A stretch of 64,000 bases of DNA. Source: Lachnospiraceae bacterium. GTDB lineage: Bacteria; Bacillota; Clostridia; Lachnospirales; Lachnospiraceae. Both the position numbers and the translations under genes were made by a program. The stretch is from the NCBI GenBank assembly GCA_017623675.1, contig JAGAOO010000006.1, positions 16,355 to 80,354 of the forward strand, read 5' to 3'. The notes below the pieces were generated by a model. That model did not search any database and was not told where the DNA came from. It saw nothing but the letters and a program-made list of their open reading frames with translations. This document shows positions 1 to 64,000 of the stretch, one piece after another (position 1 is the first letter of the stretch; each line of letters opens with the position of its first letter).

Positions 1-492
1 CGTCATCAACTCTTCCTTGGTTGCCTGATTCAAATGAACCAGTCCGTCAGTTTCCACAGAATTCATTACAATCTTAGAATAATCCTCACCAATAGCCGGA
101 ATATATACCATACTTCCATCCAGCAACTTCTCAGCCTGATTCACCGCACAAATATCGGCAGTCTCCAGACAACCTCCTGCTGCTTCCAATGCATCACAGA
201 TTCGTGCATCACTCTCCAAATAATACACATCCGGGCAAACAACCTGACCACAAACAAAGACACAAATCTGCTCATGTAAATCTTCTTCCAAGCTATCAGA
301 ATCCATATTCTCTTCTGAATCCTGTCTGGTTGTACCGGATTCCTGCGTACAATCTTCTTGTGAATATGCGGAGGAATCTTCCGTAGCATCTACTAACAAA
401 AAAGTATCCTCTTTCCCTGTACAGCCAGTAAAAGCAGATACACTTGCCAATAGCATTATTCCAAACAATAATTTTTGTAAAACCTTGTGCAA
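1..492 (-). CDS. comEA: ComEA-like competence/DNA-binding lipoprotein, partial (C-terminus lies beyond the window edge)
   Basis: Own translation of the minus strand in frame from pos 492 (TTG start after AGAGGT). It gives HKVLQKLLFGIMLLASVSAFTGC (lipobox), then an SLBB-like VCGQVVCPDVYYLESDARICDALEAAGG...DGSMVYIP, then the start of the HhH part LVHLNQATKEELMT. It is absent from the ORF track because it is open at the edge. Confidence 0.6.
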   Translation of the reverse strand, partial: MHKVLQKLLFGIMLLASVSAFTGCTGKEDTFLLVDATEDSSAYSQEDCTQESGTTRQDSEENMDSDSLEEDLHEQICVFVCGQVVCPDVYYLESDARICDALEAAGGCLETADICAVNQAEKLLDGSMVYIPAIGEDYSKIVMNSVETDGLVHLNQATKEELMT

Positions 493-621
493 TTTCTACC
501 TCTTTCCATTACACAATGTTTATAATATCACACAAAAACATTTTACCATAATTCCTCTTTAATACAATAGGTTTTTTTTTATTTATTTCTTAATTTATTT
601 CTTTTTACCATAAAATATTTT

Positions 622-1059
622 TTACTTCCACTTAAAAATTACTATCCCTACAATCGCCACAATAACACCAATTAATTTGCTCCATTGGAAGCCCACCTTT
701 TCCACTGCGAACAAGCCGAATACTTCAATCAAATACGCCACGACCACCTGGGCTATTACAATTAATAAAACTGCCTGAGCCGGTCCCAGATTCTTCATAC
801 TAAGCATTACGGTTAAAGTAATAAATGCACCTATCACCCCACCTAACAACATATACTTGTTGTCAATCTGGAACAAATCAGAAATTCCCACCTCCTGACG
901 TTCCTTTACCAGCCAAACAATGATACACAGAATCAAACCTGTCAATTGTACCCAGCTATTGGTAAGCCAGGTCCCTGTCTGTTTTGAAACCCCCGTATTG
1001 AATACTCCCTGAATTGCCATTAAAGCTCCTGAAATCAAAGCAATAAGAATGCCCCACAT
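622..1059 (-). CDS. Small DMT-like membrane protein (YdcZ/DUF606-type)
   Basis: 145 aa with about 5 hydrophobic helices. The N-terminus LIALISGALMAIQGVFNTGVSKQTG resembles the DUF606 family as I recall it. Confidence 0.5.
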   Translation of the reverse strand: MWGILIALISGALMAIQGVFNTGVSKQTGTWLTNSWVQLTGLILCIIVWLVKERQEVGISDLFQIDNKYMLLGGVIGAFITLTVMLSMKNLGPAQAVLLIVIAQVVVAYLIEVFGLFAVEKVGFQWSKLIGVIVAIVGIVIFKWK

Positions 1060-1140
1060 AGCTTTGTCCTCCTTTCATAATACGGGTAGTATATGCAGGA
1101 TTTCCCAATCTATACGGGGCAAATCTCTATTTCAATATCT

Positions 1141-2442
1141 CTATTTTAATCGTTCTGTCATTTTCTCCTGTAATCCGTTTAATTCCGTAACCACATCATT
1201 ACCATTCCAGATATTCTTGAAGCAAATTTCTGTATATATCCAGAAATCACCATTTTCTAATGCCTTTGGCACAGGAACTGATTGACAGTATTGACTATAC
1301 ACAACACTTTCATTCCCATCCGCTCGCTCTAAATCAGAACGCACCGCCACTCTCTGAATCAAACCAAATTGATTCTCTGCATACTCATATGACAAATAAG
1401 CAGCAAAAAGATTCGCATATTCTGAATGATGACTAAAGGAGTTCACAAATGCAGCATAGGTAACCGAAAGATTCTGTACCGATAGTTCATCTGACAATAC
1501 CGGCACAGGGCACAATGCATAGGCGCTTCCATAGGTATTTAATTCTTCCAGAACATCTGTCTTTACAATACCATACACTAATGTTCCGTTGGTCAATTCT
1601 GCTTTTACCTGTTCATAGGTACTAGTATCAACATCCATAGAAAAGTATTCATGTAGTGACTGATAATAGGTCATATTCTGAATAACACTTTCATTATTTA
1701 CATTAAATACCGTTGTGTCCTCACCATATTCTCCTAGAATTTCAGCTCCGTTTCCTAAAAATAAGTAATCGTAAAACGGGTCCGCAATGTCCCACCGAAA
1801 AATCACTTTCGTATTTGTCTCATCCTCAAAATTCACCGCAAAATCTGTAATACTGCCAAAACTCCCCGGTTGACCGGTTACTGCTGTATCATAAATCATC
1901 ATAGTAGTATCCAGATAAATTGGATAACCATACTGCTTTCCATCTGAAGTCATTGCAGATTTCGTTACTGCAGGATAATGATTCTCCCAAAATGCTTCCG
2001 TGTATAAAGAATTCTCATCTGCAAAACCGGCAAGATGCAGCTTTCGCACCTCATCATTCGAAGCAATATATACATCCGGTCCATTTCCATTAATATTGGC
2101 TTCATTAATGGCTTCTAAATAGTTTACTTCATCTACATAGGTACAAATCACTTCTACTCCATACCGATTATGAAAATCTACTGCTGCAGCTTCATAATAT
2201 GGTGCTGCTGTCTCATCATCATACCAGAAATTCAGCTGTAGTGGCACCTCTGTACCATCTTCTAAGACGGTAGTCTTCTTTACAGATGCAACGGTTTCCT
2301 CAAAGGTTGCATAGGTCACTTCCACCTCCACCGGTTCTTCTTCCGGTTTACAACCGGAGAATGTGAAGGCAAGCAATAACAATATCACTGCAATGAATAC
2401 CTTGTTTTTCCGTTTTTCCAATGTTTGATTGGCTGTTTTCAT
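1141..2442 (-). CDS. Extracellular solute-binding lipoprotein (ABC substrate-binding, family 1-like), orphan
   Basis: Start moved to the ATG at 2442 (SD AGGAGA upstream). Signal peptide plus lipobox LLAFTFSGC. MalE-like composition. No permease or ATPase genes adjacent. Confidence 0.6.
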   Translation of the reverse strand: MKTANQTLEKRKNKVFIAVILLLLAFTFSGCKPEEEPVEVEVTYATFEETVASVKKTTVLEDGTEVPLQLNFWYDDETAAPYYEAAAVDFHNRYGVEVICTYVDEVNYLEAINEANINGNGPDVYIASNDEVRKLHLAGFADENSLYTEAFWENHYPAVTKSAMTSDGKQYGYPIYLDTTMMIYDTAVTGQPGSFGSITDFAVNFEDETNTKVIFRWDIADPFYDYLFLGNGAEILGEYGEDTTVFNVNNESVIQNMTYYQSLHEYFSMDVDTSTYEQVKAELTNGTLVYGIVKTDVLEELNTYGSAYALCPVPVLSDELSVQNLSVTYAAFVNSFSHHSEYANLFAAYLSYEYAENQFGLIQRVAVRSDLERADGNESVVYSQYCQSVPVPKALENGDFWIYTEICFKNIWNGNDVVTELNGLQEKMTERLK

Positions 2443-2490
2443 AATAATCTCTCCTGTTAATACTTTGGATCGCCAACGCAATATTACCAT

Positions 2491-3414
2491 TTAGAATAAT
2501 GGTTCCTTCAAAATTGCAGTACCAATACCCTTTGTGGTAAAGAATTCCAACAATAGGCAATGTTCCACTCTGCCATCCAATACATGGACTCTTGCAACAC
2601 CATTATTAATGGCATCAATACAATTGGTTAATTTCGGCAGCATTCCGCCGCCAACAACACCCTTTTCAATAAATTCTTCAGCTTCCTCTACTGTCATTTC
2701 AGAAATTAAGGTATTCTTATCCATTGGATCTACAAAAACACCTTCAATATCAGTTAAGAATACCAGTTTTTCAGCCTGAATTGCACGTGCCACGGCACAA
2801 GCGGCATCATCTGCATTAATATTATAAGATGCAAAATCCTCACCTAAACCAATTGGTGCAATAACCGGAATAAAATCATTTTCCAATAAAGTATCAATGA
2901 GATGGCTGTCCACTTTGGTAACCTCACCTACAAATCCAATATCCTTGCCACCCGGTAATTTCTTTTCACAGGTCATCAAACCACCGTCTTTTCCACTGAT
3001 ACCAACAGCCTTTAAGCCCAGCTTCTGCATCATCTGTACCAGACCTTTATTTACTTTAGACAAAACCATTTCTGCAATTTCCATGGTTTCAGCATCCGTT
3101 ACCCGAAGACCATTGACAAATTGAGGCTCCTTACCGGATAATTGTACCCATTTGCTGATTTCCTTACCACCGCCATGAACAATAATTGGTTGTAATCCTA
3201 TTAACTTTAATAATGCCACATCCTTAATTACATTATACTTTAAGTCTTCGTCTAACATGGCACTACCGCCATATTTTACTACAATTTTCTTACCACGGAA
3301 TTTCTGAATAAACGGCAATGCCTCAATCAGCGTCTGTGCTTTAATAATTACCTGATCCATACTGTTTTCATTGTTAATCATCTTTTTAAACCTCATCTTT
3401 CTTTCAATATCCAT
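2491..3414 (-). CDS. argB: Acetylglutamate kinase
   Basis: [18 protein letters not shown] and NINAD motifs. Sits immediately downstream of argJ. The true start may be an internal Met (MINNEN.../MDQV...). Confidence 0.9.
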
Positions 3415-3435
3415 ACATACAGCTCATACTTGATC

Positions 3436-4674
3436 TTATGAACGGTAATCTGCATTAATTTTTACATAATCATAGGTTAAATCGCAGCCCCATGCTGTAG
3501 CTGTTGCCTCGCCACCATTCACGTCCGCTGTAACAATAACTTTTTGGGGCGACAAAATCTTGGTTGCAAGTTCTTCATCATAATCGGTTGCCATTCCACC
3601 TTCCACAAGAGTTAAGGTTCCTACCTCACTGGAAATTTGAATTTTCACCTGATTAGGGTCAAATTCCGCTCCGGAATATCCCATTGCACACAGGATTCTG
3701 CCCCAGTTAGCATCTGTTCCAAATACTGCTGCTTTCGTCAAATTAGAAGTAATAATAGACTTTGCCAGTATCTTTGCCTGCTTTTTGTCGGACGCATGAA
3801 TTACCGTTGCCTCCAGTAAACGAGTGGCTCCTTCTCCATCTGCCGCTATATTTTGTGCCAAAAATGTCATAACCTGCTTCAATGCAGTTCGGAATACTTC
3901 AAAATCTCCATCCTCTGTTGTTAAAATATCATTTTCTGCTAATCCATTTGCCATCAGAATCACAGTATCATTCGTAGACGTATCTCCATCTACCGATACC
4001 ATATTAAAGGTATCTTCTACGAATTCCTTTAAGCTGGCTTTTAAAAGCTCCTTTGAAATCATAACATCTGTTGTAATTACGGAAAGCATGGTTCCCATAT
4101 TGGGATGAATCATACCAGAGCCCTTACAAATACCTGCAATTCTTGCTGTCTTACCCTTGATTTGGAATTCTAAAGCAATTTCCTTCGGATGGGTATCTGT
4201 TGTCATAATCGCTTCTGCAGCGTCATGAGCAGCCTGTTCTTCGGAGCTTAAGGCTCCCCGTAACGCTTTGACACCTTTTAACAATACCTCCATTGGCAAT
4301 GGCTGTCCGATGACACCTGTTGACATTACCATGACCTGCTCTGGTTGAATTGCTAACTCTGCTGCAACTGCTTCTGCTGTCTTTTTCACATTTTCATATC
4401 CGTCGGAACCGGTACACGCATTTGCAATACCACTGTTCACTACCACTGCCTGTGCAACGCCATACTCCTCTAACATCTTAGCATCCCACTGTACCGGAGC
4501 CGCTTTTACCAGATTCCGCGTAAATACCCCTGCTGCTGCACAAGGTACTTCACTGACAATCATTGCCATATCTTTATTGGTTTTCCCCGGCTTAATACCA
4601 GCCCGTAAGCCGGCCGCCTGAAACCCCTTCGGTGCGGTAATACCACCGTTGATTATTGTAATTGATTCACTCAT
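3436..4674 (-). CDS. argJ: Bifunctional ornithine acetyltransferase / N-acetylglutamate synthase
   Basis: 412 aa with ArgJ-type N-terminus ...GGITAPKGFQAAG... and the autoprocessing region HPNMGTMLSVITTD. Confidence 0.9.
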   Translation of the reverse strand: MSESITIINGGITAPKGFQAAGLRAGIKPGKTNKDMAMIVSEVPCAAAGVFTRNLVKAAPVQWDAKMLEEYGVAQAVVVNSGIANACTGSDGYENVKKTAEAVAAELAIQPEQVMVMSTGVIGQPLPMEVLLKGVKALRGALSSEEQAAHDAAEAIMTTDTHPKEIALEFQIKGKTARIAGICKGSGMIHPNMGTMLSVITTDVMISKELLKASLKEFVEDTFNMVSVDGDTSTNDTVILMANGLAENDILTTEDGDFEVFRTALKQVMTFLAQNIAADGEGATRLLEATVIHASDKKQAKILAKSIITSNLTKAAVFGTDANWGRILCAMGYSGAEFDPNQVKIQISSEVGTLTLVEGGMATDYDEELATKILSPQKVIVTADVNGGEATATAWGCDLTYDYVKINADYRS

Positions 4675-4703
4675 ATGTATTCCTCCTACGAAGTTAATAT
4701 TTT

Positions 4704-5284
4704 ATTAAATTAAGGTTTAGCGCAATACCTGCGACCGCGGTTTTGTGGATATATATTCCCGCACGACACGCTTGCGCTCCAGCCAGCACGTAACGGTACG
4801 TAAGGCTGTGCATCACAATTATTATGTTCTCTCCTCACAAAGCACAGCCTAAGTACCGACGTGCTTCTAAGGTCGTTGCGGAAACATATACCCTCAAAAC
4901 CGCTGCTGTAGGAATGGACAAACCTATAATTTATATTGGGGAAAGTAGTATGGCTCCGCGAGGATTAAACGTTACCACAAACGTTATTGTTTACGTAATT
5001 ATACGCATTGTCAACATTATGGTATCATTGTTTTCGTATGCATTGATACCTTACGCGGAGCAGTACTTTGCTTCCTATATAAATTATGGGTCATTTCGTA
5101 CAGTTGGCTACCGGTTTCTGGTGATAGATAGTTGCAAGCAGACCTTAAAAGCACGTTGGTGCTTAGGTGCGGTGTTGTCGCACCTTATGCACCATTACGT
5201 GCTGACCGGAGCGCAAGCGTGTCTGCGGTAACTATCTGTCATCAGAAACCGATAAAGCGACTAAACCAACAAACCATAATTTAT
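4704..5284 (+). ncRNA. Large structured non-coding element, copy 1 (unclassified; candidate ornate ncRNA or structured MITE)
   Basis: Second copy at 38439-38991 (reverse-complemented). Nested long helices: 4923-4941/5072-5090, 5113-5133/5230-5250, 4765-4780/5208-5223. G-T wobble positions occur only on the + strand. Compensatory substitutions separate the two copies. The overlapping ORF is not conserved in copy 2. Confidence 0.65.
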
Positions 5285-5365
5285 TGCATTCTCCTCTCAA
5301 TAGCGATACAATAGAGCCAGTGTGACAGTCTATGACTGCAAGTATTAAAAATAAGGAGATTACAT

Positions 5366-6553
5366 ATGTTATCACAACACTATATTGATATGACTTCTCA
5401 AAAGTCAGCGATTCGTGAACTTTTTGATTATGGCTCCAAGCGGGCACAGGAAATCGGTTATGAAAATGTATTTGATTACAGCTTAGGTAATCCAAGTGTA
5501 CCGACTCCACAGGCATTTACCGATGCTTTGTTAGATTTAATTCAGAACACAGACCCGGTAAAGCTTCATGGCTACAGCCCAAGCCTTGGTATTCCTTCCG
5601 TTCGTCAGGCAGTTGCAGATTCCCTGAACCAACGGTTCGATATGAATTTTAAAATGGAAGATATCTTCATGGCAGTGGGTGCCGCCGGTGCCATTGCACA
5701 TGCGGTTCGTGCAGTGACTGTACCGGGGGACGAGGTCATTACCTTCGCTCCATTTTTCCCGGAATATTATCACTATGTTAATCAGACCGGTGCTGTTCTA
5801 AAGGTGGTTCCTGCTGACATTACCAGCTTCCAGATTAACTTCGAGGCCTTTGAAGAAATGATTACACCAAAGACCATGGCAGTCTTAATCAACACACCGA
5901 ATAACCCGTCCGGCATTGTGTATTCCACCGCCACCATTGATAAGCTGGCAGCTATTTTAACCGCAAAATCAAAAGAATACGGTCATGAGATTTACATTAT
6001 TTCCGATGAACCTTATCGTGAAATTGTTTTTGCCGGTGTAGATGCACCATTTGTTGCCAAGCACTATGACAACACGATTATCTGCTATTCCTTCAGCAAG
6101 TCCATCTCCCTCCCCGGAGAACGTATTGGCTATGTTGCCGTTAATCCAGCCTGCAAGGATGCTGCATTAATAGTAGACATGTGCGGACAGATTTCCAGAG
6201 GAATCGGGCACAATTGTCCACCTTCTCTGATTCAGCTTGCCGTAGCAAGAGTATTGGATATGACCTCTGATATTTCTGTATATGAGACAAATAAGAACAT
6301 TCTTTATCGGGAATTAACCCGAATTGGTTTCGAGATTGTAGAACCGGGCGGAACCTTCTATATGTTCCCGAAGGCATTGGAAAAAAATGCGGCTGCCTTC
6401 TGTGAACGGGCAAAGCAGCATGATTTGTTACTGGTTCCGAGTGACTCTTTCGGATGTCCGGGACATTTCCGCATCTGCTATTGTATTCCTACAGAAAAGG
6501 TAGAGCGTTCCATTCCGGTATTCGAAGCATTGGCAAAGGAATATTTGGGATAA
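5366..6553 (+). CDS. Class I/II pyridoxal-phosphate-dependent aminotransferase (aspartate/aromatic type)
   Basis: 395 aa with NTPNNPSG and the PLP-lysine motif SFSKSISLPGERIGY. SD AAGGAGA upstream. Confidence 0.8.
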   Translation: MLSQHYIDMTSQKSAIRELFDYGSKRAQEIGYENVFDYSLGNPSVPTPQAFTDALLDLIQNTDPVKLHGYSPSLGIPSVRQAVADSLNQRFDMNFKMEDIFMAVGAAGAIAHAVRAVTVPGDEVITFAPFFPEYYHYVNQTGAVLKVVPADITSFQINFEAFEEMITPKTMAVLINTPNNPSGIVYSTATIDKLAAILTAKSKEYGHEIYIISDEPYREIVFAGVDAPFVAKHYDNTIICYSFSKSISLPGERIGYVAVNPACKDAALIVDMCGQISRGIGHNCPPSLIQLAVARVLDMTSDISVYETNKNILYRELTRIGFEIVEPGGTFYMFPKALEKNAAAFCERAKQHDLLLVPSDSFGCPGHFRICYCIPTEKVERSIPVFEALAKEYLG

Positions 6554-6560
6554 ATGCACT

Positions 6561-6771
6561 CCTTTGTGGCTCCTCGAGCCATGCCATCTCGTCTCGGCTC
6601 TGCCTCGACTCGATGTAGGGCTGTCGCCCTATAAGTAGATACGAGCCATGCTTCAGCTCGATTCCGCTTCGCTCCATCTCGCTGACGGGCTGTCGCCCCT
6701 TTGTGGCTCCTCGAGCCATGCCATCTCGTCTCGGCTCTGCCTCGACTCGATGTAGGGCTGTCGCCCTATAA
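6561..6771 (-). repeat. Tandem intergenic repeat array (3 units of about 65-74 nt; same family as 28050-28239, opposite orientation)
   Basis: 6561-6634 and 6698-6771 are identical (74 nt). The 63 nt between them is a diverged copy sharing GAGCCATGC...GGGCTGTCGCCC. The reverse complement matches the GGGCGACAGCC...GCATGGCT unit of the PFL-locus array. Confidence 0.85.
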
Positions 6772-6838
6772 AAATGGAAAGAACTGCATCGCCATGAGAG
6801 CAATTCTGTTCTCTGACGATGCAGTTCTTTCCATTTTT
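6770..6838. terminator. Bidirectional intrinsic terminator between convergent genes
   Basis: AAAAATGGAAAGAACTGCATCG ... CGATGCAGTTCTTTCCATTTTT is a perfect 22-nt inverted repeat with an A-run and a T-run. Confidence 0.75.
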
Positions 6839-6846
6839 GCATGGCT

Positions 6847-7488
6847 CTATAGTTTCATGTATCCATAGCTATTAACAATAGCATCCAGTTTTTGTCCTGC
6901 TTTGCAGTATGGGCATTCGGTATGGGAATAGGTCTGATATTCCGGGAAATCACTCATCTTAAATATGGAATGAATGGTGTGACCGCTAATTTCATCTGCT
7001 GCTGAGAACAGAGATGATACACCGGCTACACTGCCACCATAGTATTCAATGCATTCCAACGCCCGCTCAATGGTACGTCCGGTAGTCGCAGTTGCCAACA
7101 ACAACAATACATGCTTATCCCTAATCATAGGCTGTAAATTGTCACGGAATACCAACTGTCCCATTGAATTCATTTCCGGTGAAATTACATATATTGTCTG
7201 ATGGGAATTCATAGACATAAAGCCTGCTGCCGATAGTTCTTCGGCCAAATATGCACCAATCACTTCTGTTCCGTCCATACATACAATGGTATCCACAACC
7301 GTGCTATTTACATATTCATGTACAATGGACTTTGCTGCAGCAAGTGCCATACTCTGTCTGGTCTTTAATGTAGTCATATCCATATAGTAATTAATATGGG
7401 AATGGTTCGTAGCAAAATGTCCCGGTATAATTTTTACGGACAAAAAATTGTTATATTGGGAATATACTTTCATTGCTCTATCTTCCAT
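6847..7488 (-). CDS. Phosphoribosyltransferase-domain protein (PRTase family, function unclear)
   Basis: Start moved to the ATG at 7488 (SD AAGGAGG). PRPP-loop-like VLLLLATATTGRT. C-terminal CPYC. Confidence 0.5.
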   Translation of the reverse strand: MEDRAMKVYSQYNNFLSVKIIPGHFATNHSHINYYMDMTTLKTRQSMALAAAKSIVHEYVNSTVVDTIVCMDGTEVIGAYLAEELSAAGFMSMNSHQTIYVISPEMNSMGQLVFRDNLQPMIRDKHVLLLLATATTGRTIERALECIEYYGGSVAGVSSLFSAADEISGHTIHSIFKMSDFPEYQTYSHTECPYCKAGQKLDAIVNSYGYMKL

Positions 7489-7647
7489 AATATCCTCCTT
7501 AGCTGACAGCAGTAAAATCATGCTGTTCTATATTAAGATATGCTTATTTTAACTTTTTTTTCTTTCTTTGTAAAGCATAATACAGATTGACAGCTTTCGC
7601 CATTTTCTCCTATAATTAGATTAAGATTTTACATAAGAGGGATAAAC

Positions 7648-9768
7648 ATGGAACAAACACAGGACAATACAATTACAACAACAGGGCATTTACACAGCAC
7701 CGTTTTTTTTATTTTAGTAGTTCTATACTACGAGTTATTATTTCACGGATACCATTTCGGTTTATTCAATATGAATACCATTAATATCATTCTGTTTTCC
7801 ATTGCTTTTGGTGGTGGATTGAGTATTCTGACCAATTTATTGCCGAAACGGGTAAATCAGATTTTAGCCATTGTTATTACCTTTCTTTTGGGCATTATTT
7901 TTATTATTCAATTTTTATATTATGCAGTTTTCGGCAACTACATGTCCTTTGTGGGAACCCTGCAATACACCAATCAGGCGGCAGATAACTTTGACACCGT
8001 TCTATTGAACATGCAGCAGAATATCCCTATGATGTTCCTGCTTTTATTGCCAATTATCCTTACTTCCGTACTGGTCTGGAGAATCGTTGACTTTGAACCA
8101 CGGAAATGGAACATAAGTCTGGCACTTCTTGGTGGCTGCCTTGCCGTATACGGAATCAGCATCCTCGTTTTAAAAATACAGGATAACGATACTTACAGTG
8201 CTTTTCAAATGTACAGCAGATATATTTCCGTTGATATGACCGTAGAAAAACTGGGCGTATGTGAAACGTTGGAAGTCGATATTCGAAAAGGAATTGCCGG
8301 CAAACTTGGCAAAGAAGATTCCTTACAATTCCAGCAGGCTTCCAATAATGCTGCCACAAATGAGAATCCGAGTGACTTAGAGGGTGGCACCAAAACAACA
8401 AGTACCAATACCACACAGTCCACAACAGAAGAAGCAACAACCGAGGCTCCAATTGATACCTCTCCAAATGTAATGGACATTGATTTTGAACAAATTGCAG
8501 AAGAATCCGGCAATGCAAATGTGGCTTCATTATGTGAGTATTTTTCTTCTTTAGAGCCAACTAATAAAAATGAATACACCGGGATGTTTGAAGGCTATAA
8601 TGTAATCTGGATTACCGCAGAGGGCTTTTCCGGTTACGCATTGGAATCGGATTTGTATCCAACCTTATCCATGATGGCTGAGGAAGGTTTTGTCTTTGAA
8701 AACTATTATTCTCCTCTCTGGTATGGTTCCACTTTAGGCGGCGAATATGCGAATTTAATGGGAAGCATGCCGAAAAATGGTGGCTATCTAAGCATGAGCC
8801 ATGCGGCACACAACGGCAATGCATTTCCATTTACGCTAGGGAATCAGTTACAGGATTTAGGCTATCACACTTATGCGTTCCATAACAATTCCTATACCTA
8901 CTATGACCGAAACATTTCTCATCCGGCGTTGGGATATACCTGGATTGCCAACGGTTCCGGTCTGGAGGAACAATGTAATGAATATGGCAGTGTCCTCTGG
9001 CCACAGTCCGATTTGGTTATGGTGCAGGATACCTTTGATACCTACACGGCAGAGGAACCATTCCATCTATATTATCTTACTGTAAGCGGGCATGTTATGT
9101 ACAATTTTGGTGGCAATGCCATGGCAAAAAAGCATCAAGACCTTGTAGCAGACCTTCCATACAGCGAAACTACAAAAGCTTACCTCGCTTGCCAATATGA
9201 GTTGGAATTGGCAGTTTCCGAATTGATAAAGGACTTAAAAGCCAATGATATGTACGACAACACAGTCATCATTCTAGCCGGTGACCATGTTCCATATGAT
9301 AGTATGGAAGTGTTAGATGAGTTGGCCGGCTATGAACTGGAGGATAATTTTGAGGCGTACAAAAGCAACTTAATTATCTGGTCCGGCTCCATGGAAGAAC
9401 CGGTAAAAGTAGATAAGGTATGCAGCAGCATTGACATTCTTCCAACAGTATCGAATCTTCTCGGACTGGAATACGATTCCCGGTTAATCATAGGCCAGGA
9501 TATCTTATCGGATAGCGACGGCTTAGTCATGTTTGCAAACCGCAGCTTTATTACAGATGATTTTTCCTATAATGCATATACCGGAGAAGCGATCAGCAGC
9601 AATGGAAAAACCATTTCGGATGAGACCATAAGCGATTGGAAATCTTATGTAGCAAATAAATTCATTGCCGCCGATGGCATAACGGAATATAATTATTATC
9701 AATACATAGAACGGGATTCGGAGAATCACTCTAACAATCATTCAAACACCAACTCCGAATCCGATTAA
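7648..9768 (+). CDS. LTA synthase family protein (membrane-anchored sulfatase/phosphoglycerol transferase)
   Basis: 706 aa. N-terminal multi-TM segment, a Thr/Ser-rich linker, then a sulfatase-type domain (VIWITAEGF..., GDHVPY). Confidence 0.75.
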   Translation: MEQTQDNTITTTGHLHSTVFFILVVLYYELLFHGYHFGLFNMNTINIILFSIAFGGGLSILTNLLPKRVNQILAIVITFLLGIIFIIQFLYYAVFGNYMSFVGTLQYTNQAADNFDTVLLNMQQNIPMMFLLLLPIILTSVLVWRIVDFEPRKWNISLALLGGCLAVYGISILVLKIQDNDTYSAFQMYSRYISVDMTVEKLGVCETLEVDIRKGIAGKLGKEDSLQFQQASNNAATNENPSDLEGGTKTTSTNTTQSTTEEATTEAPIDTSPNVMDIDFEQIAEESGNANVASLCEYFSSLEPTNKNEYTGMFEGYNVIWITAEGFSGYALESDLYPTLSMMAEEGFVFENYYSPLWYGSTLGGEYANLMGSMPKNGGYLSMSHAAHNGNAFPFTLGNQLQDLGYHTYAFHNNSYTYYDRNISHPALGYTWIANGSGLEEQCNEYGSVLWPQSDLVMVQDTFDTYTAEEPFHLYYLTVSGHVMYNFGGNAMAKKHQDLVADLPYSETTKAYLACQYELELAVSELIKDLKANDMYDNTVIILAGDHVPYDSMEVLDELAGYELEDNFEAYKSNLIIWSGSMEEPVKVDKVCSSIDILPTVSNLLGLEYDSRLIIGQDILSDSDGLVMFANRSFITDDFSYNAYTGEAISSNGKTISDETISDWKSYVANKFIAADGITEYNYYQYIERDSENHSNNHSNTNSESD

Positions 9769-9783
9769 CGAAAGGAGACCCCT

Positions 9784-10422
9784 ATGTCAACACCAAAAAA
9801 AGAATTCTATGAAAAACAAGCAGCAACTATTATCAAGAACTTAGAAAAACGAAATATGGAAGGCTACTATTGTCCGGATGCAGCTTCTGCTGTGCAAAAA
9901 GCATTATCCCTAATGCCGGAACATTCTGTTATTAGCTGGGGCGGTTCCATGACCTTAAGTGAAATCGGACTAATGGACGCTTTGAAGCAGGAAAATTATA
10001 CCTTAATTGACCGTGCAACTGCTACTACCATCGAAGAAAAGCGTGCACTTTTCTCCAAGACTGTACTTGCAGACTATTATTTGATGAGTACCAATGCAAT
10101 CACCTTAGATGGACAACTGGTAAATATTGATGGTGCCGGCAATCGGCTTGCCTGTCTGATTCATGGACCGGAGCATGTCATTATCCTTGCCGGAATGAAT
10201 AAGGTCGCTACCGATGTAGATGCTGCCATGAAACGTGTTCGTAACATCAGTGCTCCGCCTAATACTGTTCGTTTAAACTGCAAAACCCCTTGTGCAGTTA
10301 CCGGTATTTGCGGTAATTGTCTGTCACCGGAAACCATTTGCTGCCAGGAGGTTGTGACTCGATATTCTCGAATTAAAGGTAGAATCAAGGTTATTTTAAT
10401 CGGCGAAGAATACGGTTATTAA
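9784..10422 (+). CDS. LUD-domain (lactate utilization protein B/C-like) protein
   Basis: 212 aa. Resembles the DUF162/LUD family as I recall it, with a C-terminal Cys-rich CKTPCAVTGICGNC. Confidence 0.45.
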   Translation: MSTPKKEFYEKQAATIIKNLEKRNMEGYYCPDAASAVQKALSLMPEHSVISWGGSMTLSEIGLMDALKQENYTLIDRATATTIEEKRALFSKTVLADYYLMSTNAITLDGQLVNIDGAGNRLACLIHGPEHVIILAGMNKVATDVDAAMKRVRNISAPPNTVRLNCKTPCAVTGICGNCLSPETICCQEVVTRYSRIKGRIKVILIGEEYGY

Positions 10423-10431
10423 TTTCCGATA

Positions 10432-11187
10432 TTAAAAGGACTGACTGATATACGGTACCGCAAGATGTATATAGGTCATATCCTCTTCTTCATGATAGGT
10501 GATTGCAAGATTGACATTGATTTTCCTTCCATTTTGGTATATCACCCGGTCAAACTGGCTGGTATATCCATATATGCAGTAGAAATTCTCATTGTCAATC
10601 TCCTGCACCACCGATGCATGTAATTCTTCAAAGATAGAGTCCACCAACTCTTCCCGACGTTTTTCTGTAATCATTCCCGGTGTCTTCCCCTTCAGATATA
10701 CATTCAACGATGGCTCCATGCCGATTTCTTCATAGATATCCTCTAACAATTCTTTACATTCCATGGCATACTCTAAATCATCATATACAGTAATGTCACA
10801 CAGAATCATCTGCTTTGTAACGGTTTCCCGATTCTCATTTACAGTATCCATACTGACAATCTGTATCACTGTCTTTCCATATTTTCCATTCTTTGTTAAT
10901 GTACTTTCCCGATATCCGGTTCCCTCCGATGCTGTCAGCTCATAACCGTCGGTAATCCCTAACTGTCTTGCCAGATTTCGCAGCATGGTATTCTTGGTAT
11001 CACCTGCCAATTCCATCTCTCCAAAATCCCCATACGCACTGACGCAGGCTTCAACGGGTATAGCATCACTATTGCTAAATGCTTCTACCACATCACCGGA
11101 GCCTTGCAAATCATGATTAATAAGCAGTTGTACAATGAATGCCAGCCACACTAATGCAATAATTGATATTTTACCTGATATTTTCAT
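10432..11187 (-). CDS. Secreted/membrane-anchored protein, possibly YwmB-like (DUF1779)
   Basis: Start moved to the ATG at 11187 (SD AGGAGG). N-terminal signal/anchor. Proximity to the atp operon mirrors Bacillus ywmB. The similarity call is from memory only. Confidence 0.35.
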   Translation of the reverse strand: MKISGKISIIALVWLAFIVQLLINHDLQGSGDVVEAFSNSDAIPVEACVSAYGDFGEMELAGDTKNTMLRNLARQLGITDGYELTASEGTGYRESTLTKNGKYGKTVIQIVSMDTVNENRETVTKQMILCDITVYDDLEYAMECKELLEDIYEEIGMEPSLNVYLKGKTPGMITEKRREELVDSIFEELHASVVQEIDNENFYCIYGYTSQFDRVIYQNGRKINVNLAITYHEEEDMTYIHLAVPYISQSF

Positions 11188-11556
11188 ACTAACCTCCTGT
11201 ATTAACAAGACTTTCCGTTTGTACCAAGTATTGCCGGATTGAATCTAGTCTATACAAGCATCACTGCTTATTCTGTGCGCTTCGTGTTTTTCCTAATGAT
11301 ATACTTTTTATGTTTTTTCTATCTTATTTTTTAAAAGGGAGTTAAAGTTTTCTTGTTTTTCCATCTTATTTATGTTATTATCTTACCAAAGCATTTTTCT
11401 ATATCAGTTTTGGTGCTTACATTTTATATTTATATACCATGTGGCACTATCTTATATTCAGATAATCAGGAACATCAATGCTTTTAATCTCAATTTACAA
11501 AAGCAGGAGGTTCCGTGAAAATCCTCCTGTCATATTCAATCAAAGGAGGATACTAA

Positions 11557-12375
11557 ATGAAGAAACCGATTTATGTTAAGACACAGTACAAAGATACCCT
11601 GTTTCGCATGCTTTTTAGGGAGAAACAGAAGTTATTAGAGCTTTACAATGCCATTAACGGCACGGATTATAAGAATCCAAACGAGCTTGAAGTTGTCACA
11701 TTAGAAAATGCAGTTTACATGAGCATCAAGAATGACGTTTCGTGTCGGTTAATTAAACTTCCAACGCCCAAATTTGTGGTCTTTTATAATGGTGCGGAAA
11801 AGCAACCGGAACGCAAAGAATTACATCTTTCCGATGCCTTTGAGGTACAGGAAGACTATCCGGCTCTTGACCTTCATGTGACACAGTTGAATATTAACCA
11901 AGGTTACAATGTAGCATTATTAGAAAAATGTCCAACACTATTCCAATATATGCAGTACGTTGAGCAGGTAAGAAAATACCGCCAGCAATTTTCCCTTGAG
12001 AAAGCGGTACAGTTCGCTGTTGACTATTGTATCAAAAATGGAATACTGAAAGACTTCTTATTAGAGAATAAAGCGGAGGTAATTAAAATGAGTATCTATG
12101 AGTATGATGAAGAATTACATAAGAAAACTCTGCATGACGAGGGCTATGAAGATGGGTTTAATGATGGATTCAATGATGGAGAATCAGCAAATCTAATTAA
12201 GCTAATCTGTCGTAAGCTCCAGAAGAATAAGACTCCTGATACAATTGCCGAAGAATTAGAGGAAGACTTGGATACAATCAGACATATCTGTGATGTTGCC
12301 AAGTCCTTTGCACCGGAATATGATGTGAATGAAATCATGAAGGAACTAAACAGCAGTTCCCATGCTCTCACATGA
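11557..12375 (+). CDS. Rpn/YhgA-like putative recombination-promoting nuclease family protein, apparently lacking the nuclease core
   Basis: N-terminus KDTLFRMLF...LLELYNAINGT and the later IKLPTPKFVVFYNG are typical of this clostridial family. The segment that normally lies between them seems to be missing. Confidence 0.45.
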   Translation: MKKPIYVKTQYKDTLFRMLFREKQKLLELYNAINGTDYKNPNELEVVTLENAVYMSIKNDVSCRLIKLPTPKFVVFYNGAEKQPERKELHLSDAFEVQEDYPALDLHVTQLNINQGYNVALLEKCPTLFQYMQYVEQVRKYRQQFSLEKAVQFAVDYCIKNGILKDFLLENKAEVIKMSIYEYDEELHKKTLHDEGYEDGFNDGFNDGESANLIKLICRKLQKNKTPDTIAEELEEDLDTIRHICDVAKSFAPEYDVNEIMKELNSSSHALT

Positions 12376-12427
12376 AAACTGCTGTTTTGTTCCACATTGT
12401 ATTATTTCAATATGTTATATTCTTACA

Positions 12428-12826
12428 TTATTTTGCAAGTCTTTGTCTGACAATTGCCCGCTTCAATGCAAGCTCTGCCCGATCCATATCGCCATCCTCA
12501 TTCTTGATTCGGCGTTCCGCACGAATCTGAGCTTCCCTGGCACGGTTTACATCAATTTCCTCCGGCCATTCCACTGCTTCTGCAAGTATCATAACCTGAT
12601 CTGCCAGAATTTCAGCAAAACCATCCAGCAAAGCGGCTTCCCTGATGTCACCTGACGGTGTATGAATCTTTATAACACCTGGTGCTACAATCGACGTTAG
12701 CGCAATATGTCCCGGATAGATACCGATATCACCTTCCGTAGTACGAAACTCAACAAAGGCTACGTCATCCTCATAGAAGATACGCTCCGGTGCTATAATC
12801 TTTAATCGAAATGTCTTATCTGCCAT
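12428..12826 (-). CDS. atpC: F1 ATP synthase epsilon subunit
   Basis: 132 aa, last gene of the atp operon, with the typical LKIIAPERIFYEDD start. Confidence 0.9.
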   Translation of the reverse strand: MADKTFRLKIIAPERIFYEDDVAFVEFRTTEGDIGIYPGHIALTSIVAPGVIKIHTPSGDIREAALLDGFAEILADQVMILAEAVEWPEEIDVNRAREAQIRAERRIKNEDGDMDRAELALKRAIVRQRLAK

Positions 12827-12846
12827 ACTGCACCTACCTTCTTGCC

Positions 12847-14256
<1,410 letters not shown>

Positions 14257-14264
14257 TCATTTTA

Positions 14265-15125
14265 TTAACTGATTGCCTCAGAACCGGCAATAATCTCTGT
14301 CAATTCCTGTGTAATAGAAGCCTGTCTTGCCCGGTTATATTTTAAGGACAAGTCTGCAATCATGTTATCTGCATTGGTAGTAGCAGAATCCATCGCCTGC
14401 ATCCTGGCACCATTTTCACTTGCCAGTGCCTCTACAAATGCTCCGTATAACAGATTACCAATATATTTTGGAATCAAAATATCCAATGCTTCCTCTGCTT
14501 CCGGTTCATAATTCATCAATACCATATTGTCATCCTCTTCCTCAGCCGGAAGTTCATCAATATTCAGTGGAAGAAGCTTAATCAGCTTTGCTTCCTGGGA
14601 TACCGTATTCTTGAAGTTGGTATATGCCATATAGATTTCCCCAACTTCACCCTTGGTATAGGATTCCAGTACCCGATTACTGATATCGATGGCATCTTTA
14701 TATAATGGTTCGTTAATGGCTTCGGAATCATCTTCTACAATCTTGTAGCCTCTTCGTGCCAGCCCTTCTGCACCCTTTCGTCCAACTGCATAGATGTCCA
14801 CATCGGAAGGTGTGAATCCGGTTGCGATTACCTCCTTGATTACATTGGAGTTATAACCACCAGCCAAACCCTTGTTAGAGGTAATGACTATCATTGCCTT
14901 CCGCTTGCTTCCATTTTCAATCAGATATGGATGCTCCATATGCTCTGTCTTGGAAAGAATGGAGCATATAGTCTTATATAACGCATTAAAATATGGCTTG
15001 TTCCGTTCTGCTCTTGCCTTCGCCTTCTGAAGCTTGACGGTGGCAACCAGTTTCATGGCTTTGGTTATCTGCTGCGTACTGGTGACGCTTTCTTTCCTTC
15101 GCTTTATGTCACGCATGGATGCCAT
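14265..15125 (-). CDS. atpG: F1 ATP synthase gamma subunit
   Basis: MASMRDIKRRKESV...ITKAMKLVA start, ...ITQELTEI end, operon position. Confidence 0.95.
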   Translation of the reverse strand: MASMRDIKRRKESVTSTQQITKAMKLVATVKLQKAKARAERNKPYFNALYKTICSILSKTEHMEHPYLIENGSKRKAMIVITSNKGLAGGYNSNVIKEVIATGFTPSDVDIYAVGRKGAEGLARRGYKIVEDDSEAINEPLYKDAIDISNRVLESYTKGEVGEIYMAYTNFKNTVSQEAKLIKLLPLNIDELPAEEEDDNMVLMNYEPEAEEALDILIPKYIGNLLYGAFVEALASENGARMQAMDSATTNADNMIADLSLKYNRARQASITQELTEIIAGSEAIS

Positions 15126-15140
15126 AATTCGTCACCTCCA

Positions 15141-16646
15141 TTATTTGAACTCAGCCTTAAATTCCGTAATTGCTTTTACCATCATTTCCTCTAAAGCATC
15201 ATCCAGCTTCTTATTGGTACGAATGGTCTCAAAAATCTCAGGATACTTGGTATCAATGAAATCAAAGAGTTCTTTTTCGAATCTCTGAATCTCATCTACC
15301 TCGATATCCAACAGATACTTCTTGGTTGCAGCATAGATAATGACTACCTGACGTTCTACCGGCATTGGTGCGTACTGTGGCTGTTTTAACATTTCCTTGA
15401 TACGTTCACCCTGTGCCAGCTTCTCCTTGGTATCTGCATCCAATTCGGAACCGAACTGGGAGAATGCTGCCAATTCCCGATACTGTGCCAATTCCACACG
15501 AATTGGTGCTGCAATTTTCTTCATAGCGCCAATCTGAGCCGAACCACCTACACGGGATACAGAAAGACCTGCATTTACCGCTGGACGGAAACCGGCATTG
15601 AACATCTCCGTTTCCAGATAAATCTGTCCGTCTGTGATGGAAATTACATTCGTAGGAATGTAAGCAGATACGTCACCTGCCTGTGTTTCAATAATCGGCA
15701 GTGCGGTCAGAGAACCGCCGCCTAATTCATCAGATAACCGGGCTGCACGCTCTAATAAACGGCTGTGCAGATAGAATACATCACCCGGATAAGCCTCACG
15801 GCCTGGTGGTCTACGAAGTAATAAGGAGAGTGTACGATATGCGGTTGCATGCTTGCTTAAATCATCATATACAACCAATACGTCCTTTCCTTCCTCCATC
15901 CATTCCTCACCAATCGCACAACCTGCGTATGGTGCAATATACTGTAATGGAGCCGGTTCTGATGCTGTCGATGCAACAATCGTTGTATAATCCATAGCAC
16001 CATATTCCGTTAATGTCTTAACAATAGATGCAACCGTTGACGCCTTCTGTCCGATTGCAACATAAATACAATTTACACCCTGTCCCTTCTGATTGATAAT
16101 GGTGTCAATTGCAATTGCGGTCTTACCGGTCTGACGGTCACCAATGATTAACTCACGCTGACCCCGTCCAATCGGAACCATGGCATCAATTGCCTTAATA
16201 CCGGTCTGCAATGGCGTATCAACTGATTTACGGCTGATAACACCAGAAGCAACCCGTTCAATTTGTCTTGTTTTTGTGGTCTGAATCGGACCCTTGCCAT
16301 CGATTGGCTGACCTAATGCATTTACAACACGTCCAAGCATAGCATCGCCAACCGGCACCTCAACTACTCGTCCGGTAGTCTTAACGGTGTCCCCTTCGTT
16401 AACATTGCTGGCATTACCAAGTAATACTGCACCAACATTGTCAACCTCTAAGTTCATGACCATTCCATATACATCATTCGGGAACGCCAGCAGTTCGCCC
16501 TGCATAGCATTTTCCAAACCATGAATACGAACAATACCATCTGCCACCTGAATAACCGTACCAACATCGGCGGTTTCCAAATGAACGGAATAATTCTTAA
16601 TCTGTTCTTTGATGACAGAACTAATCTCCTCTGGTCTTAAATTCAT
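15141..16646 (-). CDS. atpA: F1 ATP synthase alpha subunit
   Basis: Walker A GDRQTGKT; 501 aa. Confidence 0.97.
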
Positions 16647-16676
16647 GGAGCCTCGGCACCTTCTTTCTATCTTATT

Positions 16677-17216
16677 CTATCCTTGAGAGAGTGTAGCTGA
16701 CATTCTCTCTAACTGTCGTTTGATACTGCTGTCCACTACCCGGTCAGCAATTCTTATAATTAATCCACCGATGATTGACGCATCCACAACATAATTAATT
16801 TCCATGGACTGATATTCGGTAGTGTCAATCAGCTTCTGTTCAATCTTGGCTTTCTGCTCCGGTTTCAACTCAATGGCTGAGGTTACAGAAGCAATACCAA
16901 TCTTTTTATACTCTTTCATTTTGCCAATGACATATTCACATATACCCGGCAACTCACTGCTTCGGTCATTCTTAACCACAATCAGCAAGGTTCCCATAAC
17001 AGCATCACTGACCCTGCCTTGGAAAATGTTCTGAATCATCTTCAGCTTATCCTCCTTCAACACCTCAGGATGGACTAATAACTGAACCAAATCCTCATTC
17101 TCATTTAACACCTGAAGCAAGGCGTTCAATTCTTCCAATATAGAATCTACCTGCTGTTGTTCCACTGCTAATTCAAAGAGTGCATCGCCATAAGTAGAAT
17201 TTACCTGCTTAGCCAT
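16677..17216 (-). CDS. atpH: F1 ATP synthase delta subunit
   Basis: 179 aa, OSCP-like, operon position between atpF and atpA. Confidence 0.85.
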   Translation of the reverse strand: MAKQVNSTYGDALFELAVEQQQVDSILEELNALLQVLNENEDLVQLLVHPEVLKEDKLKMIQNIFQGRVSDAVMGTLLIVVKNDRSSELPGICEYVIGKMKEYKKIGIASVTSAIELKPEQKAKIEQKLIDTTEYQSMEINYVVDASIIGGLIIRIADRVVDSSIKRQLERMSATLSQG

Positions 17217-17764
17217 GTATCATCACCCATTTCCTTCAAGGTTTCTTCCAGTAAAGCATTCTGTTGCTCCTCACTTAAAGAAACTGTCACAATCTTAGCT
17301 GCCATAGCAGTTGCTACCTGAATGATTTCCTGACGAATCTCATCCTGTGCCTTTGCTTTTTCCAAATCGATTTCCTGACTGGCACGATTCTTGACTCTTG
17401 CAGCTTCTTCATTGGCTTCATTAATGATATCATTTTCCCGCTTCTTTGCTTTCTTTCTTGCTTCCGTTAAGATTTCCTGGACTTCGCTGTCTGCGGATGC
17501 AATCTTACTGTCATATTCTTCCTTCAGCTTTGCAGCTTCTTCCTTATCCTTTTGTGCACTTTCGATATCATTCTTAATTCGCTCTGAACGGTTATGCAAT
17601 ACTTTCTTTACCGGTTCAAACAGCACAAATGACAGAAATACAAACAACAGAAAAATTGCAATTCCCTGTATGAGAACATCTGCTGCCAGCTGAGCATCCA
17701 GACCGAATACTCGTCCTTCCAGTACCGCAACCATACCATTCATTCCAACACACAAATCTAACAC
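17201..17764 (-). CDS. atpF: F0 ATP synthase subunit b
   Basis: One N-terminal TM helix followed by a long charged helix. GTG start after SD AAAGGAGG. Operon position. Confidence 0.85.
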   Translation of the reverse strand: MLDLCVGMNGMVAVLEGRVFGLDAQLAADVLIQGIAIFLLFVFLSFVLFEPVKKVLHNRSERIKNDIESAQKDKEEAAKLKEEYDSKIASADSEVQEILTEARKKAKKRENDIINEANEEAARVKNRASQEIDLEKAKAQDEIRQEIIQVATAMAAKIVTVSLSEEQQNALLEETLKEMGDDTWLSR

Positions 17765-17806
17765 CTCTTAGCCTCCTTTCTGCGTATTTCAGAAATAAAT
17801 TCCGAA

Positions 17807-18112
<306 letters not shown>

Positions 18113-18877
18113 TTAGCCTTCCATTTTGTCGGTAATGAATACCATCGTCAACATGGTAAATACATACGCCTGAATCGCTCCTGAGAACACATCCAGATAT
18201 GCATGAAGTGCTGCCGGAATACCAATGGTTGCTACTACCGGCATCAAAGTATAGTACAAACTAATCATTACCGTACCCGCCATTACATTACCAAAAAGAC
18301 GTAACGATAACGAAATAATGTTTGCAAATTCACCAATCAGATTGATTGGGAACAAAATCGGTATCGGCTTAAATAAATTCGTAACCGCCCTGAACTTATT
18401 ATGCTTGATATTGTTGTATTGTACCATTCCAACACTAATTAATGCCAAGCACAATGTGGTACCATAATCCGCTGTTGGTGCTCGAAGCCCCACCAGACCG
18501 GAAATATTACACAGCAGAATAAACAGCATAATGGTTCCAACATAATTTACATAACTCTTCTTTTCATGGCCGCTCATGGCTCCATGGACATATTTTTCCA
18601 ATGTCTCTACCAGTAATTCTACTATGTTCTGAAATCCTCTCGGAACCGTTTCAGCATGCATAATCTTATGTCTTGCTACCAATGCAAATATCACAATTCC
18701 AATGATTATAAGCAGTTCACACACATGTGTTGTGGTAATATATACGGTTTGTCCGAAAAAGTTATACGGTATTAATTCATGTATAAAAAAATCAACCGAC
18801 TTCTCACTGGATAATACTGCCTGCATCGCACCAACGCCTGTTTGTAATTCCAAGGCATTGGCTGCCACATTCACCAT
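18113..18877 (-). CDS. atpB: F0 ATP synthase subunit a
   Basis: Polytopic membrane protein with the conserved LSLRLFGNV motif (essential Arg). Confidence 0.93.
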   Translation of the reverse strand: MVNVAANALELQTGVGAMQAVLSSEKSVDFFIHELIPYNFFGQTVYITTTHVCELLIIIGIVIFALVARHKIMHAETVPRGFQNIVELLVETLEKYVHGAMSGHEKKSYVNYVGTIMLFILLCNISGLVGLRAPTADYGTTLCLALISVGMVQYNNIKHNKFRAVTNLFKPIPILFPINLIGEFANIISLSLRLFGNVMAGTVMISLYYTLMPVVATIGIPAALHAYLDVFSGAIQAYVFTMLTMVFITDKMEG

Positions 18878-18881
18878 ACGT

Positions 18882-19307
18882 TCACCTTCTTTCCTTAAAG
18901 ATTTTTGAGGTAATGTATTTGCTTATCACCGGCTGTAGAAATGCCGAGATTTTCATGCCAAATATCATGATAATAACTGCCATAACACTAACCTTGGGCA
19001 ACCATGCCACCAGCATCAGAATTATAACAAGAATCACATATCGCAGAATATTGTTTCGGGTACTGAATTTGGATGCACTGTCCGGGTCCATATCCAGTGC
19101 TTTTTCCAATGTCAGATACATATGACATACCATAAAAACAACACAGATATATCCTACCAGAATCCCCAAGCTGTAACTCAGCCGGTTCTCCACCAGTATC
19201 AGACCAATGATTTCTACGATAATCCCATATAACAAGGCACCTGTCAGTAAATCCCTAACGGTCGGATCCAGTCTTTTCAGCATCCTTCTGATCCTCCTTC
19301 TTTGCAA
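18882..19307 (-). CDS. atpI: ATP synthase protein I-like membrane protein
   Basis: Small 4-TM protein directly upstream of atpB. The start is uncertain because it overlaps the upstream gene. Confidence 0.6.
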   Translation of the reverse strand: MQRRRIRRMLKRLDPTVRDLLTGALLYGIIVEIIGLILVENRLSYSLGILVGYICVVFMVCHMYLTLEKALDMDPDSASKFSTRNNILRYVILVIILMLVAWLPKVSVMAVIIMIFGMKISAFLQPVISKYITSKIFKERR

Positions 19308-19506
19308 TAAATTGTTTCACTAAGGAATAAACTGCCCGATAACCACCTGCCGCACCCAGAATCAAGAACACCGGAAATGTATGGATGCCAAAGCGGTTAT
19401 CGATAAAATAACCAATTAGTCCACACAAAAAAATAGACGATAACATGGTTATTCCGATTTGGGAAATCAATGATATCATCTTAATTACTTGTCCGTGTTC
19501 CCTCAT
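19255..19506 (-). CDS. AtpZ/AtpI-family small membrane protein
   Basis: 83 aa, 2 TM helices, first gene of the atp cluster. Confidence 0.55.
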   Translation of the reverse strand: MREHGQVIKMISLISQIGITMLSSIFLCGLIGYFIDNRFGIHTFPVFLILGAAGGYRAVYSLVKQFIAKKEDQKDAEKTGSDR

Positions 19507-19637
19507 GGTTTTCTCACCTCATTGAAAATTATACTAAATTTCAATAAAAAAGTCTATTATAATTGTATAAATTCACAAATAATTTAATAATATATTTATA
19601 ATTATTTGATATGAATCCTTCCCATTTCCCGACTATT

Positions 19638-20063
19638 CTATTCAAGCATGCTAATTCTCCGAACATGCCTTTCATCATTGGAAAAAGGTGTTTCTAAAAA
19701 GGTATCCACAATCTTTAAAGCAAGCCCCGGTCCAATCACTCTGGCTCCCATTGCCAGAATGTTGGCATTGTTATGTTCTCTGGTTGCCTGAGCACTGAAA
19801 CAGTCGTGACACAATGCCGCTCGAACTCCCGGTACTTTATTCGCAGCAATGGAAATGCCGATACCGGTGCCACAGATAATAATACCCTGCTCGCATTCCC
19901 CCTTCGCTACCGCCTCTGCAACTGCCTTTCCATAAATCGGATAATCACAGGATTCCTCACTGTAACAGCCATAATCCTTATACTCGATTCCTTTTTCCTG
20001 CAAGTGCTTGATAACCTCCTGCTTCAGTCCGTATCCACCATGGTCGCTTCCTAATGCTATCAT
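19638..20063 (-). CDS. rpiB: Ribose-5-phosphate isomerase B
   Basis: MIALGSDHGG..., ICGTGIGISIAANK. Confidence 0.92.
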   Translation of the reverse strand: MIALGSDHGGYGLKQEVIKHLQEKGIEYKDYGCYSEESCDYPIYGKAVAEAVAKGECEQGIIICGTGIGISIAANKVPGVRAALCHDCFSAQATREHNNANILAMGARVIGPGLALKIVDTFLETPFSNDERHVRRISMLE

Positions 20064-20127
20064 ACTGTTTTTCCTCCAAATTCTTGTTCTTGATTATGCT
20101 TTTTATTATTATAAAAGTTTATACTTC

Positions 20128-21198
20128 TTAAACGCTTGGTGCCTGTATCACCCGATGTCCTGCCGCCTTAATCAAACGATTCATAATTGCAGTTCCCAAA
20201 CTACTTCCGGCAAAGGATTCTGAATAAATATAGTCCACTCCCCGAGCGTCGAATTCCCGCAATGTCCGATACAAATTAGAAGAAATCATCAACTCATCCT
20301 TCTTGTCTCCAATGACAATAACCTCATCCGCTTCATATGCCATGGCATTATATCGGGTTGCCAGTACACCTACCTTACAGCCTGCCATCTGTCGTTCCTT
20401 CACCATACGGTTTATACAGCGAATGACAGAATTCGAAGACTCTCCTTCTACAATATACATAATTCCCTTTGGTGCGTAGTGAGTGTATTTCATACCCGGT
20501 GCTTTCGGTCTTACATGTGCAGCTTCTCCTAAAATTGCCGGATCCACTTCTACCGTTCCAATAACATCCTCCAACATTTCTCTGGTAATATATCCCGGTC
20601 TTAAAATCGTCGGCACTTCTCCGGTCATATCAATTATAGTAGATTCAATTCCATATCGACAGTCTCCGCCATCTATAATCATATCAATTTTGCCTTCCAT
20701 ATCCTCCCTTACATGAGAAGCCATGGTAGGGCTTGGTCTTCCGGAAGTATTGGCACTTGGTGCGGCAATCATGACTCCAGACCGTCGAATCAATTCATAA
20801 GCCACATTATGTGACGGCATCCGAACTGCCACTGTATCCAAACCACCGGTAGTACTATCCGGCACAATTGGTTTTTTATGAAAAATCATGGTCATAGGCC
20901 CCGGCCAGAATACATCCATCAGCTTGTATGCTGCTTCCGGTATATCTTTTGCAATTTTCTGTAAATCTGTTTCATCTGCAATATGCACAATTAACGGATT
21001 ATCGGATGGTCGCCCTTTGGCTGAATAAATCTTTCTGGATGCATCCGGATTCAGTGCATCTCCTCCCAATCCATATACGGTTTCTGTTGGAAACGCTACC
21101 AATCCTCCCTTTTTCAGAATTTCGGACGCTAATTCCAAATCCTGATTCGGTTCCTCTTCTGTGATTCCGCTGTCTACAGCTGCGATAATTGTATTCAT
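20128..21198 (-). CDS. L-threonylcarbamoyladenylate synthase (Sua5/YwlC type, with Sua5 C-terminal domain)
   Basis: VAFPTETVYGLGGDA, SANTSGRPSPT; 356 aa. Confidence 0.9.
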   Translation of the reverse strand: MNTIIAAVDSGITEEEPNQDLELASEILKKGGLVAFPTETVYGLGGDALNPDASRKIYSAKGRPSDNPLIVHIADETDLQKIAKDIPEAAYKLMDVFWPGPMTMIFHKKPIVPDSTTGGLDTVAVRMPSHNVAYELIRRSGVMIAAPSANTSGRPSPTMASHVREDMEGKIDMIIDGGDCRYGIESTIIDMTGEVPTILRPGYITREMLEDVIGTVEVDPAILGEAAHVRPKAPGMKYTHYAPKGIMYIVEGESSNSVIRCINRMVKERQMAGCKVGVLATRYNAMAYEADEVIVIGDKKDELMISSNLYRTLREFDARGVDYIYSESFAGSSLGTAIMNRLIKAAGHRVIQAPSV

Positions 21199-21351
21199 TT
21201 TTACTCTCTTATACCCCGCACATATATTAGTCGCTTATAGTCTAACTCCTTCTACAACTCCTTATAGAATGTCTGGCATACAAGTGCATGAAAATTATAA
21301 CACAAGAATATACTATAACGACAGTTTTTTTAATAAAATTTGAGGTTTTTT

Positions 21352-22041
21352 ATGAGAAAGCTTAGAAAGTGTGTGCTATTGGCTGTTTTTTTATTTTTAA
21401 TTGCTGTTATTCTCTATTTTCATCTTCCGATAGCAGAAGTATTCCAGACCTCTCGGGAAGCAAAAATCATTGTCATTGATGTTGGTCACGGTGGCTTTGA
21501 TCCGGGAAAAGTCTCTGCAGATGATTTGCTGGAAAAGGATATCAACCTCGCCATTGCATTACGCCTAAAGCCATATCTGGAAGCGCAGGACTGCCAGGTA
21601 TATCTGACCCGGGAAGAGGATTGCAGTCTGTGTGACGAAGCTTCTTCTGATAAGAAGCAATCCGATATGCGGAATCGTGTTGCCTATGTGGAACAAATCA
21701 ACCCGGATTTAATGATTAGCATTCATCAAAACAGTTTTTCTTCCTCTAAAGAACATGGTGCCCAGACATTTTATTATCATACCTCTGATAGCAGCCAGCT
21801 TTTGGCAGAATGTATTCAGTGTTCACTGGTTGAAATTGCCGACCCTGAGAATACCAGACTGGCGAAATCTAATGACTCTTACTATATTTTAAAAAATGTA
21901 AGCTGTCCCGCGGCGATTGTAGAATGTGGTTTTTTGTCAAATCCAACCGAATCTGCTCTATTGAATACTGAAATATATCAGGATAAAATTGCTTATGCTA
22001 TCTCCATAGGTGTAAGAACCTACTTAAACCAAATCGAGTAG
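21352..22041 (+). CDS. cwlD: N-acetylmuramoyl-L-alanine amidase (CwlD-like)
   Basis: N-terminal TM, IVIDVGHGGFDPG, ISIHQNSF, GFLSNP. Confidence 0.8.
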   Translation: MRKLRKCVLLAVFLFLIAVILYFHLPIAEVFQTSREAKIIVIDVGHGGFDPGKVSADDLLEKDINLAIALRLKPYLEAQDCQVYLTREEDCSLCDEASSDKKQSDMRNRVAYVEQINPDLMISIHQNSFSSSKEHGAQTFYYHTSDSSQLLAECIQCSLVEIADPENTRLAKSNDSYYILKNVSCPAAIVECGFLSNPTESALLNTEIYQDKIAYAISIGVRTYLNQIE

Positions 22042-22618
22042 ACTGACACCTACGATTTCGCTTGCCGGATTTTCGCAGCAAATGAAAAGCAGACACCAAT
22101 GGGAAGGTGCCTGCTTCCTTGTCAGTCAGCATACAGACTGTTTGTGTGATATTACAAACGTGTAATTATCTTATTTTTAAATTGTAAATGTAGGCATCAC
22201 CTTCTTTTATCTGCATTTGCTTGGACAAGCAACTATTGCCAGTCATTTTCTATACCGGTGCAAAGACTGTGAGACTTACTCGGCAGATGCATATTGCAGA
22301 CATGAATTCTTTTGAATAATTTGAAATTAGAGACAGACCTTATGAAAACACATGATTCTCAAGATTAGAATCCCTTAGAATATCAGAATTGACCAGGATT
22401 CAAATATGAAACCTCCTTCCCGGATTATTTGGTTATCTCTGTGTTAGAGTATAACCAATTTTTTGACATAGTTCAATGTTTTTTTTATGAATTTCTAAAA
22501 AATTTACAAATTTACCGTATAAATCCTCTTTACATATGACTAAATTGTGATAAACTAAGAATACACCTATGCACAAAAGGATATTGTTACCGTATTATAA
22601 CGAAAAGGAGATGATTCG

Positions 22619-23413
22619 ATGAAAATTGAAAAATTAAATGAGAATCAAATTCGTTGTACTTTGAACAAATCAGATTTAGCAGATCATAATATACGCCTTA
22701 CGGAGCTTGCATATGGTACTGACCGCGCAAAAGCGTTATTTCGTGATATGATGCAGCAGGCATCCGATGATGTAGGCTTTGAAGTAGGAGATATTCCTTT
22801 AATGATAGAAGCAATTCCCGTGAATCCTGACTGCTTAATATTAATTATAACAAAGGTAGAGGATCCTGAGGAATTAGATACCCGCTTTTCAAAGTTTACC
22901 AAACCCTCTTCTGACGATTATGATGATTACGATGATGAGGTTGACGAAGAGGATGAGGACGAAGATTTTGGGTCTTCTGCAAGTATCTTTGATGTTCTCG
23001 GCAACATTGTTGAGAACTTGGAAGCCGTTCGGAATGCTTCCTCTGACAAGAACGGATTTCATCCATTGTCTGCAACTGCCGAAAAAGTTGCCGTAGAAAA
23101 GGAACCAAAGAGCGGTTATGATATTTACCGTATTTTTGTTTTCTCTACATTAAGCAATGTAACTTCTGCTGCTGAACAGCTTCGAGGCTTATATAATGGT
23201 GATAATACATTATTTAAGAATCCAAAGGATTCACGCTATTATTTAATCCTAAACCGTTCCGAACATACCACCGATGAGTTTAATCTGGTTTGCAATACAT
23301 TATGCGAATTTGGCTCTAAGTTAAAGACTTCCTACGCAATGCCGTATCATATGGCAGAGCATTTTCAGCCAATTATTAAGCGGACAGCTTTGCAGACATT
23401 AGGTGAGTTATAA
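22619..23413 (+). CDS. mecA: Adaptor protein MecA
   Basis: MKIEKLNENQIRCTLNKSDL... N-domain, acidic linker (DDYDDYDDEVDEEDEDED), C-domain. Confidence 0.85.
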   Translation: MKIEKLNENQIRCTLNKSDLADHNIRLTELAYGTDRAKALFRDMMQQASDDVGFEVGDIPLMIEAIPVNPDCLILIITKVEDPEELDTRFSKFTKPSSDDYDDYDDEVDEEDEDEDFGSSASIFDVLGNIVENLEAVRNASSDKNGFHPLSATAEKVAVEKEPKSGYDIYRIFVFSTLSNVTSAAEQLRGLYNGDNTLFKNPKDSRYYLILNRSEHTTDEFNLVCNTLCEFGSKLKTSYAMPYHMAEHFQPIIKRTALQTLGEL

Positions 23414-23500
23414 AACTATAAAAGGAGTCTTCTCATTTGAGAGGGCTCCTTTTTCTTGCTTATAACTTATTAATTTAAACGCTTAAATTACACAAATCTC

Positions 23501-23800
23501 TTAAATCACTCCAAAATAACGCAATGCAGCCATTACCGCAATAATGACCAATACTGCAACCACAGCTATAATCAGAATTTTACCCACCTTTGATTCACTC
23601 TTTGACGGGTTCGATTTCTCGTAATTATACGCTGTATTGTAAACATTTGGCTCAACGCTACCTTTTAATACTCCTGTTTCCCCTGTTCGATTCGAATACA
23701 GAACACCTGTGCTTCCAATATCGTTCGGGTCCACGCCCTTCAGTATTGAAGTGCTGCCTTTCGCCAGATTAAAGCCTCCGTCGTTTTGACTTTCTCCCAT
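23501..23800 (-). CDS. Hypothetical tail-anchored small protein
   Basis: 99 aa, G/S/N-rich N-terminus, single C-terminal TM (ILIIAVVAVLVIIAVMAAL). Confidence 0.4.
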   Translation of the reverse strand: MGESQNDGGFNLAKGSTSILKGVDPNDIGSTGVLYSNRTGETGVLKGSVEPNVYNTAYNYEKSNPSKSESKVGKILIIAVVAVLVIIAVMAALRYFGVI

Positions 23801-23930
23801 TCTGTAACTCCTCCTTTTCCAATCGAAAACCGATACTATAATTGCATCATATCACAAAAGGGCAAAATTCACAAGATTTTTGCTCATTTTGCCCTTGGTT
23901 ACTTTGTACAATTTAATTTGTTAAATATGA

Positions 23931-24146
23931 CTAATTATTCTGTGCTTTTTTCTCCAGATAGTCATTAATCTGTACTAACACTTCATCTACGTTCATACCA
24001 TGAACCGCACACGCTTCTTCCAATGCTTCTCCCTGAGATGCCGGACAGCCAATACAATGCATACCTGCTGCCATCAATATTGCCGCATTTCCCGGATCAA
24101 TCGCCAAAATATCTGCAATAATCATATCCTTTGTTACCTGTGCCAT
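23931..24146 (-). CDS. DUF1858-type small redox-disulfide protein (hybrid-cluster-protein-associated family)
   Basis: 71 aa: ...MIIADIL...GMHCIGCPASQGEALEEACAVHG... Confidence 0.7.
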   Translation of the reverse strand: MAQVTKDMIIADILAIDPGNAAILMAAGMHCIGCPASQGEALEEACAVHGMNVDEVLVQINDYLEKKAQNN

Positions 24147-24313
24147 GTTTATTCCTCCTTATATTTCACTGTCTCTGACTGTCAAATTACAGTTTTCAAC
24201 AAATTAAACGAAACCATTTGTTTCTTCTATACTATAATACAGCCTGTTTTTTAACGCAAGTATAGAAATAATGTTTTTTAACTTCATAATTTACCATTCT
24301 TTTAACTGATTTC

Positions 24314-25117
24314 TTATAAATTTCCTGCTATATAATCCTTTAAAACAGCCAGAAATTCTCTGGTATAATTGGTCGGTATCAGCCACCAGACAGATTTAGC
24401 AGGATTAGCAGAAACCTTCTGATAACCACAACCTTTAGCAAGCTGCACCGCTCGAAAAATATGAAAATCCGTTGTGGTTATTACTACGGATTGCGTATCC
24501 ACTTTGAAAAGCTCTGAAGCAAATAGCAGATTCTCTTTGGTGCTGGTAGACGACTCTTCCATTATAATACGGTCCGGTGCAATTCCCTGCGCCACCAGTT
24601 CATTATAAATGCATTGTGCTTCCGAAATTCTTTCATCTGTACCCTTGCCTCCACTGGCAATTACCATTGTATCCGGATTCTGTTTCAAATATTCCACTGC
24701 CGCATCAATCCGATATTTTAATATTAGAGAAGGCTGGGTTCCGTTTACTTTGGCTCCCAATACCAACAGATAATCCGCATTTTCCTCCGGCTTTCCTTTT
24801 CCATTGTGTATGATAATGGCTTCTATCACAATAAACAGCAGGAACCCGGCACCCACTATAAGCTCTACCGGTATCACTACCCATTTGGGTGGAATCTTCC
24901 CGTTTCCGGCATACTTACATATCAACAGTATCAAACCACTGCACAGAATTGCCAATAGCAGCCAAACATAATTAAAGGTACTCGCCGGTCCCAGCATCAG
25001 GAATATAAATATGAAATATATCAGACTACACCCGCCAATTACAGCCAGCAGGCCAATCCAAAACTTATATACTTTGCCCATTTTTTCATGCTCCTTTTTA
25101 TCGATTTCATTATCCAT
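24314..25117 (-). CDS. YdcF/DUF218 (ElyC/SanA-like) membrane-anchored protein
   Basis: N-terminal TM helices followed by a DUF218-like LLVLGAKVNG...IASGGKG...TTDFHIFRA. Confidence 0.7.
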   Translation of the reverse strand: MDNEIDKKEHEKMGKVYKFWIGLLAVIGGCSLIYFIFIFLMLGPASTFNYVWLLLAILCSGLILLICKYAGNGKIPPKWVVIPVELIVGAGFLLFIVIEAIIIHNGKGKPEENADYLLVLGAKVNGTQPSLILKYRIDAAVEYLKQNPDTMVIASGGKGTDERISEAQCIYNELVAQGIAPDRIIMEESSTSTKENLLFASELFKVDTQSVVITTTDFHIFRAVQLAKGCGYQKVSANPAKSVWWLIPTNYTREFLAVLKDYIAGNL

Positions 25118-25281
25118 TATTCTAAATCAATGCTATATCTTGTGGTGAAGCTGAAGTATCACCACAACCTAATGATACCTCATTTGGAGCCTTCATGCAA
25201 ATTGCCAATATACTCCCATTTTACAAGGCTTTTCCTATAGGAATGTACTAAAAAAAGTACACAGATTTTACCTAAATTTGA

Positions 25282-25310
25282 TTGACGTGTATACAATATG
25301 CATTTATAAT
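25282..25310 (+). promoter_or_regulatory. Sigma-A-type promoter upstream of the PFL locus
   Basis: TTGACG (25282-25287), 17-nt spacer, TATAAT (25305-25310), about 70 nt before the ATG. Confidence 0.55.
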
Positions 25311-25378
25311 GAAACCATAGAAATCGAAGGGAATTACCCTTTCATTTTATACTATATTTTTAAGGAGGATTTTACAAA

Positions 25379-27418
25379 ATGGGTTCTGAATGGAATGAAT
25401 TTGTAGGTGGCGAGTGGCAGAAAGTCGTTGACGTAAGAGACTTTATTCAAAAGAATTACACTCCATATGAGGGAGACGATGCTTTTCTTTGCGGACCTAC
25501 ACAGGCAACAAAAGACTTATGGGCACAGGTACTTGATTTATCTAAGAAGGAAAGAGAAGCCGGCGGTGTTTTGGATATGGATACCAAGGTTGTTTCTACT
25601 TTAACATCACATGGTCCTGGTTACCTTGACAAGGACAAGGAAAAGATTGTTGGTTTCCAGACTGATAAGCCTTTCAAGAGAGGTATGAATGTATACGGTG
25701 GTATCCGTATGGCTATGAAGGCTTGTGAAGATAATGGTTATAAGGTAGATCCTGAAATCGTTGAGTTCTTTACAACACACAGAAAGACACATAATGCCGG
25801 TGTATTCGATGTTTATGATGATGAAATCAGAAGATGCCGTACCAACCACATCATCACCGGTTTACCAGATGCTTATGGTCGTGGACGTATCATCGGTGAC
25901 TACAGAAGAGTTGCTCTTTATGGTACAGACTTCTTAATTAAAGACAAGAAAGCACAGAAGGAATCATTTGGTAACGTTTATACTGATGATGTTATCCGTG
26001 GCAAGGAAGAAATCGCTGAGCAGATTCGTGCTTTACAGGAATTAACCAAGATGGCTGCATCTTATGGTTTTGATATTTCTAAGCCAGCTTCAAATGTACA
26101 GGAAGCAATTCAGTGGACATACTTCGGATACTTAGGAGCAGTTAAGGAGCAGAACGGTGCAGCAATGTCCTTAGGACGTACCGCTACTTTCTTAGATATC
26201 TATGCTGAGAGAGACTTAAAGAATGGTAAATTTACTGAAGAAGAAATTCAGGAAATGATTGACCATTTCGTAATGAAGTTAAGACTTGTTAAGTTTGCTC
26301 GTACTCCAGAGTACAACCAGATTTTCGCTGGTGACCCTGTATGGGTAACTGAATCATTAGGTGGTATGGGTGTTGACGGACGTACCTTAGTTTCTAAGAT
26401 GAGCTTCCGTTACTTAAATACTTTGAATAACTTAGGTACCTCACCAGAGCCAAACATGACTGTATTATGGTCTACCAGACTTCCAATGGGTTGGAAGCAG
26501 TTCTGTGCAAAGATGTCTATCAAGTCTTCTTCTATCCAGTATGAGAACGATGACTTAATGAGACCTTTACATGGTGATGACTATGGTATCGCATGCTGCG
26601 TATCTTCTATGGTTATCGGTAAGGAAATGCAGTTCTTCGGTGCTAGAGCAAACCTTGCTAAGTGCTTACTGTATGCTATCAACGGTGGTGTTGATGAATG
26701 TACCGGTGTACAGGTTGGCCCTAAGTATCGTCCAGTTGAGGGTGATGTCCTTGACTATGATGATGTAATGGCTAAGTTCGATGATATGATGGAATGGTTA
26801 GCACGTGTATATGTAAGTGCTTTGAACATCATCCACTATATGCACGACAAGTATGCTTATGAGAGAATTCAGATGGCATTACATGACAGAGATGTTAAGA
26901 GATACTTTGCAACCGGTGTTGCAGGTCTTTCCGTAGTAGCTGACTCATTATCAGCAATCAAGTATGCAACTGTTAAGCCAATCCGTAACGAGCAGGGTAT
27001 TGTTGTAAGCTATGAAACAACTGGCGACTTCCCTAAGTATGGTAATAACGATGACCGTGTTGACTCAATCGCAACTCAGATTGTAACAACCTTCATGGAT
27101 AAGCTTCGTAAGCACCATGTATACAGAAATGGTATCCCAACACAGTCTATCTTAACCATTACTTCTAACGTAACATATGGTAAGAATACAGGTGATACTC
27201 CATGTGGTAGAAAGCACGGTGCACCATTTGCTCCAGGTGCTAACCCACTTCACCAGAGAGATACTCACGGTGCTGTCGCTTCTCTGTCTTCAGTAGCTAA
27301 GATTCCATTTAAGGATGCTCAGGATGGTATTTCTAATACCTTCACAATCATCCCAGGTGCTCTTGGTAAGGAAGATCAGATTTTCGCTGGCGACATCGAT
27401 ATCGATTTAAGCAAATAA
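25379..27418 (+). CDS. pflB: Pyruvate formate-lyase core, lacking the C-terminal glycyl-radical domain
   Basis: 679 aa with active-site ...[10 protein letters not shown]... and ...PGALGKED. It then ends in a 12-aa tail and a stop where normal PFLs continue into the Gly-radical domain. Confidence 0.9.
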
Positions 27419-27463
27419 TTGGCTGACTTATAGTCCGCTATTTCAAACCAAGGAGGTTTTAAT

Positions 27464-27679
27464 ATGGGCGATAAATTAAGTACAGTCGATGACATTGTAT
27501 CAATGTTAGACAATATGATGGGGAATGGCCACGGACATGTAAATGTGTCCGTGGAAGACCCAAACGGTTCCTTAGATAAAGCAGTTGAAACCTTGGGTTG
27601 CACAGATTGTGCAAAAGGAGATCTGGCTTGTCAGGTACCAACCTTAATGGAAGGTATGGATGAGGAACTAAAAAAGTAA
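27464..27679 (+). CDS. Small protein, partial paralog of the start of the PFL glycyl-radical domain, with a Cys-containing tail
   Basis: 71 aa. SD AAGGAGG lies 7 nt upstream. VDDIVSMLDNMMGNGHGHVNVSV parallels [23 protein letters not shown] of the next ORF. The tail contains CTDCAKGDLAC. Confidence 0.55.
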   Translation: MGDKLSTVDDIVSMLDNMMGNGHGHVNVSVEDPNGSLDKAVETLGCTDCAKGDLACQVPTLMEGMDEELKK

Positions 27680-27724
27680 CAATCATATATTATTCAATTA
27701 TATTAAAATTAGGAGGTAATTATT

Positions 27725-27964
27725 ATGGCAGCAACACAGCAGGTTGATAACTTAGTAAACATGTTAGACGGATACGTTTCTAAAGGCGGATATCACTTAA
27801 ATGTAAACGTATTGAACAGAGATACTTTACTTGATGCTCAGAAGCATCCAGAAAACTATCCACAGTTAACAATTCGTGTATCTGGATATGCAGTAAACTT
27901 CATCAAATTAACTCCAGAGCAGCAGAACGACGTTATCTCAAGAACATTCCACGAGGCTATGTAG
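27725..27964 (+). CDS. Free-standing glycyl-radical domain (GrcA/YfiD-like autonomous glycyl radical cofactor)
   Basis: 79 aa. SD TAGGAGG lies 7 nt upstream. ...[35 protein letters not shown] carries the RVSGYAV radical-glycine motif. Confidence 0.9.
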
Positions 27965-28049
27965 TCTAGCTACAAGCCATGCAAAAATAGCAGCTATTGG
28001 TCAAAGAGTGTGCTTGCACACTCTTGACTGATGGCTGTTATTTTTATAC

Positions 28050-28239
28050 GGCGACAGCCGTCTACCGAGTCGTAACGAAGTGAAGACGAGGTAGTGCATG
28101 GCTTGTAGCATGTGGGCGACAGCCGTCTACCGAGTCGTAACGAAGTGAAGGCGAGATAGGCATGGCTTGTAGCATGTGGGCGACAGCCGTCTACCGAGTC
28201 GTAACGAAGTGAAGACGAGGTAGTGCATGGCTTGTAGCA
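28050..28239 (+). repeat. Tandem intergenic repeat array (3 units, 65/64/61 nt)
   Basis: GGCGACAGCCGTCTACCGAGTCGTAACGAAGTGAAGACGAGGTAGTGCATGGCTTGTAGC occurs three times with starts at 28050, 28115 and 28179. The period is not a multiple of 3. Confidence 0.9.
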
Positions 28240-28366
28240 ATCTTAGGAAGCATGCTTGCAACCAGTACCTAACAGTTGCCTTTCTCCCTTTAACAGGTGT
28301 ATAATAAACATGGTTTAAAGTTGAATAAGATCATAATTAAAATATTTTACTTTAGGAGGAATTATT

Positions 28367-29128
28367 ATGATTGGACATATACATTCTATTGAAACCTTTG
28401 GTACCGTAGATGGCCCTGGTACCCGATTCGTTGTATTTTTTAAGGGTTGTCCTATGCGGTGTGCCTACTGCCATAACCCTGACACTTGGGAATTAACTGG
28501 TGGCGAGGACAAAACCGTAGAAGAGATTTTAGATTATTATGACCAAAACAAAGAATTCTACATGAATGGTGGCGGTTTAACTGCTACCGGTGGGGAACCA
28601 TTGGTTCAGATTGATTTTCTGATTGAATTATTCACACAAGCAAAAGCCAAAGGAATTCACACATGTCTGGACACTTCCGGTATTATGTTCCGCAGAAACG
28701 AGCCAGAGGTTCTTGCCAAATTTGATAGACTTTGCAAGGTAACCGATTTAGTCATGCTGGATATTAAGCACATTGATCCGGAAGGGCACAAGAAACTGAC
28801 CAAACAGCCAAATGACAATATTCTTGACTTTGCCAAGTATCTGGCAGAACAGAATATTCCTATTTGGATTCGCCATGTCATTGTTCCGGGCATTACCGAT
28901 CAGGAAGATGAATTAACCCGTTTAGGTTATTTTATCGGCGGTTTACCGAATTTAAAGGCATTAGACGTGCTTCCGTATCATACAATGGGAGAAGCAAAGT
29001 ATAAAAAATTAGGAATTGATTACCCATTAGAGGGTGTGCCTGCATTAACCAGCAATGAAGCTATTATTGCCAAGTCACATATTATAGACGGAATCAAGAA
29101 ACGCAGAAGTGAATTAGCAGCGAACTAG
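28367..29128 (+). CDS. pflA: Pyruvate formate-lyase activating enzyme (radical SAM)
   Basis: GCPMRCAYCHNPDTW CxxxCxxC motif; 253 aa. Confidence 0.93.
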   Translation: MIGHIHSIETFGTVDGPGTRFVVFFKGCPMRCAYCHNPDTWELTGGEDKTVEEILDYYDQNKEFYMNGGGLTATGGEPLVQIDFLIELFTQAKAKGIHTCLDTSGIMFRRNEPEVLAKFDRLCKVTDLVMLDIKHIDPEGHKKLTKQPNDNILDFAKYLAEQNIPIWIRHVIVPGITDQEDELTRLGYFIGGLPNLKALDVLPYHTMGEAKYKKLGIDYPLEGVPALTSNEAIIAKSHIIDGIKKRRSELAAN

Positions 29129-29236
29129 CATGTTGGCGAAATTTTGACATTTTTCCTAAAAGTTCTACTTGCTATAATGCATAAAAAGGCTTAAAATCAA
29201 TTTATGATGATGAAAAAATAAGGAGGATTTACGTTA

Positions 29237-29407
29237 TGGCATTCGTTATTTCTGACGCTTGTTTATCATGTGGTGCTTGTGCCGGCTCTTGTCCGGTTGG
29301 TGCTATCTCTGAAGGTGATGGACAGTTTGTAATCGATGCAGATACCTGCATCAGCTGTGGTTCTTGTGCTGGTTCTTGTCCGGCAGGAGCAATTTCAGAA
29401 GAGTAAT
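29237..29407 (+). CDS. fdx: Clostridial-type 2x[4Fe-4S] ferredoxin
   Basis: Own translation (below the ORF-track cutoff): MAFVISDACLSCGACAGSCPVGAISEGDGQFVIDADTCISCGSCAGSCPAGAISEE. SD AAGGAGG upstream. Extended -10 TGCTATAAT at 29170-29178. Confidence 0.9.
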
Positions 29408-29429
29408 ATAAGCGTATTCATCAACTATA

Positions 29430-29489
29430 ACCGCCGTCTTACACTGAACTGACTGACAAAGTAACAGTATAGGACGGCGGTTGTATTTT
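29430..29489 (+). terminator. Intrinsic terminator after the ferredoxin gene
   Basis: AACCGCCGTC ... GACGGCGGTT stem (large loop) followed by GTATTTTG. Confidence 0.5.
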
Positions 29490-29507
29490 GTAAAAGGAAG
29501 AAGGATA

Positions 29508-30242
29508 ATGATTTTTCTTAAAATTCTATGTGTACTAATAGGAATCATATTATGTTATATATTGTTTTTGATAGTTTCCAGCCTGTTTATTAATCCTAAT
29601 ATGGAATATGAAATTAACAGCCGATTTTATCGTTTTTTACTAAACAGCGCTACTGCCATTGCCTTCGTTGCCACGCGTCTTAAAGTCCATACCATCGGTA
29701 TGGAACATTTACCAAAAGAAGGTCGGTTCCTGCTTGTTTGTAATCATCGTTCCAAATTTGATCCGATTATCACCTGGTATATTTTGCGAAAATATGACCT
29801 CGCTTTCATTTCTAAAGCAGAGAATTTTAATGTCCCGATTTTCGGACGATTCATTCGAAAATGCTGCTTTATGGCAATCGACCGGGAGAATCCAAAGAAG
29901 GCCATGGAAACAATTCAAAGAGCCGCAAAATTAATTGAAAGGGATGAGGTTTCTATTGGTGTATATCCGGAAGGAACACGAAGCAAAACCACGGAACTGC
30001 TTCCTTTTCATAATGGCGTCTTTAAGATTGCCCAAAAGGCTAAAGTCCCAATTGTTATCGTAGCAATACAAGGTACGGAGCAAATTAAATCCAACTATCC
30101 CTTGCATCGCTCTCATATCCAACTAAGCATCTTGGAAACCTTACCAACGGATTATGTAACCAGTCATAAAACAGCCGAAATCGGCGAGTACGTCCGTTTG
30201 AAAATGAATGAAGTTTTACAACAGGAGGAGGAACCGATATGA
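29508..30242 (+). CDS. plsC: 1-acyl-sn-glycerol-3-phosphate acyltransferase
   Basis: Start moved to the ATG at 29508. N-terminal TM, HX4D motif NHRSKFD, and PEGTRS. Confidence 0.85.
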   Translation: MIFLKILCVLIGIILCYILFLIVSSLFINPNMEYEINSRFYRFLLNSATAIAFVATRLKVHTIGMEHLPKEGRFLLVCNHRSKFDPIITWYILRKYDLAFISKAENFNVPIFGRFIRKCCFMAIDRENPKKAMETIQRAAKLIERDEVSIGVYPEGTRSKTTELLPFHNGVFKIAQKAKVPIVIVAIQGTEQIKSNYPLHRSHIQLSILETLPTDYVTSHKTAEIGEYVRLKMNEVLQQEEEPI

Positions 30243-31090
30243 ATTATGTTTTATTCAATCCCCTTTCCGGTAATAATACCGGAGAAGCAAAAGCGCAACA
30301 GCTTCACACGATTTTGGCCGATTCCCAGCTAGTGTTTCGAAATATTCTAGATATTACCAGCTATTCTGATTTCTTAAATACTCTTGCTTCCGAAGACCAG
30401 TTAATTCTCTGTGGTGGCGATGGTACTTTGAATTATTTTGCAAATGCGACGAAGGATATGGAAATTAAGAACACCATACTTTATTATGCAACCGGCAGCG
30501 GAAATGATTTTTTACATGATTTGGAGAAAGAGGAAGGTGTAGAACCATTCCCTATTAATGAGTATTTGAAAAACCTTCCTACCATTACAGCCAACGGCAC
30601 CCAGAAGCTTTTTATTAACGGAATTGGCTATGGCATTGATGGATACTGTTGTGAAGTCGCAGATATACAAAAGGAGAAATCAAACAAGCCGGTAAATTAC
30701 ACTGCAATTGCAATTAAAGGTCTTTTGTTCCACTATCACCCTACCAATGCAAAAATCACCGTGGACGGTAAGGAATATACATACAACAAGGTATGGCTGG
30801 CTCCTACCATGAATGGGCGGTATTACGGTGGTGGCATGAAGGTAACTCCAAATCAAAACCGCCTGAATCATCAGACGGTTTCGGTTGCTGTTATGTATGG
30901 CTCCGGGAAATTAAAAACTCTGATGGTTTTTCCGGGCATTTTCAAGGGTGAACATGTCAAACACACAGAAATGGTTGAAATTCTTACAGGAAAAGATATC
31001 ACCGTAGAATTCGACCGTCCAACTGCATTGCAGATTGACGGGGAAACTGTGCTCGGAGTCACCAAGTATCAGGTACAGGCGGGATTATAA
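30239..31090 (+). CDS. Diacylglycerol/lipid kinase family protein (YegS/DagK-like)
   Basis: LILCGGDGTLNY motif; overlaps the plsC stop (ATGA). Confidence 0.75.
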   Translation: MNYVLFNPLSGNNTGEAKAQQLHTILADSQLVFRNILDITSYSDFLNTLASEDQLILCGGDGTLNYFANATKDMEIKNTILYYATGSGNDFLHDLEKEEGVEPFPINEYLKNLPTITANGTQKLFINGIGYGIDGYCCEVADIQKEKSNKPVNYTAIAIKGLLFHYHPTNAKITVDGKEYTYNKVWLAPTMNGRYYGGGMKVTPNQNRLNHQTVSVAVMYGSGKLKTLMVFPGIFKGEHVKHTEMVEILTGKDITVEFDRPTALQIDGETVLGVTKYQVQAGL

Positions 31091-32029
31091 AATCTCGCCT
31101 TTTCCAAGCAAGGTTGCCATAACTGCTTTTTCTGCATGACGGCGATTTTCTGCCTGGTCTAAAATATGCTCTAAATTCTTATCCACTACTTCCTGTGAAA
31201 TCTCAAACCCAACATGCATTGGCATATCATGAAGAACAATCGCCTTACTGCCCTCTAAGAACTCATCATTAATCTGATACGGCATCATCATTTTCAAGGT
31301 TTTTTCCTTCTGCTCTGCATAGGCAGGATTGTTAAAGAACTCCATGTCTACCCAGGTGTCTGTATATAGTACATCCATATCCTTAACATATGACTTTGCT
31401 TCCTCCATGGACATGGCAGGATTTAACTCCACATAGTAGCCGGTTGCTTTCGCTTTTTCATAGAAATCAGCTTCCACTGCTGTATCATTTACCAATGGGG
31501 TTAATCCATATAAAGTTCCCATTTCCATCTTAGAAAAGAATTCCACTAAGGAATTAAATACATTGTTCTTTGCACCAATATATAAGAACTTCACATTTAA
31601 AGTGCCAAACTTTTCTAACAGAGTCAGTGCATCTGCTAATATCTGGCATGGATGATAGGTACTGTCACAACCATTGATAAATGGTACGGTAGTATTGGCA
31701 CCAAACAATTCTACGGTTTCATTTTTAATTAAACGTGCCATGATAATATCTACATTTCTTCCTACATAACGAAGTTCTGACACCGGTTCTCCCAATACGA
31801 AATTCGAATCCTTCCACAACTGATTGTAATAGGTTCCGCCTAATTCTGTGATACCTGTGGTAAATGATAAGAAGGTTCTAGTAGAAGTCTTTTCAAATAA
31901 GGTATACAATTTCTTTCCCTCTAACACCTTAGAATACTTCTCCGGATTCTTCTTCATATCTAATGCAAGATTCAAAATCTGCATTAATTCCTCTTTACTA
32001 TGTTCCTTAAAATTCAACATATTTTTCAT
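31085..32029 (-). CDS. Aspartate/ornithine carbamoyltransferase-family protein with atypical motifs
   Basis: STRTF (not STRTR), HPCQILAD present, DTWVDME in place of the SMG loop, LHDMPMH in place of HCLP. Confidence 0.6.
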   Translation of the reverse strand: MKNMLNFKEHSKEELMQILNLALDMKKNPEKYSKVLEGKKLYTLFEKTSTRTFLSFTTGITELGGTYYNQLWKDSNFVLGEPVSELRYVGRNVDIIMARLIKNETVELFGANTTVPFINGCDSTYHPCQILADALTLLEKFGTLNVKFLYIGAKNNVFNSLVEFFSKMEMGTLYGLTPLVNDTAVEADFYEKAKATGYYVELNPAMSMEEAKSYVKDMDVLYTDTWVDMEFFNNPAYAEQKEKTLKMMMPYQINDEFLEGSKAIVLHDMPMHVGFEISQEVVDKNLEHILDQAENRRHAEKAVMATLLGKGEIL

Positions 32030-32377
32030 ATGATTTTCCCCTTATTCTTTCTTTGGTTTTTTATTGTTTATTGAAATCTTATGTTAGCACACTTCCCTTC
32101 GGTTTTCAAGACTGGTATGCGTTTAGATTATTTGATTATATATCTATTTTTTACATTTTTATAAAATATATTGATTTACTCATTGTATTATGATATGATG
32201 AATATACTTCGAAGTAAAAACGTAATAGTATCATTAAAATGATATTAAAACGTGTATTCTTTTGAACCATTTCGGTTCTACATTCCATATTTTTATATCC
32301 GTTTTGTTCTAACTATTGCAATATCCATAGAACGAATCAACATTTATCATTGCACTTATTTTACGAAAGGAGTATTT

Positions 32378-33439
32378 ATGACTGAAACTTTACATACTGA
32401 TATACCAGACAATACCATTCATCATATTTATGACAAAGTATTTAAGAAAATACTGACTCTTTCTTCCACTGCAGTTATAAATCTGATTAATGGACTCTTT
32501 GATACTGACTATCCAACCAACAGCACGATTACCTATAATTGGACGGAATTCGAAGACGACCATCTGCGAAAAACACTGGCAGATACCATAATCACTATTA
32601 ACGGATACCATAGCTACCACATGGAGGCTCAGACTACTCCGGATGATGAGATTATTTTTCGTGTGTTTGACTATGGCTACAGTCACGCAGAACGCAATCG
32701 GACGCATGTTGATGACGGATGTATACTGACATTTCCAGAACCCAAAATCATCTACCTGTACTCTGAAAAACCTGTACCTGAAGTATATACTCTTACTTTA
32801 GATTTTGGCTCACAGGGAACCTTTGAATACAAGGTCTCTACCTGTAACTATCAAGCGATTCCCATAGAAGAATTAAATCGCAGAAAAATGGTAATATTAA
32901 TCCCCTTCTCCCTACTGCGTTTACGGGATGCAATTAAGCAGGAACGCACACCAGATCGATTATTGCAATTGAAAACATTAATTCAAGATGGTATAATCGG
33001 AAGTATCAATAAAAATCTGACTATAGGAAATATAACACAGAGTGATGCCAGAAGATTACGAAGCTTAACTCAGAAATTATATGACCACCTATATGCTCAT
33101 TATGAAGAAATGGAGGAGTTGAATGATATGACCGATGAATCTCTTATACTGGAATATGATATAATTGAAAAGGAACATGAAACCGAATTAGCGCAAATGG
33201 ATGCCATTATTTCTGAAAAAGAAACTACCATATCCAAGATGGATATCATTATCTCGGAAAAAGATAACATCATCTCAGAAAAGGACGATATCATCTCGGA
33301 GAAGGAAAACATCATCTCGGAGAAGGAAAACATCATCTCGGAGAAGGAAAACATCATCTCGGAGAAGGAAAACATCATCTCGGAAAAAGAGGAAGAAATT
33401 CTCCAACTCCGCCGACAATTAGAAGCATTAACAAAGTAA
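32378..33439 (+). CDS. Rpn/YhgA-like PD-(D/E)XK putative nuclease with a C-terminal heptad-repeat tail
   Basis: Start moved to the ATG at 32378 (SD AAAGGAG). D...HMEAQT core-like motif. The C-terminus is (I)ISEKENI tandem heptads. Confidence 0.5.
   Translation: MTETLHTDIPDNTIHHIYDKVFKKILTLSSTAVINLINGLFDTDYPTNSTITYNWTEFEDDHLRKTLADTIITINGYHSYHMEAQTTPDDEIIFRVFDYGYSHAERNRTHVDDGCILTFPEPKIIYLYSEKPVPEVYTLTLDFGSQGTFEYKVSTCNYQAIPIEELNRRKMVILIPFSLLRLRDAIKQERTPDRLLQLKTLIQDGIIGSINKNLTIGNITQSDARRLRSLTQKLYDHLYAHYEEMEELNDMTDESLILEYDIIEKEHETELAQMDAIISEKETTISKMDIIISEKDNIISEKDDIISEKENIISEKENIISEKENIISEKENIISEKEEEILQLRRQLEALTK
33203..33394 (+). repeat. In-frame 21-bp tandem repeat inside the CDS
   Basis: ATCATCTCGGAGAAGGAAAAC repeats perfectly 4 times (33290-33373), flanked by degenerate copies. 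Confidence 0.9.
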
Positions 33440-33538
33440 TACTATTATAATGCCCAGAGTCAAACGGATTTGCATAGCATCTATTTGACCCTGGGCTATT
33501 ATTTTTTATCGAAACAGATCTAATAGCTTCTGCCATCT

Positions 33539-34312
33539 TCAGTTTAGTACCCTAGGCTTTACTTTCGTCTTCTTTCCAAAAAGCTTCTTTTTCTTTTTGC
33601 GGCGGTTTTCTTCTAAAGTTGCCGCTGCTTCTGCATTTGCCTTTTGACGGCTTCGGATTGCTTCATCTAATTTGCGGAACCGTTCTTCCTCCCGTTCTTC
33701 ATTTTCACGCATTACATAGTCCATTTGTTTTATTACCCGTTCTGATACTTTGTCTGACACTTCGTTGCTAATCGCACCTGTCAGAGAGCGATTGTTTGCT
33801 TCCAGAGCTTTTCCGATAATCTTTGTCATGATTTCCTGGAACTGTTCCATTTTTAATTCTGCTGACATGGTATCCACCGGTGCTTGACTGGATACATTGG
33901 CTAAAGCTTGTCTCATCTCAATCACCTTACTGCCACCATTCTCGTTTTCCTGCTTGTTATGCATTTCACCCGTACTCTTTTCTGAAACATACTTTTCTGT
34001 TGTTAATCCATTTGTCATCACTGCTGCCGCCTGATTCAACAGCTCACGCTGATCCAGTAATGCATTCCAATTAAAATCCTTATTCGCGTATATTTCAGGA
34101 AGCACCTGCTTGATTGCTTTCAGTTGAAATCCCTGATCCTTCATCTCACGAACCGCATGCAGAACCCGAATATCATCAGCCGTATAATAGCGATGTCCCA
34201 TCTCATTTCGCTTAATTTTCATGCCCAACTCTTCCTCCCAATAACGAAGAACATGCGGTTCTACCTTTAACTGACGAGATGTATCGGATATCATATATCG
34301 TGTTTCGTTCAT
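33539..34312 (-). CDS. MerR-family transcriptional regulator with long charged C-terminal region
   Basis: N-terminal HTH ISDTSRQLKVEPHVLRYWEEELGM...GHRYYTADDI. Confidence 0.75.
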   Translation of the reverse strand: MNETRYMISDTSRQLKVEPHVLRYWEEELGMKIKRNEMGHRYYTADDIRVLHAVREMKDQGFQLKAIKQVLPEIYANKDFNWNALLDQRELLNQAAAVMTNGLTTEKYVSEKSTGEMHNKQENENGGSKVIEMRQALANVSSQAPVDTMSAELKMEQFQEIMTKIIGKALEANNRSLTGAISNEVSDKVSERVIKQMDYVMRENEEREEERFRKLDEAIRSRQKANAEAAATLEENRRKKKKKLFGKKTKVKPRVLN

Positions 34313-34427
34313 AAAAAATCCCCCTTAGTGTGTCATGTATTCGTTGCTAGATACATGATACACCAAGGAGGATTTCTTCCTCAATTTCTATCGTATGCGA
34401 TTTTCTTATCCTTTTTGACATGATTCG

Positions 34428-34490
34428 GTTTCGACTGAGCCCTGTGTCCGAGCCAAAAAGCAGTGAAGTGAGATGCATGGCTTATGTCTC
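34428..34490 (+). repeat. Solitary degenerate unit of the ~65-nt intergenic repeat family
   Basis: CGACTGAGCC...CCGAGCC...GCAGTGAAGTGAGATGCATGGCTTATG aligns by eye with the 28050 unit. Confidence 0.5.
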
Positions 34491-34541
34491 TTATACAATC
34501 TGGAAGCTGCCGGGTTCTCCATTTAGAAAAAAACGTCATAT

Positions 34542-34881
34542 TTAAACATAACAAATCATTTGTAAATCATATGGTTCAGTTTCTGCAAATTCTTTTATTG
34601 GACAGTCTGTCAGTTCAGCTCCCATAGCTTCATAAAAAGCAATAGTTTCTTCAGATGAGCATGCTGAAATATACAAAGCCTCTGCTCCGGCCTTTCGGGC
34701 TTCTCCCTTTCCTGCATCAAACAGTCTCCTTCCAAATCCCAGTCTTCTGTATAAACACAGTCTACCAGAACATATTCTCCATTATGCTTACGATAAACGT
34801 TTTTACATCATGTTTTCTTTGGTAATTGTCCAAAGAATCTAGTTTAAAATTTTCTGTTGATAATAATTCAATTCTAATCAA
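34542..34881 (-). pseudogene. GNAT-family N-acetyltransferase remnant (frameshifted, internally deleted)
   Basis: Own translation finds fragments in three frames: (L)IRIELLSTENFKLDSLDNYQRKHDV / KNVYRKHNGEYVLVDCVYTEDWDLE / RRLFDAGKGEARKAGAEALYISACSSEETIAFYEAMGAEL... Confidence 0.6.
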
Positions 34882-34934
34882 TTTTTTCTCTCCTAAAATA
34901 CAAATCTAATCTGTTGTAATTCATTTATTATCTT

Positions 34935-35822
34935 TTAATAATTTTTTTGCTTTACACAAATGATGACTGCCATAATAATCATTGGAATCATGCTGATAAT
35001 ACCAATATATGCCGGCCCAAGAATTGCCTTATCTGCATACTCGGGTTTAGAAAGATAAGCAAATATGGTAAATGCATTGGTTGCACCATGCATCAGTGAC
35101 GGAAGCCAGATGGTTTCTGTCTTTTCATACACATAATCAAACAAAATACCCATCATAACGGTACAGATACAGAATACAATCGGTCCGAGTACCGGTGCAC
35201 CAATATATTCTTTCCCATACTCATAGCCGGCAAAAATCATAACCGGCCAGTGCCAAGCCCCCCAGATTGCACCACCCACGATACGTCCCTTGGTGACACC
35301 AAGTTTCTCTTTAAGATATGGATACAAAGCACCTCTCCAACCGACCTCTTCACCTAACGCAATAAACATATTAATAAATGGTACATATGTAACCGCCTGA
35401 ATTGCAGAAATCAATAGATACATTGGAACCGTTAAGCCTTGTGCTTCTAACTGCTCAAGTGCGCCAGCCTCTTCTAAAAGTCCATGCAAAGTCAAAAATT
35501 CAGAATCAAACGCATCCGGGAAAATTGCAAAAAACAAAACACCACCAACAATGCTTAATAATGCAGGAACCCAAAGTGCAAAGAAAACATATCTAATTCT
35601 CCCTTTCAAATGCGGAACCCATCCCATGCCTTTTAGTGATATTCTTGCTATGAGCACTCCCAGGAAAGGCATATACATCGCAATCATTAAAATAACTTGA
35701 AATACCATTTGATTTCCTTTGTTGCTATAAATGCTTGCAATCATTTCCAAAATCCAGGCCAGGCCAAATGCCACTATCATATATATCGTAAATTGCTTTT
35801 TACTAATTATATTTTTTTCCAT
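34935..35822 (-). CDS. CPBP-family intramembrane glutamic endopeptidase (CAAX protease/Abi-like)
   Basis: Polytopic. Motifs EEVGWRG, FxxxH-like AWHW and HGATN. Confidence 0.8.
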   Translation of the reverse strand: MEKNIISKKQFTIYMIVAFGLAWILEMIASIYSNKGNQMVFQVILMIAMYMPFLGVLIARISLKGMGWVPHLKGRIRYVFFALWVPALLSIVGGVLFFAIFPDAFDSEFLTLHGLLEEAGALEQLEAQGLTVPMYLLISAIQAVTYVPFINMFIALGEEVGWRGALYPYLKEKLGVTKGRIVGGAIWGAWHWPVMIFAGYEYGKEYIGAPVLGPIVFCICTVMMGILFDYVYEKTETIWLPSLMHGATNAFTIFAYLSKPEYADKAILGPAYIGIISMIPMIIMAVIICVKQKNY

Positions 35823-36550
35823 TATGAATTAACCCCTTTTCTATATACTTCAAGACTCCATATTCTTCTCTTACAACTAGGACAAGTTAACTTTCTCATT
35901 TTTGGAGTATGATTTCCAAATACTGCTTCCATTTTCTTAGGCCGAAACCTGGTATGGCATTCAGGACAAATATACTCTATCTGTTTATACCAATAGTCAA
36001 ACATAAAAATAAGACAAATACTAACCACAGCCAAAGCTACAAAAAATGGTATCCATATTCCTTTTAGTATACCGATAACAAAAGTCACAATTTCTACAGT
36101 TTCTAGCGGAATTGCGATTACCACTATCTTTTTATACATTTTCTTTAATTTATCTTTTTCTTCCATAACCTGCGATATGTCATGAATTGTTTTTTGCGTT
36201 CCGTCCTTGAAAGAAGATAAGGCACTTCTTATACTTTTTATTTTTTCTAATTGTTCCGTTTTTCTCTTAACATCTTCCTGAATATTTTTCTCTTGTTCAT
36301 CAAGCAAAAGTTCAATTACTTTTTTTGACTCATCGGATTCCAATAATTCAGCAATATCTTTAATGGAGATATCCAAGTCTCTTAAAAAACAAATTGTTTC
36401 CAATGTAACAACATCATCTTCAGAGAAAAGTCTTCTTCCTCCCTCTGTCAAATCCGTTGGAACAAGAATTCCTCTTTCATCATAGTACTGAACAGTTCTT
36501 ACTGAAACACCACACTTCTTTGCAAGTTCTCCGGTTGTGTATAATGACAT
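35822..36550 (-). CDS. Membrane-anchored MerR-type regulator with C-terminal zinc ribbon
   Basis: Start at 36550 (SD AAGGAGG). HTH YTTGELAKKCGVSVRTVQYYDERGIL, a coiled region, 2 TM helices, then CPEC...CPSC. Its stop overlaps the CPBP start (TAATG). Confidence 0.7.
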   Translation of the reverse strand: MSLYTTGELAKKCGVSVRTVQYYDERGILVPTDLTEGGRRLFSEDDVVTLETICFLRDLDISIKDIAELLESDESKKVIELLLDEQEKNIQEDVKRKTEQLEKIKSIRSALSSFKDGTQKTIHDISQVMEEKDKLKKMYKKIVVIAIPLETVEIVTFVIGILKGIWIPFFVALAVVSICLIFMFDYWYKQIEYICPECHTRFRPKKMEAVFGNHTPKMRKLTCPSCKRRIWSLEVYRKGVNS

Positions 36551-36679
36551 ATCTCTGCCTCCTTTCAAAGGCTATATTAGTATATAACGCAGCGTGACAA
36601 GCAATATATCACGCTGCGTTATTTTTAGAATATATTATCGACCTTATCCCATTAAACTGGAATTTTCATAAATTGTTTA

Positions 36680-37321
36680 TTATATCAGATTCAACCAATA
36701 CAACACATAAGAAAGCAATATAAATAATGCAGGAATAGCTATCAGCAACAATATCCCAATTAAATGATTCTTTCTTTCAGTTCTCGATGCTGTCAATCCA
36801 TATGGCTCTTTCCACAAATGTGTGATGGTCAAAAAGATGTATATAGCCCAATATGTACATGAGGGAATTGCAGCGTATCCTGTCCATTCTGAATCAGTTA
36901 ATACAGTTCCTCTTTCAAATAATAAAAAGCTTACAATTGAAATAATGGGACAAATATAATGTAACAACAAATTGGCTTTCTTGGGTTCTAATCCTCCAAA
37001 CAAATCTGTATGAGATTTACTTTTTCCGGATTTGAACCTTGGTGCTAAAAAAAAGGCAAAAACAAACATAGTAGCCGCAAGACCACACGTTGCCGTATAT
37101 CGTAATCCTTTAATTAATTCAGGAACATTACCATATCCCAATAATTCTATAATAGCAAAACCACAGAATAAAATGCTTATAGCAAGAGCAATAAAATTCT
37201 GAAGAAAAGTATAGAACTTCAATATATTTAACTTGTTCTTTACTTTTAGAAAGGTTGCACCTTCTATTATAATAAGTAAAAAGTTAAACATTAAAGCCAT
37301 AATTAATTGAACTGTTCTCAT
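36680..37321 (-). CDS. Hypothetical polytopic membrane protein
   Basis: About 6 hydrophobic helices, AT-rich codon usage, SD GGAAGGA upstream of the ATG at 37321. Confidence 0.5.
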   Translation of the reverse strand: MRTVQLIMALMFNFLLIIIEGATFLKVKNKLNILKFYTFLQNFIALAISILFCGFAIIELLGYGNVPELIKGLRYTATCGLAATMFVFAFFLAPRFKSGKSKSHTDLFGGLEPKKANLLLHYICPIISIVSFLLFERGTVLTDSEWTGYAAIPSCTYWAIYIFLTITHLWKEPYGLTASRTERKNHLIGILLLIAIPALFILLSYVLYWLNLI

Positions 37322-37419
37322 ATATCTATCCTTCCGCAAATTCCTATTTTTCTCTACTCAACCACCTCGCCAAATTGGAAGTTGTCTATTTCTTGCAAAT
37401 CAATTAAATATCAATTTTT

Positions 37420-37683
37420 TTAATTATTCTTTTTAATTTCTTCTATCAATTCATAGCAAAACTTTTTCCATTTATCCATGTCATCATCACTTGGGAACCA
37501 TATTCTCCCACCTACGCTAAATTCTATAGATGAAGCGTCTAATGACTCAAAATATACTCGTGGTTCATATGGATGCCCCGACATACGATACTTAAAATTC
37601 TTTCCATCTATGATAGTTTCAAAAACGCCAAAGTGTTCTAAATTATAAAATTTGCATATACTATCTTGATATTTAATATCCAT
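37420..37683 (-). CDS. Hypothetical small cytoplasmic protein
   Basis: 87-aa ORF with no recognisable motif, in an AT-rich islet. Confidence 0.4.
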   Translation of the reverse strand: MDIKYQDSICKFYNLEHFGVFETIIDGKNFKYRMSGHPYEPRVYFESLDASSIEFSVGGRIWFPSDDDMDKWKKFCYELIEEIKKNN

Positions 37684-37814
37684 AACATTACCACCTTATT
37701 AATATGTAAATTGGAATTTGACACTTCACAACTTCGTACCTAAGTTTCATTTTAATAATTTATAGCATTTATTAATTCCAATAACGACTCCTGTCCATCA
37801 TCCGAACCAAGCAA

Positions 37815-38384
37815 CTAATAAGAATCACAATACTCATCATTAACTGCTTTTACTTCAAGAAATGGTTCCACTGTTAAGCCATTTATCAGCATTCTATATA
37901 ATTCACTTCGTTCTTTTGTAAATCCATGTTCTTGAGCAAATCTACCAAATACCTCTTCGTGTTCACTCTGCTCAGTTTCATCCATACTATCAAGAAAATC
38001 TTTCTCGGTTTTCAAAATACTTACATCACAGTAATCAGAAACATACTTTCCAAACGCTATTATATTCATAAAATCGTCAATGCATTTTGCTACTATTCCA
38101 CATTCACCTTCGGTACCTATATATCCAATCATTTCATCATTTATAACTACCCATAAAGCTCCCGATCCATCTCTTGCAAAAGGTTTCCTATCACTATAAC
38201 TTGAAATACCTGGCCCCATAAGATCTTCCAACCAATTGTCATCATCTTCAAGATCTTTTACCCAATTTTCATCATATATTTCAACATCACAATCATAAAA
38301 AGCATCTAATAATTCATTATCATCAGTTATTTCTTCCATATACTTTTTAAGTTTATCAGGTAAACTTGTATTATCAAATTTCAT
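37815..38384 (-). CDS. Hypothetical acidic protein, possibly SMI1/KNR4 (SUKH)-like immunity-type fold
   Basis: 189 aa, very acidic. The ...RDGSGALWVVINDEMIGY... segment resembles SUKH family cores as I recall them (weak). Confidence 0.35.
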   Translation of the reverse strand: MKFDNTSLPDKLKKYMEEITDDNELLDAFYDCDVEIYDENWVKDLEDDDNWLEDLMGPGISSYSDRKPFARDGSGALWVVINDEMIGYIGTEGECGIVAKCIDDFMNIIAFGKYVSDYCDVSILKTEKDFLDSMDETEQSEHEEVFGRFAQEHGFTKERSELYRMLINGLTVEPFLEVKAVNDEYCDSY

Positions 38385-38438
38385 TAATACTCTCCTTCAT
38401 AAAATTAGAATTCACCATCCCTACAAATCCCGATTTGT

Positions 38439-38991
38439 ATAAATTATGGTTTAACGTACCAAGTCGCCTTATCGGTTTCTGATGACAGATAGTTACCGCA
38501 GACACGCTTGCGCTCCGATCAGCACGTAATGGTACATAAGGCTGTAAAATACACAGCCTAAGTACCAACGTGCTTTTAAGGTCTGCTTGCAACTATCTAT
38601 CACCAGAAACCGGTAGCCAACTGTACGAAATAACCCATAATTTATATGGGGAGCAAAGTACCGCTCCGCGCAAGGTATCAATGCCTACGAAAGCAATGAT
38701 ACCTTAATACTGACAATGCGTATAATTACGTAAACAATAACGTTTGTGGTAACGTTTAATCCTCGCGGAGCCATACTACTCTCTCCAATATAAATTATGG
38801 GTTTTACCAGAGTAGATGTTCGGCGGATGAATATATATGCTTGAATGCAGACTCTAAAAGTACGTCGGTACTTGGATTGCATCTTTTGCAATCCTATGTA
38901 CCGTTACGTACTGACCGAAGTGCAAACGTGTCTGCATCAAGTATATATATTCGAAGCCGAACGCTAGTCAGTACGATAAACCATAATTTAT
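38439..38991 (-). ncRNA. Large structured non-coding element, copy 2 (reverse orientation)
   Basis: Collinear with the reverse complement of 4704-5284. Core is near-identical. Arm hairpins carry compensating changes. Wobble positions are G-U only on the minus strand. The track ORFs here are interrupted relative to copy 1. Confidence 0.65.
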
Positions 38992-38992
38992 C

Positions 38993-40342
38993 TCACGACC
39001 TTCTACTCTTCTCCAAATTCACGAACTTTGTATACTCTCCCTGCCAACCCAGCATCACAGTGCCGGTAGCACCATTTCTCTGCTTGGCAATGATGATTTC
39101 CGCCTTATTCTTATCCTCTTCCGGCAAATCATCCCGATATTTATCTTCTCTGTAAATGAACATAACAACGTCTGCATCCTGCTCGATAGAACCGGATTCA
39201 CGCAGGTCCGAAAGCATTGGTCGGTGATCGGTTCTGGCTTCTACTGCACGGCTTAACTGAGAAAGTGCAATAATCGGCACATCTAATTCCTTTGCCAGCA
39301 CTTTAAGCCCTCTGGAGATTTCCGAAACCTCCTGCTGACGGGAATCACTTCTTCCACTTCCACTCATCAACTGTAAGTAGTCAATGATGATTAAGCCTAC
39401 ATTATGACGTTGCTTTAATTTTCTACATTTATTCCGAATATCTCCAATGGTTACATTGGACTGGTCTTCAATAAATAATTTCGTTCCACCGATGATATTG
39501 GAGCTCTCATACAGCTTCATCCACTGGTCATCCTGTAAATTACCGGTACGAATATTCTGGGAATTTACCTGTGACTCCATGGCAATCATACGCTGTACTA
39601 ACTGCTCCTTATTCATTTCGAAATTGAAAATAGCAACAGGGACATCCGTTTTCAGAATAACATATTCTGCAATATTCAATACAAATGCAGTTTTACCCAT
39701 TGCCGGTCTGGCTGCCACCAGAATCAATTCGGAACCATGCAGTCCGGTCAGCATATCATCTAAGTCCATGAAACCTGTTGGAACACCGGTAATATTTCCC
39801 TGCTGTTTGGATGCCTCTCGAATGTTACGAAGAACATTGTCTACCACTTCCCGAATAGGAACAATATCATCGCCGGCATTTCCCTGCTGGGTCAGTTCTA
39901 ATACTTCATTTTCAATGTTACTGAGTATGTTGGTGGATGTATCTTTCAGAGAATAACAATCATTGGCAGCGGTTTCCGCCAACTTAATCACCCGCCGCAT
40001 ATTGGCACGGTCTTTTACGATACCGGCATATTTTTTGGCATTTGCCGAAGTGGGCACCACGCTCATTAATTCCTGCATGGTTTCAATGCCATAGACATTT
40101 TCCGGCACACCTTTTTCCTTTAACCGTTCCATTAAGGTAATCAAATCAATGGCAGTTCCTTCATGATACAACTCTACCATTGCTTCAAATATCGCACCAT
40201 ACTGAGGCTGATAGAAATCCTCTTTTGTCAACATATCTGCTACATTGACAACTGCTTCCCGGCTCATCAGCATAGATGCAAGCACTGCCTGCTCTGATTC
40301 CACACTATTCGGTTGTGTCTTACGGATTACTGCTTCTTCCAT
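38993..40342 (-). CDS. dnaB: Replicative DNA helicase
   Basis: 449 aa; Walker A ARPAMGKTAF; conserved rplI-dnaB synteny. Confidence 0.95.
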   Translation of the reverse strand: MEEAVIRKTQPNSVESEQAVLASMLMSREAVVNVADMLTKEDFYQPQYGAIFEAMVELYHEGTAIDLITLMERLKEKGVPENVYGIETMQELMSVVPTSANAKKYAGIVKDRANMRRVIKLAETAANDCYSLKDTSTNILSNIENEVLELTQQGNAGDDIVPIREVVDNVLRNIREASKQQGNITGVPTGFMDLDDMLTGLHGSELILVAARPAMGKTAFVLNIAEYVILKTDVPVAIFNFEMNKEQLVQRMIAMESQVNSQNIRTGNLQDDQWMKLYESSNIIGGTKLFIEDQSNVTIGDIRNKCRKLKQRHNVGLIIIDYLQLMSGSGRSDSRQQEVSEISRGLKVLAKELDVPIIALSQLSRAVEARTDHRPMLSDLRESGSIEQDADVVMFIYREDKYRDDLPEEDKNKAEIIIAKQRNGATGTVMLGWQGEYTKFVNLEKSRRS

Positions 40343-40353
40343 TGCTTTCTTAT

Positions 40354-40806
40354 TTAACCTTTACCTTCTGTAACTTTTACCTTCAATTCTGCTGTTACCT
40401 TTGGGTGCAGCTTGATTGGAACATTGTGTACACCAATTGACTTAATACTATCCTTTAACTGTATTTTCTTTTTATCAAGGTCTAAACTCAACTGGGTTTT
40501 TGCTGCTTCCGCAATTTCTTTTGAAGAAACGGAACCAAAGGTCTTTCCACCTTCTCCCACCTTCAGACTTAACACAACTTCCTTGTCCTTCAAGTCTTCT
40601 GCCAATGCCTTAGCTGCTGCCAAATGTTCAGCTGCAACCTTTTCTTCATTTGCTTTTTGAAGCTTCAAATCATTCATATTCTTGCTGTTTGCTTCCACAC
40701 CTAATTTCTTAGGCAGAATAAAATTTCTGGCATAACCATCATTTACTTTTACAACCTGACCTTTTTTGCCAAGTGCTTTTACGTCCTGCAATAAAATTAC
40801 TTCCAT
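40354..40806 (-). CDS. rplI: 50S ribosomal protein L9
   Basis: [30 protein letters not shown]. Confidence 0.95.
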
Positions 40807-40807
40807 G

Positions 40808-42886
40808 TTAAATGTCTCCTTCCACTGTCATCTTTTCCAATACATCCTGCAATTGCAATTTACCTTCCTCTAAGGTACAGTCATGTAACTGAGCACCGGC
40901 AACAGTAGCATGACCACCGCCACCCATTCGCTCCATAATAACCTGTACATTCACCTCATCTATGGAACGGGCACTGATATATATGGTATCCTTTATCTGC
41001 GTCAGCATAAAGGAAGCCTTTACTCCATCAATATCCAGCAGTTCATTGGCTATCTGTGCCGCCAGAACCGTAGGACTGTCTACACCCTCGGATGGCAGAA
41101 TTCCAATGGCATAATCATCCAGAAAGATTTCTGCATTTTCTACACCGGCAGCCTTCTGTTTATATACTTCCATTTCTGTCCGGAACATTTTCCGTACTCT
41201 CGTCACATCTGCACCACTTCTCTTTAAGAAGGAAGCTGCTTCAAAGGTTCGTACTCCGGTCTTCGTCACAAAGGTATCGGTATCCACCAGAATACCGGAA
41301 TACATAGCATCTGCCTCGATTGGACGAAGCTTCGGCTTATCAATAATATACTGTAAAATCTCTGCTACCATTTCACAGGCAGAAGATGCGTATGGTTCAA
41401 TATACGACAAAATAGCATTCTGAATAGAATCACTCATAGCTCTATGATGGTCAATTACCACGATAGATTTTGTCATATTCAACAATTCTTCACATTCCGT
41501 ATAACTTGCACGATTCACATCAACAACAATTAAGGCGGTATTCTGGTCTACCAGATTCTTTGCCTGCTCGCTATCAATAAATAAATCCTCAGGATACAGA
41601 TTGTTTCCAATAAAATTATTCATGACCGGTCGTATAGATACCGTCACATCATTAATTACGATATGGGCACGTCGTTCCATGGTGGCTGCAAGACGATAGA
41701 TACCGATTGCCGCACCAAGGGAATCCACATCCGGCATCTTATGCCCCATAATGATTACCTGATCCTTTGTTTCCAGCACTTCTCGTAACGCATGTGCTTT
41801 CACTCTGGCTTTTACACGGGTATTCTTCTCAACTCCCTGCGACTTGCCGCCGTAGTAGTAAATCTGCTCGCCATCCTTCAATACTGCTTGGTCACCGCCC
41901 CGACCCAGAGCAAGGTCAATCGCCATTCGTGCAGCGTCATAGGCCTGAAGATAGGATGGAGCATTGACACCTAAGCCGATACTTAATGTAACCGCTATCT
42001 CGTTACCAATATTAATGGCTCTTACTTCATCCAAGAGAGCAAACTTAGCCGCCTGTAATTGCTGCAAATATTTCTGTTGAAATACCACCAGGAATTTATC
42101 CTTTTCTAACTTCTTCACAATGGCATCAATATTCTGCATATATTTGTTAATCTTTCGGTCAATTAATGCCGTTAACAACGGACGCCTTACATCCTCTACA
42201 CCTTCTAAGGCTTCCTCGTAGTTATCAATATAAATTAATCCGGCAACTAATTTCTGATCCTTATTTTCCTGAATATATCGACGAAGCTCTGTTTCATCGA
42301 AAAGATACATGGCAATTAAGCCATCTTCCTTTTCAACCTCTACTTCTTCCGGGAGAATATCATTTACTACAACCCGACGAAGTTCAACCCGGTAATATCC
42401 ATCTTCATACCGCATATCGAATTCGGTCATATTATTCTTCTGTGGAAATAATTCCTTGGTAATCTCCGGGAACAACTGGGTCACAGATTTCTTACTCGGC
42501 TTATCCGTACCGATAATTCCATAGAACAATGGATTTGCCCACAGAATCCTTCCATCCAAATCAATTAATGCGTATGGTATCGCCAAATCCTTAAGCAGTT
42601 CCTTCTGTACCTGACCCTGTTCGAAGGCAAAGCTGATTAGGCTGCTCATGATGTTCGGCTTGTTATGCACATAAATGAATGTAACTATTAAGGCATATGC
42701 GATTAACCCAATGGTGAAGAAGATACCGGTTTCTACATTTGCAATATAAATGAAACCATTGAAAATAACTAATGGTATCAACAAGAAAAATGGTATCCGC
42801 AAATAACGCTCTATTTGATTTTTCAACATCACCTTTTTCGGTTTTTCCGGTTTCTTTGAAACCTCAGTTTCCTGCTCTGTACTCAT
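40808..42886 (-). CDS. gdpP: Membrane-anchored DHH/DHHA1 phosphodiesterase (GdpP/YybT-type c-di-AMP phosphodiesterase)
   Basis: 2 N-terminal TM helices, a PAS-like and degenerate GGDEF region, DHH motifs (PDVDSLG, VVIDHHR), GGGGH. yybT-rplI-dnaB synteny as in Bacillus. Confidence 0.85.
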
Positions 42887-42909
42887 GTTATCTCCTATTC
42901 ACTGCTTCG

Positions 42910-44328
42910 CTATAAATCCTCTGCTTCAATGGTAAGCAACTGTTCCTTATTCACTGCGCCAACCGTAACCAAACGATTTGCCTGCCGCTCAATCACCTGA
43001 CTTAAATAATTACGAACATCTCTGGCATTACCAAAATTCTTATCCTTCTTGGCAATCATATCATTTAACACCTCATGCAGACGGAGTTTTCCTGCATCAC
43101 TGATATGATAATCCTGTTCCTTACTCATAAATGTAAAGATAGAATACAAGTCCTCTGCATCATAATCCGGGAAATCAATGGTCTTATTAAATCGGGATTT
43201 CAAGCCGGGATTAGCATCAATAAAATCTTCCATCAAATCCGGATAACCGGCAACAATTACAATCAAATCATCCCGATAATCCTCCATGGCTTTATTCAAG
43301 GTGTCAATGGCTTCCTGACCAAAATCTCCTTCCGGTCCATGATTACTTAACGCATATGCTTCATCAATGAACAGCACGCCGCCCTTTGCCTTATCCACTA
43401 CCTGTTTCACCTTCAGGGCAGTCTGACCCATATACCCGGCAACCATGCCGGAACGGTCAACCTCTACCAGATGTCCTTTGGATAATACACCCAATGCACA
43501 ATATATCTTGGAAAGCAGTCTGGCAACCGTTGTCTTACCGGTTCCCGGATTTCCGGTGAATACAAAATGCTTTGCTACCGGTGCTTTTTTCAATCCATTC
43601 TGGGCACGCATCTCATTAATCTGAAGCAGATTAACAATATTCTTTACTTCCTTTTTCACACTTGCCAAGCCGATTAAATCATTCAGCTCATTCATCAAAG
43701 CATCTAAGTCATAGCCCTCCGGCGAAGCTTCCGTAATCGTACCTACAAATGCAATCTCCTCTTCCTCCTGATTCTGAGAAACCTCTTTTGTTCGGAACGG
43801 AAGGGTGTCCGGAACTTCTGTCCTATCATCACCGAATTTCTTATACCCGTTTATCTGACTTTCCAGCATTAAAAGATACCGGGTTAACGCCCGAATTTCT
43901 TTATCCTCTACCTTACGATTGCAGGCAATGAAATCCCGTCCCAGTTCCTGAAAGGTATGATAATAAAGACTACGGATATCATAATATTTGGACTGATATA
44001 CCACATTGGGAATATTCTTGTCCTTTAAAAAATAATGTAACGAAAGAGGTGGAGTACTCAAAAAATCTTTATCTGCCACCTTATGCCTGCGAATACAATC
44101 CACTATGGTTTCTTGGTCAAATTCGTATTCCAACAGCTTATTAATATAACGAACCTCCTCCTTTTGTACCAGACCATCTGAAATAGCCAGATAACAAAAG
44201 AAATTCCGCAAATCCATTCTTAATTGTTCTTCTGCACTAAAATCTCCTTCCAGCAAGATACCATTTGCATCCATTTCCCGGGCGATTTTCTTACAAGTGC
44301 GGAAAAGTGTAAGGCTTTCCTGTTCCAT
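42910..44328 (-). CDS. AAA+ ATPase (SpoVK/CbbX-like) with N-terminal TerB-like region
   Basis: Walker A GNPGTGKTT, Walker B VLFIDEAY; 472 aa. Confidence 0.75.
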   Translation of the reverse strand: MEQESLTLFRTCKKIAREMDANGILLEGDFSAEEQLRMDLRNFFCYLAISDGLVQKEEVRYINKLLEYEFDQETIVDCIRRHKVADKDFLSTPPLSLHYFLKDKNIPNVVYQSKYYDIRSLYYHTFQELGRDFIACNRKVEDKEIRALTRYLLMLESQINGYKKFGDDRTEVPDTLPFRTKEVSQNQEEEEIAFVGTITEASPEGYDLDALMNELNDLIGLASVKKEVKNIVNLLQINEMRAQNGLKKAPVAKHFVFTGNPGTGKTTVARLLSKIYCALGVLSKGHLVEVDRSGMVAGYMGQTALKVKQVVDKAKGGVLFIDEAYALSNHGPEGDFGQEAIDTLNKAMEDYRDDLIVIVAGYPDLMEDFIDANPGLKSRFNKTIDFPDYDAEDLYSIFTFMSKEQDYHISDAGKLRLHEVLNDMIAKKDKNFGNARDVRNYLSQVIERQANRLVTVGAVNKEQLLTIEAEDL

Positions 44329-44483
44329 TTCTTCTCTCCAAATCCGTATAATGTCTTATTTAAAATCAATCAATATATACTCCATATAAATATACTACTT
44401 TTCCATTAAATAAGCAACGAAAATCAGCAGATGGTGTTTTCATCTGCTGATTCGTTCGTATCTCGTTTTTTTACTCGCTGCTT

Positions 44484-45746
44484 CTACTTCTGAACTGCAT
44501 CAATTGGTCTTAGCTTTGCAGCCCATTTTGCCGGAAAGAACCCTGCCAATACGCCCAGAATAACCGCAAAAAAGAATGCAGATACTGCCAGCCACCATGG
44601 AATAATTGCCAATTGGGTTTCCTTCGGCAATTCCATCAGCTTTACTGCCAATTTGTTCACAAATAATTCTGTAATTCCATATGATACCAGAATTCCAATC
44701 AAGCCCCCAATTCCTCCCAGAATCCCTGATTCTAAAAGAAATAAATATAACAATTCCTCCGGGTCAGAGCCCAATACCTTCAGTATTCCGATTTCATTAA
44801 TCCGGTCATAGACTGCAGTTGTCATGGTATTGCCAATACCAATTACTGCCACAATCAGGGCAATCATGCCGATTCCCCCGAGGACAATCTGGATGATTTT
44901 TACCGTTCTTTGTACATAGTCCACCATTTCCTTGTTGCTTTCCACCTGATAGCCCATATCCTGCAAATCCTTGACCAAACCATCTACAGAATCCATATTC
45001 TCCGCATCAATAATAATGCTGCTGTAAATCCATTCATTATAGTTTTCGTTATTTTCATTGACCGGCTGCCCCGGTATTGTTCCCCCATCTGCCATCTGCT
45101 TCAAATATTGCTTTAACAAATCAATATCACAATAAATGTAATAAGAATCATCCTTGGTCATATTCCCGATTGTCAATCGACCGGAAGGGCTGTTCTCCTC
45201 CCATCCAAACTGTACTTCCACTGTATCCCCGGTAAAATCCCAGTCCTCCCCTTCATGCAATTCAGCATAGGTGTTGTCCGTAACACTATTGTATAAAAAA
45301 TACCCTGTCTGATTGCCTACCAGTAATTCCGGTTTTCTCTGACTGATTTCCTCCTGAGCTTCATGTCTCACAGGAATCCCCTCCAGATACTCCCTCGGTA
45401 CTCCCATAATACTCCAATAGCCAATATAATTCTCATAGGTAACATAGGTATCCAAAGAAATGACCGGGTATACTGCTTTTACGCCTTCCAAATCTGTGAA
45501 CGCCTGTAATTTACGGTCTGTCAACATCCGGTCTTTACGCTTTCCATCTGTAACTCCTAACACCCGAATTTCCGTTACACTGCCCTCAATGCCGGCCATG
45601 TTCAGCAATTCTTCTTTTACGCCCAGACCAATAGCAAGCAATGATACAATGGAAATAATACCAATTACCACTCCAAGAATGGTAAGCCCTGTTCGTATTC
45701 CTCTTTGTTTCATATTCGCCAGACATAAATGCCATATCCATCCCAT
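44484..45746 (-). CDS. ABC transporter permease, FtsX/MacB type
   Basis: N-terminal TM, a large extracytoplasmic domain, and a C-terminal 3-TM FtsX domain. Confidence 0.8.
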   Translation of the reverse strand: MGWIWHLCLANMKQRGIRTGLTILGVVIGIISIVSLLAIGLGVKEELLNMAGIEGSVTEIRVLGVTDGKRKDRMLTDRKLQAFTDLEGVKAVYPVISLDTYVTYENYIGYWSIMGVPREYLEGIPVRHEAQEEISQRKPELLVGNQTGYFLYNSVTDNTYAELHEGEDWDFTGDTVEVQFGWEENSPSGRLTIGNMTKDDSYYIYCDIDLLKQYLKQMADGGTIPGQPVNENNENYNEWIYSSIIIDAENMDSVDGLVKDLQDMGYQVESNKEMVDYVQRTVKIIQIVLGGIGMIALIVAVIGIGNTMTTAVYDRINEIGILKVLGSDPEELLYLFLLESGILGGIGGLIGILVSYGITELFVNKLAVKLMELPKETQLAIIPWWLAVSAFFFAVILGVLAGFFPAKWAAKLRPIDAVQK

Positions 45747-45749
45747 AGG

Positions 45750-46682
45750 CTAAAACTCCTCAAGAATCTTCTTTTTTCGCTGGTAACGCCGTATCATCAA
45801 CCAAAGGATTATTGCCAATACTGCTATTATTGCAACAATGATCAAAATGGTCTTAACTACATTCCCGGTATTCGTTTCTTCCTTTACCTTTTCCAGATTT
45901 TCATAAACAGGCTGAGCAACACTGACACCAATGGAAAAGGTTTCCTCCTGTACATTTCCCTTACGGTCCTCATAGGTGATAATCATTTCATTCACATCAC
46001 CGAATTCTTTGGATACAGCAGTTGCCTTCGACAGCACATCAACGGTGCCACTTTTCCCGGATTCAATATTACCAATATAGCTTTCTGCCTCTGTAATATT
46101 ACTGCCCTGCACTCTGGCAGTTACATTATATAATGTTCCATCTCCCAGATTATTTACTTTTGCACTGATTTCCACGGTATCGCCTAATTCTATGTAGGAT
46201 TCCGGAATAAATACATCGGTAACAGATAGTCTCTGTTCCAAGCCAACAGGAATGAATACTGCCTCATCCACCGTATACTCTATTCCATTACCATCCTCAT
46301 ATTCTGTCTTCAGAGACAGCTTATAAGACTTTTCCTCCAACCCTTCCACTGCCATCATGGAAAAAGTAAATTCTGTTTCCGTATTCCCATCAATTTTCGT
46401 AGCATAAGCCGTTCCTGCTCCCTCAACCGGCAACAGTTCTCCCTGCTCCGTAGTGATGGTAAGTTTCACATTCCTTACCGCTTTTGCTGCGGTATTCTTC
46501 AAGGTTATATGAAGGGTAAATGCTTCTCCTGCCAATACCTCTCCCTCTTCAACGGAATAATCGGATACCATTACTCTGGGATTCGCCGCCTGCACCGTCT
46601 GCACACCTGACGCGGATATAGCAATATACATACAGATGATAAATGACAGAATTCCTATCATCCTTCTTGCTTTTTGTTTCAT
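45750..46682 (-). CDS. Secreted beta-rich (CARDB/COG1361-like) protein with C-terminal membrane anchor
   Basis: Signal peptide, two repeated Ig-like segments (...FTLHITLKNT..., ...VEISAKVNNLG...), C-terminal TM plus basic tail. Confidence 0.55.
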   Translation of the reverse strand: MKQKARRMIGILSFIICMYIAISASGVQTVQAANPRVMVSDYSVEEGEVLAGEAFTLHITLKNTAAKAVRNVKLTITTEQGELLPVEGAGTAYATKIDGNTETEFTFSMMAVEGLEEKSYKLSLKTEYEDGNGIEYTVDEAVFIPVGLEQRLSVTDVFIPESYIELGDTVEISAKVNNLGDGTLYNVTARVQGSNITEAESYIGNIESGKSGTVDVLSKATAVSKEFGDVNEMIITYEDRKGNVQEETFSIGVSVAQPVYENLEKVKEETNTGNVVKTILIIVAIIAVLAIILWLMIRRYQRKKKILEEF

Positions 46683-46696
46683 GATGGTTCCTCCTC

Positions 46697-47365
46697 TCAC
46701 GCTTCTACAATTTCCCCGTCTGCAATCTTGATAATACGGTCTGCTTCTCTTGCCAAATCAATGTTGTGGGTAATTAATACTAAGGTTTGATTCAACTGCT
46801 TGACGGAATTCTGTAACAAAGCAATTACCTCACTACCATTCTTGGAATCCAATGCTCCTGTAGGCTCATCCGCAAGAATCAGAGAAGGACGGTTTGCCAG
46901 GGCTCTTGCAATGGCAGTCCGTTGCTGCTGTCCACCGGAAAGCTGATTCGGCAAATGCTTTCTCCGGTCCTGTAAGCCTAACATCTCCATGATATGTTCT
47001 ACATATTCCTTATCCGGTTTTCTATGATCCAGCAAAATTGGCATTGTGATGTTTTCTTCTACTGACAACACAGGTATTAAATGATATGCCTGAAAGACAA
47101 AACCGATTTTTCTTCTACGGAATACCGCCATCTGTTCATCATTTAACTTGGTAATATCTTTCCCATCTACCACAATTTTTCCACTGGTCGGTGCATCCAC
47201 CCCACCCATCACATGGAGCAGAGTCGACTTCCCGGAACCGGAGGCTCCTACCACCGATACGATTTCTCCCTGCTGAATGGTCAGGCTGACATCATGTAAG
47301 CCCCAGACCCTTGTATCATTCTCACCATATACTTTGGTTACATGTTCCATTGTTACAATATCCAT
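46697..47365 (-). CDS. ABC transporter ATP-binding protein (MacB/LolD-like)
   Basis: Start moved to the ATG at 47365 (SD AGGAGG). [29 protein letters not shown]. Confidence 0.9.
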
Positions 47366-47485
47366 AATCCGTTCCTCCTGATTTCCTAACTTTCCTCTAT
47401 GCCATCCTTCTTCTATCCATATCCTTCTAATATTTATATCTTTCAATTATTCATGTTTCTCTCTAACATAGCTCCCTCGTTTCCA

Positions 47486-49942
47486 TCAGTCTCCTCCGGT
47501 TGTCAAATCCTCTACCATACTCTGACTTAATTTCCGCATCGGTACATAGATGGCACCACACAGCAATAAGAATGAACCAATGATACAACCAAGGCTCGCC
47601 AGCCATGGAAAATGAAATTCCAATTTATTTATCAAATTAACAAAATAGAACACGTAGATACATAAACCGGTACCCAATAATATTCCCAAAATATTGGCAA
47701 TCACTGTTGTGATTACACCCTCTAATAATACCATTTTCACCAATCGCTCCTTGGATGTTCCGATCACTCGAAGCTGAGCGAATTCTCTTCTTCTCAAATG
47801 CAGATTGCTGGCTGTAGCATTGATGAAATTCAGTGATGCCATCAACACTACAAAGATTACAATTAAAAGTACAAAAAATATTACCTTCTTCATGTTCATC
47901 AGTTCATCTATCATCCAGACATACTCTGAATAATCCAAGCCATTGTATTCAATCTCAGAATTGATATCCATATCTCCCCACAGAATTTCATTGCATATCA
48001 CCGACAGATTCTTATCCATCGGGATTTTGTCAAAATGAAACTGCATTCCCGTATTCATGGTTTCATCCGTACCGGTCATTGCAAAATACTGTTCCAACGG
48101 AAGAATGATACGAAAATAGCTTCCGCTCCGGTTCACATCTGCATTTACGATACCTTCAATGGTATAGGTTTCATAATCCCCTTGTGAAATCAGCTCCTGC
48201 CAGCAATTATATCTGGCTATCTTTTTTTCAAGATAGATTTCTTTTTCCAATTCCTCAACCTGTTGATTGAATTCCTGTTCATTTCCAGCCAATTCCTTCC
48301 GTAGCTGTTCCTCCCGTTCCTCTGCTTCTTTGTCCAATCGTTCCCATTCCGTTTGTACCATATCACCAAATCGCTCCATGTTCACAATCTGAATGGTATC
48401 ACCAACATGATAATCGGTAATGGCAACCTGCACATACTCAATTCCCAAGGTTTCTGTTAACTCCTCAGCCTTTTCCATTTTTCCCTGATTCACAATTACT
48501 ATGCCATGGTCACTGATATCCAACGTCCCTTCCACCAGAGCAGATTCATATCTTGCATAATCGGTTTCATCGTATCCATAGCACTCAATCGCTGCCAAAG
48601 CATCTAACCTTCTGGCTTTGCCTTCTATCTCACTTGCACTCTGATAGGCTTCATGTATTCTTGCCATGGCATCGCCACCATATGTAGTTGTAAGGAATTC
48701 CTCCGTATAATGCTGGTAATAATCTTCCGTATCCGCCAGCCAGATATCGCAACTATAGATTCGTTTTGCTTCTGTCACTTCCTCTAATTGCGTCAAACGT
48801 TCCAATTGCTTTGCGGACGGCAATGTAGCTTGTACTTCCTCAATGCTTTTACCCGGTCCCAGTCTATGTTCAAAATAAATCTGGTAATATCGATACTCAG
48901 CAAGCTTCTCCTTAATAATCTCATTGATGGAGTGAACAGCTCCGGCAATTCCGATAAACATGGCAATTCCAAATACCATAGCCGCAACGGTCCGGAAAAA
49001 CCGCTTCCGGTTCCGCATTAGACTCTTATATGCATAATCACCGTCAACTCCAAATATTTTCCCAAACAAATTATGCTCCCGCAGCTTAATTTTTTCTTTC
49101 TTAATCCGGTATTCTCCCCGAATGGCACTGAGGGGTGACATACCGGTAATCAGCTTACTGTTTTCGCCCATGGTGAAATATAAATCGCCCATGAAAACAA
49201 TCAGTATTAAAATAACGCCAATCAAATGGAAGCCTATCTCCATATGGAACACTGCCCCAACTATGTAACTTACAATAGTTCCCAGCACGACACCGATTCC
49301 AATACCAATTAACTCCAAAATCGCCCCTTGGAAATAAATGATACTCTTTAACTGCCCTTTGGAGGCACCAATACACCGTAAATTTCCATAATCCCGAATG
49401 TTTTCTAAGGCACATAACTGAATCGCATTCCTTACAATTCCTACACCGAATATGGCAAAGATATAGGCAACCAGCAACACGAATAATGCTGCTGCCACCA
49501 TACCTTCTTCATCTGTTCCCTGAAAATAAAGGTTTGCCAGATATTCATTAATTTCACCCTCTACGCCATAATTTTGGCAAATATCATTAAAAATTGCATT
49601 GATGCGATAAGGCTGGGTGACATTCACATACAGGGTATTTGCATGTACTAATTCTTCATTTTGTGTGTTATAGGACCATTCATAATAAGGACCAATATAA
49701 GCACTTTTCACCCGGCGGTCACTTAGAATCTGCTCTCCCTGTTCCTCTGATTGCAGGAAGAATACCATCTCGTAATCTTCCTCTTCCCGTTCTCTTTTTC
49801 GTTCATTTTCCAAAAGACCACACATTACATTTAAAAATGTGAATAAGATTACCGTTGTAACTATCACCCCAAAAATAGCAATAGCACTTCGTCTTTTATT
49901 CATATTCAAGTAACGAATGGCAAGTTTTCTGTAATTATCCAT
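47486..49942 (-). CDS. Large FtsX-family permease (BceB-like, two FtsX modules)
   Basis: Start at 49942 (SD GGGGAGGA). About 10 TM helices with a large central soluble insert. Lies next to the HK/RR pair. Confidence 0.75.
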   Translation of the reverse strand: MDNYRKLAIRYLNMNKRRSAIAIFGVIVTTVILFTFLNVMCGLLENERKREREEEDYEMVFFLQSEEQGEQILSDRRVKSAYIGPYYEWSYNTQNEELVHANTLYVNVTQPYRINAIFNDICQNYGVEGEINEYLANLYFQGTDEEGMVAAALFVLLVAYIFAIFGVGIVRNAIQLCALENIRDYGNLRCIGASKGQLKSIIYFQGAILELIGIGIGVVLGTIVSYIVGAVFHMEIGFHLIGVILILIVFMGDLYFTMGENSKLITGMSPLSAIRGEYRIKKEKIKLREHNLFGKIFGVDGDYAYKSLMRNRKRFFRTVAAMVFGIAMFIGIAGAVHSINEIIKEKLAEYRYYQIYFEHRLGPGKSIEEVQATLPSAKQLERLTQLEEVTEAKRIYSCDIWLADTEDYYQHYTEEFLTTTYGGDAMARIHEAYQSASEIEGKARRLDALAAIECYGYDETDYARYESALVEGTLDISDHGIVIVNQGKMEKAEELTETLGIEYVQVAITDYHVGDTIQIVNMERFGDMVQTEWERLDKEAEEREEQLRKELAGNEQEFNQQVEELEKEIYLEKKIARYNCWQELISQGDYETYTIEGIVNADVNRSGSYFRIILPLEQYFAMTGTDETMNTGMQFHFDKIPMDKNLSVICNEILWGDMDINSEIEYNGLDYSEYVWMIDELMNMKKVIFFVLLIVIFVVLMASLNFINATASNLHLRRREFAQLRVIGTSKERLVKMVLLEGVITTVIANILGILLGTGLCIYVFYFVNLINKLEFHFPWLASLGCIIGSFLLLCGAIYVPMRKLSQSMVEDLTTGGD

Positions 49943-50073
49943 AGTTTCCTCCCCAATTGTTCTTCTTATCACATAAAAATAGGTATAGCCTTTCAACTAT
50001 ACCCATTATAATTCTTCCATATTACAGTTCGGTGACAGATTATCTTACAATTTTGTAAGAAAAGATTCTTAGC

Positions 50074-51105
50074 TTATTTCACAAACGTAAGCATAAACCA
50101 TGTATATTCCCCTACCTCGCTCTTAACATGAATACTGCCACCCATGCCTTCAATAATGGACTTCGTAAGGGAGAGACCAATACCCACGCTATTCGGGTTC
50201 ACCTCCTGATGCACCCGATAGAACCGTTTGAATATATTCGGTATTTCCGCCTCGGGAATACCCGGTCCTTCGTCTTTTACATAGATACGGGTATACACCT
50301 TTGTCTGTTCCACCTCCAGTCGAATGGGCTTCCCCACCCCTGAATAATCGGACGCATTTTTCAATAAATTAATGACAGCTTCTACCAGCCAATCACCATC
50401 ACAAAACAACATACTATCCTCCGGACAGTCCAGTGTAACGTTTTGGTTCCGTTCCTTTGTCAGATATTCCACACCCTGTACAGCTTCCGACAGCAATGGG
50501 AGCAATGGGGTTTCTTTTCGCTCAAACTGAATGGCACCTGCCTCGATACGGGCAAGCTTCAGCATGGACAGTACCATCCACTCCATTCGGTTTAATTGGT
50601 TTTGTGCTTCCCGAAGCATCTGTTTTCGCTTGGCCTCGTCTTCTACCTTATCCTCCACTAATAAATCTACAAACACATTTAAGGAAGCTAACGGCGTTTT
50701 TAACTGATGCGAAATATCGGAAATAATATCCCGCAGGAAAATTTTCTCCTCCATTTCCCGGTTCCTGCTGTCCTTTAATGCATATACCATTTTATAAAAG
50801 TTACTGTATAAGACTCCAATGGTTCCTTCCTTATACTCCTCGGTTGGGGGTTCGATGCCCTTTTCCATAATATCTGACATGATGCCGGATATATTCTCCA
50901 TATTTTTATAGGCAGAATTCAACATGCGATATACAATGATGTAAATAGTTGTCAGGAATACCACAGCAATACCTAAGACACCTGCCACTTCCCATGAGAA
51001 TGCTCCCCATGCCCAGACACACCATAATCCAAGTACTGCCAGAAACAGGACAGATACTATTCCATATATTACTCGAAATCTGTTTCGCTCATAATTACTT
51101 TTCAT
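50074..51105 (-). CDS. Sensor histidine kinase (short extracellular loop, BceS-like)
   Basis: 2 N-terminal TM helices, H-box SHQLKTPL, and HATPase N/G boxes. Confidence 0.85.
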   Translation of the reverse strand: MKSNYERNRFRVIYGIVSVLFLAVLGLWCVWAWGAFSWEVAGVLGIAVVFLTTIYIIVYRMLNSAYKNMENISGIMSDIMEKGIEPPTEEYKEGTIGVLYSNFYKMVYALKDSRNREMEEKIFLRDIISDISHQLKTPLASLNVFVDLLVEDKVEDEAKRKQMLREAQNQLNRMEWMVLSMLKLARIEAGAIQFERKETPLLPLLSEAVQGVEYLTKERNQNVTLDCPEDSMLFCDGDWLVEAVINLLKNASDYSGVGKPIRLEVEQTKVYTRIYVKDEGPGIPEAEIPNIFKRFYRVHQEVNPNSVGIGLSLTKSIIEGMGGSIHVKSEVGEYTWFMLTFVK

Positions 51106-51151
51106 ACGTCAACCTTCTCATGTTCTATCATTATCCTTGTCTTAATTACCA

Positions 51152-51862
51152 CTACTCTTTTCGAAACCGATAACCGATACCCCGAACCGTCTCAATTCGT
51201 TCTGCATCTTCTCCCAGCTTATCTCTCAACCGCTTCATATAAACAGACAAGGTATTATCGTCTACAAAATTCTCCCCGGTATCGTACAATCGTTCCAACA
51301 ATTGGTTGCGTGTCAGCACCAATCCTTCATTCTGAATCAGTTCCTTCAATAGGCGCAGTTCACTTGGAGTCAGCTCTACCACTTGCCCTTTGTATAACAG
51401 TCGGAGCTCCTTCATCAAAAAGCAGTGTCTGCCAAAACTATAGCTATCCGACTTGCTTTGACTTACAATACCTGCACGTCTCAGATTCGCAGAGATTCGG
51501 GATAATAGTTCCTTTACCCGATAAGGCTTTGTAACATAGTCATCGGCTCCAAGTTCTAAGCCCTGAACGATGTTAACCTCTTCTCCTACCGCGGTCAGGA
51601 ATATAATCGGAATCAATTGATTGGTACTGCGAATCTCACGGCAAAGGTCAAATCCACTTCCATCCGGCAGCATAACATCTAACAGGATTAAATCCGGTTG
51701 TTTTTTGTCTTTCCAATCTCCATCTGCCGATATTCCGGCATATTTCCTTGCTTCATCTAGATTAACCGCATGCAGCACTTCGTATCCTTCTGCTTCTAAA
51801 GCGTATTCAGTTCCCATGGCGAGAGCAAAATCGTCCTCTACCAGTAAAATTGTTCCTGCCAT
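51152..51862 (-). CDS. OmpR-family response regulator
   Basis: ILLVEDD, LLDVMLPDGSG, winged-helix C-terminus ...VRGIGYRF. Confidence 0.9.
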   Translation of the reverse strand: MAGTILLVEDDFALAMGTEYALEAEGYEVLHAVNLDEARKYAGISADGDWKDKKQPDLILLDVMLPDGSGFDLCREIRSTNQLIPIIFLTAVGEEVNIVQGLELGADDYVTKPYRVKELLSRISANLRRAGIVSQSKSDSYSFGRHCFLMKELRLLYKGQVVELTPSELRLLKELIQNEGLVLTRNQLLERLYDTGENFVDDNTLSVYMKRLRDKLGEDAERIETVRGIGYRFRKE

Positions 51863-51950
51863 ATTCTCCCTCACTGAAATTATTCTTATTACAAATTCTA
51901 ACGAACCTTGACATAAATGTAAAGACCTTAACTTGTATGCACAACTTTAT

Positions 51951-51979
51951 TTTACATATTGTATATATCTGTGTATAGT
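51951..51979 (+). promoter_or_regulatory. Candidate promoter of the small toxin-like ORF
   Basis: TTTACA (51951-51956), 17-nt spacer, TATAGT (51974-51979). Confidence 0.45.
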
Positions 51980-52031
51980 GTTAGAATAGATTTGTGGGAA
52001 CGGTTGTCCCCTTGAGAAAGGGGGGATGCCT

Positions 52032-52133
52032 ATGTATGTTACATATGATGAGCTGATTCAGCTTGGAATATTTATAGTCGCATTAATAGGTCTTGTTTAC
52101 AAGATAAAATCCGATAAAAAGGACAAAAAATAA
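52032..52133 (+). CDS. Small hydrophobic peptide, holin-like-toxin (type I toxin) candidate
   Basis: Own translation: MYVTYDELIQLGIFIVALIGLVYKIKSDKKDKK (33 aa; an alternative ATG at 52026 adds MP). SD GGGGG sits inside the hairpin CCCCTTGAGAAAGGGG. A terminator follows directly. Confidence 0.5.
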   Translation: MYVTYDELIQLGIFIVALIGLVYKIKSDKKDKK

Positions 52134-52167
52134 ACCGCCCCTCTGCAAAGTGTGCGGTTTATTTTTT
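52132..52167. terminator. Bidirectional intrinsic terminator
   Basis: AAACCGC...GCGGTTT stem flanked by an A-run (left) and ATTTTTT (right). Confidence 0.65.
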
Positions 52168-52264
52168 AACTAATCCATTGCAAGGGGTACAACTTAGTAC
52201 CACCTTTATCATTATACTATCATCCCAATACTGGAAAATCAAGTGCTTTTATAATGTTCTAAAA

Positions 52265-53620
52265 TTACTGCTCTAAACGGGCCTTTAACTTCTCACGTTC
52301 TTCCTCATAGCCCGGCTTACCAAGCAATGCAAACATGTTCTTCTTGTAGCTTTCTACACCCGGCTGGTTAAATGGATTAACACCCAATACATAACCACTG
52401 ACACCACATGCGAACTCGAAGAAGTAGAACAATTCACCCAAGCAGTACTCATCCATTTGTGGAATGGTAATCTTCAAGTTTGGAATCTGACCGTCTACAT
52501 GAGCTAAGATTGTACCGTTCATAGCCTGACGATTAATGAAATCAACGGTTCTTCCTGCAAGATAATTCATGCCATCCAAATCGTTATCTTCCTTCTCCAT
52601 GATAATCTTTCTTCTAGGATTCTGTACATCCAGTACTGTTTCAATATGATTCTTGGTACCATCCTGAATGAACTGACCTAAGGAATGCAAGTCTGTTGTG
52701 AAATCTACGGCTGTTGGGAACAGACCCATTCCGTCCTTACCTTCAGACTCACCAAATAACTGCTTCCACCACTCACCAATATAGTGTACGGAAGGGGTAT
52801 AGTTTGCAAGAATTTCCATTGTCTTGCCCTTCTCTAAGAGAATATTACGCATTGCAACATACTGTAATGCATAGTTTGTATCAAAATCATTTTCCAAACA
52901 ATACTTTCTGGAATATGCAGCACCTTCCATCAATTTATCAATATCAGCTCCGGAAACTGCAATCGGAAGAAGACCAACTGCTGTTAATACAGAGAAACGT
53001 CCTCCTACATCATCCGGAACTACAAATGTCTCATAACCTTCTGAATCTGCCAGACTCTTCAATGCTCCCTTTTCCTTATCCGTGGTAGCATAAATTCTCT
53101 TAGCTGCTTCCTTCTCGCCATATTTCTCAATTAACAGACGCTTGAACAGACGGAATGCGATTGCCGGCTCTGTGGTAGTGCCGGACTTTGATATTACATT
53201 AATAGAGAAATCGCGGTCTCCAACTACTTCTAACAAATGCTCCAAATATGTCGAACTGATATTATTACCTGCGAAAAAAATCTGTGGAGTCTTTCGCATA
53301 TCCTTATCAATTACATTATAGAAACTGTGTCTTAATGCTTCGATTGCAGCTCTTGCACCCAGGTAAGAACCACCAATACCAATTACGATAAGAATCTCTG
53401 AATCACTCTGAATCTTCTTTGCCGCCTTCTTGATTCTTGCAAACTCTTCCTTGTCATAGTTTACCGGAAGATCTAACCAACCAAGGAAGTCATTGCCGGC
53501 ACCGGTCCGACTTAACAGTACATCCTTTGCGTCCAAAACTCGCTTGCTCATAGCCTTCAAATTGTCATCTGATACCATAAACTTTGCATTACTGTAATCA
53601 AAGCTAATATTGTAGTCCAT
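52265..53620 (-). CDS. pgi: Glucose-6-phosphate isomerase
   Basis: 451-aa Firmicute-type Pgi: GIGGSYLG, ...SKSGTT(T)E... Confidence 0.93.
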
Positions 53621-53722
53621 TGCTTTCTCTCCTTATCTGTTTATCGTTTTATATTTTTCTGTATATACTCTTTCTCCGCAACCCTTAGTGTAACAAATGA
53701 TATGTGGAAATTCAAGCATTAT

Positions 53723-54679
53723 TTAGAAATGACAAAACTCATCCACTGTTCCGAACCGATATCCGGCTTCCCGTAAATTGGTGATTAATTGCGGAAGTGC
53801 TTCCGTATTGGCACCGGAAACATTATGCAGCAGCGGAACCGCACCCGGATGACAATATTTATCAAAATGCTGCAACACATAATCTACGGTTGGCTGATTA
53901 TCCACTTCATAATCCAGATATGCCATACTCCAGAATATGGTGCAATATCCCAAATCCTCACTTAATTGTAACGTCCGCTCACTATACTCCCCCTTAGGCG
54001 GACGAATAAAGGGATCCATATCATAACCGGTAACTTCCTTCATATAAGAGGCACACCCCAGAATCTCTTCTTTTAATTCGTCGATGGATTTGCCCGGCAT
54101 ACTTGGATGCGTAATCGTATGATTTCCTACCAGATGACCTTCTTCCTTCATTCGGGTTACCAGTTCCGGGTTATCCCGAATATAGGTTTGCGTCACGAAA
54201 AATACAGCCTTAACATTCTGTTCTTTTAGTGTGTCCAGAATATCGGCTGTATATCCATTTTCATAGCCACAGTCAAAGGTCAAATAAATGACATTATCCT
54301 CCGCCTCTTTGTTCACATAATATGCGTGATACTGACTAATGTCAAAATCCTCCTGACAGCCGGAAGGCAAATGCTGGTCATTCCGTTTAAACCACCATGC
54401 TTCCAACTGATTACTGATAGCATCATATTCACTTGTCTCCCGATTCACGATTTCTGTAGAAGGTGCTGTTGCAATTTCTTCTTCTATTTCCGAAGTATTG
54501 CTTCCTTCTTCACTCTGGTCATTTTCACTTCCTATCTCCTCATCACTTCCTGCCTGTTCAGAAGTGATTTCTGTCTCATGGTTCATGTCCACAACCTTAA
54601 TCTCCTTGCATCCGGTCATACCTAATAGCAGGATTCCCAGATTCAATACCAAAATACCTTGATGTATTCTTCGTTTCAC
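53723..54679 (-). CDS. Polysaccharide deacetylase (NodB-domain, PdaA-like) lipoprotein
   Basis: Lipobox LLGMTGC, acidic linker, TFDCGYE, HTITHPSM. Confidence 0.8.
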   Translation of the reverse strand: MKRRIHQGILVLNLGILLLGMTGCKEIKVVDMNHETEITSEQAGSDEEIGSENDQSEEGSNTSEIEEEIATAPSTEIVNRETSEYDAISNQLEAWWFKRNDQHLPSGCQEDFDISQYHAYYVNKEAEDNVIYLTFDCGYENGYTADILDTLKEQNVKAVFFVTQTYIRDNPELVTRMKEEGHLVGNHTITHPSMPGKSIDELKEEILGCASYMKEVTGYDMDPFIRPPKGEYSERTLQLSEDLGYCTIFWSMAYLDYEVDNQPTVDYVLQHFDKYCHPGAVPLLHNVSGANTEALPQLITNLREAGYRFGTVDEFCHF

Positions 54680-54700
54680 AACACTCGCCCTTTCTTCATT

Positions 54701-55477
54701 TTAACTTGAGAAGAAATTTCTTAAGACCTGTGCTACAACCTCTGCCTCCTGACCGGCGGCTATTTCCCGTTCTGACACCTCCCGTTCTGATATTTCCCGC
54801 ATTTTATATTCCGGTATATCATCATTTGAAGAAGAGATTTTCTCCTCTTCGGGGCGGGTGTCTGCCCGCCCTTCTGAGAGTGTTTCTCCGGAATCCTCCG
54901 TTGTAGCTGCCGCCTGCCGCTGGCTGCGGGCCTGCCTGCTTACCAATGGACGCCCTAGCCGATTTCTTAGATTATTCTCCAAATAATCTTCAATATTTGC
55001 CTGCAACCGGTCATAAGAATTCTCTATTCGAAATATATTCTCCACGCTAAGCAAACATGCACAGGAAATAATCATAGCAAATAGAATACTAAATACCACT
55101 TCTTCTCCATAATTCTGGTGAATTGCATTGATAATTCCGATTCCACCCGTAGCAACAGTCAATAGTGCTGCTTCTATGGTCATACTGTCCCATATTCGTA
55201 TGGGTAGTCCACAAAACCTTAGTTTCAGTAGGTGCTTGTCCACAAACGCCTGTATGTTATGTACCTGTAAATCCATATGCAGACTGTTTTCGTAGTGATT
55301 TCTCAGCGTCCGCATTTGCCGATGGGTCGTAGATGCCATATTTTCAGATGCCTTTAAGAGGCGGTGTAATTTCCCACGCACTAACAGTTTACTCAACACC
55401 CCAAAGAAGCATACACCTGCAATTACATATACAAAAAGACTCTGTTGTTGTAATATCGTCCATAATTCCTTCATCAT
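54701..55477 (-). CDS. Hypothetical membrane protein with acidic C-terminal tail
   Basis: 258-aa ORF, several TM helices, no recognised motif. Confidence 0.4.
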   Translation of the reverse strand: MMKELWTILQQQSLFVYVIAGVCFFGVLSKLLVRGKLHRLLKASENMASTTHRQMRTLRNHYENSLHMDLQVHNIQAFVDKHLLKLRFCGLPIRIWDSMTIEAALLTVATGGIGIINAIHQNYGEEVVFSILFAMIISCACLLSVENIFRIENSYDRLQANIEDYLENNLRNRLGRPLVSRQARSQRQAAATTEDSGETLSEGRADTRPEEEKISSSNDDIPEYKMREISEREVSEREIAAGQEAEVVAQVLRNFFSS

Positions 55478-55641
55478 TCATTCCCCCTGAATTCTCTTAC
55501 TTGAAATTATGTTTGCCCGGATTACACCAAACAAACCGGAACAGTTCTGCTGCGCTCAGTTCTGTTCCTGTCTAGTATTGCACTTATGCAGTTTTTAATG
55601 CAACTTGAGAAGGTCGACAAATGCATCCATAGAATGACAAA

Positions 55642-56994
55642 TTATCCCTTAAATTTAACCTGAAACTTTTCTACCTTTTCATATATGCTTTCCGGCTCCT
55701 CACCTACAAAAAACCGACCATCTTCATAAAGAATCTTACCGGCTATCATTGTCAACTTCACATTCTGCTTCGAACCGCTATAAACCAGATTCTTTATGAT
55801 ATTATGCTCCGGCTGCATATTCGGCTGATGTAAATCTATCACAATCAAATCCGCCTGTTTTCCCTTTTCAATACAATCACAATCCTCTAATCCCATCGCC
55901 CTTGCACCGCCTACAGTTGCCATTGCAAGTACTACATCTGCCGGACAAGCCGACGCGTCCTGCTCTCGTAATTTTGACAGCGCTGTAACCAGAAACATCT
56001 CCCGAAACATATCCAGGCAGTTATTGCTTGCCGGACCGTCCGTACCAATAGCAAGGGGAATCTCTTTTTTCAGCATCGTGGCAATCGGCGCAATACCGCT
56101 TGCCAGTTTGGCGTTACTTGCCGGATTTGTCACTACATACAAACCCTTTTCTTTTATAATATCCATGTCCGCTTCCGACACATGAACACAGTGGAAGCCA
56201 CCGCCACCATAGTCCCACATGCCCATATCCGTCAAAAACTCTACCGGACTTTTTCCATACCTCTGATAACAATCCTTTACCTCTTGCTCTGTTTCTGACA
56301 AATGAGTATAAACCGGTGCCTGAACCTGATGAGCTAAGTCAGCCACGTCTCTTAACAAACCTTCCGACGTAGTATATTCTGCATGAAATCCTAACTGATA
56401 GCGAATCAAAGGATGGTATTGATTATATTTCTTATAGAATCCTTCCAATTCCGGAATGGTATCCTTAAAATCATTAATCGTTCCGCACAAAACAGTCCGA
56501 AATCCCATATCAACATTCGCTCCGACATTGGCTTCCGGTTCCACATACATATCAAAGCTGGCAGTAATACCACTGGTCAGATATTCTAATATGGCTAACC
56601 GGGTGAATTCATAAATCATCTCCGGTGTCAGCTTGGCTTCCATAGGGAACACCTGCTGATGTAGCCATTCCTGCAAAGGAAGGTCATCTGCGTAAGAACG
56701 CAGAAAAGTCATAGGGGAATGCGTGTGGGCATTTTTAAATCCGGGCATCAGAAGATTTCCATTTAGGTCTATCTCCCGTTCAAAGATTACCTTTGGGATT
56801 TCTTCATAACTCTCTATATCGTTCCTTTTCGATTTCTCCTCAAGCCCTCTCTTCGAATTCAGCGGAGGACCTACATAAAGAATCTTGTCCTCTTCTACCC
56901 ATACTTCATAATCCGTATGAATCTCCATATCCTGATTCACGGTAAGCACCTTACCATTATAAAAACGAAGCATAATGTCCCTCCTTTCTGCCAT
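55642..56994 (-). CDS. mtaD: Amidohydrolase, 5-methylthioadenosine/S-adenosylhomocysteine deaminase-like
   Basis: NAHTHSPM metal site, HLSET, GTDG...; operon with luxS and mtnN. Confidence 0.75.
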   Translation of the reverse strand: MAERRDIMLRFYNGKVLTVNQDMEIHTDYEVWVEEDKILYVGPPLNSKRGLEEKSKRNDIESYEEIPKVIFEREIDLNGNLLMPGFKNAHTHSPMTFLRSYADDLPLQEWLHQQVFPMEAKLTPEMIYEFTRLAILEYLTSGITASFDMYVEPEANVGANVDMGFRTVLCGTINDFKDTIPELEGFYKKYNQYHPLIRYQLGFHAEYTTSEGLLRDVADLAHQVQAPVYTHLSETEQEVKDCYQRYGKSPVEFLTDMGMWDYGGGGFHCVHVSEADMDIIKEKGLYVVTNPASNAKLASGIAPIATMLKKEIPLAIGTDGPASNNCLDMFREMFLVTALSKLREQDASACPADVVLAMATVGGARAMGLEDCDCIEKGKQADLIVIDLHQPNMQPEHNIIKNLVYSGSKQNVKLTMIAGKILYEDGRFFVGEEPESIYEKVEKFQVKFKG

Positions 56995-57043
56995 AAACCC
57001 AGCCTGTACATCTGGTTTTCAACGTTGCCTTTTTCTTTATTAT

Positions 57044-57523
57044 TTATTCCGGGTATACCAATCGTTCCGCAGAAATACAATATAGCACTTCATCTAAAAA
57101 CTTCTTTGCCAGATATTTTGCCATTGGCAGATTCATATCCAAATAATTTCCGCAATCCTTTGCTGCTGCTCCCGGAACCTCTCCCTGAAAATCTGCCATG
57201 AATTCATATAAACGGGTCAGCAACGGAATAATATCATTAGAATCCCAATCTCCTGCCAACAACAGATAAAATCCGGTGCGGCAACCCATTGGTCCAAAGT
57301 AAACAATCCGCTCACCAAATTCTGTATCATTTCTTAAAAAAGTTGCTGCTAAATGTTCAATCGTGTGCACTTCTGCCGTATTCATAACCGGTTCAAAGTT
57401 CGGTCTCGTCATGCGAATATCAAAGGTTGTAACTGTCTCTGTCCCAATATGATCTTTTCTGGAAACATAAACTCCCGGTAATAATTTCAAATGATCAATT
57501 GTAAAGCTTGCTATTTTCTCCAT
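57044..57523 (-). CDS. luxS: S-ribosylhomocysteine lyase
   Basis: HTIEHLAATFLRN, GPMGCRTGFY; 159 aa. Confidence 0.93.
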   Translation of the reverse strand: MEKIASFTIDHLKLLPGVYVSRKDHIGTETVTTFDIRMTRPNFEPVMNTAEVHTIEHLAATFLRNDTEFGERIVYFGPMGCRTGFYLLLAGDWDSNDIIPLLTRLYEFMADFQGEVPGAAAKDCGNYLDMNLPMAKYLAKKFLDEVLYCISAERLVYPE

Positions 57524-58215
57524 TATACGTTCACCACCATTTCCATAATTAATTTCACTGAATTCTTAATTGCCATAGCCTCAAAGGTCGGGTAATCCAT
57601 ACCGGCACTATCATCTGCCTTATCGGAAATTGCCCGAATAATCACAAATGGTATCTGATTCAAGTATGCTGCCTGAGCAATTGCTGCCCCTTCCATCTCA
57701 CAGCAACATGCATCAAATTCCTTTAGAATTGCATCTTTTCGTTCCTTCTTTGCTATAAATTCATCGCCACTGGCAACTCTGCCTTGAAATACACCGATTT
57801 CAGGAATTACTTTTTTACAGCATTGAACTGCCAGTTCAACCAACTGACTGTCTGCATGAAATGCCAAGGTATCCATTCTTGGAATCTGTCCCAAAGGATA
57901 TCCAAATGCAACTGCATCCATATCATGCTGTACTGCATCCGTTGAAACCACAATATCACCAATGTTGATTTCAGCTCTTAATGAGCCTGCAATCCCTGTA
58001 TTTACAATTCCGTCAACCCCATAATCATCCGCTAAAATCTGCGCACAGATTCCGGCATTCACCTTACCGATTCCAGAGCGAACTACCACTACTTCCTTAC
58101 CGCCTATGACACCTCGATAAAAATCCATGGATGCTTTCGTTCGGACCTCCACCTGCTCCATATTTTCCTTCAGCTTTGCAACCTCTTCGTCCATTGCTCC
58201 TATTATTCCAAGCAT
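57523..58215 (-). CDS. mtnN: 5'-methylthioadenosine/S-adenosylhomocysteine nucleosidase
   Basis: Start moved to the ATG at 58215 (SD AGGAGG). GIIGAMDEEV, SGIGKVNA, EMEGAAIAQ. Confidence 0.9.
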   Translation of the reverse strand: MLGIIGAMDEEVAKLKENMEQVEVRTKASMDFYRGVIGGKEVVVVRSGIGKVNAGICAQILADDYGVDGIVNTGIAGSLRAEINIGDIVVSTDAVQHDMDAVAFGYPLGQIPRMDTLAFHADSQLVELAVQCCKKVIPEIGVFQGRVASGDEFIAKKERKDAILKEFDACCCEMEGAAIAQAAYLNQIPFVIIRAISDKADDSAGMDYPTFEAMAIKNSVKLIMEMVVNV

Positions 58216-58300
58216 AACTTCCTCCTGTACGTTAACATTATTATGATTTTTATTCATTACAAATTATTATATCAAATCCGTTAGTCTTTGAAAACAAAAA

Positions 58301-58347
58301 AGAGACTACCGCTCCACGATTAACAAATCGCAAAAGCGGCAGTCTCT
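58301..58347 (-). terminator. Intrinsic-terminator-like hairpin just upstream of mtnN (leader attenuator or end of an sRNA)
   Basis: On the minus strand, AGAGACTGCCGC...GCGGTAGTCTCT forms 12 bp including one G-U that pairs only on this strand, followed by TTTTTTGTTTTC. Confidence 0.5.
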
Positions 58348-58585
58348 ACCCCATCTTACGTTTACATATATGCAAACCAGTCAAATGCCCCTAGTAAAAA
58401 CAAATGACCTTGTTCAGTATAGCATTATGCTTCCATTTATTACCGTTTTTGTCATAAACGGCGGTTTTTCAGTCTTGAACGTAGGTATTTGACATGAATT
58501 ACGCATTAATATGACGATTCATACCCAACGCATTCTTATATGAATGAAATCAATATCCTACGTTATGACATATAAAATAGAGAAA

Positions 58586-58618
58586 ATGAAAAAGGAGCTG
58601 CCGACAAGCTCCTTTTCC
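58586..58618 (-). terminator. Intrinsic terminator after agrD
   Basis: Minus strand: GGAAAAGGAGCTTGTCGGCAGCTCCTTTTTCATTTTC. Confidence 0.7.
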
Positions 58619-58672
58619 ATCTTTCTCTCCCATGTTAACAACTTCAATGTTACTCCCAAACATACTTAACCA

Positions 58673-58804
58673 TTATTTCTTTTCCTTTAAGGAAGCAGGA
58701 ACCTTTGGCTCATAGAAAAACCAAGGGATGCTCTTCCCAACCGATTCCTGTGCTACACGCTCGCCAAGCTTTGCTGTTGCCTTCTTTAAATCAATCTTCT
58801 TCAT
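58673..58804 (-). CDS. agrD: AgrD-like autoinducing peptide precursor (no cysteine)
   Basis: Own translation: MKKIDLKKATAKLGERVAQESVGKSIPWFFYEPKVPASLKEKK. It overlaps the agrB stop by 14 nt. The C-terminal EPKVPxxL recognition-like motif is as in clostridial AgrD. Confidence 0.7.
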   Translation of the reverse strand: MKKIDLKKATAKLGERVAQESVGKSIPWFFYEPKVPASLKEKK

Positions 58805-59390
58805 CTGATTTCTCCTCCTTTTCCACCAATATTAACATGCTGATAACTTCTATAAGCATAGCCGTTAAAATCATGTTCATGATGTCAGTTCTTCCCCACA
58901 GAATGCCTGACACATATGCCGCTCCAAACAAAAAAAACATAACCAGAATTGCTCCGATACGTTTTCTTTTGAGAACGCTTATATTCTGGATTGGATTATT
59001 TCTAGTGGTTTGTGGTGCATATCGAACAATTGTCCAGATGATGATTCCTGCCATAACGAATATGACCGGAACCGGAATATCAATCTTCGAAACAAACAAT
59101 CCGGCCAACCATACACCAATCATACTTAAGGTACATCCGATACTGCCATGGCAATGTACGCCACCACAAAAATTCCTTAACAGCACCAGACTGCCAACTA
59201 TAATGATGGTTTCTGTCAGAGTATGCGTTAATAATGCAACTATCAGTAAGACAAGTAACTTATATGCATTTTCTAACAATAATACATATCCGTACACCAG
59301 GATTTCCTCCTGCTCGCTGCCTAATTCGCTCTGATTACTGCAACTCCAATGTACAATTTTGTTTGCTAGTTTTTCGATGATTTTCTCCAC
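58791..59390 (-). CDS. agrB: Accessory gene regulator B (AgrD-processing membrane peptidase)
   Basis: 199 aa, polytopic, with the conserved ...LLRNFCGGVHC... segment. Confidence 0.85.
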   Translation of the reverse strand: MEKIIEKLANKIVHWSCSNQSELGSEQEEILVYGYVLLLENAYKLLVLLIVALLTHTLTETIIIVGSLVLLRNFCGGVHCHGSIGCTLSMIGVWLAGLFVSKIDIPVPVIFVMAGIIIWTIVRYAPQTTRNNPIQNISVLKRKRIGAILVMFFLFGAAYVSGILWGRTDIMNMILTAMLIEVISMLILVEKEEKSDEED

Positions 59391-59515
59391 GTTCCTTTAT
59401 TTTCCTTCCAAAATATGATATAATTTTAACAATCCTAATACAATAATTTTTATTTTGACATAAAAGGAACGGATTGATACATTACTGCAATTTAGCAAAG
59501 GAGAATTGACGAATT

Positions 59516-60829
59516 ATGACTTTTTTCGAATTCAGTTATTTAGCATTTGGAGTCTTAGATTTATATATTGTATTAATTTGTCCTATTCTTGACTTTTTAT
59601 CAAATAAAAAGAAAGTTATTACTGCTATTATTCTAGTCGTATCTTCTATATTGACCCGGTGTTTTTTCCCCGTTCTTTCAACCTATATTATTTTAATATT
59701 ATTATTTACATTAATTTTCTTTTTCACAGGCAAGAAGCTGATTGCAGTTTGTCTTTCTTTATTCAATTATCTTCTATCCATTGTATTAAGCTACTTTACG
59801 CTATTTGTTATGGAACATTTATTTAAAATAACAGAAGTCGAAGCACTCGTAGATTACTATATTCCTTACTACATCTTTTTAACCATACTTTTTGTAACAT
59901 CTTCTTATGCCATTCGAATTATATATAGTTCTGCAATTGACAAACATTTGATACTCCCTAAAAGTACCAGTGCCTTACTTTTAATTTATCTGGCTATCTG
60001 TGCCATATTATTTATTTACAATTATAGTTATGAAGCAGCTCTTGGATTTCCACAGGAAGTAGTCCGAGTGAATACTATTTTATTTTTAATCTTCTTCCTA
60101 TTTACCAGTATTTTCATTGTAATTATGATGTACATTTTAAGAAGGGATGCAAAATTGCAGGCACAAAATGTTCAATATGAGAGTCTTCAACGCTATACAG
60201 AACAGGTTGAAGAACTCTATCAAAATATTCGAGGTTTTAAGCACGACTATATCAACATCCTATCTACCATGCAGTTATATATGGAACAAGAGGACTGGGT
60301 TAATTTGAAAACATACTTCAATACAGAGATTCTTCCAACCGGTGCCACCTTTCAGGATTCATCACAAACATTGGGTCAATTAAGTAATTTGCAAATTCCG
60401 GAATTAAAAAGTATACTATATAATAAATTGGTAAAAGCCATTGAATTAGGACTAAAGGTTCAGTTGGAAATTCGAAAGCCAATCACAAAGATTGCAGTAA
60501 AGAATGTGGATATTGCACGAGTCATTGGTATTTATCTGGACAATGCCATTGAGGCTTTGCTGGAACTGGACTCCGAGTGTCCACGCCAGTTATCTGTTGC
60601 GCTTATTGATATGAAAGATTCCGTTGTCATTATCATACAAAATAATTGTAAGGAACTATCTTTGAATTTACATAAGCTGGGCACTCTAAGCTACACGACA
60701 AAAGGAAAAAACCGTGGTATGGGGCTTTATCTTGCTGCCAAAACGCTTCGTTCATACAGGAACATACAGAAAGAAACAACTTACGAAAACCATACATTTA
60801 CTCAAACATTAAAAATATTCAATTGTTAA
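59516..60829 (+). CDS. agrC: AgrC-like sensor histidine kinase (HPK10/GHKL, polytopic sensor)
   Basis: About 6 TM helices, H-box RGFKHDYINIL, N-box IYLDNAIEA, G-box KGKNRGMGL. Confidence 0.85.
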   Translation: MTFFEFSYLAFGVLDLYIVLICPILDFLSNKKKVITAIILVVSSILTRCFFPVLSTYIILILLFTLIFFFTGKKLIAVCLSLFNYLLSIVLSYFTLFVMEHLFKITEVEALVDYYIPYYIFLTILFVTSSYAIRIIYSSAIDKHLILPKSTSALLLIYLAICAILFIYNYSYEAALGFPQEVVRVNTILFLIFFLFTSIFIVIMMYILRRDAKLQAQNVQYESLQRYTEQVEELYQNIRGFKHDYINILSTMQLYMEQEDWVNLKTYFNTEILPTGATFQDSSQTLGQLSNLQIPELKSILYNKLVKAIELGLKVQLEIRKPITKIAVKNVDIARVIGIYLDNAIEALLELDSECPRQLSVALIDMKDSVVIIIQNNCKELSLNLHKLGTLSYTTKGKNRGMGLYLAAKTLRSYRNIQKETTYENHTFTQTLKIFNC

Positions 60830-60841
60830 GGAGATACTGTT

Positions 60842-61594
60842 TTGCTATCCATTTACATATGCGAGGATAATCCAATTCAATTAAACCATTATAGGACTAT
60901 TGTTGAAAATATTATTCTGATGGAAGAACTTGATATGAAAATACAAGCTGCTGTTACTAATCCGGATGAACTGTTGACAATAGCGAAGCAAACTCAACAG
61001 AATCAGGAAAATGGCGGTGCATTCTATCTCTTAGATATTGACTTGAATGCAAATAAGGATGGTTTCGATGTGGCTCAGGCAATCCGTGAATTTGATTCCC
61101 GTGGTTTTATTGCTTTTATTACAACCCACTCTGAAATGGCAATGCTTACCTTTAAGTACCAAGTGGAAGCAATGGATTTTATTCTCAAAGACGATATCTG
61201 GAGCATTGGCACTCATATCCGCAGTTGTTTGGAAGTTGCCAAAAAAAGATATATTACTTATTCACAAGTGCCTATGCTAGCATTCAAAACCGGTGACCAG
61301 ACCATTTATATAGAGCAGGACCGTATTCAATATATTGCAACTTCCTCTACGCCTCATAAGGTTACTGTTGTCACAGAAAACAGCATCACAGAATTTTATG
61401 GAAGTTTAAAAAAGTGCTCTGAAGTATTACCACAAAATTTCATTCGTTGTCATAAAGCCTATATTGTAAATGTAAATCACATCACTTCTGTCGACAGGAA
61501 AACATTTGCTATTACCTTTGCAAATAATCATACCTGCTTTGCTTCTACCAGAGGAATCACCCGGGTGTTACGTGCAATCAAAATGATGAATTAG
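60842..61594 (+). CDS. agrA: LytTR-family response regulator (AgrA-like)
   Basis: Receiver domain (IYICEDN, LLDIDL) followed by a LytTR DNA-binding domain. TTG start. Confidence 0.85.
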   Translation: MLSIYICEDNPIQLNHYRTIVENIILMEELDMKIQAAVTNPDELLTIAKQTQQNQENGGAFYLLDIDLNANKDGFDVAQAIREFDSRGFIAFITTHSEMAMLTFKYQVEAMDFILKDDIWSIGTHIRSCLEVAKKRYITYSQVPMLAFKTGDQTIYIEQDRIQYIATSSTPHKVTVVTENSITEFYGSLKKCSEVLPQNFIRCHKAYIVNVNHITSVDRKTFAITFANNHTCFASTRGITRVLRAIKMMN

Positions 61595-61663
61595 CGTCTT
61601 GCAAATTTTGAAAACATTGTTATAATTTTTTCTAAATATAGACAACTCAAGGAGGATATACTA

Positions 61664-61909
61664 ATGACATATAAAACACAGGGCGTATGCTCTTCTCAAA
61701 TTACATTTGATATTGTAGATAATAAAGTATACAATGTTAAATTCACCGGTGGCTGTAACGGCAATACACAGGGTGTTGCTGCTCTAGTGGAAGGAATGGA
61801 TGTTGATGAAGTAATCAAACGTACCGAAGGAATTCGATGCGGATTCCGTCCTACCTCTTGCCCGGATCAGTTGGCAACTGCATTGAAACAAGCCATTGCA
61901 CAAAAATAA
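61664..61909 (+). CDS. TSCPD-domain small protein (TIGR03905-like)
   Basis: 81 aa: ...GVCSSQITFD...FTGGCNGNTQGV...RPTSCPDQLA. Confidence 0.7.
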   Translation: MTYKTQGVCSSQITFDIVDNKVYNVKFTGGCNGNTQGVAALVEGMDVDEVIKRTEGIRCGFRPTSCPDQLATALKQAIAQK

Positions 61910-61930
61910 ATACCAGTCAGGAGGCAGAGT

Positions 61931-62998
61931 ATGAAACGAATTATCCTTACCGGTGGCGGAACTGCCGGACATGTTACTCCGAATATTGCATTAATCCCTT
62001 ATTTACAGGAAGCCGGATATGATATTCACTATATTGGCTCCTATACCGGCATTGAAAAGAAATTAATTGAAGATATGAAGATTCCTTATCATGGAATCTC
62101 CTCCGGTAAACTACGGCGATACTTTGATGTAAAGAATTTTTCCGATCCCTTTCGTGTTATAAAAGGATATGGCGAAGCCTCCCGTCTGATTAAAAGCCTG
62201 AAACCGGATGTGGTATTCAGTAAGGGTGGATTTGTCTCTGTTCCTGTTGTTATGGCAGCAAAGAATCATAAGGTACCTGCTATTATTCACGAATCAGATA
62301 TGACACCGGGACTTGCCAATAAGTTGTGTATACCATGTGCTGCCAAAATATGCTGCAATTTCCCTGAAGCTATGGAGCATTTACCAAAAGACAAGGCGGT
62401 ATTAACCGGCACACCTATCCGACAGGAATTATTCAAAGGCGACCCGGTTGAGGCAGTTCAATTTACCGGACTGGATGCCAATAAACCGACCATACTGGTA
62501 GTTGGCGGCAGTACCGGAAGCGTAAAGGTGAATGAAGCAGTTCGAGGCTGTTTAGACGAGCTGTTACAGACCTATCAGGTTATTCATTTATGTGGAAAAG
62601 ATAAAGTTGATTCTGAATATGAAAATCGTGCCGGATATGTACAGTATGAGTACATTAAAAAGGAACTAAGTTCTTTACTGGCATTTGCAGATATTGTAAT
62701 TTCCAGAGCCGGTGCCAATGCTATCTGTGAACTGCAGGCTTTGGCAAAACCGAATATCCTGATTCCTCTTGGTTCTAATGCCAGCCGGGGCGACCAGATT
62801 CTTAACGCCGAATCCTTTGAAAAACAAGGCTTCAGTTATGTTCTTATGGAGGAAAACCTTTCGAAGGAAGCTTTGTTAGAAGCTGTCAACTATGTGTATG
62901 AGCATCGCAGTGAATATAAAAAGACCATGGAAGCCAGCCAGATGACCAATGCCATTGAAAAAATAATGAAATTGATTAATCGAGCTGCAAATCAATAA
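61931..62998 (+). CDS. murG: Undecaprenyldiphospho-muramoylpentapeptide beta-N-acetylglucosaminyltransferase
   Basis: LTGGGTAGHVTPN, ...ISRAGANAICE...; 355 aa. Confidence 0.92.
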   Translation: MKRIILTGGGTAGHVTPNIALIPYLQEAGYDIHYIGSYTGIEKKLIEDMKIPYHGISSGKLRRYFDVKNFSDPFRVIKGYGEASRLIKSLKPDVVFSKGGFVSVPVVMAAKNHKVPAIIHESDMTPGLANKLCIPCAAKICCNFPEAMEHLPKDKAVLTGTPIRQELFKGDPVEAVQFTGLDANKPTILVVGGSTGSVKVNEAVRGCLDELLQTYQVIHLCGKDKVDSEYENRAGYVQYEYIKKELSSLLAFADIVISRAGANAICELQALAKPNILIPLGSNASRGDQILNAESFEKQGFSYVLMEENLSKEALLEAVNYVYEHRSEYKKTMEASQMTNAIEKIMKLINRAANQ

Positions 62999-63010
62999 CT
63001 ATTCTAGTAT

Positions 63011-63056
63011 AAAAATGCGTCCAAGTTCTGTTATACAACAGAGTGGACGCATTTTT
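63011..63056. terminator. Bidirectional intrinsic terminator after murG
   Basis: AAAAATGCGTCCA...TGGACGCATTTTT. Confidence 0.7.
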
Positions 63057-63085
63057 GCTTTACTATATCATTTCACTGGCAGATG

Positions 63086-63412
63086 CTATATGAGATATCG
63101 GTTCCAAATATCGAAGAACCATTCCATTCCTGCCATTCCCAGAGAAAACAACGTAATTATAAATACCAGAAATATTCCCCAGCCATCATATGTTGCCTGT
63201 TCACTCCAAAATGTACTAACCAACACCTCAACTCCAAGCGAAATCATGGCACATGGCCACAGATGCCAGATTGTATTGTAGGTCAAGGTTGGAACAAAAA
63301 TGTGTGCGAGAAATATACATCCGAAAAATAACAATATCAGTCCTAATGTAATTGTTCCCACCTTATGTGTACGACGTTTTTTTACAGGTACCTGTTCCTG
63401 TTCCATTTCCAT
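63086..63412 (-). CDS. Hypothetical small membrane protein
   Basis: 108 aa, 3-4 TM helices. Confidence 0.45.
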   Translation of the reverse strand: MEMEQEQVPVKKRRTHKVGTITLGLILLFFGCIFLAHIFVPTLTYNTIWHLWPCAMISLGVEVLVSTFWSEQATYDGWGIFLVFIITLFSLGMAGMEWFFDIWNRYLI

Positions 63413-63418
63413 CTTTCA

Positions 63419-63991
63419 TCACCTCTCCTCTTCATTCTCTTTTGATTGGTCCGGCTGTGGTTGCTGCGGTGCCGGAAGTTCCTGTCTGCTCAACTCCGCT
63501 GCCTGTGCTTCCAGGCTTTCTTTCTTACCTGCTATCATTTTGATACCAATAATAATTAATACAATTGCAACTGCCAGTCTTGAAATCAAATTCGTTGGAA
63601 TCAGATTCCAGATTGCATCCGGTAACATTCGCATTGTTAAATCACCAAGCATAATTACACCCATGAAAATCAACAAACCAGCCACAATTCTGCGAAGTGT
63701 CTTGGACATGCCTTTTTCTCCTACAAATGGAAGCATATATGTATCCTCCATTTTCATAAATTCCTCCTCTGGTATTCCTCCCAGATTATTCGCATGGAAA
63801 AAGCTGTATATCCATATGATTGCCGTTACAAATAGTAATTGGTCGATGCCTGTTAAACTTGCAATACCCATTGTTCCAAAGAAACCTATCAGCAACGAAA
63901 GTCCCATTTTCATAAATCCCAGATACATTTCTCCTGCTCCCGGTAACAAGGAGCATAAAAATACTAAAAAACGATTCTTTTTTTGTTTCAT
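63419..63991 (-). CDS. Hypothetical membrane protein with Gln/Pro/Glu-rich C-terminal tail
   Basis: 190 aa, about 5 TM helices. Confidence 0.45.
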   Translation of the reverse strand: MKQKKNRFLVFLCSLLPGAGEMYLGFMKMGLSLLIGFFGTMGIASLTGIDQLLFVTAIIWIYSFFHANNLGGIPEEEFMKMEDTYMLPFVGEKGMSKTLRRIVAGLLIFMGVIMLGDLTMRMLPDAIWNLIPTNLISRLAVAIVLIIIGIKMIAGKKESLEAQAAELSRQELPAPQQPQPDQSKENEEER

Positions 63992-64000
63992 TCTTTTTTC

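What the first reader, a model, noticed from the sequence alone, without database searches (positions are those of the whole stretch)
38439..38991. Copy 2 of the structured element: starts 2 nt after the dnaB stop codon and runs into the next gene without a terminator
Copy 2 lies on the minus strand. Its first base (38991) is 2 nt downstream of the dnaB stop codon (38993-38995). Its last base (38439) is 54 nt upstream of the ATG of the next minus-strand CDS (38384). Only a 7-bp hairpin with no T-run lies between. Copy 1 is placed the same way, 81 nt upstream of a same-strand CDS (5366), again with no terminator. So both copies would be embedded in mRNAs, as a 3' UTR of dnaB or a 5' leader of unrelated genes, rather than in stand-alone transcription units. 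The left-arm terminal loop is 30 nt in copy 1 (4811-4840) and 4 nt in copy 2, which is typical of a variable-length stem tip in a structured RNA. In the 16-bp arm-arm pairing, copy 2 has two G-U pairs and one A:C when read on the minus strand. Read on the plus strand, the two G-U pairs would be further mismatches. This again supports minus-strand RNA.
Basis: partly seen in the sequence, partly recalled or inferred. Interest (0 to 1): 0.8.

Follow-up and report, generated by a model that had tools for sequence, protein, structure and literature searches.

The report
Modular palindromic intergenic repeat, REPIN/MITE-like
The "structured element" after dnaB is real, but it is best read as one copy of a family of hairpin-forming DNA repeats that sit between housekeeping genes of a rumen Lachnospiraceae bacterium and get swapped, rearranged and deleted between strains, not as a dedicated RNA gene.

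Summary
A 553-nt element (38439-38991, minus strand) starts 2 nt after the dnaB stop and ends 54 nt before the next gene. No terminator-like site lies between dnaB and that gene. A second copy lies at 4704-5284.

Each copy is built as hairpin unit (about 200 nt), central hairpin, inverted hairpin unit. An 11-15-nt motif, ATAAATTATGG(TTTA), bounds every module.

The unit hairpin is strongly supported by covariation: 25 of 57 pairs show compensatory changes, and 94.5% of cells pair against 30-41% in slid controls. There is no strand signature: both strands fold equally well (z about -17), and G-U pairs do not outnumber A-C.

No Rfam family matches. No conserved ORF, no convincing promoter (weak consensus matches only) and no nearby transposase was found.

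Related species lack the element after dnaB. Strains with an identical DnaB protein carry at least four different sequences at that junction. Other copies sit at infB, argC-argJ and ribBA-epimerase, in different unit combinations. One strain keeps only a 19-nt remnant.

Units are 88-90% identical between species whose dnaB fourfold-degenerate sites are 62% identical.

Best reading: a new REPIN/MITE-like non-autonomous repeat family, probably co-transcribed passively. A functional RNA is not excluded.

The parts
38439..38991 (-). Copy 2, the composite element: unit (beta type), central hairpin, inverted unit (gamma type)
   Evidence: RNA fold z = -16.9 on the minus strand and -17.4 on the plus strand.
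38790..38991 (-). Copy 2 left arm, a beta-type hairpin unit of 202 nt bounded by ATAAATTATGG ... CCATAATTTAT
   Evidence: It is 90.5% identical to the reverse-complemented right arm in L018 and 95.5% identical to the L051 left arm.
38646..38789 (-). Copy 2 central domain (144 nt). Its conserved base stem is GTAGTATGGCTCCGCG ... CGCGGAGCGGTAC; its interior is variable.
   Evidence: The interior is replaced by a 75-nt version in L018 and by an unrelated interior in L061.
38439..38645 (-). Copy 2 right arm, a gamma-type unit of 207 nt in inverted orientation
   Evidence: It is 93.6% identical to the copy 1 right arm.
4704..5284 (+). Copy 1, the composite element: alpha-type unit, central hairpin, inverted gamma-type unit. 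It lies between divergent argJ and aminotransferase genes.
4704..4934 (+). Copy 1 left arm, an alpha-type unit of 231 nt with a 30-nt terminal loop at 4811-4840. Its outer terminal motif is degenerate (ATTAAATTAAGG).
   Evidence: It is 88% identical to the solo unit after dnaB in L039 and 100% identical to the L060 arm.
4935..5078 (+). Copy 1 central domain (144 nt)
5079..5284 (+). Copy 1 right arm, an inverted gamma-type unit of 206 nt
38981..38991 (-). Outer terminal motif ATAAATTATGG of copy 2. The same 11-mer recurs at 38790-38800, 38635-38645 and 38439-38449, and in copy 1 at 5079-5089 and 5274-5284.
   Evidence: 6 exact matches, all inside the two copies. The motif also bounds unrelated hairpin units in Acutalibacteraceae MAGs.
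38911..38932 (-). The 'bulge' of the left arm (GACACGTTTGCACTTCGGTCAG). It is complementary to 38501-38522 in the right arm, and it is the site of an optional roughly 95-nt branch in relatives.
38501..38522 (-). The matching 'bulge' of the right arm (CTGATCGGAGCGCAAGCGTGTC)

Best explanation
The element is one copy of a family of non-autonomous, palindromic, interspersed DNA repeats in a rumen or gut Lachnospiraceae lineage related to 'Clostridium sp. CAG:632'.

The basic module is a hairpin unit of about 200 nt. It has:
- invariant 11-15-bp inverted termini, ATAAATTATGG(TTTA) ... (TAAA)CCATAATTTAT;
- a variable outer stem kept paired by compensatory changes;
- a conserved apical core with fixed internal loops;
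- a variable tip and an optional side branch.

The 550-670-nt 'structured element' is a doublet: two units in inverted orientation around a central hairpin. This is the same logic as a REPIN (two inverted REPs plus a spacer), at about five times the size.

Shown here:
- Units occur alone or in different pairings.
- They sit in short gaps between housekeeping genes, often abutting or supplying the upstream stop codon.
- They differ between strains at the same junction.
- They coincide with rearrangement breakpoints.
- They can be lost, leaving a 19-nt end remnant.

Inferred:
- A trans-acting enzyme encoded elsewhere in the genome recognises the conserved termini or the hairpin. A single-strand-DNA, HUH/Y1 (RAYT/IS200-like) mechanism fits best, given the absence of target duplications, the maintained hairpins and the asymmetric remnant. 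A DDE transposase that duplicates TA is the alternative.
- Copies also exchange arms by recombination.
- Because the copies lie inside operons they are probably transcribed passively. As very stable RNA hairpins they may affect mRNA decay or the balance of expression between neighbouring cistrons.
For: Architecture and inverted-unit relation.

Hairpin maintained: 57 pairs, 94.5% of cells paired against 30-41% when the 3' partners are slid. 25 pairs have both sides changed, against 12.7 +/- 2.2 in shuffles (0 of 500 reach it).

No strand signature.

No Rfam match, even at E <= 10 (copy 2) or E <= 1 (L051).

Repeat behaviour: 8 of the 9 places shown for contigs encoding the identical DnaB end 29-79 nt after the stop. 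Contigs also break at the element at the epimerase and aminotransferase loci.

Same junction, at least four different sequences among strains with an identical DnaB.

Absent after dnaB in relatives with 91-95% identical DnaB.

Other forms and loci:
- solo alpha unit after dnaB in a sister species;
- infB | beta-C-gamma(long) | aminotransferase;
- argC | beta-rcC-rc(alpha) | argJ;
- ribBA | element | epimerase.

Loss and persistence at the ribBA-epimerase site: one strain keeps only ATAAATTATGGTTTAACGC, joined to the right flank at or within 2 nt of the element's right end. The element is present at the same junction in a species whose epimerase is 81% identical.

The terminal motif also bounds unrelated hairpin units in Acutalibacteraceae MAGs.

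Units are 88-90.5% identical across species, against 62% at dnaB fourfold sites.

Published REPIN properties for comparison (PMC3116915): inverted doublet plus spacer, compensatory changes, excision that leaves a few bases of one end.
Against: - No cognate transposase or RAYT was found. None lies in the 64-kb window or near the other loci. The rest of the genome could not be searched.
- No target-site duplication longer than 2 bp flanks any copy. There is no clean empty site in a near-identical strain, and no excision intermediate.
- Copy number per genome is unknown. Only 4-5 loci were seen.
- Pattern scans of 185,579 species genomes found only one other composite and two distant single units. 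Scans of JGI metagenomes, IMG/VR, phages and plasmids found no related sequence. Exact-match patterns are insensitive, and repeats break assemblies.
- The conserved unpaired core nucleotides, the cross-species conservation above neutral and the persistence at an orthologous site would also fit a functional RNA or DNA structure.
- Some 'rearrangements' could be assembler mis-joins at the repeat.
Confidence: 0.66

Rival explanations
1. A functional structured RNA. This could be a cis-acting intercistronic or UTR module, or a processed non-coding RNA. It would be co-transcribed with dnaB and its neighbours, and the three-way junction and the arm-arm pairing would be the active fold.
For: - Very strong fold and covariation.
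- Conserved unpaired nucleotides in the unit core and variable-length stem tips.
- No terminator between dnaB and the next gene.
- Copies lie inside operons: argC-argJ, the ribBA-epimerase gap (followed by ribH), and dnaB with its downstream gene.
- Units are more conserved between species than fourfold sites.
- The element is kept at an orthologous junction across species.
- The minus strand of copy 2 and the central-domain-sense strand of L018 fold 13-17 kcal/mol better than their complements.
- CUUG-like and UUCG-like loop sequences sit at the bulge. I read this from the sequence; it is a weak hint.
Against: - No Rfam family matches.
- Both strands fold with the same z-score. Copy 1 shows no strand difference.
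- G-U pairs are rare and do not exceed A-C.
- The two arms are reverse complements, so any single transcript carries one arm in sense and one in antisense.
- Orientation of the central domain relative to the flanking genes is inconsistent.
- The most conserved part is the outermost helix sequence. It is shared with units whose interior is unrelated, as expected of enzyme-recognised termini and not of an RNA core.
- The element is absent from orthologous dnaB loci.
- Arms and central interior are swapped freely.
- No convincing promoter was found.
Confidence: 0.17
2. A site-specific recombination substrate, that is, an invertible or shufflable segment. The four ATAAATTATGG sites, in alternating orientation, would be crossover sites for a recombinase. 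That enzyme would flip or exchange the arms, the centre or the whole element, and so switch expression of the neighbouring genes.
For: - The sites alternate in orientation and bound every module.
- After an identical dnaB junction, contigs L004 and L009 read the exact reverse complement of copy 2's right end for 29 nt, as expected if the whole element is inverted.
- The junction is constant to the nucleotide while the unit behind it varies.
- Beta units occur on either side of the centre.
- The terminus is tandemly duplicated at the L018 right end.
- Copy 1 carries a weak TTGACA-17-AACAAT match in its centre.
Against: - No recombinase gene lies in the window or near the other loci.
- The opposite junction of an inverted copy was never seen. 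All downstream-gene contigs have the window's orientation.
- The L004/L009 reading is equally explained by a gamma-type unit sitting in the left position.
- This model does not explain long maintained hairpins with a conserved core.
- No strong promoter lies inside the element.
Confidence: 0.1
3. A protein-coding or toxin-antitoxin-like locus. The central domain carries a Shine-Dalgarno-like GGAGAG followed by an ORF for a small hydrophobic peptide (MAPRGLNVTTNVIVYVIIRIV...).
For: The ORF with an SD-like site is present in copies 1 and 2 and in L051.
Against: - The ATG is absent in L018, where the codon is AAG and the centre is only 75 nt.
- The interior is replaced in L061.
- The reading frame ends differently in copy 1 and copy 2.
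- Substitutions between the copies are mostly non-synonymous.
Confidence: 0.03

Closest known systems
REPINs (REP doublets forming hairpins) mobilised by RAYT transposases (Bertels & Rainey 2011, PMC3116915)
   Same: - Two palindromic units in inverted orientation around a spacer fold into one long hairpin.
- The ends are highly conserved and the spacer is variable but stays paired through compensatory changes.
- The elements are extragenic, and singlets and higher-order arrangements also occur.
- No target duplication.
- Loss events leave a few bases of one end.
- Long persistence at orthologous sites.
- No transposase inside the element.
   Different: - The units are about 200 nt, not about 20-25 nt. 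The doublet is 550-670 nt, not about 70-110 nt.
- The termini are AT-rich, not a GC-rich REP with a GTAG head.
- The host is Lachnospiraceae (Firmicutes), not Proteobacteria.
- No RAYT gene has been identified.
- Copy number is unknown and probably low.
- Each unit has a conserved branched core.
Bacterial MITEs such as Correia elements (Neisseria), RUP and BOX (Streptococcus pneumoniae), ERIC/IRU and bcr1 (Bacillus cereus group). Definition taken from Delihas 2011, PMC3184786; the named examples are from my own knowledge.
   Same: - Short non-coding interspersed repeats with terminal inverted repeats.
- They fold into long hairpins as RNA.
- They sit in intergenic regions and inside operons, are co-transcribed with neighbours, and can supply stop codons or promoter halves.
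- BOX elements are modular (boxA, boxB, boxC).
   Different: - No target-site duplication is detectable here beyond a possible, uninformative TA.
- No parent insertion sequence with the same termini is known.
- The element is larger than most bacterial MITEs.
- The hairpin is maintained by compensatory change and does not decay.
- The motif recurs internally, bounding sub-modules.
Large structured bacterial RNAs in Rfam (ROOL, GOLLD, OLE, HEARO)
   Same: Size (about 550 nt), an ornate multi-stem fold, variable stem tips, and occurrence in gut or rumen Firmicutes.
   Different: - No covariance-model match.
- Dyad-symmetric DNA.
- No strand preference.
- Presence or absence and module swapping between strains.
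- Termini shared with unrelated elements.
Invertible promoters and shufflons (fimS, Hin/hix, R64 Rci shufflon) and Xer-dependent pdif modules of Acinetobacter plasmids. These comparisons are from my own knowledge.
   Same: Modules bounded by short conserved sites in alternating orientation. Different modules are found behind an identical junction.
   Different: No adjacent recombinase, no demonstrated pair of orientations, and no convincing internal promoter. The site does not match dif, hix or sfx consensus sequences.

Membership tests
MITE (Delihas 2011, PMC3184786) | Terminal inverted repeats straddling a core | tested here: met
   The termini ATAAATTATGGTTTA and TAAACCATAATTTAT are 15 bp and perfect in copy 2. 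The repeat extends to 32 nt at 81% (I8). The same termini occur in L016, L017, L018, L039, L051 and L060.
MITE (Delihas 2011, PMC3184786) | Flanked by a target-site duplication (direct repeat) | tested here: not met
   No direct repeat longer than 2 bp flanks any of 7 junction pairs read. A TA duplication cannot be told apart from the palindromic ends.
MITE (Delihas 2011, PMC3184786) | No transposase gene; small size; folds into a long hairpin | tested here: met
   No conserved ORF. Units are 195-320 nt and the doublet is 553-670 nt, above the usual size of 400 bp or less. Fold z-scores run from -5 to -17.
MITE (Delihas 2011, PMC3184786) | Multiple copies; evidence of past mobility (filled and empty sites) | tested here: inconclusive
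   At least 5 loci across strains (dnaB, infB/aminotransferase, argC-argJ, ribBA-epimerase). Absent after dnaB in relatives. A 19-nt remnant in L059. But there is no exact empty site, and genomic copy number is unknown.
MITE | A parent insertion sequence with matching termini | not testable with these tools
None was seen in the window or in the fetched loci.
REPIN/RAYT system (PMC3116915) | Two palindromic repeats in inverted orientation plus a spacer, forming a hairpin | tested here: met
   The left arm equals the reverse complement of the right arm. The doublet folds as a three-way structure closed by its two ends.
REPIN/RAYT system (PMC3116915) | Compensatory changes keep the hairpin; the ends are more conserved than the spacer | tested here: met
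   25 of 57 pairs have double changes. The terminal helix never varies in 7 of its 10 pairs, while the outer stem varies in 9 of 12.
REPIN/RAYT system | REP unit of about 20-25 nt, GC-rich, with a GTAG/CTAC head. This feature is from my own knowledge. | tested here: not met
   The units are about 200 nt with AT-rich termini. GTAG-headed GC-rich hairpins occur only inside the distant Acutalibacteraceae units L016 and L017.
REPIN/RAYT system | A single-copy RAYT (Y1 HUH transposase) gene in the same genome, itself flanked by the repeats | not testable with these tools
   No Y1_Tnp or other transposase domain is found among about 50 window ORFs or the neighbours of other copies. The rest of the genome is not available. 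Group 1 RAYTs are reported in Clostridia (PMC5581495).
Known structured RNA families (Rfam 15) | Covariance-model match at or near the gathering score | tested here: not met
   No hit in the element at gathering score. The best E-value hit is a 55-nt miRNA-like hairpin at 24 bits against a threshold of 80. Nothing is found in L051.
Strand-specific structured RNA (generic) | One strand folds better and G-U pairs exceed A-C; consistent orientation relative to transcription | tested here: not met
   z = -16.9 against -17.4. Energies: c1 -239/-240, c2 -254/-241, L018 -277/-260. G-U 34 against A-C 28. 4 G-U among 398 cells. The central domain is antisense to the flanking genes in L018 and L060.
Inverton / shufflon | Both orientations at one locus, plus a cognate recombinase nearby | tested here: inconclusive
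   L004 and L009 read the reverse complement of the right end after dnaB, but for only 29 nt. The opposite junction was not seen. No recombinase is present.

The most novel reading that the evidence does not exclude
These may be 'giant REPINs' of Firmicutes: a vertically persistent population of hairpin replicators, built from 200-nt units, that a domesticated single-strand-DNA (HUH/Y1) enzyme maintains. The conserved branched core would be that enzyme's recognition structure. The host would retain the elements at operon junctions, where they abut or supply stop codons, because the resulting RNA hairpins set the relative expression of neighbouring cistrons. This would extend the REPIN-RAYT type of long-term element-host association beyond Proteobacteria and to a new structural scale. 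A more radical variant is that the unit core is a functional RNA motif that spreads as DNA.
Probability: 0.25. Interest if true: 0.7.

Novelty: new variant of a known kind. Interest (0 to 1): 0.5.

Why it matters
If correct, this is an undescribed family of interspersed palindromic repeats in gut and rumen Lachnospiraceae.

- It explains why metagenome assemblies of these organisms break next to core genes such as dnaB, argJ and ribBA.
- It is associated with strain-level gene-order differences whose breakpoints fall inside the element.
- It places extremely stable hairpins (about -250 kcal/mol) inside essential operons.
- Its doublet-of-hairpins design, compensatory evolution, above-neutral conservation and persistence at orthologous sites parallel REPIN-RAYT systems, which are documented mainly in Proteobacteria. 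A Firmicutes counterpart with 200-nt units would widen that concept and point to an unidentified enzyme.
- It is also a caution for RNA discovery. Strong fold z-scores and covariation alone do not separate a structured RNA from a maintained DNA palindrome.

Tried and rejected
Searches that found no related sequence:
- Rfam found nothing in the element at gathering score. At E-value thresholds (E <= 10 for copy 2, E <= 1 for L051) there were only weak chance hits for copy 2 and none for L051.
- blastn of the element against 50,697 phage and 72,556 plasmid records gave no match.
- Arm-core and central-domain patterns gave 0 matches in IMG/VR.
- The arm-core pattern gave 0 matches in GTDB species genomes.
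- The central-junction pattern and the arm-termini pattern each gave 0 matches in JGI metagenomes.
- The arm-termini pattern in IMG/VR gave 3 chance hits, in AT-rich coding sequence or unrelated repeats.
- A text search for the terminal motif found two unrelated papers. Literature searches for MITEs or palindromic repeats in Clostridia and Lachnospiraceae found nothing specific.

Ideas considered and dropped:
- IS200/IS605-type elements with a fixed 4-5-nt target: the bases 5' of the copies are not conserved.
- Integron attC sites: RYYYAAC/GTTRRRY-like ends occur in only some units, and there are no cassettes.
- dif/Xer sites: the resemblance to the XerD arm stops after TTATG.
- hix/gix sites.
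- Single-strand origins of rolling-circle plasmids.
- The small ORF in the centre is not conserved.

Tests that gave no answer:
- I looked for the inverted copy's other junction through the downstream gene and its 99% homologue. Only the window's orientation was seen, or the flank was too short.
- An nhmmer profile of the unit found no further copies in the window or in 60 fetched loci beyond the known arms.
Full report

Yes. Copy 2 occupies 38439-38991 on the minus strand. It begins 2 nt after the dnaB stop (TGA, 38993-38995) and ends 54 nt before the ATG at 38384. Only the hairpin ACAAATC-GG-GATTTGT lies between. Copy 1 occupies 4704-5284 on the plus strand and ends 81 nt before the CDS at 5366.

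The copies share 348 nt at 92% identity (I1), while the left arms are only 78% alike. A consensus scan finds no terminator between dnaB and the next gene and no convincing promoter in either copy.

The fold is far beyond chance: -256 kcal/mol and z = -16.9 on the minus strand. The plus strand does just as well, at -242.8 kcal/mol and z = -17.4.

**2. Anatomy**

Four copies of an 11-mer, ATAAATTATGG or its complement, divide each element into three parts: a left arm of 202-231 nt, a centre of 144 nt and a right arm of about 206 nt. All 6 exact matches of the 11-mer in the 64 kb lie inside the two copies.

Each arm is a long imperfect hairpin. The right arm is the reverse complement of the left-arm type. 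The element is therefore a dyad: unit, centre, inverted unit.

Its complementarity follows from shared descent. In two relatives that exact spot carries a branched insertion of about 95 nt (L018 left arm and L051 right arm). It therefore behaves as an optional third stem.

**3. Is the hairpin selected, and on which strand?**

Seven units were aligned. They fall into three types: alpha, beta and gamma.
- The consensus hairpin has 57 pairs.
- 94.5% of cells pair, against 30-41% when the 3' partners are slid by 1-3 columns.
- 25 pairs have changes on both sides, against 12.7 +/- 2.2 in shuffles; 0 of 500 shuffles reach that number.
- The outer stem varies most: 9 of its 12 pairs covary.
- The terminal helix and the apical core barely vary.

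There is no RNA-strand signature.
- G-U is 4 of 398 cells, and A-C cells are about twice as many.
- Summed over the arm and centre hairpins of both copies, G-U against A-C is 34 against 28.
- Copy 1 folds equally on both strands. Copy 2 and L018 differ by about 5-6%.

**4. No known RNA, protein or mobile-element match**

- Rfam has no hit in the element at gathering score, and only weak chance hits or none at permissive E-values.
- blastn against phage and plasmid collections finds nothing.
- The ORFs inside the element are not conserved. The central SD-plus-peptide ORF loses its ATG in L018 and its sequence in L061.
- About 50 ORFs of the window are ordinary chromosomal genes, mostly housekeeping: arg genes, ATP synthase, PFL, agr-like quorum sensing, murG and others. 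None is a transposase or recombinase.

**5. Who carries it, and where?**

DnaB homologues place the organism in Lachnospiraceae near 'Clostridium sp. CAG:632'. The same DnaB occurs in ruminant gut metagenomes.

*The dnaB junction.*
- Of the 9 places shown for contigs encoding the identical DnaB, 8 end 29-79 nt after the stop. This is typical of a repeat or of a polymorphic site.
- Behind an identical junction there are at least four different continuations. They are the window's beta unit, the exact reverse complement of copy 2's right end (a gamma unit in left orientation; L004 and L009), and two others (L002, L007).
- Three related lineages (DnaB 95%, 94% and 91% identical) have no element. 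In most loci read for the 91% and 94% lineages the next gene starts 18-34 nt after dnaB (about 140 nt in two of them). The 95% lineage has a 183-nt gap. None contains the motif.
- A sister species (DnaB 98% identical; dnaB region DNA 82% identical) has a single alpha unit there. The dnaB stop TAA lies inside its terminal motif, and the unit ends directly on the RBS of a different downstream gene.

*Other loci.*
- infB stop (inside the motif) | beta, centre, gamma with insertion | aminotransferase (L051).
- argC stop + 10 nt | beta, reversed centre, reversed alpha | 29 nt | argJ, inside the arg operon (L060).
- The same locus with a different central interior (L061).
- ribBA stop (inside the motif) | element | epimerase RBS (L018).

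The window instead joins argJ and the aminotransferase through one element. This implies a rearrangement with its breakpoint in the element, or an assembler mis-join at the repeat.

The doublets seen are alpha/gamma, beta/gamma, beta/gamma-long, alpha-long/beta and alpha/beta. The modules therefore recombine.

**6. Loss, persistence and conservation**

At the ribBA-epimerase junction, a strain with a 98% identical epimerase (L059) keeps only ATAAATTATGGTTTAACGC. This is joined to the right flank at, or within 2 nt of, the element's right end. A species whose epimerase is 81% identical has an alpha-type unit ending at exactly the same junction, and its contigs break there.

L018 also carries a 15-nt orphan terminus in tandem with the element's end.

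Between the window's species and the L018/L039 species, the alpha units are 88% identical and the beta units 90.5% identical. dnaB fourfold-degenerate sites are only 62% identical. The units are therefore either under constraint or recently exchanged.

**7. The termini are the most widely shared part**

The only other hits to the terminal pattern in 185,579 species genomes are single units of about 195 nt in two Acutalibacteraceae MAGs. They have the same 15-nt termini but an unrelated interior that contains GTAG-headed GC-rich hairpins.

Conserved termini around interchangeable, hairpin-forming interiors are what an enzyme-recognised mobile element shows. An RNA family does not look like this.

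**8. Interpretation**

The best-supported reading is a non-autonomous, palindromic interspersed repeat family. The 553-nt 'structured element' is a doublet of hairpin units.

Its logic matches REPINs: an inverted doublet plus spacer, compensatory changes, no target duplication, loss that leaves a few bases of one end, and long persistence (PMC3116915). It also overlaps bacterial MITEs: terminal inverted repeats, no transposase, a long hairpin, and positions inside operons (PMC3184786).

Membership in either family is not established.
- The REP size and GTAG head are not met, and no RAYT is known. Group 1 RAYTs do occur in Clostridia (PMC5581495).
- For MITEs, the target-site duplication is not met.

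I infer a trans-acting enzyme. A single-strand-DNA HUH type fits best. I also infer passive co-transcription, with possible effects on mRNA stability. Neither inference is shown.

**9. Rivals**

A functional RNA remains possible (0.17). The arguments for it are the conserved unpaired core, the above-neutral conservation and the operon positions. An inverton or shufflon reading (0.10) rests mainly on 29 nt in L004 and L009. A peptide or toxin locus is unlikely.

**10. Limits**

- Repeats are under-assembled in MAGs.
- The alignment has seven units of three types, so covariation counts include inherited changes.
- No transcript data are available.

Noticed in passing
window 6561-6771 and 28031-28223: A second interspersed repeat family. 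Each site has about three tandem units of 64-69 nt (GGGCGACAGCC...GAGTCG...GACGAG...GCATGGCT), and the two sites are in opposite orientation. One lies downstream of the aminotransferase gene. The other lies between the GrcA-like ORF and the PFL activase gene. The first array is also present, identical, in L051.
   Followed up: partly
window 62453-62627 (-): This is the only Rfam gathering-score hit in the window: Staphylococcus sRNA S414, 48.2 bits against a threshold of 45. It lies antisense inside a murG-like ORF (61931-62998, +), so it is probably a false positive.
   Followed up: no
window 32029-38384, compared with L019-L050: The region downstream of dnaB is a strain-variable island. The window has about 6-7 kb between dnaB and argF (OTCase), against about 1.1-2.8 kb in relatives. 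The extra genes include a homologue of proteins that one source names SMI1/KNR4, an 87-aa ORF, MerR regulators, an Rce1-like protease and an ice-binding-like repeat protein. The element sits at the island's dnaB-side boundary.
   Followed up: partly
window 37815-38384 (-): The gene after copy 2 (189 aa) ends 21 codons earlier than its 99% identical homologue P0121 (210 aa). The N-terminus is intact, so the element does not truncate it.
   Followed up: partly
window 33150-33390: A 21-nt tandem repeat lies inside ORF 32252-33439. It encodes reiterated ...IISEKE(N/D)... heptads. The ORF has a weak ice-binding beta-roll match.
   Followed up: no
window 25379-27966: The pyruvate formate-lyase gene (679 aa) ends within the glycyl-radical domain. 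A small ORF (about 27465-27680) and a separate GrcA-like glycyl-radical ORF (about 27727-27966) follow it. This resembles a 'spare part' arrangement.
   Followed up: no
window 38762-38673 (-) and 4946 onward (+): The central domain carries an SD-like GGAGAG followed by an ORF for a hydrophobic peptide (MAPRGLNVTTNVIVYVIIRIVSIKVSLLS in copy 2). It is not conserved in L018 or L061, so it is probably spurious.
   Followed up: yes
L016 890-1215 and 1323-1517; L017 4330-4523: Acutalibacteraceae MAGs carry hairpin units with the same 15-nt termini, or the variant CAAATTACGGTTTA. Their interiors contain GTAG-headed GC-rich palindromes (GTAGGGAACGCAT..ATGCGTTCC) that resemble classical REP sequences.
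   Followed up: partly
L018 3459-3489: The terminus is tandemly duplicated at the element's right end (TTAAACCATAATTTAT CAAACCATAATTTAT). It looks like an orphan end left by an earlier element.
   Followed up: partly
window 5274-5320: The last T of copy 1 plus the flank forms TTGCAT-17 nt-TACAAT upstream of the aminotransferase gene. This could be a hybrid promoter across the element-flank junction. I read it by eye; the scan did not report it.
   Followed up: no
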